Origin: Isurus oxyrinchus
Lineage: Eukaryota
Length of the DNA stretch: 64,000 nucleotides
Assembly (NCBI GenBank): GCA_026770705.1
Contig: JANJGN010000016.1
Span: forward strand, 88,164,001-88,228,000
Reading direction: 5' to 3'
Under the pieces are notes generated by a model. That model was not told where the DNA came from and ran no database searches. It worked only from the letters and a program-made list of their open reading frames with translations. Positions 1-64,000 of this stretch are shown piece after piece. Made by a program: the position numbers and the translations under genes. Positions within the stretch are counted from its first letter, which is position 1. Every line of letters starts with the position of its first letter.

Positions 1-140
1 CTTGAAATGCCAGAACATACAGCGCTATGGGACAAGTGCTGGCAAATGGGATTAGAATAGACAGGTGTTTGATGGCTGGCATGCACACGATGAGCCGAAG
101 GGCCTGTTTCTGTGCTGTATAATTCTATGTCTCTATGACC
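1..140 (+). mobile_element. CR1 LINE 3' end fragment
   Basis: 'ctatgggacaagtgctggcaaatgggattag...gagccgaagggcctgtttctgtgctgtataattctatg' resembles the 3' UTR/tail of the CR1 copy at 27520-27650 in this window. Confidence 0.7.
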
Positions 141-398
141 CAATGGCTCCAGTGTCAATAAACTACAACCAGAATATCTTGTGTTTATATAGTGAGTGTA
201 ACTGAATATAATGTCTGAATGCACTTTACAGGAATGTTATCAACTAAAAACTGATGCTGTATTAACAAAGGAGATATTAAGACAGACGAGCAACAGCTTC
301 GAAAGAGGCAGGTTTGAGGAATGTGTTAAAGGGGACAAAGAGGGGTTGGGAATTGGAGAGGTTTAGGGAAGGAATTCCGGAGTTTAGAGATTTGGGAG

Positions 399-1660
399 TT
401 AAATTTTCTGTGGAGTGGTGAAGTTCCTCACAGAAGTTGCAGTCGTCTTGTACAGCAGAAGGGGCTCCGCTCCGGTGTGTGGTCCAGCCAGTTTGCACAA
501 CCTGCTGCAGTTTCTCAGGACGACATCCTTCTTGGTCACTTCCCTGATCTCAGTCAGTTTGGTTCCAGCCACAGGAAAGTTCTTTGTCAGCGTGTGAACC
601 TGTGCTGCCCTTTCTTTATTCTCTTGCTCCGTGATGGGTGGGTATGCACGTGACAGAGAGTCTGCGATGTACATTTCCATGTCTGGTTTCTATTTAACTC
701 TGGCCTGGTACTTCTGCAGACACATTAATAATCTTTGGATTCTTGGTGGTGCACAGTTTAAGGATTTTTAAGTGCAGCTTCCAAAGGCTTATGATCAGAC
801 TCTACCTCCATGTCTTTGCCAAACTGATGGAAACGTTCTAGGTCAAACACAATTGCTAACATTTCTTTCTCTATTTGGACACCCCGCTGCTGTGTTTCAG
901 TCGTTGCCTTTGAAGCCGATGCCACTGGAGCCTCATTTTGCAAGAGGACATTTCCCAGGCCAGTCTTTGAAGCGTCCACTGAGATCTTGACCGGGTGACT
1001 GACATCGTAACACTTTAACCCTGGTGCTTGGGTCAGTGTTCTGTGCAGACTGGTCAAAGCTTCCTGGTGACTTTGTTCCCAGTGCAATTCCACATCATTT
1101 TGTGGAAGTTCTCTGAGAGGTGCTGTCAGGTCTGATATGTTTGAAATGAATTTCCCAGGATAGCTCACCATTCCCAAATACCTCTCCAAGTCTTTCTTAC
1201 ATCCTGGGAGTGGCATGTTCACAACTGCTTCGATTTTACTCGGGTCCGGTTTCAGTCCCTCACTTGTTGGCACATGTCCCAATACTTGATTTCATGTAGA
1301 CCTATTTTGTACTTTTCTTCCTCAAGTTGAGGCTCCTTTCTCCAGCTCTGGCCAGTACCTGCCTCAGTCTGTGGTCGTACTCTTCTCGTGAGGCTCCCCA
1401 GACCAGCACATCATCGATATAGGTTTCACTGCCCTCTAACCCTTCAAACAGCCCCTTCACTGCTCTGTGGAAAACCTCCGGAGCTGAATTAATACCAAAA
1501 GGTCAGCGTAGAAACCTGTATAACCCGTATGGTGTGTTCAAGGTACAGAGATAGGAGCAGCGTTCATCCAGCTTGACCTGCCAGAAGCACAAACTCACAT
1601 CTGAGACTGAATAGTATTTAGCATCAGCAACTATACACGTGATCTCTTCTACACGTGATC
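399..1660 (-). mobile_element. Degenerate Ty3/Gypsy LTR-retrotransposon pol fragment (RT + RNase H, integrase missing)
   Basis: Minus-strand translation gives EEITCIVADAKYYSVSDVSLCFWQVKLDE...NTPYGLYRFLR, YIDD (1410-1421), GHVPTSEGLKPDPSKIEAV, RNase H VDASKTGLG...EKEMLAIVF...SDHKPL and ADSLSRA. It is broken by stops and frameshifts, and no LTRs were seen. Confidence 0.9.
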
Positions 1661-4600
1661 TCTGAATTGTATTTAGCATCAGCAACTATACACGTGATCT
1701 CTTCTACACGTGTTCTCTGAATAGTATTCAGCATCAGCTACTTTACATGTGATCTCTTCTACACGTGATCTCTGAATAGTATTCAGCATCAGCAACTATA
1801 CACGTGATCTCTTCTACACATGATCTCTGAATAGTATTTACCATCGTCTACTTTACACGTGATCACTTCTACATGTGATCTCTGAATTGTATTTAGCATC
1901 AGCTGGTTTACACGTGAACTCTTCTACATGTGATCACTGAATAGAATTTAGCATCAGTTACTTTAGACATGATCTCTTCTACACGTGATCTCTGAATAGT
2001 ATTTAGCATCAGCTACTTTACACGTGATCTCTTTACACGTGATCTCTGAATAGTATTCAGCATCAGCAAGTTTACACATGATCTCTTCTACATGTGATCT
2101 CTGAATAGTATTTAGCACCAGCTAGTTTACAAGTGATCTCTTCTACACGTGATCTCAGAATAGAATTTAGCATCAGCTACTTTACACGTAATCCCTTCTA
2201 CACATGATCTCTGAATAGTATTTAGCACCAGCTACTTTCCACGTGATCTCTTCTACACGTGATCTCAGAATAGAATTTAGCATCAGCTACTTTCCACGTG
2301 ATCCCTTCTACACATGATCTCTGAATAGTATTTAGCACCAGCTACTTTACACGTGATCCCTTCTACACGTGATCACCGAATAGAATTTAGCATCAGCTAC
2401 TTTACACGTGATCCCTTCTACACGTGATCACTGAATAGTATTTAGCATCAGCTACTTTACACATGATCTCTTCTACACATGATCTCTGAATATTATTTAG
2501 CATCAACTACTTTACTCGTGATCTCTTCTATATGTCATTACTGAATATTATTTAGCATCAGTTACTTTACACATGATCTCTTCTACACGTGATCTCTGAA
2601 TAGTATTTAGCATCAGTTACTTTACACATGATCTCTTCCACATGTGATCTCTGAATAGTATTTAGCACCAGCTACTTTACACGTGATCCCTTCTACATGT
2701 GATCTCCGAATACTATTTTGCTTCAGCTAGTTTACACGTGATCTCTTCCACACATGATCTCTGAACAGTATTTTGCATCAGCTAGTTTACACGTGATCTC
2801 TTCTGCACCTGATCTCTGAATAACATTTAGCATCAGCTAGTTAACGTGATCTTTTCAACACGTGTTCTCTGAATGGTATTTTGCATCAGCTACTTTACAC
2901 CTGATCTCTTCTATACCTGATCTATGAATAGTATTTAGCTTCAGCTACTTTGCACGTGATCTCTTCTACACATGAACTCTGAATAGTATTTAGCATCAGC
3001 TTGTTTACACATGATCTCTTCTACATGTGATCTCTGAATAGTATTTAACATCCGCTTGTTTACATTTGATCTCTTCTACATGTGATCTCTGCATAGTATT
3101 TAGCATCAGCTTGTTTACACATGATCTCTTCTACATGTGATCTCTGAATAGTATTTAGCATCAGCTAATTTACACGTGATCTCTTCTACACGTGATCTCT
3201 GAATAGTATTTAGCATCAGCTTGTTTACATGTGATCTCTTCTACACGTGATCTCTGAATAGTATTTAGCATCAGCTTGTTTTCACGTGATCTCTTCTACA
3301 TGTGATCGCTGAATATTATTTAGCATCAGCTACTTTGCACGTGATCTCTTCTACACGTGATCTCAGAATAGAATTTAGCATCAGCTACTTTACACGTGAT
3401 CTCTTCCACATGTATTCTCTGAATAGTATTTAGCATCAGCTTGTTTTCACGTGATCTCTTCTACATGTGATCTGTGAATAGTATTTAGCATCCGCTACTT
3501 TACACGTGATCTCTTCTACACGTGATCTCAGAATAGAATTTAGCATCAGCTACTTTACACGTGATCTCTTCCACATGTGTTCTCTGAATAGTATTTAGCA
3601 TCAGCTTGTTTTCACGTGATCTCTTCTACATGTGATCTGTGAATAGCATTTAGCACCAGCTACTTTACACGTGATCCCTTCTACACGTGATCACTGAATA
3701 GAATTTAGCATCAGCTACTTTACACGTGATCCCTTCTACACGTGATCACTGAATATTATTTAGCATCAGTTACTTTACACATGATCTCTTCTACACGTGA
3801 TCTCTGAATAGTATTTAGCATCAGTTACTTTACACATGATCTCTTCTACACGTGATCTCGGAATAGTATTTAGCATCAGCTACTTTACACATGATCTCTT
3901 CTACACGTGATCTCTGAATAATACTTAGCATCAGCTATTTTACACGTGATCTCTTCTACATGTGATCTCTGAATAGTATTTAGCATCAGCTACTTTACAC
4001 GTGATCTCTTCTACACGTGATCTCGGAATACCATTTAGCATCAGCTACTTTACACGTGATCTCTTCTACACTTGATCTCTGAATAGTATTTAGCTTCAGC
4101 TACTTTACACATGATCTCTTCTACATGTGATCTCGGAATAGTATTTAGCATCAGTTACTTTACACATCATTTCTTCCACACGTGACCTCTGAATAGTATT
4201 TAGCATCAGCTACTTTACACGTGAACACTTCTACAGGTCATCTCTGAATATTATTTAGCATGAACTACTTTACACGTGATCTCTTCTACACGTGATCTCT
4301 GAATAGTATTCAGCATCAACTACTTTACACGTGATCTCTTCTACATGTGATCTCGGAATAGTATTTAGCATCAGCTACTTTACACGTGATCTCTTCTACA
4401 CATGATCTCAGAATAGTATTTAGCACCAGCTACTTTACACGTGATCTCTTCTACACGTGATCTCTGAATAGTGTTTAGCATCAGCTTATTTACACGCGAT
4501 CTCTTCTACACATGATCTCTGAATATAATTTAGCATCAGCGACTTTACACGTGATCCTTTCTACACGTGATCTCAGAATAGTATGTAGCATCAGGTAGCT

Positions 4601-7600
4601 TACACATGATCTCTTCCACACATGATCTCTGAACAGTATTTTGCATCAGCTTGTTTACAGGTGATCTGTTCTACACGTGATCTCTGGACAGTATTTAGCA
4701 TCAGCTACTTTACACATGATCCCTTCTACACGTGATCACTGAATAGAATTTAGCATCAGCAACTTTACACGTGATAGCTTCTACACGTGATCACTGAATA
4801 TTATTTAGCATCAGTTACTTTACACATGATCTCTTCTACACGTGATCTCTGAATAGTATTTAGCATTAGTTACTTTACACATGATCTCTTCTACACGTGA
4901 TCTCTGAATAGTATTTAGCATCAGTTACTTTACACATGATCTCTTCTACACGTGATCTCGGAATAGTATTTAGCATCAGCTACTTTACACGTGATCTCTT
5001 CTACACGTGATCTCTGAATAATACTTAGCATCAGCTAGTTTACACGTTATCTCTTCTACATGTGATCTCTGAATAGTATTTAGCATCAGCTCCTTTACAC
5101 GTGATCTCTTCTACACGTGATCTCGGAATAGCATTTAGCATCAGCTACTTTACACGTGATCTCTTCTACACTTGATCTCTGAATAGTATTTAGCTTCAGC
5201 TACTTTACACATGATCTCTTCTACATGTGATCTCGGAATAGTATTTAGCATCAGTTACTTTACACATCATTTCTTCCACACGTGACCTCTGAATAGTATT
5301 TAGCATCAGCTACTTTACACGTGAACTCTTCTACAGGTCATCTCTGAATATTATTTAGCATCAACTACTTTACACGTGATCTCTTCTACACGTGATCTCT
5401 GAATAGTATTCAGCATCAGCTACTTTACACGTGATCTCTTCTACATGTGATCTCGGAATAGTATTTAGCATCAGCTACTTTACACGTGATCTCTTCTACA
5501 CATGATCTCAGAATAGTATTTAGCACCAGCTACTTTACACGTGATCTCTTCTACACGTGATCTCTGAATAGTATTTAGCATCAGCTTATTTACACGCAAT
5601 CTCTTCTACACATGATCTCTGAATATAATTTAGCATCAGCGACTTTACACGTGATCCTTTCTACACGTGATCTCAGAATAGTATGTAGCATCAGGTAGCT
5701 TCCACATGATCTCTTCCACACATAATCTCTGAACAGTATTTTGCATCAGCTTGTTTACAGGCGATCTGTTCTACACGTGATCTCTGAACAGTATTTAGCA
5801 TCAGCTACTTTACACATGATCCCTTTTACACGTGATCACTGAATAGAATTTAGCATCAGCTACTTTACACATGATCCCTTTTACACGTGATCACTGAATA
5901 GAATTTAGCATCAGTTACTTAACACATGATCTCTTCTACACTTGATCTCTGAATAGTATTTAGCATCAGCTACTTTACACATGATCTCTTCTACATGTGA
6001 TCTCGGAATAGTATTTAGCATCAGTTACTTTACACATGATTTCTTCCACACGTGATCTCTGAATAGTATTTAGCATCAGCTACTTTACACTTGAACTCTT
6101 CTACAGGTCATCTTTGAATATTATTTAGCATCAACTACATTACACGTGATCTCTTCTACACGTGATCTCAGAATAGTATTCAGCATCAGCTACTTTACAC
6201 ATGATCTCTTCTACACGTGATCTCTGAATAGTATTTAGCATCAGCTTATTACACGCGATCTCTTCTACACATGATCTCTGAATATAATTTAGCATCAGTG
6301 ACTTTACACGTGATCCTTTCTACACGTGATCTCAGAATAGTATGTAGCATCAGGTAGCTTCCACATGATCTCTTCCACACATAATCTCTGAACAGTATTT
6401 TGCATCAGCTTGTTTACAGGCGATCTGTTCTACACGTGATCTCTGAATAGAATTTAGCATCAGCTACTTTGCACATTATCCCTTTTACACGTGATCACTG
6501 AATAGAATTTAGCATCAGCTACTTTACACATGATCTCTTCTACATGTGATCTCGGAATAGTATTTAGCATCAGTTACTTTACACATCATTTCTTCCACAC
6601 GTGACCTCTGAATAGTATTTAGCATCAGCTACTTTACACGTGAACTCTTCTACACGTGATCTCTGAATATTATTTAGCATCAACTACTTTACACGTGATC
6701 TCTTCTACATGTGATCTCTGAATAGTATTCAGCATCAGCTACTTTACACGTGATCTCTTCTACATGTGATCTCGGAATAGTATTTAGCATCAGCTACTTT
6801 ACACGTGATCTCTTCTACACATGATCTCAAAATAGTATTTAGCACCAGCTACTTTACACGTGATCTCTTCTACACGTGATCTCTGAATAGTATTTAGCAT
6901 CAGCTTATTACACGCGATCTCTTCTACACATGATCTCTGAATATAATTTAGCATCAGCGACTTTACACGTGATCCTTTCTACACGTGATCTCAGAATAGT
7001 ATGCAGCATCAGGTAGCTTACACATGATCTCTTCCACACATGATCTCTGAACAGTATTTTGCATCAGCTTGTTTACAGGTGATCTGTTCTACACGTGATC
7101 TCTGAACAGTATTTAGCATTAGCTTGTTTACACATGATCTCTTCTACATGTGATCTCTGAACAGTATTTAGCATCAGCTACTTTACACATGATCTCTTCT
7201 ACACGTGATCTCTGAATAGTATTTAGCATCAGCTACTTTACACGTGATCTCTTCTACATGTGATCTCGGAATAGTATTTAGCATCAGCTACTTTACACGT
7301 GATCTCTTCTACACATGATCTCAGAATAGTATTTAGCACCAGCTACTTTACACGTGATCTCTTCTACACGTGATCTCTGAATAGTATTTAGCATCAGCTT
7401 ATTACATGCGATCTCTTCTACACATGATCTCTGAATATAATTTAGCATCAGCGACTTTACACGTGATCCTTTCTACACGTGATCTCAGAATAGTATGCAG
7501 CATCAGGTAGCTTACACATGATCTCTTCCACACATGATCTCTGAACAGTATTTTGCGTCAGCTTGTTTACAGGTGATCTGTTCTACACGTGATCTCTGAA

Positions 7601-10600
7601 CAGTATTTAGCATTAGCTTGTTTACACATGATCTCTTCTACATGTGATCTCTGAACAGTATTTAGCATCAGCTACTTTACACATGATCTTTTCTACACGT
7701 GATCTCTGAACAGTATTTAGCATCAGCTTGTTTACACGTGATCTCTTCTACACATGATATGGGAATAGTATTTAGCATCAGCAACTTTACTCGTGATCTC
7801 TTCAACACAATATCTCTGACTAGTATTTAACTTCAGCTATCTTACACATGATGTCTTCTACACGTGATCACTTCTACACCTAATCTCTGAATAGTATTTA
7901 ACATCATATAGGTTACACATGATCTCTTCTATACCTGATCTCTGAATAGTATTTAGCTTCAGCTATCTTACACATAATCTCTTCTACACATGATCACATC
8001 TACACCTGATCTCTGAACAGTATTTTGCATCAGTTACTTAACACGTGATCTCTTCTACACGTGATCTCAGAATAGTATTTAGCACAGATAGTTTACACAT
8101 GATCTCTTCTACACGTGTTCTCTAAGTAGTATTTAGCATCAGCTACTTTACATGTGATCTCTTCTAAACGTTATCTCTGAATAGTATTTAGCATCAGCTA
8201 CTTTACACGTGATCTCGTCTACACATGATCTCTGAATAGTATTTAGCACAGATAGATTACACGTGATCTCTTCTACATGTGATCTCTGAATAGTATTTAG
8301 CATCAGCTTGTTTACACATGATCTCTTCTACATGTGATCTCCGAATAGTATTTTGCTTCAGCCAATTTACTCATGAGCTCTTCCACACGAGATCTCTGAA
8401 TAGTATTTAGCTTCAGCTATCTTACACATAATCTCTTCTACACATGATCTCTTCCACACATGATCACTGAACAGTATTTTGCATCAGCTTGTTTACAGGT
8501 GATCTGTTCTACACGTGATCTCTGAACAGTATTTAGCATTAGCTTGTTTACACATGATCTCTTCTACATGTGATCTCTGAACAGTATTTAGCATCAGCTA
8601 CTTTACACATGATCTCTTCTACATGTGATCTCTGAATAGTATTTAGCATCAGCTACTTTACACGTGATCTCTTCTACATGTGATCTCGGAATAGTATTTA
8701 GCATCAGCTACTTTACACGTGATCTCTTCTACACATGATCTCAGAATAGTATTTAGCACCAGCTACTTTACACGTGATCTCTTCTACACGTGATCTCTGA
8801 ATAGTATTTAGCATCAGCTTATTACACGCGATCTCTTCTACACATGATCTCTGAATATAATTTAGCATCAGCGACTTTACACGTGATCCTTTCTACACGT
8901 GATCTCAGAATAGTATGCAGCATCAGGTAGCTTACACATGATCTCTTCCACACATGATCTCTGAACAGTATTTTGCATCAGCTTGTTTACAGGTGATCTG
9001 TTCTACACGTGATCTCTGAACAGTATTTAGCATCAGCTACTTTACACATGATCTCTTCTACACGTGATCTCTGAACAGTATTTAGCATTAGCTTGTTTAC
9101 ACATGATCTCTTCTACATGTGATCTCTGAACAGTATTTAGCATCAGCTACTTTACACATGATCTTTTCTACACGTGATCTCTGAACAGTATTTAGCATCA
9201 GCTTGTTTACACGTGATCTCTTCTACACATGATATGGGAATAGTATTTAGCATCAGCAACTTTACTCGTGATCTCTTCAACACAATATCTCTGACTAGTA
9301 TTTAACTTCAGCTATCTTACACATGATGTCTTCTACACGTGATCACTTCTACACCTAATCTCTGAATAGTATTTAACATCATATAGGTTACACATGATCT
9401 CTTCTATACCTGATCTCTGAATAGTATTTAGCTTCAGCTATCTTACACATAATCTCTTCTACACATGATCACATCTACACCTGATCTCTGAACAGTATTT
9501 TGCATCAGTTACTTAACACGTGATCTCTTCTACACGTGATCTCAGAATAGTATTTAGCACAGATAGTTTACACATGATCTCTTCTACACGTGTTCTCTAA
9601 GTAGTATTTAGCATCAGCTACTTTACATGTGATCTCTTCTAAACGTTATCTCTGAATAGTATTTAGCATCAGCTACTTTACACGTGATCTCGTCTACACA
9701 TGATCTCTGAATAGTATTTAGCACAGATAGATTACACGTGATCTCTTCTACATGTGTTGTCTAAGTAGTATTTAGCATCAGCTACTTTACACATTATCTC
9801 TTCTACACGTTATCACTGAATAGTATTTAGCATCATATAGTTTACACATGATCTCTTCTACACCTGATCTCTGAATAGTATTTAGCATCATATAGTTTAC
9901 ACACGATCTCTTTTACACCTGATATCTGAATAGTATTTAGCTTCAGCCAATTTACTCGTGATCTCTTCTACACGTGATCTCTGAATAGTATTTAGCTTCA
10001 GCTATCTTACACATAATCTCTTCCACACATGATCTCTTCTGCACCTGATCTCTGAATAGTATTTTGCATCAGCTACTTAACACATGATCTCTTCTACACG
10101 TGATCTCAGAATAGAATTTAGCAACAGCTTGTTTACACATGATCTCTTCTACATGTGATCTCTGAATAGTATTTTGCATCAGCTAATTTACACGTGATCT
10201 CTTCTACACGTGATATCGGAATACTATTTAGCTTCAGCAACATTACTCGTAATCTCTTCAACACAATATCTCTGACTAGTATTTAACTTCAGCTATCTTA
10301 CACATGATCTCTTCTACAAGTGATCACTTCTACACCTGATCTCTGAATAGTATTTTGCATCAGTTACTTACCACATGATCTCTTCTACACGTGATCTCTG
10401 AATAGTATTTAGCATCAGCTACTTTACACATGATTTCATCCACACGTGATCTCTGAATATTATTTAGCAGCAGCTACTTTACACGTGATCTCTTCTACAC
10501 GTGGTCACTGAATAGAATTTAGCATCAGTTACTTTACACATGATCTCTTCTACATGTCATTTCTGAATATTATTTAGCATCAGCTTATTTACACGTGATC

Positions 10601-13600
10601 TCTTCTACACATGATCTCTGAATATAATTTAGCATCAGCTACATTACACATGATCCTTTCTACACGTGATCTCGGAATAGTATGTGGCATCAGCTAGTTT
10701 AGACGTGAACAATTCTACACATGATATCTGAATACTATTTAGCTTCAGCTTGTTTACACGTGATGTCTTCTACACGTGATCTCTGAATAGTATTTAGCAT
10801 CAGATAGTTTACATGTGATCTCTTCTACACCTGATCACTGAATAGTATTTAGCACCAGCTAGTTTACTAGTGATCTCTTCTACATGTGATCTCCGAATAC
10901 TATTTCGCTTCAGCTAGTTTACACGTGATCTCTTCCACACATGATCTCTGAACAGTATTTTGCATCAGCTAGTTTGCACGTGATCTGTTCTACACGTGAT
11001 CTCTGATAGTACTTTGCATCAGCTAGTTTACATGTGATCTCTTCTGCGCCTGATCTCTGAATAACATTTAGCATCAGCTAGTTAACATGATCTCTTCGAC
11101 ACGTGTTCTCAGAATAGTATTTTGCATCAGCTACTTTACACCTGATCTCTTCTACACGTGATCTATGAATAGTATTTAGCTTCAGTTACTTTGCACGTGA
11201 TCTCTTCTATACATGATCTCTGAATAGTATTTAGCATCAGCTTGTTTACACGTGATCTCTTCTATACATGATCTATGAATAGTATTTAGCTTCAGTTACT
11301 TTATACATGATCTCTTCTACACGTGATCTCTGAATAGTATTTAGCATCAGCTAGCTTACATTTGATCTCTTCTACATGTGATCTCTGCATAGTATTTAGC
11401 ATCAGCTTGTTTACACATGATCTCTTCTACATGTGATCTCTGAATAGTATTTAGCATCAGCTAATTTACACGTGATCTCTTCTACACGTGATCTCTGAAT
11501 AGTATTTAGCATCAGCTTGTTTACATGTGATCTCTTCTACACGTGATCTCTGAATAGTATTTAGCATCAGCTAGCTTACATTTGATCTCTTCTACACGTG
11601 ATCTCTGCATAGTATTTAGCTTGTTTTCACGTGATCTCTTCTACATGTGATCGCTGAATATTATTTAGCATCAGCTACTTTACACGTGATCTCTTCTACA
11701 CATGATCTCTGAATAGTATTTAGCACCAGCTACTTTACACGTGATCTCTTCTACACATGATCTCTGAATAGTATTTAGCACCAGCTACTTCACACGTGAT
11801 CCCTTCTACACGTGATCACTGAATAGAATTTAGCATCAGCTACTTTACACGTGATCTCTTCTACACGTGATCTCTGAATAGTATTCAGCATCAGCTACTT
11901 TACACGTGATCTCTTCTACATGTGATCTCGGAATAGTATTTAGCATCAGCTACTTTACACGTGATCTCTTCTACACATGATCTCAGAATAGTATTTAGCA
12001 CCAGCTACTTTACACGTGATCTCTTCTACACGTGATCTCTGAATAGTATTTAGCATCAACTACTTTACACGTGATCTCTTCTACACGTGATCTCTGAATA
12101 TAATTTAGCATCAGCTACTTTACACGTGATCTCTTCTACACATGATCTCAGAATAGTATGTAGCATCAGGTAGCTTACACGTGAACAATTCTACACGTGA
12201 TATCTGAATAGTATTTAGCTTCAGCTAGTTTACACGTGATCTCTTCCACACATGATCTCTGAACAGTATTTTGCATCAGCTTGTTTACAGGTTATCTGTT
12301 CCACACGTGATCTCTGAACAGTATTTAGCATCAGCTTGTTTACACATGATCTCTTCTACACGTGATCTCTGAACAGTATTTAGCATCAGCTTGTTTACAC
12401 GTGATCTCTTCTACACATGATCTCTGAACAGTATTTAGCATCAGCTTGTTTACACATGATCTCTTCTACACGTGATCTCTGAACAGTATTTAGCATCAGC
12501 TTGTTTGCACGTGATCTCTTCTACACGTGATATCGGAATAGTATTTAGCATCAGCAACTCTACTCGTGATCTCTTCAACACAATATCTCTGACTAGAATT
12601 TAACTTCAGCTATCTTACACATGGTGTCTTCTACACGTGATCACTTCTACACCTAATCTCTGAATAGTATTTAGCATCATATAGGTTACACATGATCTCT
12701 TCTATACCTGATCTCTGAACAGTATTTTGCATCAGTTACTTAACACGTGATCTCTTCTACACGTGATCTCAGAATAATATTTAGCACAGATAGTTTACAC
12801 GTGATCTCTTCTACACGTGTTCTCTAAGTAGTATTTAGCATCAGCTACTTTACACGTGATCTCGTCTACATGTGATCTCTGAATAGTATTTAGCATCAGC
12901 TACTTTACACATGATCTCTTCTACACATGATCACTTCTACACCTGATCTCTGAACAGTATTTTGCATCAGTTACTTAACACGTGATCTCTTCTACACGTG
13001 ATCTCAGAATAATATTTAGCACAGATAGTTTACACGTGATCTCTTCTACACGTGTTCTCTAAGTAGTATTTAGCATCAGCTACTTTACACGTGATCTCGT
13101 CTACACATGATCTCTGAACAGTATTTAGCACAGATAGATTACACGTGATCTCTTCTACACGTGTTCTCTAAGTAGTATTTAGCATCAGCTACTTTACACA
13201 TTATCTCTTCTACACGTGATCTCTGAATAGTATTTAGCATCATCTAATTTATAAGTGATCTCTTCTACACGTGATCTCTGAATATTATCTAGCATCAGCT
13301 ACTTTACACGTGATCTCTTCTATATGTGATCTCTGAATAGTATTTTGCTTCAGCTAGTTTACACGTGATCTCTTCTGCACGTTATCACTGAATAGTATTT
13401 AGCATCAGCTAGTTTACACACGAGCTCTTCTACACCTGATATCTGAATAGTATTTAGCTTCAGCTACTTTACATGTGATCTCTTCTACACGTGATCTCTG
13501 AATAGTACTTAGCATCAGCTACTTAACACATGATCTCTTCTACACGTGATCTCTTCTACACGTGATCTCTGAATAGTATTTAGCATCAGCTTGTTTACAC

Positions 13601-16600
13601 ATGATCTCTTCTACATGTGATCTCCGAATAGTATTTTGCTTCAGCCAATTTATTCGTGATCTCTTCCACACGAGATCTCTGAATAGTATTTAGCTTCTGC
13701 TATCTTACACATAATCTATTCTACACATGATCTCTTCTGCACCTGATCTCTGAATAGTATTTTGCATCAGCTACTTAACACATGATCTCTTCTACACGTG
13801 ATCTCTTCTACACGTGATCTCTGAATAGTACTTAGCATCAGCTTGTTTACACATGATCTCTTCTACATGTGATCTCTGAATAGTATTTAGCATCAGCTAC
13901 TTTACACGTGATCTCTTCTACACGTGATCTCTGAACAGTATTTTGCATCAGCTTGTTTGCACGTGATCTCTTTACACATGATCTCTGAATATTATCTAGC
14001 ATCAGCTACTTTACACGTGATCTCTTCTATATGAGGTCTCTGAATAGTATTTTGCTTCAGCTAGTTTACACATGATCTCTTCTACACGTGATCTCTGAAT
14101 AGTATTTAGCATCATATAGTTTACACATGATCTCTTCTACATGTGATCACTGAATAGTATTTAGCATCAGCTACTTTACACATTATCTCTTCTACACGTG
14201 ATCTCTGAATAGTATTTAGCATCAGCTTGTTTACACATGATCTCTTCTACATGTGATCTCCGAATAGTATTTTGCTTCAGCCAATTTACTCGTGAGCTCT
14301 TCCACACGAGATCTCTGAATAGTATTTAGCTTCAGCTATCTTACACATAATCTCTTCTACACATGATCTCTTCTGCACCTGATCTCTGAATAGTATTTTG
14401 CATCAGCTACTTAACACATGATCTCTTCTACACGTGATCTCTGAATAGTACTTAGCATCAGCTTGTTTACACATGATCTCTTCTACACATGATCTCTGAA
14501 TAGTATTTAGCTTCAGCTACTTTACACGTGATCTCTTCTACATGTGATCTCTGAATAGTATTTTGCATCAGCTAATTTACACGTGATCTCTTCTACACAT
14601 GATATCGGAATACTATTTAGCTTCAGCAACATTACTCGTGATCTCTTCAACACAATATATCTGACTAGTATTTAACATCAGCTATCTTACACATGATCTC
14701 TTCTACAAGTGATCACTTCTACACCTGATCTCTGAATAGCATTTTGCATCAGTTACTTAACACATGATCTCTTCTACACGTGACCTCTGAATATTATTTA
14801 GCATCAGCTAGTTTACACGTGATCACTTCTACATGTGATCTCTGAATAGTATTTAGCATCATCTAATTTATAAGTGATCTCTTCTACATGTCATCTCTGA
14901 ATATTATCTAGCATCAGCTACTTTACACGTCATCTCTTCTACACGTGATCTCTGAATAGTATTTAGCATCAGCTACTTTACACGTGATCTCTTCTACACG
15001 TGATCTCTGAAAACTATTTAGCATCAGCTACTTTACACGTGATCTCTTCTCCACATGATCTCTGAAAACTATTTAGCATCATCTAGTTTTCACATGACCT
15101 CTTCTACATGTGATCTCTGAATAGTATTTAGCATCAGCTAATTTACATGTGATATATTCTACACGAGATCTCTGAATAGTATTTAGCACCAGATAGTTTA
15201 CACATGATCTCTTCTACACGTGATCACTGAATAGACTTTAGCATCAGCTGCTTTACACGTGATCTCTTCTGCACGTGTTGTCTGAATAGTATTTAGCATC
15301 TGCGACTTTACACGTGATCTCTTCTACACGTGATCTATGAATAGTATTAGCTTAAGCTAATTTACACATGATCTGTTCTACACGTGATCTCTGAATAGTA
15401 TTTAGCCTCAGCTAATTTACACGTGATCTCTTCTACATGTGATCTCTGAATAGTATTTAGCATCAGCTACTTTACACGTGATCTCTTCTACACGTGATCT
15501 CTGATTGGTATTTAGCATCAGCTTGTTTACACGTGATCTCTTCTAAACGTGATCTCAGAATGGAATTTAGCATCAGCTACATTACACGTGATCTCTTCTA
15601 AACGTGATCTCAGAATAGAATTTAGCATCAGCTACTTTACACGTGATCTCTTCTACACATGATCTCGGTATTGCATTTAACACCAGCTACTTTACGCGTG
15701 ATCTCTTCCACATGTCTTCTGTGAATAGTATTTAGCATCAGTTACTTTACACGTGATCTCTTCTACACATGATCTCAGAATAGCATTTAGCACCAGCTAC
15801 TTTACACGTGATCTCTTCTACACATGATCTCTGAATAGTATTTAGCATCAGCTACTTTACACGTGATCCCTTCTACACGTGATCACTGAATAGAATTTAG
15901 CATCAGTTACTTTACACATGATCTCTTCTACACGTGATCTCTGAATAGTATTTAGCATCAGCTACTTTACACATGATCTCTTCTACACATGATCTCTGAA
16001 TAGTATTTAGCACCAGCTACTTTACACATGATCTCTTCTACATGTGATCTCGGAATAGTATTTAGCATCAGCTTGTTTACACATGATCTCTTCTACATGT
16101 GATCTCTGAATAGTATTTAGCATCAGCTAATTTATATGTGATCTCTTCTACACATGATCTCTGAATAGTATTTAGCATCAGCTTGTTTACATGTGATCTC
16201 TTCTACACATGATCTCTGAATAGTATTTAGCATCATATAGGTTACACATGATCTCTTCTACATGTGATCTCGGAATATATTTAGCATCAGCTACTTTACA
16301 CATGATCTCTTCTACACGTGATCTCTGAATAGTATTTAGCATCATCTAATTTATACGTGATCTCTTCTACATGTCATCTCTGAATATTATCTAGCATCAG
16401 CTACTTTACACGTGATCTCTTCTATGTGTGATCTCTGCATAGTGTTTAGCAACAACTACTATACACATGATCTCTTCTACACGTGATCTCTTCTACACGT
16501 GATCTCTGAATAGTATTTTGCCTCAACTAGTTTACACGTGATCTCTTCTACAAATGATCTCTGAATAGTATTTAGCATCAGCTTGTTTACATGTGATCTC

Positions 16601-18590
16601 TTCTATACCTGATCTCTGAATAGTATTTAGCATCATATAGGTTACACATGATCTCTTCTATACCTGATCTCTGAATAGTATTTAGTTTAGCTATCTTACA
16701 CATGATCTCTTCTACACATGATCTCTTCTGCACCTGATCTCTGAATAGTATTTTGCATCATCTGCTTAACACATGATCTCTTCTACATGTGATCTCTGAA
16801 TAGTATTTAGCATCAGCTTGTTTACACATGATCTCTTCTACATGTGATCTCTGCATAGTATTTAGCATCAGCTAATTTACACGTGATCTCTTCTACACAT
16901 GATCTCTGAATAGTATTTAGCATCAGCTTGTTTACATGTGATCTCTTCTACATGTGATCTCTGAATAGTATTTAGCTTCAGCTAATTTACACATGATCTC
17001 TTCTACACGTGTTCTCTGAATAGTATTTAGCATCAGCTACTTTACACATGATCTCTTCTATACCTGATCTCTGAATAGTATTTAGCATCAGCTACTTTAC
17101 ACATGATCTCTTCTACACGTGATCTCTGAATGGTATTTAGCATCAGCTTCTTTACACATGATCTCTTCTACACGTGATCTCTGAATCGTATTTAGCATCA
17201 GCTACTTTACACGTGATCTCTTCTAAACGTGATCTCAGAATAGAATTTAGCATCAGCTACATTACACGTGATCTCTTCTACACATGATCTCGGAATTGAA
17301 TTTAACACCAGCTACTTTACACGTGATCTCTTCCACATGTGATCTGTGAATAGTATTTAGCATCAGTTACTTTACACGTGATCCCTTCTACACATGACCT
17401 CGGAATAGCATTTAGCACCAGCTACTTTACACGTGATCTCTTGTACACGTGATCTCTGAATAGTATTTAGCATCAGCTACTTTACACATGATCTCTTCTA
17501 CACGTGATCTCTGAATGGTATTTAGCATCAGCTTCTTTACACATGATCTCTTCTACACGTGATCTCTGAATAGTATTTAGCATCAGCTACTTTACACGTG
17601 ATCTCTTCTAAACGTGATCTCAGAATAGAATTTAGCATCAGCTACATTACACGTGATCTCTTCTACACATGATCTGGGAATTGAATTTAACACCAGCTAC
17701 TTTACACGTGATCTCTTCCACATGTGATCTGTGAATAGTATTGAGCATCAGTTACTTTACACGTGATCCCTTCTACACATGATCTCGGAATAGTATTTAG
17801 CATCAGCTACTTTACACGTGATCCCTTCTACATGTGATCACTGAATAGAATTTAGCATCAGTTACTTTATACATGATCTCTTCTACACGTGATCTCTGAA
17901 TAGAATTTAGCATCAGCTACTTTACACATGATCTCTTCTACATATGATCTCGGAATAGTATTTAGCATCAGCTACTTTACACGTGATCTCTTCTACACGT
18001 GATCTCTGAATAGTATTTAGCATCAGTTACTTTACACGTGATCTCTTCTACATGTGATCTCTGAATAGTATTTAGCATCAGCTACTTTACACGTGATCTC
18101 TTCTACACGTGATCTCTGAATAGTATTTAGCATCAGTTACTTTACACGTGATCTCTTCTACACATGATCTCTGAATAGTATTTAGCATCAGCTTGTTTAC
18201 ATGTGATCTCTTCTACATGTCATCTCCGAATATTATTTAGCTTCGGCTAGTTTACACATGATCTCTTCTATACGTGATCTCTGAATATTATTTTGTATCA
18301 GTTGGTTTCACACGTGATCTCTTCTACATGTGATCTCTGAATATTATTTAGCATCAGCTGGTTTACACATGATCACTTCTAAATGTGATCTCTGAATAGT
18401 ATTTAGCATCAGATAGTTTACACGTGATCTCTTCTACACGTGATCTCTTCTACATGTGATCTCGGAATAGTATTTAGCATCAGCTACTTTACATGTGATC
18501 TCTTCTACATGTGATCTCTGAATAGTATTTAGCATCAGCTTGTTTACACGTGATCTCTTCTACACGTGATCTCTGAATAGTATTTAGTAT
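1597..18590. repeat. 55-bp satellite array, ~17 kb, ~310 monomers, derived from Gypsy RT
   Basis: Consensus ctgaatagtatttagcatcagctactttacacgtgatctcttctacacgtgatct; period 55 (e.g. gaata at 3806 and 3861). It has an internal 16-bp sub-repeat tacacgtgatctcttc, and some monomers carry an extra sub-repeat. Confidence 0.97.
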
Positions 18591-18789
18591 CCAACACGAG
18601 CTCTCTGACATTAAACCCCCAGGTTCAGGGACCCTCTATCTCGCACAGAGCACCGTATAGTATCTAATTCTAGAGTCCGCTGTCACACTCAACAATTATC
18701 CTGACCACTCCCAGAGCATCATCTGGGGTAACTTCGGGGTGCAGAGAATGGGAGGTCGTGGGTCAGTGTCACAATTGCTAATAATGGAG

Positions 18790-19610
18790 AAAATAGACTG
18801 GGGGAAGTTCAAGAGGCAGCATTAGAGCAACATAGATATCCCAGAGAGTTGTGGGGCTGGAGGATGTTACAGAGATGGCGGGGGCGGGGGAGGGTACAGG
18901 CTATGGAGGGATTTCTAAACAAGGGTGCGAATTTTAAATTCAAGGCTGTGCTTGACTGAGAGTCAGTGTGAGTCAGTGAGCGCAGGGGTGATAGACGAAG
19001 GAGACACAGGCAGCAGATTTTGGGTGATATCGAGATTATGAAGGGTAGGATGTTGGATGTGGGTCAGGAGTATGTTAGAATAGTCATGTCTGGAGGTTAC
19101 ACAGACATTGATGAGGGTTTCCATAGAAGATGAGCTGAGCTGGGCCTGAGTCAGGTGTTTTTATGTAAGTGGAAATAGACGGTCTTAGTGATGACACAGT
19201 TACATGGTTAGAAGCCCATCTCAGGGGCAAATATAACACCAAGTTTGTGAACAGCCACAGAGCAGACAGGGAGAGGGATGGAACTGGTGGCTAGGAAATG
19301 GAGATTGTGGCATGGACTGAAGGCATTGGCTTTGGAATTCCTGGTATTCAGTCGGTGGATATTTCTGCTCATCCAGGAGTGAATATCGGATACGAGTCTG
19401 ATCATTTTGAGACCGTGGAGGGGTTGAGAGAGATGGTGGTGAGATGGAGCTGGGTGCTGTCAGTGTACACGTGGAACCTGATGCTGTGATTTCAGATGTG
19501 GGGCAGTAAGTAGATGAGAAATCGGAGGCGGCCACAGTTAGATCCTTGAGAGACACCAGAGGGAACAGACCAGGAGCTGGAAGAGAAGCCATTGCAGGTA
19601 ATTCTGTGTG
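18790..19610 (-). mobile_element. Degenerate L2-clade LINE RT 3' fragment
   Basis: Minus-strand VSDIHSWMSRNIHRLNTRNSKA...LGVIF resembles the L2 'L.DI.SWM..NFL.LN..KTE' motif. Similar to the fragments at 33660-34145 and 35865-36495. Confidence 0.65.
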
Positions 19611-19644
19611 ATTAGATCGATAAGAATGGAATTCCCAGTCAGCA

Positions 19645-19995
19645 CTCTGTCTCTTCCAGGACGAGATAGCACAGAACAGGCTCGAGCAGGACCTGACCAT
19701 GGGGAGGAGGGGCACGTCAGTATGAGGTCCCTCCCCTTGAGGAGGCAGTGCTGGTGGTGAATGGGAGGGCAGTGGGAGACACAGTGAATGCAGGGAGAGC
19801 AGCTGGGGGGCATCTCACCGGGAGGTATGTGAGCATTCCAGCTTCCTCACAGAGACACAGATATTCCCAATCCCGAATCCCCCAAACCCATCCTCACTCC
19901 CAACTCCATATGGTCTCATCACACATCCCGTCCTGTAGAGGTCACACAGACTGTACCCAAACCCTCCCAATGTTATCATTGCAGGTTCCAGAAGC
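19645..19995 (+). mobile_element. Possible PIF/Harbinger Myb/SANT-like gene relic (one exon-like segment)
   Basis: Acceptor ctctgtctcttccag|19660, donor 19824|gtatgt, second acceptor ending at 19984. The translation DEIAQNRLEQDLTMGRRG resembles the 'K.AHNRRE...TGGG' motif of Harbinger Myb-like proteins and is interrupted by a stop. Confidence 0.35.
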
Positions 19996-19997
19996 AA

Positions 19998-20495
19998 GAT
20001 CCACCTCACCCCCTCCCCCATAGAGGAATAGGAAGTTCCACCTCACCCCCTCCCCCATAGAGGAATAGGAAGATCCACCTCCCCCCTCCCCCATAGAGGA
20101 ATAGGAAGATCCATCTCACCCCCTCCCCCATAGAGGAATAGGAAGATCCATCTCACCCCCCTCGCCCATAGAGGAATAGGAAGATCTACCTCACCCCCTC
20201 GCCCATAGAGGAATAGGAAGATCCATCTCACCCCCTCCCCCATAGAGGAATAGGAAGATCCACCTCCCCCCTCCCCCATAGAGGAATAGGAAGATCCATC
20301 TCACCCCCTCCCCCATAGAGGAATAGGAAGATCCACCTCCCCCCTCCCCCATAGAGGAATAGGAAGATCCATCTCACCCCTCCCCATAGAGGAATAGGAA
20401 GATCCACCTCACCCCCTCCCCCATAGAGGAATAGGAAGATCCATCTCACCCCCTCCCCCATAGAGGAATAGGAAGATCCATCTCACCCCCTCCCC
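19998..20495. repeat. ~37-bp minisatellite (~13 copies)
   Basis: Unit catagaggaataggaagatccatctcaccccctcccc; period 36-37. Confidence 0.95.
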
Positions 20496-20499
20496 ACGC

Positions 20500-21625
20500 T
20501 CCAGTACTTTTCATTAGTAATGATAAGTTCTAGAAAGATTAATGGGGTAAAAGGTGATAAATCCCCTGGACCTGGTGCCCAACATCCTCGGGGTCTAATA
20601 GATGTGGCTGCAGAGAGAGCGGATGCATGGGTTTCATCTTCCCGAATTCCCCAGATTCTAGACCATTCCCCATGGATTGGAAGGTAGTGAATGTAACCCC
20701 ACTGTTCCAGAAAGGAGGGAGGGAGAAAACAGGGAATTATAGACCAGTTAGTCTGACATCAGGAATAGGGAAAATACTGGAATCTTTTATGGGGGATGTG
20801 GTAACAGGACACTTGGAAAATCCCGGCCTTGATTAGACTCGGTCAACAGGGATTTATGAAAGGGAATCATGTCTGACTGAAGGATTGTAGATTTTTCAGT
20901 GTGTAACTGGCAGGGTCGATACGGAGGAGCCATCGATTCGGTATATTTGGATTTTCAGGAGACACTGGATAAGATTCCACACGGGAGGTTGTGACACAAG
21001 ATTAGGGCTCATGGGATTGGGGAGAATGTATGAACATGGATTCCGGACAAGCTAACGGACAGAACACGGCGGGAATGAACCAGTCACTATTCAAACATAT
21101 TAGATAGGTTTGAAATAAAGATAGAATTGCTTTAGGAGCAGTTCAGAGAAGGTCCACTGAACTCATTCCTGGGATGAAGGTGTTGTTTTATGAAGGAAGC
21201 TCCAACAGGTCAGGCCTATATCCACTGGAGTTTCAAAGAGCGAGAGGGGATCTTATTGAAACATATAAGATCCTGCGGGGACTTGATAGAGTGGATACCC
21301 TGAGGATGTTTCCTCATCTGGGGGAGACTAGAACTAGGGGTCATAGTTTAAAAATAAGGGGTCTCCCTTTTAAGCAAGAGATGTGAAGAAAAGCTTTATC
21401 CCAAAGTGTAGTTGGTGTGTGGAATTCTCTTCCCCAGAAAGTAGTGGAGCCAGGGTTTCTGAATTGATTCAGGGCAGAGTTAGATTTTTATAGGCAACAA
21501 AGTCAAGGCTTAAGGGGGGCAGGAAAGTGGAGCTGAGACTATAACCGGATTAGCCTTTCTCGTATTGAATGACGGAGCAGGCTCGAAGGGCCGAATGGCC
21601 TACTGCTGTTCCGATGTTCCTGTGT
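20500..21625 (+). mobile_element. Internally deleted CR1 LINE (RT to 3' UTR)
   Basis: DWKVVNVTPLFQKGGREKTGNYRPVSLTS and RGDLIETYKILRGLDRVD...TRGHSLKI, followed by the 3' UTR 'gggccgaatggcctactgctgttcc'. Confidence 0.85.
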
Positions 21626-22167
21626 CCCTGTTATCAGGATGGAGAGCTGGAACTAACAGGACAGGATCATTGGGTCTCTGCTATTTACAATCGAGAGCAA
21701 TGATTTAGACGAGGGGTCTGAGTGTAACACAGACAGGGCTACTGACAATAAATAGTTAGTTGGGAAAGTAAGCTGTGAGGAGGATACAAAGAGACTGCAA
21801 AGGGATATAAACAGGTTCAGATATTCGAGAGAGAGAGAGAGAGAGAGAGGAGAGTATGGGAGACACCCTCAGGGTTTAAACTGAAACGTGACAGAGCAGC
21901 TGCTGAGAGAGGCGACTGGAACAGGAGAAAAAAAATCACAAAGAGACGATCACCGCACAAGGAGAAGTGGCAGGGGTAAGTTTACCCAGAAACAGTTCAG
22001 TGAATCCTCCTATCAGCTAAACCCGATCAAGTGATGTATTCAAAACTGTAAAATAAGATTAGTTGATTAAATATGATGACCACAAATTTTGCCTCCATAA
22101 CCCCGGGAATTTCGACACGACAGGAACCCGATTGGAAACAAAATGGCGGCTGCAGATAAAAAAAACA

Positions 22168-23310
22168 ACTTCTCATTCTCCCTGGTCCCTTGGATCTCTA
22201 ACTCTGGGAGATTTCCTGTATCTTTGTCAGTGAAGACAGACACAAAGTAATCATTTAGCTTCTCTGCCATTTCTCTATTCCCCATTATAAATTCTCTTAG
22301 CTGCCTGTAATGGACCCACATTTATTTTAGCTAAACATTTCCTTTTTCATATCTACAGAAGCTTTTACAGTCCGTTTATATGTCTTTTGCGAGTTTACGT
22401 TCATTTTCTATTCTCCCTTTATCAGTTTCTTGGCCCTCCTTTGCTGTTTTCTAAAATGCTCCCAATCCTTAAGTTTGTTAATATTTTCGACAACTTTATA
22501 AGCCCTTACTTTTAATCTTAAACAATCCTTAATGTCCTTTGTTAGCCACATTGACTGATTTTCCTTTTTTGGTTTTTGTGCCTTGAAGGAATGTATAATT
22601 GCAGTAAACTATGTAATAATTCACAAAAGACTATCCATTGCCAATGTACTGTCGCACCTTTCGATGTATTTCCCAATCCACATCAAGCAATTTTCCCTCT
22701 CACAGAAACCCAAGGAGAAATCATTTTCCTTGTTGAAATTTAACACACTGGTTTCGGATTGAACTGCCTCACTTTCAAACATAATGTAAATTACCGAATA
22801 CTCGATCTATAATAGCCTGTCCTCTGGTCCGTTCCTCAACATTCTGCTCTAGAAAACCATCCCTAACACACTCCAGAAACTCCTCCTTCCCAGTGTCAGT
22901 GCTCATTGCTCTTACCCAGTCTATATGCAAATTGAAATCACCCATGATCACTGTATTACCCATTCTACACATGTCTCTAATCTCCTGATCAATATCATGC
23001 CCCACATTACCAATACTGTTTGGTGGCTGATGAACAGCTCCAACCAATCTTTGCTGCCTCTTGCTGTTTCTTAGCTCCCACACAAACAGATTCCACACAT
23101 TGTTCTTCTGATCTGAGATCCACCCATACTAATGCCTGATCCTGTCCCTTATTATCAGCGCAGTACTAACACCTTTTCCTTTCTCCTGTCCTTCCTAAAT
23201 GTCAAATAACATTGAATATTCAGTTCCCAGTCTTTGTCACCCTGTAGCCACATTTCTGTAATGGCAATTAGATCATAGGCATTTACCTCTATCTGTGCCT
23301 TTAATTTGCT
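22168..23310 (-). mobile_element. CR1 LINE fragment (endonuclease and linker)
   Basis: Minus-strand VIMGDFNLHIDW...EEFLECVRDGFLEQNV and MAEKLNDYFVSVFT. Confidence 0.85.
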
Positions 23311-23698
23311 AGTTAATAATGCTTGCACACAAACAGCAGAGAGACCTTACCCTGAGTGAGACACAGCCAGAGTGAGTGTGGGTATTGGCAATTTGGTGCA
23401 CAGTGGGAATTCGCTACACAAGGGAAGAGGTGCTCTTTGTGTTTTTTTCTTTGCTATCCAACTTCTTAAATCTTCAGAGAGTGGTCTTGCCCTGCTGCAG
23501 CAGTAGAGGCTACAAGGGAAAGGAACGGCTGGTAAGTAGTGGGTAAGGTCGGGTAAGTATTTACTACTTTTATTGCTTATAGTTTAAGGACTATAATCAA
23601 AGATTGGTTTATGGTTTGTATATTCTGTAGTAATGAGGATCAGGAAAGAAGGGCCCTAGAGTAATTGATTTACAATGTTTAATTTAAAGAGATAAATC

Positions 23699-24635
23699 AT
23701 GGCAGGAGAGCTCAAAGCCGTGGTGTGCTCTTCGTGCTCCATGTGTGAAGCTGGGAACATTTCCAGTGCCCGGGACCAGCATTTGTGCAGGAAGTGTGTC
23801 CAGCTGCAGCTCCTGGAAGCTCAGATTTCAGAGCTGGAACGGAAGCTGGAGACACTGTGGAGCATCCGCAAGTCTGAGAGCATCGTGGATAGCACATTTA
23901 GAGAGGTGGTCACATTGCAGCTGAAGTGACTTGAGGAAGGAAAGGAATGGGTGACCACAAGGCAGTCCAAACGAAACAGGCAGGTAGTTCAGGAGTCCCC
24001 TGCGGTCCCGCTCACAAATCGGTATTACATTTTGGAGTCTGATGAGGATGCTGGTTCCTCCAGAGAGTGCAGACAGAGCCAAGCTTCTGGCACCACAAGC
24101 AGCCTGTCTGTACCAGACGGGAGGAAGAGCAATAGTAATAGAGGATTATATAGTCAGGGGAACAGGTAGGCGCTACTGCGGCTGTCAACGTGACTCCAGG
24201 ATGGTGTGTTGCCTCCTTGGTGCCAGGGTCCGGGATGTCACTGAACAGCTGCAGGGCATCCTGAAGGGGGTGGGTGATAAGGCAGAGGTCATGGTACATG
24301 TTGGTACCAATGACATAGGTAGAAAGAGGGATGAGGTCTTGCATCAATATTTCAGGGAGTTAGGCAGTAGACTAAAAAGCAAGACCTCTCGGGTTGTAAT
24401 CTCTGGATTACTACCAGTGCCACGTGCTAGTGAGCACAGAAATAGGAGAATAGTGCAGATAAATACGTGGATTAAGAGTTGGTGCAGGAGGGAGGGTTTT
24501 AGATTCCTGGATCACTGGGACCGTTTCTGGGGAAGGTGGGACCTGTACAAGTGGATCGGTCTACATCTGAACCAGAGCGGGACTGACATCCTTGCAGGCG
24601 GGTTTGCCAGTGCTGTTGGGAGGTGTTTAAAATAA
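23699..24635 (+). pseudogene. CR1 ORF1 (zinc finger/coiled coil + SGNH esterase), disrupted
   Basis: VVCSSCSMCE...LCRKC, LLEAQISELERKLETL, IVIEDYIVRG, VHVGTNDI and GLHLN. There is an in-frame TGA at 23927-23929 and a frameshift near 24120. Confidence 0.88.
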
Positions 24636-24759
24636 TTAGGCAGGGGGAGGGGACACAGAATGTTAACAGAATAGGGACGCATCATAATACAATAAAACAA
24701 TCAAGTCAGACGGAGTACAGCTGCATTAAGTTTCAAGGGAGTAAGGCAAGGCTGGATGG

Positions 24760-27503
24760 CCTCTACTTTAATGCCAGGAGTATTACAGGTAAAACGGATG
24801 AGTTAAGGGTGAGGATTGACACGTGGAATTGTGATATATTGGCCATCACTGAAACGTGGCTGAGGGAGGGGCAGGATTGGCAGCTCAACATTCTGGGATA
24901 TAGAATCTTCAGGCGAGACGAGGAGGGGATAAAAGAGGAGGAGGCATTGTATTGTTTGTTAAGGAGTCAGTTACTGCAGTAAGGAGAGATGATATCTTGG
25001 AGGGGGCATCGAATGAAGCTTTGTGGGTGGAGCTTAGGAATAAAAAAGGGGCAGCCACATTGTTAGGTGTTTATTATAGACCCACAGATAGTCAGCAGGA
25101 AATTGAGGAGCAAATATGAGCACAATTTGCGGAGGTGTGTAAAAACAATAACAATAGGGTAATTATATTAGGAGATTTCAACTTTCCCAACATTAATTGG
25201 GATAGACATGGTGTTAAGTGCTTGGATGGATTGGATATTTTGAAATGTTTACAGGAGGACTTTTTAGGTCAATATGTAGAGGGTCCAACAAGGGATGGCG
25301 CCGTGCTGGACTAATTCTGGAGAATGAAGCCAGACAGGTGGCTGAGGTGGTGGTGGGGGAGCATTTTAATGATATTGACCACAACATGGTACAGTTTAAG
25401 CTTGTTATGGACAAAGAAATAGGCAAGTTGCAAAAAAATGTCTTGGATTGGGGGAGAGTGGATTTTAGTAAAATAAGGCAGGATCTGGCCAAGGTAGACC
25501 GGGAACAGTTACTTGTGGGGAAATCTACAGAGGAGCAGTGGGGGGTATTGAAAAAGGAAATGGGGAGTGTACAGGCTCAACATGTTCCCTCTAGGGTGAT
25601 AGGAAGGAGTAACAAGCCCAGAGAACCATGGATGACCAGAGTTATTCAGGATACGATGAAAATGAAGAGAGAGGCTTTTAGCAGGTACAAGGGAAGCAAA
25701 TCAGCAGAGGCATTAGTGGAGTACAGACAGTGCAGAGTGGAGCTTAGAAAGCAATTAGGAGAGCAAAGAGGGGATATGAGAAAGCTCTGGCTGGTAAAAG
25801 TAGGGAAAATCCCAAGATATTCCAGATGTATATCAATGGGAAGAGGATAACCAGGGAAAGAGTAGGGCCCATTAGGGACCAAGGGGGCAATCTATGGGTG
25901 GAGCCAGCGGACATCGCTAGAGTGTTGAATGAATACTTCACATCCCTCTTCAACCCAGAGAATGAGAATGAAGGTATGGAACTCGGGGAGAGAGACTGCA
26001 AGGTTCTTAAATAAATTGATATATGGAGTGACAAGGTATTGGAGATGTTGGCAGGCTTAAGAGTGGACAAATCTCCAGGTCCGGACGATCTGTCTTCCAG
26101 ACTGCTGAAGGAGGTAAGGGAGAAGATCTGAAGGGCTCTGACCCAAATTTTTAATTCCTCTCTGGCCACGGGGGAGGTGCCAGAGGACTGGAGAAAAGCT
26201 AATGTGGTTCCGCTATATAAGAAGTGTTGTAGAGATAAGCCAGGGAATTACAGGCCAGTGAGTCTCACATCAGTGGTAGGGAAATTATTGGAGAAAGTTC
26301 TGAAGGAGAGTATCTATCTCCACTTGGAAAGGCAAGGTTTGATCAGGGATAGTCAGCATGGCTTTGTCAGAAGGGGGGCATGCCTTACAAATTTGATTGA
26401 ATGTTTTGAGGAGGTGACCAGGTGTGTAGATAAGGGTAGTGCAGTTGATGTAGTTTATATGGATTTCAGCAAAGCCTTCGACAAGTTCCCACATGGGAGA
26501 ATTATAAAGAAGGCAAATGGACATGGGATACAGGGTAATTTGATAAGATGGATTCAAAATTGGTTTAGTTGTAGGAGACAGAGGGTGATGACAGAAGGAT
26601 GCTTTAGTGACTGGAAGCCAGTGTCCAGTGGTGTACCACAGGGATCTGTGCTCAGTCCCCTATTATTCGTCGTTTATATAAACAACATAGATGACTATGT
26701 GGGGGGAGGATTAGTAAATTTGCGGATGACACAAAGATTGGCCGGGTGGTTAACAGTGAGGCTGAGTCTTGGGCTACAGGAAGATATAGACAGGATGGTC
26801 AAATGGGCAGATAAGTGGCAGATGGAACTTAACCCTGAAAAGTGTGAGGTGATACACTTTGGAAGGAGTAATTTGACAAGGAAGTATTCAATGAAAGGCA
26901 TGAGACTTGGAAGTTCTGAGGAACAAAGTGACATTGGAGTGTGTGTCCATAGATTTCTGAAGGCGGAGGGGCATGTTAGTGGGGTGATGAAAAAGACATA
27001 TGGGACACTTGCCTTTATCAATCAAGGCATAGATTACAAAATTTGAGAGTCATGTTGGAGTGTATAGAACCTTGGTGAGGCCACAGCTGAAGTACTGTGT
27101 GCAGTTCTGGTCGCCACATTATAGGAAGGATGTGATTGCACTGGACGGGGTGCAGAGGAGATTCAACAGGATGTTGCCTGGGATGAAACATTTAAGTTAT
27201 GAAGAGAGGTTGGAAATGCTTGGGTTGTTTTCATTGGAGCAGAGAAGACTGAGGGGCCACCTGATCGAGGTGTACAAGATTATGAGGGGCATGGACAGGG
27301 TGGATAGGGAGCAGCTGTTCCCCTTAGTTGAAGGGTCAGTTATGAGGGGATATAAGTTCAAGGTGAGGGGCAGGAAGTTTAGGGGGGATGTGAGGGGAAC
27401 ATTTTTTACCCAGAGGGTGGTGACAGTCTGGAATGCATTGCCTGGGAGGGTGGTGCAGGCGGGTTGCCTCACATCATTTAAAAAGTACCTGGATGAGCAC
27501 TAG
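24760..27503 (+). pseudogene. CR1 ORF2 (APE endonuclease + reverse transcriptase), disrupted
   Basis: YFNARSI, DILAITETWL, GDFNFPNINW, NYRPVSLTSVVGK, DFSKAFD, SGVPQGSVL and FADD (26719-26730, in a shifted frame). Several stops and frameshifts. Confidence 0.92.
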
Positions 27504-27723
27504 GAACGTCATAACATTCAAGGCTATGGGCCAAGTGCTGGTAAATTGGATTAGGTAGGAAGATCAGGTGTTTCTCACGTGTCAGTGTAGACTCGATGGG
27601 CTGAAGGGTCTCCTCCCCACTGTGTGATTCTGTGATTCTGTGATTGTGTGAATAGTCTTGTTATAAAAGAACCGTTCGGATGAATGACCATAATATGATA
27701 GAATTTACATTATGTTTTAAAAT

Positions 27724-28935
27724 GTACAGACTGGATTGTGAAATGTGAGGTACCTGAGTACACAGAGTGGATTGTGAAGTGTGATGTACCAGAGTACACA
27801 GACTACATTGTGAAGTGTGATGTACCTGAGTACACAGACTGGATTGTGAAGTGTGATGTACGTGAGTACACAGACTGCATTGTGAAGTGTGATGTACCTG
27901 AGTATACAGACTGGATTGTGAAATGTGACGTACCTGTGTACACAGACTGGAATGTGATGTGTGATGTACCTGAGTACACAGATTGGATTGTGAAGTGTGA
28001 TGTACCTGAGTACACAGACTGGATTGTGAAATGTGACGTACCTGTGTACACAGACTGGATTGTTAAGTGTGATGTACCTGAGTACATAGACTGGATTGTT
28101 AAGTGTGATGTACCAGAGTACACAGAATGGATTGTTAAGTGTGATGTACCTGAGTACACAGACTGGATTGTGAAGTGTGGTGTATCTGAGTACACAGAGT
28201 AGCTTGTGAAGTGTGATTTACCAGAGTACACAGACTAGATTGTGAAGTGTGGTGCACCTGAGTACACAGACTGGATTGTGAAGTGTGATGTACCTGAGTA
28301 GACAGCCTGGATTGTGAAGTGTGATGTACCTGAGTACACAGACTGGATTGTGAAGTGTGATGTACCTGAGTACACAGACTGGATTGTGAAGCGTGATTTA
28401 CCTGAGTACACAGACTGGATTGTGAAGTGTGATGTACCTGAGTACACAGACTGGATTGTGAAGTGTGATGTACCTGAGTACACAGACTGGATTGTGTAGT
28501 GTGATGTACCTGAGTACACAGACTGGACTGTGAAATGTGATGTACCTGAGTACAGAGACTGGATTGTGAAATGTGATGTACCTGAGTACACAGACTGGAT
28601 TGTGAAGTGTGATGTACCTGAGTACACAAACTGGATTGTGAAGTGTGTTGTACCTGAGTACACAGACTGGATTGTGAAATGTGATGTACCTGAGTACACA
28701 GACTGGATTGTGAAGTGTGTTGTACCTGAGTACACAGACTGGATTTTGAAGTGTGATGTACCTGAGTACACAGACTGGATTGTGAAGTGTGATGTACCTG
28801 AGTACACAGACTGGATTGTGAAGTGTGATGTACCTGAGTACACAGACTGTATTGTGAAGTGTGATGTACCTGAGTACACAGACTGGATTGTGAAGTGTGT
28901 TGTACCTGAGTACACAGACTGGACTGTGAAATGTA
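27724..28935. repeat. 36-bp minisatellite (~34 copies)
   Basis: Unit gattgtgaagtgtgatgtacctgagtacacagactg. It produces spurious (VKCDVPEYTDWI)n ORFs. Confidence 0.97.
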
Positions 28936-29424
28936 ACATCACCAATAAGTAGCCATTGTTAAACAATATTAATGACATTTTGCTGAGCAACTTATTAATA
29001 AAGTTTTATTGCAGCTTTTTACAGATCTTTATATATTGGCACAATAATCTGGTCTGCATATATTACTGTATATAGATGACATATATTTGTAAAACATATT
29101 TTAAATCATATAATATGATACATATGACTTATTACTCAGGCTTCCCTATATATTACTCAGCAGGATATATCATCACTAACATTTTAACTATGTAGTGTCA
29201 CAGCTCTGATAACCATATTAATCAAGATTTAATTGTATCTTTCATTCTCTCTGTGTTTACTGACACAATTCTCTGGTTCGTGGGTTACCCTATGTACAAA
29301 CCATCTGTGATGTCCTTGGAGTAATGGCTCAAACTGACTTCATCAAACTGACATTCCAAATAGGCCGACACTGTTCATAACGGGATTATCTGTAATTGTG
29401 TCAGATCTGAGCGTCAGCAGCTAA

Positions 29425-30945
29425 ACTAGAGAGAGGGATGGAGGTCAATTAGGGGGAGGGGTGAAAGTCAAATAGAGAAGGGTTGGAGGTCAGATAGACA
29501 GAGAGATGGAGGTCAGGTAGAGAAAGGGATAGAGTTCAGACAGAGGGTTGGAGGTCAGATAGAGAGAGTGATGGAGGTCAGATAGACAGAGAGATGGAGG
29601 TTAGGTAGAGAAAGGGATATATATCAGATAGAGGGATGGAGTCATATAGAGAGAGGGGTGGAGGTCAGATAGAGAGAGGAATGAAGGGCTGAAATGCAGA
29701 GTGATGGTGGTCAGATGGAGCGAGGGATGGAGGTCAGGTGGACAGATGTCTGGAGCTCAGGTTGAGAGAGGGGTGGATGTCAGATAGGGATAGGTGTGGA
29801 GAACAGGAAGAGAGAGAGATGTAGGTCAGATAGAGAGAGGGATGGAGTCAGATAGAGAGAGGGATGGAGGTCTGAAACGCAGAGGGATGGAGTCAGATAG
29901 AGAGAAGGATGGAGTCAGTTAGAGAGGGGGATGAAGGTCAGATAGAGAGAGGGATGGAGCTCAGATAGAGAGAGGGATGGAGTCAGATAGAGAGAAGGAT
30001 AGAGGGCAGATAGAGAGAGGGATGGAGTCAGATAGAGAGAGGGATGGAGTCAGATAGAGAGAAGGATAGAGGGCAGATAGAGAGAGGGATGGAGGTCTGT
30101 AATGCAGAGTGATGGAGTTCAGATAGAGAGAGGGATGGAGTCAGATAGAGAGAGGGATGGAGTCAGATAGAGAGAGGGATGGAGTCAGATAGAGAGAGGG
30201 ATGGAGGTCTGATAGAGAGAGGGATGGAGTCACATAGAGAGAGGGATGGAGGTCAGATAGAGAGAGGGATGGAGTCAGATAGAGAGAGGTATGGAGTCAG
30301 ACAGAGAGAGGGATGGAGGTCTGAAACGCAGAGTGATGGAGGTCAGATGGAGCGAGGGATGCGGTCAGGTGGAGAGATGGCTGGAGGTCAGGTAGAGAGA
30401 GGGATGGAGTCAGATAGAGAGAGGGATGGAGTCAGATAGAGAGAGGGATGGAGGTCTGAAACGCAGAGTGATGGAGGTCAGATGGAGCGAGGGATGCGTT
30501 CAGGTGGAGAGATGGCTGGAGGTCAGGTAGAGAGAGGGGTGGAGGTCAGAAGGGAGAGGGGTGGAGGACAGGTAGAGAGAGAGATGGAGGTCAGTTAGAG
30601 GGATGGCTGGAGTACAGATAGAGAGTAGGCTGGAGATCAGAAAGAGAGAAGAGTAGAGGTCAGATGAAGAGAGGGATGGAGGTTGGAGAGAAAGACGGAT
30701 GGAGGTTAGAGAGAAAGACGGATGGAGGTCAGACAGAGAGAGGAATGAAGATCAGATAGAGAGAGGGATAGAGGTTAGAACGAGAGACAAATGGAGCTCA
30801 GAGCGAGAGAGGGATGGAGGTTGGATAGAGAGTGGGATAGAGGTCAGATAACTACAGGGATGGAGGTCAGAGAGAGAGAGATGGAGGTCAGATAGAGAGA
30901 GGGATGGAGAGCTGTTCAGGAGAGAGATGGAGCTCGGATACACCA
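29425..30945. repeat. Degenerate purine-rich ~23-25-bp tandem repeat
   Basis: gagggatggag(g)tcagatagagaga reiterated. Confidence 0.9.
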
Positions 30946-30959
30946 GGGGTGAAGCTCAG

Positions 30960-31620
30960 TGAGGTGTGTATCTGAGAGGAAGGTCGGACACTCAGAGGGA
31001 GGGATGGAGATCAGGGAGGTGTGTATCTGAGAGGAAGTTCGGTCACTCAGGGAGAGGGATGGTGATCAGGGAGGTGTGTATCTGAGAGGAAGTTCGGTCA
31101 CTCAGGGAGAGGGATGGAGATCAGGGAGGTGTGTATCTGAGAGGAAGGTGGGACACTCAGAAGGAGGGATGGAGATCAGGGAGATGCGTATTTGAGAGGA
31201 AGGTCGGACACTCAGAGGGAGGGATGGAGATCAGGGAGGTGTGTATCTGAGAGGAAGGTCGGACACTCAGAAGGAGGGATGGAGATCAGGGAGATGCGTA
31301 TTTGAGAGGAAGGTCGGACACTCAGAGGGAGGGATGGAGATCAGGGAGGTGTGTATCTGAGAGGAAGGTCGGACACTCAGAGGGAGGGATGGAGATCAGG
31401 GAGGTGTGTATCTGAGAGGAAGGTCGGACACTCAGAGGGAGGGATGGAGATCAGGGAGGTGTGTAACTGAGAGGAAGGTCGGACACTCAGAGGGGGGATG
31501 GAGATCAGGGAAGTGTGTATCTGAGAGGAAGGTCGGACACTCAGAGGGAGGGATGGAGATCAGGGAGGTGTGTATCTGAGAGGAAGGTCGGACACTCAGA
31601 GGGAGGGATGGAGATCAGGT
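30960..31620. repeat. 55-bp minisatellite (~12 copies), unrelated to the large satellite
   Basis: Unit gggaggtgtgtatctgagaggaaggtcggacactcagagggagggatggagatca; period 55 (aggtc at 31201 and 31256). Confidence 0.95.
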
Positions 31621-31944
31621 GGAACGAGGTTACTGTCCATTCTCTCCACCTGTGCTGCAGTTTGGTGCAGACTAACCTGTTGATCTGTGGATCCCGGTTA
31701 ATGCAATCCCCTTGCTCCCTGCCTTTCAGTCTCTCTCAAACCACACCACCACTTCTTCCCTGTAGGGAATGGGATTGAGCCAGTAACCCAGAGGAGATGA
31801 GTTCAAATCCCAGGATGGGAAATAGTGAAATGGAATTGGATAAATCTGATCATTTGTGTTCTGGCTGCAGAAATTGTCCATAAATCCTGCTGGATTGCTG
31901 TAAAACACAAGGGACTCAGTGAGGGAAGCTGCCGGTCTCACCCT

Positions 31945-32200
31945 GTCACTCTCTACCCTGTCAATCACTTTATGAATTTTATATATTTCAATGGGATCAC
32001 CTCTCATTCTTCTAAACTCCAGGGAATAATGTCCCAGTCTACTCAATCTCTCCTCATCGAACAATCCCCTCATCCCAGGAATCACTCTGGGGAATCTCTG
32101 CTGCACTCCTTCCAAGGCTGGTATATCCTTCCTTAGGTAAGGAGACCGAATCTGTACACAGTAATCCATGTGTGGTCTCACCAAGGTCCGATAGAATTAT
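31945..32200 (-). mobile_element. CR1 RT C-terminal fragment
   Basis: VRPHMDYCVQIRSPYLRKDIPALEGVQQRF...RRMRGDPIEIYKI. Confidence 0.85.
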
Positions 32201-32239
32201 AATAAGACTTCTTCACTCTGACAGGTACAGGAGCTGACA

Positions 32240-32523
32240 CAGAGTCTCTCTCTCTCACACTAACCCATCCCTCTCCCTCTCACTCTCTCTATCTCTCTCT
32301 CTCTCTCAATCTCTGTCGCTCTCTCCATCTCCCTCTCACTCACACTAACCCATCCCTCTCTCCCGCTCTCTCGCTCTCTCTATCTCACTCTCTCTCTCTC
32401 TCTCTCTCAAACTCTCTATGTCGCTCTCCCTCTATATCTAACTCTCCATCTCACCCTCTCTCTCTCTATCTCTCTGCCTCTCTCTCCATCTCCCTGTCTC
32501 TCTCTCACTCTCTCTCTCTCTCT

Positions 32524-32564
<41 letters not shown>

Positions 32565-32565
32565 C
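32240..32565. repeat. CT-rich low-complexity/microsatellite tract
   Basis: (ct)n runs. Confidence 0.9.
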
Positions 32566-33194
32566 TCTATCCTGCCTTGTCCCTCTGTAGATGTTCTCTG
32601 GGTGTGAGTGTTTAATATAAGGGGGTGTTTGTCAGTATATTTTCGATGCTCTATGGTTTCTGAGCATGGTGGGAGGGGATCAGGGCTCTGTTCTTTGACG
32701 TGACGCAGTGATGTCTGTCCCAGTGTCTCAGACTGTGATGCTGTTGTTTTCTGTGACTGACGCTATGATATTGATTGTAATCTCACTCAGTGTGACACGA
32801 GGTTACATGTCTTGATCAGTGGTGAGGGAGGAGCAGACTGAACAAGGAGCTGCAATCATCAGTCACTGCCGAAATCCTTCACACAGCCCGCACACTCCGC
32901 AAACTTCTTCACTAAATATTCTTTCAGCTCCTTAATGAGAGGCCTGGAGCTGAAAAGGGAAAAAGAGAAAGATATCTTTTCGAGAGGCTCATGGACACAA
33001 TGTACACTGTACATTACCCACTAATGACACTCTGTCTACATTTAACTCATTGTTTAAGCTCCAGCCCACCTCCTGTTCCCATCCATATGTTTCAGTCAAG
33101 GAGCCTGATAAGCCTCTAGCACAGGAGGAGGCCATTCAGCCCCTTGTGTCTGTGCTAGCTGTGCACTCAGATCATTCAGAACTAACCTCTCAGT

Positions 33195-33660
33195 TTAATG
33201 TCTGTAATGGGGAAGTGACTGGAACCTGTTATTAGAGACAGAATGAGTGACAAATATGAACTGATCAGAGAGAGTCAGCATGGATTTAAAAAGGATCAGA
33301 CATCTTTAACTAACCTGGTTACATTTTTTAAGGAGGTCACTAATGTGGTAGATTCGGGAATGTATATGGAAGTGATTGATATGGATTTCCAGAAGACATT
33401 CGAGAAAATTCAACATGAGAGACTGAATAAAAATGGAAGCAGATGGAATTTGAGGAAACCTGTTGCCATGGATGAGGAACTGGTTAGGAGGCAGGAGACA
33501 GAGAGTAGGGATAATGTGTATGTGCTCCAATGAGCAAGATGTGAATAATCATGTCCCCAGGGATCTGTGCTGGAGCCTCAGCTTTTCACAATATTTATCA
33601 ATGATTTGGATGAAGAAATAGAGAGCCATATATCCAAGATTGCTGACGACACTAAGTTAG
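33195..33660 (+). mobile_element. CR1 RT fragment
   Basis: LIRESQHGF...SLTNLVTFFKEVT...MDFQKTF, a PQGSVL-like motif and IADDTK. Confidence 0.8.
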
Positions 33661-34145
33661 GCGGCTTGGAGGAGGTTACAGAGATGGGGAGTGTCGAGGA
33701 CTGAGAGGGATTTGAGAACAAGGATGAGAATTTTAAAATCGAGACATTGCTGGGCTGGGAGGTCAGTGAGCACAGGGGGTGATGGGTGAACGGGACTTGG
33801 TGTGAGTTCAGATCCGGGCAGCAGAGTTTGGGATGAGCTCATGTTTACGGAGTGTGGAAGGTGTGACTCCGGCCAGGGCAGCATTGGAATCGTCACGTTT
33901 CAGGGAACAAAGACATGGAGGAGATTCTCAGCAGCAGATGGTCTGAGGCAGGCCGGACTCGGGCGATGTTACCGAGGTGGAAATAGGCTCTCTTAGTGAT
34001 GGAGCGGATGATGTGGTCAGAAGCTCATCTCAGGGTCAAACTGGACACCATGGCTGTGAACTGTGTGGTTCAGTGTCAGACAGACCCAGGGAGAGGGATG
34101 GAATCGGTGATGAGGGAACAGAGTTTGTGATGGGGACTGAAGACA
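33660..34145 (-). mobile_element. L2-clade LINE fragment inserted in CR1
   Basis: Minus-strand QQCLDFKILILVLKSL...PHLCNLLQ matches the L2 C-terminal 'RI.FKIL.L.FKAL...P.YL..LL' motif. CR1 sequence resumes at ~34146 (tggcagatggagctcaacgtggggagtgtgaaatcatccactttgg). Confidence 0.7.
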
Positions 34146-34934
34146 ATGGCAGATGGAGCTCAACGTGGGGAGTGTGAAATCATCCACTTTGGACCGAAGA
34201 AAGATGGATCAGAGTAATTTGTAAATGGTGAGATGCTGGCAGCTGTGGAGGAGCAGAAAGATGAGGCCAAGGTTGTGAAGAGTCTGGTTCAGCAGCAGAC
34301 AGTGCTCAGGGAGAGGGATGGAGTTTGTATCGGGAGCTGAAGACGATGGCTTTGATCTTCCCAATGTGTTTCCCAGTGAGCCTGCCTCCTCAGTCCTGAC
34401 TGCTCTTAGCTGCTGTTCTTTTCACTGATTGGACAGTTATTATTACAGATTCAGACCACAGCAGAAACCCCCAGTGTAAAAAATAACTGCAAAGATTGTC
34501 CGATCGCAAGACTGAAACGTAACCAAGAGAGGAAGTGAAAGAAGGAGCTCAGAGCAGCTGGATGTTTGTTACTGACACGGGAGAAAACTGTGAACCGTGT
34601 CCACTACCTAGAATCTTACAGCACAGAAGGAGGCCATTCAGCCCATCCTGTCTGTGAGTTACCCAGTGAGTCCCACTCCCCCTCTCTGTCCCCATAACCC
34701 AGCAAATCTTTCCTTTTCAGGTAGATCTCCAATTCCCTCTTGTAGACCTGGGTCCACAGCTCAAGACTGTCTCGAACCTGGGCTCGAAATTGGCATCTCA
34801 TTCATTCATTGGAAGACAAAATGCCCGGAGTGGGAAATGGAGCTCAGAACTCCAAACATTCCCTCTCCCCTCCTGAGGGACACTTCATGCTGGGATACAT
34901 TTCGATGGAATCCGGGAGCACAACATGGGGGAGG

Positions 34935-35230
34935 CTGTGGGGTAGCGGCAATGTTACTGGACCAGTAATCCAGAGGCCCAGGGTAACGCTCTGGGGTCAC
35001 ACTTTCAAATCCCACCCTGGCAGCTGGTGGAATTTAAATTCAATTAATAAATCCAGAATTATAATTTAGTCTCAGTCACGGTGACCATGAAACCATTGTC
35101 GATTGATGTAAAAACCCATCTGGTTCACTCATGTCCTTTAGGGAAGGAAATCTGCTGTCCTTACCTGGTCTGGCCTACATGTGACTCTAGACCCACAGCA
35201 ATGTGGTTGACTCTTCACTGCCTCTGAAAT
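34935..35230 (+). mobile_element. tRNA-derived SINE-like element
   Basis: Head with a box-B-like 'ttcaaatcccacc' and body 'aaaaacccatctggttcac...tttagggaaggaaatctgctgtccttacctggtctggcctacatgtgactc'. A degenerate related head lies at ~31790-31940. Confidence 0.6.
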
Positions 35231-35334
35231 GTCCTCCCATTTGTACCAAACCGCTATGAGGTCTAAAAGGAATGAAAGCAGACGGACCACCCACCATTGA
35301 TCTAGACACTGGAAACGACAACAGCAAACTCAGC

Positions 35335-35765
35335 CCTGTCCACCCTGCAAAGTCCTCCTGACTGACATCTAGGGACTAGTGTCAAAATTGGGAGAGCTGT
35401 CTCACAGACTAGTCAAGCAACAGCCTGACAGAGTCATCCTCACGGAATCATACCTTACAGATAATGTCCCGGACAACACCATCACCATCCCACCAGCAGG
35501 ACAGGCCCAGCACAGGTGGTGACACAGTGGTATACAGTCAGGAGGGAGTTGCCCTGGGAGTTATCAACATCAACACCCAACCCCATGAAGTCACATGGCA
35601 TCAGGTCAAACATGGGCAAGGAAACCTCCTGCTGATTACCACGTACTGCCCTCCCTCAGCTGGTGAATCAGTGCCCCTCCATGCTGAACATCACTTGGAG
35701 GGAGCACTGAGAGTGGCAAAGGCACAGAATGTACTCAGTGTGGAGGACTTCAACGTGCATCACTA
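35335..35765 (+). mobile_element. Non-LTR retrotransposon APE endonuclease fragment (non-CR1 family)
   Basis: LVKQQPDRVILTESYL, QDRPSTGGDTVVYS, LLITTYCPPS and EDFNVHH. Confidence 0.75.
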
Positions 35766-35864
35766 AGAGCTGCTCAGTGTGTTGAAGCCTCGACCTGATA
35801 GCAGGATATTTGACTGCAGGAGCCATCACCACTGAGCATAATTCTCTCATCGACAACGTGAATT

Positions 35865-36495
35865 TTTATAGTGCCTTAACATAAAAAACATCCCAAGGGG
35901 TTTCAGAGAGCTGCAGTAAGAGGAACGGGGGAGGGGATGATGGGACTTTAGGAAGAGGGATCGAAGTCTTAGCTGAAAGGATGGAGTTTGATGGAGGAGA
36001 GAGAAGCCTGGAGAGGGGGAGGGATTAAGGCAGGAATTCAGGGAGCTGGGCCTAGGCGTCTGAAGGCTCTGCTGTCAATGTTGGGATGAATGAAGCAGAG
36101 ATGGGCAGGAGAGCAGAGTCAGAAGGTGGAAGGGTGAGGGAGGGAATGTGAGTCTGCAGCAGAACACAGAGGTAGGGAGGAGCGAGGCCATGGAGTGCAT
36201 TGGAGGGCAGTGAGGTCAGGGGTTACAGGTCAGTGAGGTCAGGGATAATGTAGGAACAACACTTCATGTGGCACAGGGTATGGAATGCTGCATTTCGGAC
36301 AGTTGGGATTTATGGAGCGTGGATGAAGGAAGCCGGGAGAGGACATCGGAATAATGGAGTCAGGAGGCGAGACAAACAGGGATAAGGGTTTCTGTGGTCA
36401 AGGGGCTGATGTAGTGCAGAGACGGACAATGTTGTGGAGATGGAAATGAGAGGCTTACGGGATGGAGAGATGTGGAGTTTGAAGCTCAGATACTG
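35865..36495 (-). mobile_element. Degenerate L2-clade LINE fragment
   Basis: Nucleotide similarity to the other L2-like pieces ('gggattaaggcaggaattcagggagctgggcctaggcgtctgaaggc'). Confidence 0.55.
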
Positions 36496-36654
36496 GGGGC
36501 CCAATGGGAAGGAGGCCCATGTTTACTGGTCCCTATTGGAGGCTCCAGTGGGAAGGAGGCCCATGTTTACTGGTCTCTATTGGAGGGTCCAGTGGGACAT
36601 GGACACCATGGTTGATGTGTGGGACAGTTCCTTGTTGTCAATGTGTGATTGTCC

Positions 36655-37660
36655 ACCTTTGAGTAAGTCACAAGCAAGGTGGATAAAGGGGAAACTGTAG
36701 ATGTGGTGTACACGGAATTTTTAAATGCATTTGATAAGGTGACACATCAAACATTGCTGCATAAGATGAGAGCTCATGGGCCAGGATTTTGCTCTCGTCG
36801 GGTGAACTCGGTGGGGGTGAGAGTGGGCGTTCAGGAAGCCGACCACTGCCTGTGATTGGAGCCTGAGCGGGATTTCACACTGGCGAGCCAATTAAAGCCC
36901 TCCCAGCGTGAACCACGTGCTCCAGCGCTCAGCGCTGCCTGTGTCGGGAGGAGGGAGGGATGGGGGTAAGCGGAGAGCTTTGTGCATGAGTGCGAGTGTG
37001 CACAGGAAAAGCTCCCTGAGGCACGGAGCGGCCTGTAAGGTAGCTCAATGTGTCGATCTCATCAAGATGGGTAGGAATGTAATTTGTTAAGAGCAGGTAG
37101 GGAGTCTGCAAAGGGATATGGACAGGTTAAGTGAGAGGACAACAATTTGTCAGATGGAGCGTAATGTGTGAAAATGTGAACTTGGCAGGAAGAATACAAA
37201 AGCAGGATATTATTTAAATGGAGAGAGATCCTGCAGAACTCTGAGATCCAGAGGGATCTGGGTGTCCTGGTGCATGAATCACAAAAAGTTGGTTTGCAGA
37301 TGCAGCAAGTGATTCGGACGGCACATGGAATGTTGGAGTTTGTTGCAAGGGGAATGGAATATAAACATAAGGAAGTTTTACTGCAGCTGTACAGGGACGT
37401 TGGTGAGACCACATCTGGAGCAGTGTGTACAGTTTTGGTCTCCTTATTTGAAAAAGGATATAATTGCGTTCGAAGCAGTTGAGAGAAGGTTCATTCGGCT
37501 CACTCCTGGGATGAGGGGTTTATTTCATGAAGGAACGTTGGACAGGTTGGGACTCCAGTCAGTGCAATGGAGAAGAATGAGAGGGGATCTTATTAAAACA
37601 TATAAAATCCTGAAGGGATATGATAGAATGGATTCCAGGAGGTTGACCCCACTTCTCAGG
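36655..37660 (+). mobile_element. CR1 RT fragment interrupted by a putative DNA-transposon end
   Basis: VDKGETVDVVY...AFDKV, then after the insertion LGVLVHESQKV and LVRPHLEQCVQFWSPYLKKDI. Confidence 0.85.
36778..37030 (+). mobile_element. Putative non-autonomous DNA transposon (Harbinger-like) terminus
   Basis: GC-rich non-CR1 insert beginning GGGCCAGGATTTT. No matching right TIR was seen. Confidence 0.4.
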
Positions 37661-37926
37661 AGAGAGAAAAATGAGTAGGTGGAGGGACAAAGAAAGAGAG
37701 ACAGAAAGTTAGGGAGAAAGAGAGAGAGGGAGGGAGAGGGAGAGAGAGGGAAAGGAAGAGAAGGGGAGGGAGAGAGAGAGCAAACAAGGAGAGTGAGACA
37801 AAAAGAACAAGACAAGGAGACAGGCAGAACGAGAGGGAGAGAGAGACAGGGAGTGACGGACAGAGAGAGGGAAAGATAGAGGGAGAGTGATGGACAGATA
37901 CTGAGAGAGGGAGGGAGAGAGTTGAA

Positions 37927-38023
37927 GAGGAAGTGAAAGGTGCTGACGTGGTTCTCTCTGGGTGATACCATTTACATACTGAGGAACAGCCAGTGAGACT
38001 CTGACAGGCTGCAGCTGTATAAA
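37927..38023 (+). promoter_or_regulatory. Ig light-chain V promoter (EICE, CRE/UPRE-like, variant octamer, E-box, TATA)
   Basis: GGAAGTGAAA 37929-37938, TGACGTGG 37944-37951, ATTTACAT 37970-37977 (7/8 match to the octamer), CAGCTG 38012-38017 and TATAAA 38018-38023. The TATA box starts 66 bp before the ATG. Confidence 0.8.
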
Positions 38024-38083
38024 GCTGAGCCCAGTGAAGGGAGAGTTTATCAGTGACCAGGCACAGGGACAGGAGCAGACACC

Positions 38084-38132
38084 ATGATTTCAGCCATCCA
38101 GCTGATCTGGCCTCTGGCATTCTGCATCGCAG
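38084..38132 (+). CDS. IGKV: Ig kappa light-chain leader exon (L-part1)
   Basis: ACCATG Kozak context; encodes MISAIQLIWPLAFCIA+G with a phase-1 donor gtacaa at 38133. The intron 38133-38318 ends in a pyrimidine tract plus cag. Confidence 0.95.
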
Positions 38133-38318
38133 GTACAAATCTCTCTCCTTCCACCGTGAATATTTTCCTGCTCTCTATTTCCAGCCAATTCGACTGACTT
38201 GTGATTGAAGGGAAAATGCTGAAAGCAGAGGAACGGTCACTGTCTCTAACAATATCTCATTTTACAGGCTCTTTGTGTGACAGTTCTTACTTCACACTGT
38301 TTCTCTATTACCCCTCAG

Positions 38319-38613
38319 GTATCAGAGGGGAAATCACCATGAAACAGCCTCCCCTGGTGTCAGTGAGCCTGGGCCAGACCGCCACCATCACCTGTACGGC
38401 CAGTCAGTCTGTTAGCAGCTATGTGAGTTGGTACCAGCAGCAAGAAGGACAGAAACCGACTCTCCTGATCTATAGGGCAACAAACCGATTCACAGGAACA
38501 TCCGAGCGATTCACCGGCAGTGGATCTGGCACTCAATTCACCCTGACAATCAGCAATGTACAGAATGAGGATGTCGCTGATTATTACTGTCAGCAAACTG
38601 ACAGCTCCCCCTA
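38319..38613 (+). CDS. IGKV: Ig kappa (shark type III/NS4-like) V exon, unrearranged, open frame
   Basis: (G)IRG|[94 protein letters not shown]. Conserved Cys, WYQQ and YYC are present. Confidence 0.97.
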
Positions 38614-38641
38614 CACAGTGATACAGAGCCTGACAAAAACC
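38614..38641 (+). other. 12-bp-spacer recombination signal sequence (V)
   Basis: CACAGTG (38614-38620) + atacagagcctg (12 bp) + ACAAAAACC (38633-38641); both elements match consensus perfectly. Confidence 0.98.
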
Positions 38642-38644
38642 TCA

Positions 38645-39438
38645 ATACACACAGCACCACCTCCTGTACTGACACATCCCACAGTTATATAGAATATATA
38701 ATAATGGACACACAGTCCCACCTCCTGTACTGACACATCCCACAGTTATATAGAATATATAATAATGGACACACAATCCAAACCTCCTGTACTGACACAT
38801 CCCACGGTTATACAGAATATATAATAATGGACACACAGTCCCACCTCCTGTACTGACACATCCCACAGTTATATAGAATATATAATAATGGACACACAGC
38901 ACCACCTCCTGTACTGACACATCCCACAGTTATATAGAATATATAATAATGGACACACTGTCCCACCTCCTGTACTGACACATCCCACAGTTATATAGAA
39001 TATATAATAATGGACACACAGCACCATCTCCTGTACTGACAAATCCCATAGTTATATAGAATATATAATAATGGACGCACAGCACCACCTCCTAACTGAC
39101 ACATCCCACAGTTATATAGAATATATAATAACGGACAGACCGTCCCAGCTCCTGTACTGATACATCCCACAGTTATATAGAATATATAATAATGGACACA
39201 CAGTCCCACCTCCTAACTGACACATCCCACAGTTATATAGAATATATAATAATGGACACACAGTCCCACCTCCTGTACTGACACATCCCACAGTTATATA
39301 GAATATATAATAATGGACACACACCACCACCTCCTGTACTGACACATCCCACAGTTACATAGAATATATAATAATGGACACACTGTCCCACCTCCTGTAC
39401 TGACACATCCCACAGTTATATAGAATATATAATAATGG
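38645..39438. repeat. 61-bp minisatellite (~13 copies) in the V-J interval
   Basis: Unit ggacacacagtcccacctcctgtactgacacatcccacagttatatagaatatataataat; period 61. Confidence 0.96.
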
Positions 39439-39570
39439 TCACTTTACCTCTTACCTTACATGTCCACATATGAAGAGCAGCTGAAAGATTTATCATATAA
39501 AATTGGGATTCTCAATTCTCCCAACAAAAAAAAGGCATTGAGAGGAAGAGAGAGGGAAAGAGAGAGTGTT

Positions 39571-39880
39571 CAAGGTGAGTGTGAGTGAGAGACAGAGAGA
39601 GGGTGAGAGTGAGTTAAAGGTGAGTGTGAGTGAGAGACAGAGAGAGGGTGAGAGTGAGTGAAAGGTGAGTGTGAGTGAGAGACAGAGAGAGGGTGAGAGT
39701 GAGTTAAAGGTGAGTGTGAGTGAGAGACAGAGGGTGAGAGTGAGTTAAAGGTGAGTGTGAGTGAGAGACAGAGAGAGGGTGAGAGTGAGTTAAAGGTGAG
39801 TGTGAGTGAGAGACAGAGAGAGGGTGAGAGTGAGTTAAAGGTGAGTGTGAGTGAGAGACAGAGAGAGGGTGAGAGTGACT
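39571..39880. repeat. 45-bp minisatellite (~7 copies) just upstream of the J RSS
   Basis: Unit aaaggtgagtgtgagtgagagacagagagagggtgagagtgagtt; period 45. Confidence 0.95.
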
Positions 39881-39899
39881 GAGTGAAGCAGAGAGCTGA

Positions 39900-39938
39900 G
39901 GTTTTTGTACAGCCCCTGCACTGGAAGCTCTCAGTGTG
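39900..39938 (-). other. 23-bp-spacer recombination signal sequence (J)
   Basis: On the + strand: GGTTTTTGT (39900-39908) + 23 bp + CAGTGTG (39932-39938, one mismatch to CACTGTG). V12/J23 is the kappa configuration, and the orientation is deletional. Confidence 0.96.
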
Positions 39939-39973
39939 GGTTACGTTCGGTAAAGGAACCAAACTCAGACTGA
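39939..39973 (+). CDS. IGKJ: Ig kappa J segment
   Basis: G GTT ACG TTC GGT AAA GGA ACC AAA CTC AGA CTG A = VTFGKGTKLRL (FGXG motif), with a phase-1 donor GTAAGT at 39974-39979. Confidence 0.97.
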
Positions 39974-40614
39974 GTAAGTAAACCCCAATCCTCTCTTATT
40001 AACCCTTTCAATACTAAAACTTTCTCAAACACTAATGCTGAATAGTTGAAGGTGTTAGTGAGGAGCTGCAGTGAATGAAATGGTTCAGTGAACAACACTG
40101 TGTATAACAGGGTGCCCAACTGTATTTCTTTCATTACATTCCCCCCTTTAAGCAGCAAGATAGAAATAACCAACTTTTACCCACCGTCTAGAGGAGATCT
40201 GGACGTTTGCAGACTGTGCTGACATTGCTGCACCATGGACTGAAATCACTCACTAGACTCCTGTCAGTCTCAGTGTGACAGACACGGGCAGAGTTTGATA
40301 TGAGCTCCGGCTCCCTCTCACAGTCTCTGATATAACTGATCACAGCACCAGCACAGTGAGACACCGAGGTCCCACCTCCCCCAGCTTGAACTCTGCTCTC
40401 TCCACTCCCTGGTTATCTCTTGGCAAATTTCTGATGACAAACAGGTAGAGCAGGGCCCACAATCCAGTGGCTTCAGTGTTCCAGGGTATTGGGGAGACTC
40501 TCCGTTTCCCCCGAATGTTTAAATGTCACCCTCTAGACTCCAGGCCTCCCGGAATCTGCTCTCCATCTCTCTCCTGAAGACACTGTCTCTGACTGGGGAA
40601 CAGCTCCACCCTCC

Positions 40615-40900
40615 CCAAGTGGGCTCATTCCTCCAAGTGACTTGAGCACATAATCCAGGCTGAGACTCCAGTGCGGTATTGAAGGAGGGCAGCACTGTCA
40701 GAGGAGCCGTCTTTCAGATGAGACAAACTGAGGTCTGCCCTCTCAGGGGGATGTAAAAGTTCCCATGGCGCTGTGAGAAGAAGAGCAGGGGAGTTCTTGC
40801 GCATTTTCTGTTTAGTATTTATCACGCAAACAACATCACAAAAAAACCTGACTTTCTGGCCATCATCACTCTACTGACTGGGATCTTACTGTGTACAGTT
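40615..40900 (+). mobile_element. DeuSINE-family SINE (SacSINE1/AmnSINE1-like Deu domain) in the J-C intron
   Basis: 'cagcactgtcagaggagccgtctttcagatgagac...gaggtctgccctctcagggggatgtaaaagttcccatggc...gaagaagagcaggggagttct' resembles the Deu-domain core as I recall it. Confidence 0.7.
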
Positions 40901-41439
40901 AGCTGTAAAAATCCTGAGATGATGACTGGTGCTATAGAAATGCAAGTATTGAGACTGAAGGTTCCTAATCCTGACCCTCGCACTCACACTTTCCATGGTT
41001 CATGGTGTCATTCGGAGTCGTGACCTTGTCTGACCCCCAGACCCTGAGACTAATTGTAGCCTCACCCTTGACCTCTCTCCAGTGCTGGGCGGCAAGGTTT
41101 GAAATGAAATCTAGAATCTTCTATACTGAGACCCAATCTGAATCCTTTCTGAAGTGGGTTGATCCAAATGTGCTCCAACATTCTGGGATAAAGTTCTCTC
41201 GATGTGTGTGTGATCTGAGGATTGTTAATGTGAACCTGTTTCCTCGGACAGGCTGATCAATAGTCAGAGCTTCCTGACAGCTTAACAGTGTCTTAGAGGG
41301 ACACTGAGTCTTTAAACACTCTTACTATTAACCATTTCAGTGCTGAATTTGTGGTAACCCTCTTTACAAATGTCTAAATAACAGCCCAATATGATTTAAC
41401 CAGCTTAACATCAAACCTTTACCTCCTGCCACTCAACCA

Positions 41440-42710
41440 ATTTGAAACACAACTTGCTCCTTTCCCTGGCATCCAATGAGTTTTAACTTTCTGACCAGTC
41501 TGTCCATGTCAGAAGTCTTGCTAAAATCCACATCGATTACATCAAACTCGCTATCGTTGTCAACCCTTCTTGTTACCTCCTCATGATGATGAGAATTTCT
41601 CTTAGAAAGATTTCTGACATTTGCCCACCACTGAGGTTAGAGTGACTGGTCTGTAATTTCTCAGTCTATCCCTTCCTCCCTTTTTAAACAACATTATCAG
41701 TCCTCCAGCCCTCTGACACCACACCCCTATCCAGAGAGGATTGGGAAATAATGGTCAGAGCCTCTGCTATTTCTTCCCTTGTTTCCTTTCTTGCCTGGGA
41801 TACAATTCATCCGGGTCTGGGGATTTATCCACTTTCCAAGATGCTGAACACATTAATATCTCCTCTCTCACCATGTTTATCCCATCCAATATTTCACAAT
41901 TCTGCTCCTCCTCAACTAGAATGTCCGCGTTGTCCCTCTCTTGTGTGAAAACAGATGTAAATTATTCATTCAGAACCATCTATGTGCTTCCAACCCCACC
42001 CCTCCCCCCAATACAGAGAGTGAGTGAGACGGAGGGAGGGAGAGAGAGGGAGAGAGAGAGGGAGAGTGAGAGGGAGAGAGAGAGAAGGAAAGAGAGAGAG
42101 AGTCAGAGAGTAAGGAGGAGAGAGAAGGAGGGAAAGAGGGGGAGAGGGAGGGAGAGAGAGGGAGAGTGTGACAGAGATACAGAGAGAGAGAATGGGTGAG
42201 AAAGAGATACAGGGGGAGACAGAAAGAGTGACAGAGAGTGAGTGACAGAGATCTATTTTCTGGTCTCCAATTGGCCTTACTCAATCTTTTGTTATCCTCT
42301 TGCAATGTCCCACGCTATTTCTTTGTGTGAAGATATTTGTTCTGAGCCCATTTTATATCTTTCCTGAATGTTTCCCATTGCTCTGACACTGATTTATCTT
42401 CAGGTTTCTGTTTCCTGTCCATTTTGGCAAATTGGCCTTTCCCTAATGTACAAATTTTACACTTTACCTTTTTCCATAACTGCTCTAAACCTAACTGAAT
42501 TATGATCACTATTACCCAAATACTCTCCCACTGATACACCTTCCACCTGGCCAGATTCATTCCCTGAAATTGTCTAAAACTGCCCCTTCTCTTGCTGAGT
42601 TTGTTATGTTCTGCCGAAAAAAAATCACCTGGATGGATTATAAGAATTTTGCATCATCTAAACATTTACACAGATTTGATCCCAGTTAATATTCGGGAAG
42701 TTGAAATACA
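41440..42710 (-). mobile_element. Degenerate CR1 fragments split by a GA-rich tract (~42010-42250) in the J-C intron
   Basis: Minus-strand remnants of the CR1 RT N-terminus, linker and endonuclease (e.g. reverse of 'aattacagaccagtcactctaacctcagtggtgggcaa'; EQWETFRKDI). Confidence 0.7.
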
Positions 42711-42751
42711 TTATAATGACACTGATTAAACTTCCTTCTCTTCCATTTCAG

Positions 42752-43080
42752 GCAGAGAGAAGTCACCACCCACACTGACCCTGTTGCCCCCCTCCCCAGA
42801 GGAGGTCAAGACCAAGGGCACTGCCACCCTGGTGTGCCTTGCCAATCACTTCTATCCCGATGAGGTGAAGGTGGAGTGGAAGAAGGACGGTGCAGCCATT
42901 TCGGACGGGGTTCAGACCAGCAACTACCTGCGAGCTTCAGACAGCACCTACAGCGTCAGCAGCCTGCTGACCCTCTCTGGCTCCGGCTGGGAGTCCAATG
43001 CCAGCTTCTCCTGTGTCGTCACCCACGAGAGTCTTTCCTCTCCCCTCAGCAAGAGCATCAGGAGATCAGAATGTGCGTAG
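42752..43080 (+). CDS. IGKC: Ig kappa constant exon
   Basis: Acceptor cttccttctcttccatttcag|, in phase with J. (S)REKSPPTLTLLPPSPEEVKTKGTATLVCLANHFYPDEVKVEWKKDG...YSVSSLLTL...FSCVVTHESLSSPLSKSIRRSECA*: C1-set Cys/Trp/Cys plus a penultimate Cys for heavy-chain bonding. Confidence 0.97.
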
Positions 43081-43236
43081 AGTGTTAGAGACAGTCCACA
43101 GAGGAGATACAACTTTAAATAGAACAGGGGTGAGCTGGGAGGGCAAAGGTCATTGTCAGCACCAAATTACAACTCTCTTCCTTCTCAGGACTGGCTCTGA
43201 GACACTTTTGAGGGTCAGGGGTTAACGCACGTTATT

Positions 43237-43652
43237 GGGACAGTGTACAGGGAGCTTTACTCTGTATCTAACCCCATGCTGTACCTGTCCTGGGAGTGTT
43301 TGATGGGGACAGTGTAGAGGGAGCTTTATTCTGTATCTAACCCCGTGTTGTACCTGCCCTGGGAGTGTTTGATGGGGACAGTGTAGAGGGACCTTTACTC
43401 TGTATCTAGCCCCCTGCAGCACCTGTCCTGGGAGTGTTTGATGGGGACAGTGTAGAGGGAGCTTTACTCTGTATCTAACCCCGTGTTGTACCTGCCCTGG
43501 GAGTGTTTGATGGGGACAGTGTAGAGGGACCTTTACTCTGTATCTAGCCCCCTGCAGTACCTGTCCTGGGAGTGTTTGATGGGGACAGTGTAGAGGGAGC
43601 TTTACTCTGTATCTAACCCCGTGTTGTACCTGTCCTGGGAGTGTTTGATGGG
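43237..43652. repeat. 69-bp minisatellite (6 copies) within the predicted 3' UTR
   Basis: Unit gggacagtgtagagggagctttactctgtatctaaccccgtgttgtacctgtcctgggagtgtttgatg. Copies 2/4/6 and 3/5 alternate as a 138-bp dimer. Confidence 0.95.
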
Positions 43653-43855
43653 TCAGTTTAATCTCGTGATGCTAAGTTAAACCTTTCTAAGATGCTGAAG
43701 ACTGTCAGCTGTACAAAAATAATGTGACCCTCCGAAGTGTCTGCTTCAGTAAACCAGACCCCTTCCTGCTCACCCTGCAGTTACAATTTAAGGTTTAGTC
43801 ACTGTTTAAAGGGACAGGATTCTCATGTTCTGGAGAAAATCTCCACAAGCGTTTT

Positions 43856-43956
43856 AATAAACCTCCATTCTCCCTGTGAATTTCTCCAGCTCCCTCTGGC
43901 TGGGCTGTTTATTCAAGTCTTTTTTCTGTAAATGTCAATGTGTAAAAGGTAATAAA
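43856..43956 (+). terminator. Candidate polyadenylation signals of the light-chain mRNA
   Basis: The first AATAAA after the stop is at 43856-43861. The second, at 43951-43956, is followed by GT-rich 'gtctctgtctggtgagtgcttt'. Confidence 0.65.
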
Positions 43957-44129
43957 CATTAAGAATATTCAGTCTCTGTCTGGTGAGTGCTTTGGAAATG
44001 TCCCACCTCCCCATCAGCTGATTGGCTGCCTTTCAGCAAGTGCTTGTCCTGATTGGCTGGCTGGCCTGTCAATCAATGACACTTCAACAGAAGATTTGAT
44101 TCAAAGCCAGCTATCAATCATTTTAAAAT

Positions 44130-44280
44130 AAAAATAGGATTACCTGGAAAAACTCAGTAGGTCTGGCAGCATCGGCGGAGAAGAAAAGAGTTGACGTTTC
44201 GAGTCCTCATGACCCTTCGACAGAACTTGATGAACTTTTTTGTTTTAGATTTCCAGCATCCGCAGTTTTCTTTGTTTTCA
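44130..44280. mobile_element. Short Penelope-like terminal fragment with a 14-bp target-site duplication
   Basis: 'ctggaaaaactcagtaggtctggcagcatc...gacgtttcgagtc...atttccagcatccgcagtttt', flanked by aatcattttaaaat at 44116-44129 and 44281-44294. Confidence 0.7.
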
Positions 44281-44454
44281 AATCATTTTAAAATGATCAG
44301 TTTTATCCTGAATCTCTTGAATTTACAAGATTAAAAACAGAAAAGAAACTGGAAGTTGCTGGGATTAAATCATCACAACCACAATTAAGTCAGGAGTGCA
44401 AACTGTAGCCAGTCCAGGAGATGTGCTCTCAGGCCCTGTGCTACTTTTACACTC

Positions 44455-44765
44455 GATCCTGTTGCAATAACCACCAACATTCCATCTACCTTCCGAATCA
44501 CTTGCTGCATCTGCAAACCGACTTTTTGTGATTCATGCACCAGGACACCCAGATCCCTCTGGATCGCAGAGTTCTGCAGCCTCGTTCCATTCAAATAATT
44601 TACTGCTTTTCTATTCTTCCTACCAAGCGGACAATACACATTCTCCCACATTATTCCCCACCTGCCAAATATTTCCCCACTCGCTTAACCGATCTAAATC
44701 CCTTTATTGGCCCATTCTGTCCTCTTGACAACTTACTTTCCAAGCAATATTTCTGTCATCAACAA
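44455..44765 (-). mobile_element. CR1 RT fragment
   Basis: Minus-strand GRKNRKAVNYLNG...QRDLGVLVHESQKVGLQMQQVIRK. Confidence 0.85.
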
Positions 44766-44774
44766 GTCTATTTA

Positions 44775-45240
44775 TTTTTTATTCATTTATGGCTTGTGGG
44801 TGTCGCTGACTCGGTCAGCATCTATTGCCCATCCCTAATTGCCCTTGAGAATGTGGTGGTGAGCTGCCTTCTTGAATCATGCTGTCCACGTGGTGTAGGT
44901 ACACCCACAGTGCTGTTAGGGAGGGAGTTCTAGGATTTTGACCCAGAGACAGTGAAGGAACACCGATATATTTCCAAATCAGGATGGTGAGTGTCTTGTA
45001 GGGGAACTTCCAGGTCGTGGTTTTCCCACCTACCTGCTGCCCTTGTCCTTCTAGATATCGGTAGTCGTGGGTTTGGAAGGTGCTGTCTAAGGAGACTTGG
45101 TGTGTTTCCGCATTGCATCGTGTAGATGGTACACACTGCTGCCACTGTGTGTCGGTAGTGGAGGGAGTGAATGTTTGTGGATGTGGTGCCAATCAAGTGG
45201 GCTGTTTTGTACTGGATTGTGTCAAGCTTCTTGAGTGTTG
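44775..45240 (-). mobile_element. Non-LTR retrotransposon 3' end (possibly the same family as 35335-35765)
   Basis: Minus-strand [16 protein letters not shown]...IHSLHYRHTVAAVCTIYTM...LLRQHLP, then a 3' UTR ending in an A-rich tail. Confidence 0.75.
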
Positions 45241-48200
45241 TAGGGGGTGGAGGGGTGGGGGTGGGTGATGCCGTGGGTGGAGGTGGAGGGTGATGCCGGG
45301 GTTGGGGGCGTGGGTGATGCCGGGGGTGGGGGGGGGTGGGTGATGTTGGAGTTTGGGGCTGTGGGTGATGCTGCCGGTGGGAGGGTGAATGATGCCGGGG
45401 GTAGCGTGATGGGTGATGCTGGGGTTGAGGTGCTGGGTGATGCCGGGGGTGGGGGAGAGGGTGATGCCGGGGGTGGGGGTGGGAGTGGGGGACAGGGTGT
45501 GGGTGATGCCGGGGGTGGGGCACAGGGTGATACCGGGGGTGGGGGTGGGAGTGGAGGACGGGGTGTGGGTGATGCCGGGGGTGGGGGAGAGGGTGATGCC
45601 GGGGGTGGGGGTGGGAGTGGGGGACGGGGTGTGGGTGATGCCGGGGGTGCGGGAGTGAGTGATGCTGGGGGTGTGGGAGGTGGGTGATGCTGGGGGTGCG
45701 GGGTGGTTGATGTCGGCGATAGGGGGGGTGGGTGGTTGATGTTGGGGGTGGCGTGATGGGTGATGCTGAGGTAGAGGGGGTGAGTGATGCCAGGGATGGG
45801 GGAGTGTTTAATGCCGGAGCCGGAGGGGTGGAGGCCGGGTGGGTGGTAGTGGGTGATGCCGGGGTGATGCCGGGGGTGGGGTTTGAGTGATGCCGGGTGT
45901 GACGTGATGGGTGATGCCGGGGGTGAGGGGGTGTGTGATGCCGGGGTAGTGGGCGTGGGTGATGCCGGGGGTGAGGGAGAGGGTAATGCCAGATGTGGGT
46001 GTGTGCATGATGCCGGTGGTGGGGGTTGGGTGATGCCGGGGTGGGTGGGTGGGTGATGCCGGGGATGAGGCGGTGGGTAATGCCGGGTGTAGCATAATGG
46101 GTGATGCCAGGGGTGGGGGCATGGTTGACGCCAGGTGATGCCGGGGGTGGGGGGGTGGGTGATGCCGGGGTGAAGGGCGTGGATGATGCCTGGGGTAGGG
46201 ATGGTGGGTGATGCAGGGGGTGGAGAAATGTGTGATGTTCTGGGTGGTGGGGTGGGTGATGCCGAGCGTGAGGGTGTGTGTGATGCTGAGGGTGGGGGTT
46301 GGTTGATGCCTGGAATGGGGGCCTGGGTGATGCAGGGGTGGGAGAGTGAGAAATGCCAGAGCTGGGGGTTGGGTGGTGCCAGGGCTGGAGGGTGAGGGAC
46401 CCATGGGTGGGGGATTGGGTGATGCTGGGTTGAGGGAGAGGGTAATGCCGGATGGTGGGGGGCTGGGAGAAGCCGGGGATGGGGGAGTGTGTGATGCCGG
46501 GCGTGACAGGGTGGTGATGCCGGGGTAGGGGGTGAGGGTGATGCCGGAGTGTGGGTGGGGGTTATGGGTGATGCCAGTGTTGGCAGTGTGGGTGTTACTG
46601 GGGGTGGGGGTGGTGGGTGATGCCGGGGGTGGTGGGGTGGATGATGCCGGGAGTGGTGGGTGAGGGTAATGCCCGTGTTGGGTGTGTGGGTGTTGCTGGG
46701 GGTGAGGGGGCAGGTGATACCGGGGGTGGGGGAATAGGGGATGCCGGGGGTTGGTGGGCTTGGGTGATGCCGGGCGTGGGGGCGCGGATGATGCCGGGGG
46801 TGGGGGTGGGGTTTGTGGGTGATATCAGGGGTGTTAGGGTGGGTGATGCCAGTGCTGGGGGTGTGGATGCAGCTGGGGGATGGGCTGGTGGGTGATGCCG
46901 GGGGTAGAGGGGGGAGGAGATTGCCGGGGATGGGGGTTGAGGGTTGTCAGGGGTGGGAGGGATGGTCGATGCAATGGGTGGGGGGGTGGGTGATGCCAGG
47001 GTTGAGGGGGTGGGTGATGCCTGGGGTGGCGTGGTAGTCTTTGCCGGCTATGGGAGGGGTGGGTGATGCCATGGTTGAGGTTTGGGTGATGCCAGGTGTG
47101 AAGGGGTGGTTGATGCCTGAGGTGGGGGCGTGGGTGAGGCCATGGGTGGGGGAGTTGGGTGATGCCGGTGGTGGGCGTGTTGATGATGCAGAGGTTGGGG
47201 GTGTGGGTGATGCCATGGTTGGGGGGGTGGGTGATGCTTGGGATGGGGGGGGTGGGGGAATAGGTGATGTCGAGTGTGGAGGGAGTGGGTGGTGCCGGGG
47301 GTGAGGGGGTGAGTGATGCCGGGGGTGAGGGTGCGGATGTTGCCGTGGGTGGGGTGCCAGGTGATGCCCAAAGTGGGGTGGGTAAAGCCTGCGGTGGGTG
47401 ATGCCAGGGTTGGGGCCTGCGTGGTGCTGGGTTTGGGGGGCGTTGTTGATTCCGGGGATGGGGTGGGTGGATGGTGGTGCAGGTGGGGGGGGTGTGGATG
47501 ATGCCGGGGATGGGAGGGGTGGGTGATGCCACGAATGGGGGGGTGGGGGATGCCGTGAGTGGAGGGGTGGGTGATGCTAAGGTTGGGGGTTGATTGATGC
47601 CGGGGGTGGGGGGCTGGGTGATGCCGGTGGTGGGGGTGTGGGTGATGCAGGGGATGGGGTGGTTGGTGATGCCATGGGTGGGGCAGTGGGTAATGCCGGG
47701 GGTGGAGGATGTTGGTGATGCCAGGGTTGGGGGAATAGGTGATGTTGGGGGTGTTGGGATGGGTGATGCCAGGTGTGAGGGGGTGTGTGATGCCGGGGTT
47801 GTGGGCGTGAGTGACGCCTGGGGTCGGGTTGGGCGATGCTGAGGGTGGGGGTTGGTTGATGCCTAGGATGGGGGCCTAGGTGATGCCGGGGGGTGGGGGA
47901 ATGTGAAATGCCAGAGGTGGGGGTGTGGGTGATGCCGGGGCTGGTGGTGTGGGTGATGCCGGGAGCGTGTGATGCCAGTGTTGGCGGTGTGGGTGTTGCT
48001 GGGGGTGGGGGTGGTGGGTGATGCCGGGGTTGGTGGGGTCGATGATGCCGGGAGTGGTGGGTGAGGGTAATGCCCGTGCTGGGGGTGTGGGTGTTGCTGG
48101 GGGTGAGGGGGCATGTGATACCGGGGGTGGGGGAATAGGGGGTGCTGGGGGGGTGGGGGGATTGGATGATGCTGGGGGTGGGGGCTGAGGGACCCATGGG

Positions 48201-51200
48201 TGGGGGATTGGGTGATGCTCAGTTGAGGGAGTGGGTAATGCCGGAGTGTGGGGGGCTGGGTGATGCCGGGGTACGGGGTGTGGGTGATGCTGGGAGTGGG
48301 GGGTGTGGGTAATGCCCGTGTTGGGCGTTGGGTGTTGCTGGAGATGAGGGGGCAGGTGATACCATGGGTGGGAGTGCTGGGTGATGCCGAGAGTGCTGGA
48401 GTGGGTGATGCCGGGGGTTGGGGTGGGTGATGCCGGGGGTGACGTGATGGGTGATGCTGGGGTTGAGGAGGTTGGTGATGCCGGGGTGAAGGGCATGGGT
48501 GATGCCTGGGGTAGGGTGGTGGGTGATGCTGGGTGTGGGATGGTGGGTGATGCCAGGGGTGGTGAATAGGTGATGCCGAGGGCGGGGGGGGTGGGTGATG
48601 CCGGGCGTGAGGGGGTGTGTGATGCCGGGGTTGTGAGCGTGGTTGATGCCTGGGATGGGGGCCTGGGTGATGCCGGGTGTGGGGTGTGGGTGATGCCGTG
48701 GGTGGGGGGCCAGTTGATGCCGGGGTGGGGGGGTGGGTAATACCAGAGGTGGGAGTGTGGGTGATGCCGGTGGTGGAGGTTGGGTGATGCCGTGGGTGGG
48801 GGTTGGCTGATGCTGGGAGTGGGGTGGTGGGTGATGCCGCGGGTGGGGGTTGGCTGATGCTGGGGGTGGAGGTGAGGGACACATGGGTGGGGGGTTGGTT
48901 GATGCTGGGGTTGAGGGACTCGGTAATGATGGAGGTGGGGGTGTGGATGATGCCGGGGGTGGGGGAGTGGGTGGTGCCGGGAGTGAAGGGGTCGTGATAC
49001 CGGGGTAGGGAGTGTGGGTGTTGCCATGGGTGGGGGAGTGGTTGCTGCTGGGGTTACGGTGGTGGTGATGCCGGGTGTAGCATGATGGGTGATGCCAGGG
49101 GTGGTTGTGGTGGGTGATGCCGGGGGTGGGGGCACGGATGTTGCCGTGGGTGGGGTGCCAGGTGGTGTCGAGAGTGGGTAATGCCTGGGGTGGGTGTTGC
49201 CAGGGTTGGGGACTGTGTGGTGCTGGGTGTGGGTGGGGGGTGGTTGATTCCGGAGACGGGTGTATGGATGGTGGTGCGGGTGGGGGGGTGGTGTGGATGA
49301 TGCCGGGTGTATGGAGGTGGGTGCTGCCGGGGATGGTGTGGTAAGTGATGCCATGGGTGGGGTGTGGGCGTTGCAGGGGATAGGGGCGAGTGCGTGATGC
49401 CGTGGGTGGGGGGGGTGTGGGTGATGCCGGGGGTGGAGGAGGTTGTTGATGCCGGGGGAGGGGCAATAGGTGATGTCGGGGGTGTTGTGGAGGGTGATGC
49501 CAGGCGTCAGGGGGTGTGTGATGCCAGGATTGTGGGCGTGAGTGATGCCTGGGGTAGGGGTTGGGCGATGCCGAGGGTGGGGGTTGGTTGATGCCTAGGA
49601 TGGGGGCCTAGGTGAAGCCGGGTGTGGGGGAGTGTGAAATGCCAGAGGTGGGGGTGTGGGTGATGCCGGGGCTGGGGGCCTGTATTATGCCAGGGGTGCG
49701 GAAGTGGGTAATACCAGAGCTGGGGGTGTGGGTGATGCCGGTGGTGGTGGTTGGGTGACGCCACGCGTGGGGTTTGGCTGATGCCGGGGGTGGGGGTGAG
49801 GGACCCATGGGTGAGGGGTTGGGTGAAACTGGGGGTGAGGGAGTGGGTAATGCCGGAGGTGAGGGGCTGGGAGATACCGGGGATGGGGGAGTGGGTGATG
49901 CTGGGCATGTGGGGATGGTGATGCCGGGGTAGGGGTTGTGGGTGATGCCAGGAGTTGGATTGGGGTTTGTGGGTGATGCCGGGGGTGGTGGTGTGGGTGA
50001 TGCCAGCAGTGGGTGGTGCCATTGTTGGCAGTTTGGGTGTTGCTGGGAGTGGGGTTGGTGGGTGATGGCGGGTTAGTGGGATGGGTGGTGCCCGGAGTGG
50101 GGTGTATGGGTGATACCACTGTTGGCAGCGTAGGTGTTGCTGGGGGTGAGGTGGGAGGTGATACCGGGAGTGGGGGTGCTGGGTGATGCCGGGGTTGGGC
50201 AAGTGGGTGATGCTGGGGGTGGGGGAATAGGTGAAGTTGGGTGTGGGGGGGGGTTGGCTGGTGCCGGTGGTGAGGGGGTGGGTGATGCCGGGAGTTAGAG
50301 GGAGTGTGATGTCTGGGGTAGGGGGAGGGTAATGCTGGGGCTGGGTGATGGCAGGGTTGGTGGAGTGGTTGTTGTTGGCAGTAAGGGGGTGGGTGATGCT
50401 GGAGGTGGGGGTGGGGGTGGTAGGTGATGCTGGGGGTGGGTGTTGCTGGCGGTGAGGGTGTGGGTGATGCTAGGGGTGATGCCGGGGGTGGGTGTTGGCA
50501 CGGTTGGAGGGGTGGGTGATGCTGGGGGTGGGGGTGGGGGGGGTGGATGATGCCGGGTGTGGGAGACGTGTGATGCTGGGGAGGTGGTTTGTTGCGTGAA
50601 GCCGCGGTTGGGGGTAGTTCGTGTTGCCGGGGGTTTTGGGTTGGGTGATTCCAGGTGTGGGAAGGTGGGTGATGCCATGGGTGGGGGGGTGGGTGATGCT
50701 GGGGGTGGAGGAATAGGTGATGTCGGGGGGCGGGGGTTTGGTGGTGCCATGGGTGAGGGGGTGGATGATGCCTGGGGTAGGGGAGTGTTTGATGCTGGGG
50801 TTGGAATGGTGGGTGATGCCGGGGTGGGGGAATAGGTAATGCTGGGGGTGGGGGGGGGGGGGGTGGGTGATGCCAGTGGTGAGGGGGTGTGTGATGCCGG
50901 GGTTGTGGGAGTGGGTGACGCCTGGGGTAGTGGGTGGGTGATGCCGGGGGTGGGGGGTGGTTGATGCCTGGGATGGGGGCCTGGGTGATGCCGGGGGTGC
51001 GGAAGTGGGAACTGCCAGAGGTGGGAGTGTTGATGATGCCGGTGGTGGGGGTTGGGTGATGCCACGGGTGGGTATTGGCTGATACTGGGGGAGGGGGTGA
51101 GGGACCCATGGTTGGGGTTGGGTGATGCTGGGGGTGAAGGAGTGGGTAATGCCGGATGTGGGGGTTTGGGTGAAGTCAGTGTTGGCGGAGTGGGTGATGC

Positions 51201-54200
51201 CGGGCGTGAAGTGGTGGTGATGCCGGTGTAGGGGGTGTGTGTGATGCTGGGAGTGGTGGTGGCGGTTTTGGGTGTTGCCGGGGGTGGTGGGGTGAGTGAT
51301 GCTGGGAGTGGATGATGCCAGTGTTGGCGGTGTGGGTTTTGATGGGGATGGGGTTGGTGGGAGTTGCCATGGGTTAGGGGGTGTGTAATGCCGGGGATGG
51401 GTGATGCCAGGGGTGGGGGCTGTGTGATGCTGGGTGTGGGGTTGGTTGATGCCGGAGATGGGCGGGTGGATGATGGTGGGGGTGAGGTGGGGTGGATGAT
51501 TCCGGGGGGCGGTAGGGGGTGGGTAATGCCGGGGCAGGGTGATAGCAGGGTTGGTGGTGTCGGCGTTGCTGGCGGTGAGGGGGTGGGTGATGCTGGGTGT
51601 GGGTGGGGGGGGGGTGGTGATGCCAGGGGTGAGGGGGTGGTGATATCGGGGGTGAGAGGGTGGGTGATGCCGAGGGTGGGTGGGGTTGATGCTGGGAGTG
51701 AGGGTGTGGGTGATGCCGGGGAGGTGGGGTGTTGGGTGAAGCCAGGGGTTGGGAGTTGTGTGATGCCGGGGGTGGGTGATGCTGGGTGTGGGGCAATGGC
51801 GAGTGTGGAGGGGTGGGTGATGCCGGCGGTGGGGGATGTGGGTGATGCTGGGGGTGGGGGGAGTGGTGGTGATGTCAGGGGTGAGGGGGGTGGTGATATC
51901 GGGGGTGAGAGGGTGGGTGATGCCAAGGGTGGGTGAGGTTGATGCTGGGGGTGAAGGAGTGGGTAATGCCGGATGTGGGGGTTTGGGTGAAGTCAGTGTT
52001 GGCGGAATGGGTGATGCCGGTCGTGAAGTAGTGGTGATGCCGGTGTAGGGGGTGTGTGTGATGCTGGGAGTGGTGGTGGTGGTTTTGGGTGTTGCCGGGG
52101 GTGGTGGGGTGGGTGATGCTGGGAGTGGATGATGCCAGTGTTGGCGGTGTGGGTTTTGATGGGGATGGGGTTGGTGGGAGTTGCCATGGGTTAGGGGGTG
52201 TGTAATGCCGGGGATGGGTGATGCCAGGGATGGGCAGGTGGATGATGGCGGGGGTGGGGTGGGGTGGATGATTCCGGGGGGCGGTAGGGGGTGGGTAATG
52301 CCGGGGCAGGGTGATAGCAGGGTTGGTGGTGTCGGCGTTGCTGGCGGTGAGGGGGTGGGTGATGCTGGGCGTGGGTGGGGGTGGGGGTGGTGATGACAGG
52401 GGTGAGGGGGTGGTGATATTTGGGGTGAAGGTGGTGGGTGTTGCCTGGGGTGAGGGGGTGGCTGATGCTGGGGGTGGCTGATGCCGGGGGTTGGGAGTGT
52501 TGGTGAGGCCAGAGTTTGTAGGGTGAGTGATGCCGGGGGTGGGGGGAGTGGTGATGCTGGGTATGGGGGGGGTGGGTAATGCCGGTGGTGAGGGGGTGGG
52601 TGATGCCGGGGGTTGGGGGGGTTAGTGATTCAGGGGGTGGGGCGATGATTCATGCCATGGATGGGGGAGTGGGTGATTCCGTTGGTGGTGGGGGCAGGTG
52701 ATGCCGGAGTTGGGGGGGGTGGTGGTATCATGGGTGAGATGGTGGATGATGCCGTGGGTGGGGGGGTTGATGCCTGGGGTTGGAGTGGGGCGCTGATGCC
52801 GAGGATGATTGGGTGGGTGATGCCTGGTATGGGGGGTTGGGTAATGTCGGGGGTGGGTGATGGCAGGATTGGGGGGGCTGGGTGATGCTGGGGGTGGGGG
52901 TGGGGTGGATGACGCCGGAAGTGAGGGGTGGGTGGTGACAGTGGTTGGGATGTTGGGTGAAGCCAGGGGTGAGGGCTTGTGTGATGCCGGGGGTGGTGGT
53001 AGTTGGTGTTGCCCGGGGTGGGGGTGTGGACGATGCTGGGTTTGAGTGATGCCGGGGATTGGGGGGGGTTGGTGATGCCGGGGGTGGGGCGATGAGTCAT
53101 GCCTGTTCGTGGGGAGTTGGTGATGCCTGGGGTGGAGGGGTGGGTGATGCTGGGGGTGGGGGATGCCGGGGGTTGGGGGGCGTTGGTGAATTTGGGTATG
53201 GGGGGGTGGATAATGCCGGTCGTGAGGGGATGGATGATGCGGGGGTTTGGGGGAGTTAGTGATTCCGGGGCTGGGGCGATGGTTCATGCCATGGGTGGGG
53301 GTTGGGTGCTTCCGGCGGTGGGGGGTGGGTGCGGATGATGCTGGAGTTGGGGGGGGTGGTGATGTCGATGGTGATGGGATGGGTGATGCCAAGTATGGGG
53401 GGTGGGTAATGTCGGGGGTGGGTGATGGCAGGGTTGGGGGGGATGTGTGATGCTAGGGGTGGGGGTGGGGTGGATGACGCCGGGAGTGGGGGGTGGGTGA
53501 TGCCGGGGGTTGGGATGTTGGGTGAAGCCAGGGGTGACGGGGTGTGTGATGCCGGGGGTGGTGGTAGTTGCTGTTGCCGGGGGTGGGGGTGTGGGTGATG
53601 CCGGGGGTGGGTGATGCCGGGGATTGAGGAGTTTGGTGATGCCGGGGGTGGGGCGATGGGTCATGACTGTGCGTGGGGGAGGGTTGGTGATGCCGGCGGT
53701 GGGGGGGTTGGGTGATGCCGCGGATGGGGATTTGGTGATGCCTGGGGTGAGGAGGTGGGTGATGCCGGGGTGGTAGGGTGGGTGATTCCGGGAGTGAGAG
53801 GGTGGGTGATGCCGGGCTGGAGGTTTGACTGATGCCAGGGTTGAGGGTGTGGGTGATGCCGGGGGTGGGGTTGTGGGTGGTGCTAGGGCTGGGGATTGTG
53901 TGATGCCGGGGGTGGGGTGGGTATTGTGGGTGATGCCGGTGGTGGTGGGGTGAGTGATGCCGGGGTTGGGGGGGTGGGTGATGCCGGGGTTGGGGGTGGG
54001 TGTTGTGGGTGATGCCGGTGGTGGTGGGGTGAGTGATGCCAGGGTTGGGGGGGTGGGTGATGCCGGGTTTGGGTGTGGTGATTGTTGCCATGGGTTAGGG
54101 GGTGTGTAATGCTGGGGGTGGGTGATTCCAGGGTTGGGAGTTGGGTGATGCCTGGTGTAAGTGGTTGGTTGATGCCGGGAATTGGGGGGGCGGGGTGCAT

Positions 54201-57200
54201 GGTAGCGGTTTGATGGGGGTGTGGTGCCGGAGATGCGGCCGTGGGGCATTCCAGGTGTAGCATGATGGGTGATGCCGGAGGAAGGGGGCTGTGTGATGCC
54301 GGGTGTGGGGTTGGTTGATGCTGGAGATGAGCGGGTGGATGTTGGCGGGTGTGGGGTGGGGTGGATGATTCCAGGGAGTAATGCCGGGTCAGGGTGATGG
54401 CAGGGTTGGTGGTGTCGGTGTTGCTGGTGGTGAAGGGGTGGGTGATGCTCGTTGTGCGGGTGGTGAGTGATGCTGGGAGTGGGTGTTGGCAGGGTTGGAG
54501 GGGCGGTTGATGATGGGTTTGGGTGGGGGGGGTGGATGACACGGGGAGTGGGAGGGTGTGTGTTGCTGGGGAGGTGGGGTGTTGGGTGAAGCCAGGGGTT
54601 GGGGGGTGTGTGATGCCGGGGGTGGCTGATGCCGGTGACTGGAGGGTTTGTTGATGCCGGGGGTTGGTGATGCCGGGGGTGGGGCGATGGGTAATGGTGA
54701 GGGTGGAGGGGTGGGTGATGCTGGCGGTGGGGGACGTGGGTGATGCCGAGGGTGGGAGGGGAGGTAATGGCAGGGGTGAGGGTTGTAGGGTGGGTGATTC
54801 CGGGAGTGAGAGAGTGGGTGATGCCGCGCTGGAGGTTTGAGTGATGCCGGGGTTGAGGGTGTGGGTGATGCCGGGGGTGGGGTTGTGGGTGGTGCTAGGG
54901 GTGGGGATGTGGTGATGCCGGGGGTGGGGTTGGGTTTTGTGGGTGATGCCAGGGGTGAGGGGGTGGGTGATGCCGGGGTTGGTGGTGTGGGTGATGCCGG
55001 GGATGGGGGCAGATGGTGATGCCTGGGATGGTGGTGTGGGTGATGCCGGGGGCAGGGGTGTGGTTGATGGCGGTGGTCGGGGTATGGGAGATGGAGGGGA
55101 TGGGGCGGTGGGTGATGCCAGGGTTTTGTGGGGTGGCTGATGCCGGGAGTGAGGTTGTGGGTGATGCCGGAGTTAGGGGTTGGGTGATGCCATGGGTTGG
55201 GGGGTGGGTGTTGCAGGGGGTGGGGGGGTGGGTGGGTGATGCCATGGGTGGGGGCGTGGGTGATGCTGGGGATGGGGGGGTGGGTGATGCCGGTGGTAGC
55301 ATGATGGTTGATGCCGGAGTTGAGGGGGTGGGTGATGCCGGGGGGTGGAGTGCGTTGGTGATGCCGGTAGTGGGGGAGTGGGTGTTGCCGGGGATGGGGT
55401 GTGTGTGATGCCAGGTGTGACGTGATGGGTGTTGCCGGGGTTGAGGGGGTGGGTGATGCCGGGGGTGGAGGTGTTGAGTGATGCCGGGGGTGGGGTATAG
55501 TTGATATCAGGGGTTGGTGGGGGTTGTTGCCGGGGCTGAGGGGGTGGGTTATGCCGGGGTGATGGGCGTGGCTGATGCCTGGGGTAGGGGAGCGGGTGAT
55601 GCCGGTGTTGGGATAGTGGGTGATGCTGGGGATGGGGGAATAGATGATGCCAGGGGTGGGGGCGTGGGTGATGCAGGGGGTGAGGGGATGTGTGATGCCG
55701 GGGTTGTGGGCATGGGTGACGCCTGGGGTAGGGGGTGAATGATGCCGGGTTTCGGGGTTGGTTGGTGCCTGGGATGGGGGCCTGGGTGATGCCGGGTGTG
55801 GGGATGTGAGTAATGCCAGAGGTGGGATTGTGGGTGATGCCGGTGGTGGGGGTTGGGTGATGCCGCGGGTGGGGATTGACTGATGTCGGAGGTGGGATGA
55901 GGGACCCATGGGTGGGGGTTTGAGTGATGCTGGGAGTCAGGGATTGGGTGATGCCGTGGTTAGGGGCGTGAGTGATGCCATGGGTGGGAGGGTGGGTGAT
56001 GCTGGGGATGGGAGGGTGGGTGATGCCGGGGTTGAGGGAGTGGGTGATGCCGAGGGTGGAGGGAGTTGGTGATGCCGGGGATGGGGGAGTGGCTGATGCC
56101 TGGGGTGGACGAGTGTTTGATGCCAGGTGTGGGAACGTGGGTGATGCCGGTGGTGGGGGGTGTGGTTGATGCCGGGGGTGATGTGATTGGTGATGCTGGG
56201 GTTGAGGTGGTGGGTGATGCCGGAGGTGGAGGGGTTGGGTGATGCCAGGGCTGGGGGAATAGATGATGTCGGGCGTGGGGGGGTTTGGTGGTACCAGGGG
56301 TGAGGGGCTGTGTGATGCCGGGGTTGGAGATGTGTGTGATGCCGGGGGCTGGGGATGTAGGTAATGCCAGGGTTGGGGGGTGGGTGATGCCGGGGTTGGG
56401 GTGGGGGTTGTGGGTGATGCCGGGAGTGGTGGGGTGGGTTAGCCAGGAGTGGGGTGGATTTTGATGCCAATGTTGGGGGTGTGGGTGTTGCTGGGGGTGA
56501 GGGGGTGTGTGATGCCGGGGTTGGGAGTGATAGGTGATGCCAGGTGTAGGGGGGGGTGTGGGTGATGCAGGAGTTGGGGAGTTGGTGATGCCGGTTAGAT
56601 TGGGTGTTTGGTGAAGCCAGGGCTGAGGAGGTGTGTGATATTGGGGGTGGGGGTGGTGGGTTTTGCCTGGAGTGGGAGGGTGGGTGATGCTGGGGGTGGG
56701 TGGGTTGGGGGGGGTTGGTGATGCCAGTGCTGGGGGGGTGGTGATGCTGGGGGTGGGGGGAGTGGTGATGCTGGTTATGGGGCGGTGGGTGGTGCTGGGG
56801 TGATGGGCGTGGGTGACTACTGGGGTAGGGGGTGGGTGATGCTGGGCGCCGGGGGGTGGTTTATGCCTGGGATGGGGGCCTGGGTGATGCCGGGGGTCGG
56901 GGAGTGGGTAATGCCAGATTTGGGGCTGAGGGTGATGCCGGTGCTGGGGGTTGGGTGATCCCGGGGGTGGGGTTTGGCTGATGCCTGGGGTCGGGTGGTG
57001 GGTGATGCCGCGGGTGGGGCTTGGCTGATGCCGGGGTTGGGGGATGAGGGACCCATGGGTGGGAGCATGGGTGATGTTGGCGGTGAGGGAGTGGGTAATG
57101 CCGGAGGTGGTGGGCTGGGTGATGCCGGGGGTGAGGGAGGGGTTGAAGCCGGGCGTGAGGGGCTGGTGCTGCAGGGATAGATTGTGTGGGTGATGCCAAG

Positions 57201-60200
57201 AGTGGGGATGGGAGTTGTGGGTGATGCCGGGGGTGGTGGTGTGGGTGATGCCAGGAGTGGTTGATGCCAATGTTGGCGGTGTGGGTGTTACTGGGGGAGG
57301 GCACGGTGGGTGATGCCGGGGTGGTGGTGTGGGTAATGCCCAGTGTAGGGGCTGTGGATGATGCCAGAGTTGGGGGTGTGGGCATTGCTGGGGGTGAGGG
57401 GAAAGGTGATGCCGGGGTTGGGAAGCTGGTTGATGCCGGGGGTGTGGTTGTGGGTGATGCCGGTAGTTTGTGGTGGTGGGTGATGCCTGGGTTGGGCGTT
57501 GGGTGATGCTGGGGGTGGGGGGGTTGGTTATGTTGGGGGTGGGAGCATGGGTGATGCCGTGTCTGGATGGGGGTGGGTAATGCCGGTGGTGGGGGGGGGT
57601 GGGAGGCGCAGGGGGTGGGGTGGTGGCTGATGCCAGGGGTGAGGGGGTGGGTGATGCTGGAGTTAGGGGGGTGGTTGATGGCTGGGATGGGAGCCTGGGT
57701 TATGCCGGGGGTGGGGGAATGGGTATTGACAGAGCTGGGCGTGTGGGTGTTGCCGGTGGTGGTGGTTGGGTGATGCCGGGGGTGGGGGTTGGCTGATGCC
57801 AGGGGTGGGGTAGTGGGTGACGCCGCGCGTGGGATTTGGCTGATGCCGGGAGTGGGGGTGAGGGACCCATGGGTATGGGGGTTGGGTGACACTGAGGATG
57901 AGGGAGTGGGTAATGCCGCATGTGGGGGGCTGGGAGATTCCAGGGGTGGGGGAGAGGATGATGCCGGGCGTGTGGGGGTGGTGATGCCGGGCTAGGGATT
58001 GTGGGTGATGCTGGGAGTTGGGGTGGGGATGGTGGGTGATGCCAGGGGTGGTGATGCTAGTGTTGGCGGTGTGGGTGTTGCTGGGGGTGGTGGGGTGGGT
58101 GATACCCGGAGTGGGGGATGTGGGTGATGCCAGGGTTGGGGATGTGGATAATGCCAGGGGTGGGGGAATCGGTGATGTTGGGTGTGGGGGGGGTTGTCTG
58201 GTGCCGGGGGTGAGGGGGTGGGTGATGCCTGGGGTAGGGGATGGGTGATGCGGGGGGTGGGATGGTGGTCCATGCCGAGGTTGGGGGAATAAGTGATGCC
58301 AGGTTTGTGGGCGTGGGTGACGCCTGAGGTAGGGGGTGGGTGATGCCAGTGGTTGGGTGGGTGGTGGATGCCTGGGATGGGGGCCTGGGTGATGCTGGGG
58401 GTCAGGGAGTGAGTAATGCCAAAGGTGGGGGTGTTGGTGATGCTGGTGCTGGGTGTTGGGTGATACTGCACGTGGCGGTTGGCTGATGCTGGGGGTGGGG
58501 GATGAGGGCCCATGGGTGGGGGGGTTGGTGGATGCTGGGTGTGAGGGAGTGGGTAATGCCGGAGGTGGTGGTTCTGGGTGATGCCGGGGGTGGGGGAGTG
58601 GGTGATGCCGGGGTAGGGGGTAGTGGGTGATGCCATGAGTGGGGGTGGGGGTTGTGGGTGATGCCGGGGGTGGTTGATGCCAGTGTTGGTTGTGTGGGTG
58701 TTGCTGGGGGTGAGGGGGCAGGTGATACCAGGGTTAGGGGTGGGGGTGATGCCGGTGGTTCGTGGGGTGGGTGTTGCCGTTGTTGGGGAAGTGGAAGATG
58801 CCGGGTGTGGGGGTTGGTTGATGCCGGGGCTGGGGTGTGGGTGATGCTGGGGGTGTGGGTGAGTGTGATGCCTGGGGTAGGGGGGTGGGTGATGCCAGGG
58901 TTGTGGGTTGGGTGATTCCAGGTGTGGGAAGGTGGGTGATGCCATGGGTGGGGGGTGGGTGATGCTGGGGGTGGAGGAATAGGTGATGTCGGGGGGCGGG
59001 GGTTTGGTGGTGCCATGGGTGAGGGGGTGGATGATGCCTGGGGTAGGGGAGTGTTTGATGCTGGGGTTGGAATGGTGGGTGATGCCGGGGTGGGGGAATA
59101 GGTAATGCTGGGGGTGGGGGGTGGGGTGGGTGATGCCAGTGGTGAGGGGGTGTGTGATGCCGGGGTTGTGGGAGTGGGTGACGCCTGGGGTAGTGGGTGG
59201 GTGATGCCGGGGGTGGGGGGTGGTTGATGCCTGGGATGGGGGCCTGGGTGATGCCGGGGGTGCGGAAGTGGAAACTGCCAGAGGTGGGAGTGTTGATGAT
59301 GCCGGTGGTGGGGGTTGGGTGATGCCAAGGGTGGGTATTGGCTGATACTGGGGGAGGGGGTGAGGGACCCATGGTTGGGGTTGGGTGATGCTGGGGGTGA
59401 AGGAGTGGGTAATGCCGGATGTGGGGGTTTGGGTGAAGTCAGTGTTGGCGGAGTGGGTGATGCCGGGCGTGAAGTGGTGGTGATGCCGGTGTAGGGGGTG
59501 TGTGTGATGCTGGGAGTGGTGGTGGCGGTTTTGGGTGTTGCCGGGGGTGGTGGGGTGAGTGATGCTGGGAGTGGATGATGCCAGTGTTGGCGGTGTGGGT
59601 TTTGATGGGGATGGGGTTGGTGGGAGTTGCCATGGGTTAGGGGGTGTGTAATGCCGGGGATGGGTGATGCCAGGGGTGGGGGCTGTGTGATGCTGGGTGT
59701 GGGGTTGGTTGATGCCGGAGATGGGCGGGTGGATGATGGTGGGGGTGAGGTGGGGTGGATGATTCCGGGGGGCGGTAGGGGGTGGGTAATGCCGGGGCAG
59801 GGTGATAGCAGGGTTGGTGGTGTCGGCGTTGCTGGCGGTGAGGGGGTGGGTGATGCTGGGTGTGGGTGGGGGGGGGTGGTGATGCCAGGGGTGAGGGGGT
59901 GGTGATATCGGGGGTGAGAGGGTGGGTGATGCCGAGGGTGGGTGGGGTTGATGCTGGGAGTGAGGGTGTGGGTGATGCCGGGGAGGTGGGGTGTTGGGTG
60001 AAGCCAGGGGTTGGGAGTTGTGTGATGCCGGGGGTGGGTGATGCTGGGTGTGGGGCAATGGCGAGTGTGGAGGGGTGGGTGATGCCGGCGGTGGGGGATG
60101 TGGGTGATGCTGGGGGTGGGGGGAGTGGTGGTGATGTCAGGGGTGAGGGGGGTGGTGATATCGGGGGTGAGAGGGTGGGTGATGCCAAGGGTGGGTGAGG

Positions 60201-63200
60201 TTGATGCTGGGGGTGAAGGAGTGGGTAATGCCGGATGTGGGGGTTTGGGTGAAGTCAGTGTTGGCGGAATGGGTGATGCCGGTCGTGAAGTAGTGGTGAT
60301 GCCGGTGTAGGGGGTGTGTGTGATGCTGGGAGTGGTGGTGGTGGTTTTGGGTGTTGCCGGGGGTGGTGGGGTGGGTGATGCTGGGAGTGGATGATGCCAG
60401 TGTTGGCGGTGTGGGTTTTGATGGGGATGGGGTTGGTGGGAGTTGCCATGGGTTAGGGGGTGTGTAATGCCGGGGATGGGTGATGCCAGGGATGGGCAGG
60501 TGGATGATGGCGGGGGTGGGGTGGGGTGGATGATTCCGGGGGGCGGTAGGGGGTGGGTAATGCCGGGGCAGGGTGATAGCAGGGTTGGTGGTGTCGGCGT
60601 TGCTGGCGGTGAGGGGGTGGGTGATGCTGGGCGTGGGTGGGGGTGGGGGTGGTGATGACAGGGGTGAGGGGGTGGTGATATTTGGGGTGAAGGTGGTGGG
60701 TGTTGCCTGGGGTGAGGGGGTGACTGATGCTGGGGGTGGCTGATGCCGGGGGTGGTGGTAGTTGGTGTTGCCAGGGGTGGGGGTGTGGACGATGCTGGGT
60801 TTGAGTGATGCCGGGGATTGGGGGGGGTTGGTGATGCCGGGGGTGGGGCGATGAGTCATGCCTGTTCGTGGGGAGTTGGTGATGCCTGGGGTGGAGGGGT
60901 GGGTGATGCTGGGGGTGGGGGATGCCGGGGGTTGGGGGGCGTTGGTGAATTTGGGTATGGGGGGGTGGATAATGCCGGTCGTGAGGGGATGGATGATGCG
61001 GGGGTTTGGGGGAGTTAGTGATTCCGGGGCTGGGGCGATGGTTCATGCCATGGGTGGGGGTTGGGTGCTTCCGGCGGTGGGGGGGGGTGTGCGGTGATGC
61101 TGGAGTTGGGGGGGGTGGTGATGTCGATGGTGATGGGATGGGTGATGCCAAGTATGGGGGGTGGGTAATGTCGGGGGTGGGTGATGGCAGGGTTGGGGGG
61201 GATGTGTGATGCTAGGGGTGTGGATGGGGTGGATGACGCCGGGAGTGGGGGGTGGGTGATGCCTGGGGTTGGGATGTTGGGTGAAGCCAGGGGTGACGGG
61301 GTGTGTGATGCCGGGGGTGGTGGTAGTTGCTGTTGCCGGGGGTGGGGGTGTGGGTGATGCCGGGGGTGGGTGATGCCGGGGATTGAGGAGTTTGGTGATG
61401 CCGGGGGTGGGGCGATGGGTCATGACTGTGCGTGGGGGAGGGTTGGTGATGCCGGCGGTGGGGGGGTTGGGTGATGCCACGGATGGGGATTTGGTGATGC
61501 CTGGGGTGAGGAGGTGGGTGATGCCGGGGTGGTAGGGTGGGTGATTCCGGGAGTGAGAGGGTGGGTGATGCCGGGCTGGAGGTTTGACTGATGCCAGGGT
61601 TGAGGGTGTGGGTGATGCCGGGGGTGGGGTTGTGGGTGGTGCTAGGGCTGGGGATTGTGTGATGCCGGGGGTGGGGTGGGTATTGTGGGTGATGCCGGTG
61701 GTGGTGGGGTGAGTGATGCCGGGGTTGGGGGGGTGGGTGATGCCGGGGTTGGGGGTGGGGTGTTGTGGGTGATGCCGGGTGGTGGTGGGGTGAGTGATGC
61801 CAGGGTTGGGGGGGTGGGTGATGCCGGGTTTGGGTGTGGTGATTGTTGCCATGGGTTAGGGGGTGTGTAATGCTGGGGGTGGGTGATTCCAGGGTTGGGA
61901 GTTGGGTGATGCCTGGTGTAAGTGGTTGGTTGATGCCGGGAATTGGGGGGGCGGGGTGCATGGTAGCGGTTTTGATGGGGGTGTGGTGCCGGAGATGCGG
62001 CCGTGGGGCATTCCAGGTGTAGCATGATGGGTGATGCCGGAGGAAGGGGGCTGTGTGATGCCGGGTGTGGGGTTGGTTGATGCCGGAGATGAGCGGGTGG
62101 ATGTTGGCGGGTGTGGGGTGGGGTGGATGATTCCAGGGGAGTAATGCCGGGTCAGGGTGATGGCAGGGTTGGTGGTGTCGGTGTTGCTGGTGGTGAAGGG
62201 GTGGGTGATGCTCGTTGTGCGGGTGGTGAGTGATGCTGGGAGTGGGTGTTGGCAGGGTTGGAGGGGCGGTTGATGATGGGTTTGGGTGGGGGGGGGTGGA
62301 TGACACGGGGAGTGGGAGGGTGTGTGTTGCTGGGGAGGTGGGGGTGTTGGGTGAAGCCAGGGGTTGGGGGGTGTGTGATGCCGGGGGTGGCTGATGCCGG
62401 TGACTGGAGGGTTTGTTGATGCCGGGGGTTGGTGATGCCGGGGGTGGGGCGATGAGTAATGGTGAGGGTGGAGGGGTGGGTGATGCTGGCGGTGGGGGAC
62501 GTGGGTGATGCCGAGGGTGGGAGGGGAGGTAATGGCAGGGGTGAGGGTTGTAGGGTGGGTGATTCCGGGAGTGAGAGAGTGGGTGATGCCGCGCTGGAGG
62601 TTTGAGTGATGCCGGGGTTGAGGGTGTGGGTGATGCCGGGGGTGGGGTTGTGGGTGGTGCTAGGGGTGGGGATGTGGTGATGCCGGGGGTGGGGGTGGGT
62701 TTTGTGGGTGATGCCAGGGGTGAGGGGGTGGGTGATGCCGGGGTTGGTGGTGTGGGTGATGCCGGGGATGGGGGCAGATGGTGATGCCTGGGATGGTGGT
62801 GTGGGTGATGCCGGGGGTGGGGGGTTTGGTGATGCCGGGGTTGGGGGTGGTGTTTTTGGGTGATGCCGGAGGTGGTGGGGTGGCTGTGTGATGCCGGGGT
62901 TGGGGGCTGGTTGGGTGATGCCGGGGTTGGTGGTGTGGGTGATGCCGGGGGTGGGGGTGTTGTTGATGCCGAGGTTGAGGGTGGGGGGTTGTGGGTGATT
63001 CCGAGGGTGTTGGGGTGGGTGATGCCGGGCGTGGGGGGTTGGGTGATTCCAATGTTGGGGTTGTGGGTGTTGCTGGGGGTGAGTGGGTATGTGATGCCGG
63101 GGGTAGGGGGGTTGTGTGAGGCCGGGGGTGTGTGATGCCATGGTTGAGTGGTGGGTGATGCGGGGGGTGGGGGAGTGAGTGATGCCGCTGGTGTGTTTGG

Positions 63201-64000
63201 TGAAGACAGGGGTGAGGAGATGTGTGATATTTGGGGTGGAGGTGGTGGGTGTTGCCTGTGGTGGGGGGGTGGGTGATGCTGGGCGTGGCTGATGCCGGGG
63301 GTTGGGGGTGTTGCTGATGCCAGAGTTTGTAGGGAGAGTGATGCCGGGGGTGGGGGGAGTGGTGATGCTGGGTATGGGGGGAGTGGGTAATGCCGGGTGG
63401 TGAGGGGGTGGGTGATGCCGGGTGTTGGGGGGTTAGTGATTCAGGGGGTGGGGCGACGATTCATGGCATGGATGGGGGAGTGGGTGATTCCGTTGGTGGT
63501 GGGGGCAGGTGATGCCGGAGTTGGGGGGGGGGTGGTGGTATCATGGGTGAGATGGTGGATGATGCCGTGGGTGGGGGGGGTTGATGCCTGGGGTTGGAGT
63601 GGGGCGTTGATGCCGAGGATGATTGGGTGGGTGATGCCTGGTATGGGGGTTTGGGTAATGTCGGGGGTGGGTGATGGCAGGATTGGGGGGGCTGGGTGAT
63701 GCTGGGGGTGGGGGTGGGGTGGATGACGCCGGAAGTGAGGGGTGGGTGGTGACAGTGGTTGGGATGTTGGGTGAAGCCAGGGGTGAGGGCTTGTGTGATG
63801 CCGGGGGGTGGTGGTAGTTGGTGTTGCCAGGGGTGGGGGTGTGGACGATGCTGGGTTTGAGTGATGCCGGGGATTGGGGGGGTTGGTGATGCCGGGGGTG
63901 GGGCGATGAGTCATGCCTGTTCGTGGGGAGTTGGTGATGCCTGCGGTGGGAGGGTTGGATGATGCCAGCGGTTGGGGGGGGGGGGGGTCGTGGTGTCGGG
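45241..64000. repeat. G-rich, strand-skewed degenerate satellite (core GGGTGATGCCGGGGGT), >18.7 kb, runs off the window
   Basis: Continuous G-tracts punctuated by TGATGCC/TGATGCT, with multi-kb internal duplications (identical ORF translations at offsets 8262-8263 and 7759-7765). Confidence 0.96.

What the first reader, a model, noticed from the sequence alone, without database searches (positions are those of the whole stretch)
1560..18590. 17-kb satellite whose monomer is a slice of the adjacent Gypsy reverse-transcriptase ORF
Seen: the Gypsy RT frame on the minus strand runs without a break into the array. The first monomer encodes RVEEITCIVADAKYYS, directly followed by VSDVSLCFWQVKLDE. 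Established: Gypsy RTs carry a '(P)T.EEI...AGAK.FS.LD...GFWQ' motif at exactly this position. The 55-bp monomer consists of ~39 bp of this RT sequence plus a duplicated 16-bp sub-unit (tacacgtgatctcttc). The upstream part of the element (rest of RT, protease, gag, 5' LTR) does not reappear after the array. Inference: the satellite was born in place by slippage inside pol and then amplified ~310-fold, so the birth site is still attached to its parent sequence.
Basis: partly seen in the sequence, partly recalled or inferred. Interest (0 to 1): 0.8.

Follow-up and report, generated by a model that had tools for sequence, protein, structure and literature searches.

The report
Shark satellite copied from retrotransposon gene
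A 17-kb block of about 300 tandem 55-base repeats is built from a short piece of a dead retrotransposon's reverse-transcriptase gene and is still joined base-for-base to the rest of that gene, a clean example, apparently in a shark, of a known way that satellite DNA arises.

Summary
Core observation confirmed. The array (1607-18591) has 304 complete units. On the minus strand, 45 of each unit's 55 bp encode VEEITC(K/I)VADAKYYS; fish Ty3/Gypsy relatives read VEEITCRLAKAKYFS there, and 0 of 2000 shuffled monomers score as well. At the left end this slice continues without a gap into a Gypsy pol fragment (421-1652).

Corrections: the pol is a dead fragment (2 stops, 4 frameshifts), not an ORF. 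It is cut on both sides; integrase is missing too. The RT share is 45 bp plus 10 bp of filler.

Likely route: a 16-bp slippage between two native GTA triplets, a 55-bp tandem duplication at 2-bp microhomology, then growth by block duplication.

'Born at this locus' is plausible but not shown. There is no age gradient from the junction, the array (8.0% diverged) looks no younger than its parent (about 3%, upper bound about 7%), and a neighbouring Ig light-chain cluster suggests a duplicated region.

The same architecture is published for Chenopodium (tnp2 transposase), and a lamprey repeat matches Gypsy integrase. A new member of a known kind; I found no Gypsy-RT case in my searches.

The parts
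421..1652 (-). Dead Ty3/Gypsy pol fragment: C-terminal half of RT (with YIDD), RNase H and linker; ends before integrase. In-frame stops at 1505-1503 and 692-690; frameshifts near 1335, 1280, 765 and 515; a 2-codon gap in RNase H
   Evidence: Pfam; tblastn and HMM of relatives
1607..1652 (-). Junction slice: 15 RT codons (V-E-E-I-T-C-I-V-A-D-A-K-Y-Y-S) plus one base, at once part of the RT and part of the first satellite unit; holds GTA at offsets 0 and 16
1607..18591 (-). 55-bp satellite array, 304 complete units; 45 bp in RT register plus 10 bp of filler from a 16-bp internal duplication; 17 units of 70-71 bp carry a third sub-unit
3751..9740 (.). Region of recent block duplications, e.g. 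an 18-unit run repeated 1100 bp on (0.94 differences per unit) and a 12-unit run repeated 1475 bp on (0.17 differences per unit)
18575..18609 (-). Far end: partial unit followed by a decayed, internally deleted unit remnant (13 of 15 match to the monomer)
   Evidence: 1 of 517 background windows reaches 13 of 15
18610..19330 (.). Far flank: about 250 bp of unassigned sequence, then an interspersed repeat also present at 33667-34150; no Gypsy sequence
   Evidence: LINE-2-like reading of the translation rests on a recalled motif

Best explanation
The satellite is non-coding DNA that arose from one copy of a Ty3/Gypsy pol gene, and the left junction is the original parent-to-array joint, either at its first locus or carried here by a later duplication of the region. 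SHOWN: the monomer is 45 bp of RT in register plus 10 bp of filler, and it is joined without gain or loss of a base to the next RT codon. INFERRED step 1: slippage between two GTA triplets 16 bp apart in the V-E-E-I-T-C-K codons duplicated 16 bp. The same event is still recurring: 17 units have a third sub-unit. INFERRED step 2: a tandem duplication joined the end of the slice to the inside of the first sub-unit at a 2-bp (AG) microhomology, fixing a 55-bp unit that shifts the reading frame by one base per repeat. PARTLY SHOWN step 3: the array grew by unequal exchange and multi-unit block duplication (0.4-1.5 kb blocks and more) and was methylated (252 of 608 CpG sites now TG or CA). INFERRED step 4: the upstream part of the element was deleted together with the far end of the array, as the integrase end was lost on the other side. 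No function is indicated.
For: In-register, co-oriented, gapless junction. Slice 11 of 15 identical to the closest relative, in line with 67% for the whole RT piece. Y at a position that is F in 252 of 263 aligned relatives is present at the junction and in 223 of 267 units, which suggests a seed that was already damaged. The junction unit differs from the majority-type unit at only 2 of 55 bases. GTA repeat at offsets 0 and 16. Units gain a sub-unit (17 of 304) in several sequence backgrounds. The fragment is truncated at its other end too, so losses are common here. The parent has more indels per kb than array units (5 seen, 1.5 expected, P=0.02), as expected if it died before amplification.
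Against: The upstream element, which a plain tandem duplication would leave beyond the array, is absent. No age gradient from the junction, and the centre is more diverse than either end. Array spread of 8.0% (6.7% non-CpG) is at or above the parent's estimated substitution decay of 2.5-3% (upper bound 6.5-7.5%). At slice codon 8, 51 of 267 units encode L, as do 14 of 14 close relatives, while the junction has V; at codon 7 the bulk K is nearer the relatives' R than the junction's I. So the junction unit is not a pristine parent. The relatives are teleost and invertebrate proteins; no DNA of this shark family was seen.
Confidence: 0.7

Rival explanations
1. Secondary homologous joining. The satellite was born from this Gypsy family elsewhere, and an existing array later recombined with, or was copied by break-induced replication onto, this dead copy through the shared 45 bp. 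That replaces the upstream element with array and gives a one-sided junction.
For: Explains the missing upstream half in one step, an array that looks as old as or older than its parent, no gradient and a decayed far end with a fresh near end, and relatives' residues retained in part of the array but not at the junction.
Against: Needs recombination across only about 45 bp of homology. The parent's indel load exceeds the array's. The age estimates overlap at their limits. Codon 8 position 1 shows all four bases, so it may simply be a hotspot.
Confidence: 0.18
2. Carried array (Ogre type). A non-autonomous Gypsy deletion derivative bearing a short array of this monomer was mobilised, so that many RT-array junctions exist and this is one that expanded.
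For: Precedent: nine Lathyrus satellites ride inside Ogre elements (PMC7004042, passages); several tnp2-array junctions per genome in Chenopodium (PMC7320549).
Against: No element sequence or LTR on the far side, and no second Gypsy piece in the window. A protein search with the 58-aa junction frame found no candidate (weak evidence).
Confidence: 0.08
3. Same origin, other order of events. The 55-bp unit came first, as a contiguous RT window from the Q of HYQ to the Y-Y-S, and nine bases were later overwritten by gain and loss of the 16-bp sub-unit.
For: In the relatives, Q lies 18 codons before the final S (54+1=55 bp), and the monomer has a Q codon in that register; Q is present in 14 of 14 close relatives.
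Against: Needs one more event than the preferred model; the following three codons do not match (RSR against LPT); Q is found in only 42 of about 260 relatives overall, and I put the coincidence at roughly 1 in 20 (estimate, not computed).
Confidence: 0.15
4. Chance resemblance, or a Gypsy element inserted next to an unrelated satellite.
For: Retroelements often insert into satellites (established knowledge; also noted in PMC7320549).
Against: 0 of 2000 shuffles reach the score; the match is at exactly the codons missing from the fragment; insertions end at LTRs, not in the middle of RT.
Confidence: 0.01

Closest known systems
Chenopodium CficCl-61-40 satellite from the tnp2 transposase of CACTA element Jozin (PMC7320549; read parts 1-3 of 5)
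   Same: [quoted passage not shown]
   Different: Plant DNA transposon, several junctions per genome, arrays of about 5 kb or less in the three nanopore reads reported. Here: an animal LTR-retrotransposon RT core, 17 kb, and a composite monomer with an internal 16-bp duplication.
Arctic lamprey LCA-ApaI, a 702-bp tandem repeat 70.7% identical to the integrase region of Gypsy-26_PM (PMC5381345; passages)
   Same: Vertebrate tandem repeat homologous to a Ty3/Gypsy pol coding region.
   Different: Long monomer, integrase rather than RT; no attached parent or junction in the passages I saw.
Other ORF-derived satellites listed in a review (PMC9659126; passages and table): chicken HinfI (CR1 ORF2), Phodopus PROsat (L1 ORF2), rye E3900 (gag), Aegilops Cereba gag
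   Same: Satellite monomers from retroelement coding sequence; the review concludes that any part of a TE can serve.
   Different: None of the entries I saw comes from the RT of an LTR element.
Ogre-derived satellites of Lathyrus sativus (PMC7004042; passages)
   Same: Satellite arrays tied to Ty3/Gypsy elements at a fixed position and orientation.
   Different: They come from pre-existing repeats in the 3' UTR inside the element, not from coding sequence.
Teleost Ty3/Gypsy gag-pol proteins (Serrasalmus, Labeo, Simochromis, Sarotherodon) and yeast Ty3 RT (PDB 4ol8, 7q5b)
   Same: 61-68% identity over the RT piece for the top 12 hits; domain set protease, RT, RNase H, integrase.
   Different: The window's copy is a truncated, broken fragment; no named shark relative came up.

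Membership tests
Ty3/Gypsy LTR retrotransposon (parent fragment) | RT domain with YxDD | tested here: met
   RVT_1 E=8.9e-13; TYIDDV in the translation
Ty3/Gypsy LTR retrotransposon (parent fragment) | Ty3-type RNase H directly after RT | tested here: met
   PF17919 E=7.6e-20 and PF17917 at 758-1291
Ty3/Gypsy LTR retrotransposon (parent fragment) | Nearest relatives are Ty3/Gypsy gag-pol proteins | tested here: met
   Named hits include 'Transposon Ty3-I Gag-Pol' and K02A2.6-like; 2 of 3 PDB hits are Ty3 by name or, for 4ol8, by recall; the third (8r0s, 'Enzymatic polyprotein') scores alike. No tree was built.
Ty3/Gypsy LTR retrotransposon (parent fragment) | Integrase after RNase H; gag and protease before RT; LTRs | tested here: inconclusive
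   The fragment ends before these parts on both sides; filed as a fragment derived from such an element, not as an element
Satellite DNA | Long head-to-tail array of non-coding monomers | tested here: met
   304 units over 17 kb; no frame of 120 aa or more inside the array; no Rfam match in 1-45000
Satellite DNA | Genomic abundance and heterochromatic location | not testable with these tools
   No shark genome available; CpG decay in 252 of 608 sites fits methylation
TE-coding-derived satellite with attached parent (CficCl-61-40 type) | Start monomer is part of the coding domain, same orientation | tested here: met
TE-coding-derived satellite with attached parent (CficCl-61-40 type) | High identity of start monomer to the array; truncated parent | tested here: met
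   2 of 55 differences; fragment 421-1652
TE-coding-derived satellite with attached parent (CficCl-61-40 type) | Repeated junctions across the genome and related species | not testable with these tools
   Only an indirect protein search was possible, with no candidate
Ogre-type element-embedded array | Array lies in the non-coding 3' region with element sequence on both sides | tested here: not met
   Monomer is coding-derived; far side has no Gypsy sequence

The most novel reading that the evidence does not exclude
This is the single birth site of the satellite, with both founding steps readable to the base, and the attached dead RT is a built-in neutral clock. On that clock the array has diverged more (8.0%) than its own parent (about 3%), which would mean that amplification itself is mutagenic and that the excess can be measured at one locus. 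It would also be the first satellite traced to the RT core of a Gypsy element in a vertebrate, as far as my searches go.
Probability: 0.22. Interest if true: 0.6.

Novelty: new member of a known kind. Interest (0 to 1): 0.38.

Why it matters
How a first satellite monomer forms is rarely visible, because parents decay or are lost. Here the parent's protein code, checked against independent relatives, marks which 45 bases are inherited and which 10 are new, and points to two short-homology duplications. It extends to a probable shark, and to Gypsy RT, a pattern known from a plant transposase. If the locus is the unique birth site it would allow array growth and mutation to be dated against the attached parent. 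It does not reveal a new mechanism or a function.

Tried and rejected
Search for the upstream element, integrase or a second Gypsy piece in the window: none by tblastn (11 of 34 relatives printed), by two profile HMMs or by blastn. Search for other carriers of the junction through the 58-aa junction frame among proteins of 31-102 aa: no candidate, weak evidence. A larger search (23,916 hits at E up to 0.001, best 150 seen) gave no relative closer than the Serrasalmus protein. Hairpin as the cause: not supported (z=-1.7 for a bulk dimer, -0.3 and -0.5 at the junction). RNA gene: no Rfam match. Gradient of age along the array: none. Junction units as ancestral state: rejected as undemonstrated. 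Dating array against parent: substitution and indel measures disagree, so left open. Whether the eight other tandem arrays in the window derive from neighbouring TEs: short blastn gave only low-complexity or weak matches. Literature: nine searches; a 20-base stretch of the monomer is in 0 papers; a shark genomics paper mentions satellites but not a 55-bp or Gypsy-derived one in its main text (PMC11406177, passages); the 2025 review PMC12692304 was seen as passages; PMC12457648 (beetle TE-derived satellites) is not held. Supplements were not read; satellite unit tables there could list this monomer.
Full report
VERDICT. In detail: the monomer comes from this Gypsy RT position and is joined to it in register. 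That this locus is the birth site is likely but unproven. The architecture is already described in plants, so this is a new member of a known kind.

THE ARRAY. Tandem Repeats Finder reports one array at 1607-18591 with period 55 and its multiples. Segmentation gives 304 complete units: 267 of 55 bp, 16 of 54, 16 of 71, 2 of 53 and one each of 49, 56 and 70. Units differ from a natural majority-type unit (17953-18007, present exactly 6 times) at 4.4 of 55 bases (8.0%; 6.7% outside CpG), and 252 of 608 CpG sites read TG or CA. Mean pairwise difference among the 267 55-bp units is 13.6%. Near-identical multi-unit blocks show recent growth by block duplication, for example 18 units repeated 1100 bp on and 12 units repeated 1475 bp on. 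The far end is a partial unit followed by a decayed remnant to about 18609 (13 of 15 match; 1 of 517 background windows does as well).

THE PARENT. The minus strand at 421-1652 holds the second half of an RT, an RNase H and the linker (Pfam E=8.9e-13 and 7.6e-20). It is dead: stops at 1505-1503 and 692-690, four frameshifts and a 2-codon gap. The nearest relatives are teleost Ty3/Gypsy proteins, 67% identical at best (34 hits among 285 candidates; 523 among 1481 for RNase H, best 120 seen). Profiles of 71 full-length and 13 close relatives find nothing else in the window: no gag, protease, first half of RT or integrase (258 chunks). So the fragment is cut on both sides, not only upstream.

THE LINK. 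The frame runs RSR-VEEITCIVADAKYYS-VSDVSLCFWQ across the junction. The closest relative reads QLPT-VEEITCRLAKAKYFS-VLDASSGFWQ. The slice matches at 11 of 15; a unit 16 kb away scores equally, and 0 of 2000 shuffles come near (57 against a maximum of 26). The match ends at the V: the three codons before it (RSR against LPT, the latter in 14 of 14 close relatives) are filler. The monomer is therefore 45 bp of RT plus 10 bp of filler.

MECHANISM (inferred from the sequence). The RT-coding slice has GTA at offsets 0 and 16. Slippage between these duplicates 16 bp and makes the two identical 13-bp sub-units seen in the reference unit. The step recurs: 17 units carry a third sub-unit, in several backgrounds, and none has lost one. 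The unit boundary joins the slice end to the inside of the first sub-unit with only AG in common, typical of microhomology-mediated tandem duplication (established knowledge, not tested). A variant order, with the 55-bp window first, is kept as a rival because a Q codon sits where the relatives have Q, 55 bp before the slice end. Folding gives no significant hairpin.

BORN HERE? For: a gapless co-oriented junction; a junction unit only 2 bases from the majority type (not unusual, P=0.18); a Y shared by the junction and 223 of 267 units where 252 of 263 relatives have F; more indels per kb in the parent than in the units (5 against 1.5 expected, P=0.02). Against or neutral: the upstream half is missing; distance between units does not track position (r=-0.07) and the ends resemble each other more than central units do; the junction's I is private to 3 of 267 units, with K in 241; 51 of 267 units keep L at codon 8 like the close relatives while the junction has V, though that site shows all four bases; the parent's substitution decay, estimated at conserved columns, is 2.5-3% with an upper bound of 6.5-7.5% (a cruder estimate gave 3.5-5.8%), at or below the array's spread. 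These estimates rest on distant proteins and are rough. The window also holds an Ig light-chain V-J-C cluster 20 kb away (V-set E=4.2e-19, C1-set E=3.4e-25; signals read). Such clusters are typical of cartilaginous fish and occur in many copies (recalled), which is my basis for calling the host a shark and a reason why the junction may have been duplicated. I put 0.7 on the junction being the original joint, and about 0.45 on this locus being the one birth site.

COMPARISON. In Chenopodium a roughly 40-bp piece of the tnp2 transposase domain is the start monomer of attached arrays, in the same orientation, with truncated parents and several junctions per genome (PMC7320549, parts 1-3 of 5 read). 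A lamprey 702-bp tandem repeat matches Gypsy integrase (PMC5381345, passages). A review lists satellites from CR1 and L1 ORF2 and from gag (PMC9659126, passages). Ogre-derived satellites come from 3' UTR repeats (PMC7004042, passages). Nine searches showed no satellite from the RT of an LTR element and no record of this monomer; the library lacks most subscription papers and I read no supplements.

SCORES. Interest 0.38: a clean, base-resolved example, not a new process. The boldest reading left open, a unique birth site whose parent serves as a clock and shows mutagenic amplification, I put at 0.22, with interest 0.6.

Noticed in passing
window 38085-43081 (+): Apparently intact immunoglobulin light-chain cluster: leader about 38085-38133, V exon about 38319-38612, 12-spacer signal 38614-38641, 23-spacer signal 39900-39938, J about 39939-39976, C exon about 42753-43081. 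The signal order fits a kappa-type cluster (recalled).
   Followed up: partly
window 38647-39442 and 39539-39878: A 61-bp (13 copies) and a 45-bp (7.6 copies) minisatellite fill the V-J interval, starting 5 bp after the V signal; the 61-bp unit holds CACAG motifs resembling the recombination heptamer.
   Followed up: no
window 23700-27600 (+): Near-full-length decayed LINE with GDSL-esterase ORF1, endonuclease and RT, CR1-like by recall; an opposite-strand endonuclease fragment at about 22200-23300.
   Followed up: partly
window 45257-63984: A second long satellite, 18.7 kb, G-rich (65% GC, G skew 0.7), period about 24 bp, very diverged, running to the window end.
   Followed up: no
window 27680-28934: 36-bp minisatellite (33.6 copies) begins right after a short LINE endonuclease-like fragment; by eye part of the unit resembles the LINE continuation at about 22770-22790, but short blastn did not support this.
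   Followed up: partly
window 19996-20495, 29427-30909, 30945-31619, 43237-43652: Further tandem arrays of 37, 23, 55 (unrelated to the main monomer) and 69 bp; the region is unusually rich in independent minisatellites.
   Followed up: partly
window 7818-18464: All 17 units of 70-71 bp lie from unit 113 onward, none in the first 6.2 kb; gains of the 16-bp sub-unit are seen but no losses.
   Followed up: partly
window 1587-1634: 7 of the 16 codons spanning the junction hold residues seen in under 3% of relatives, against 46 of 352 in the fragment overall; possibly extra mutation near the junction, possibly chance.
   Followed up: partly
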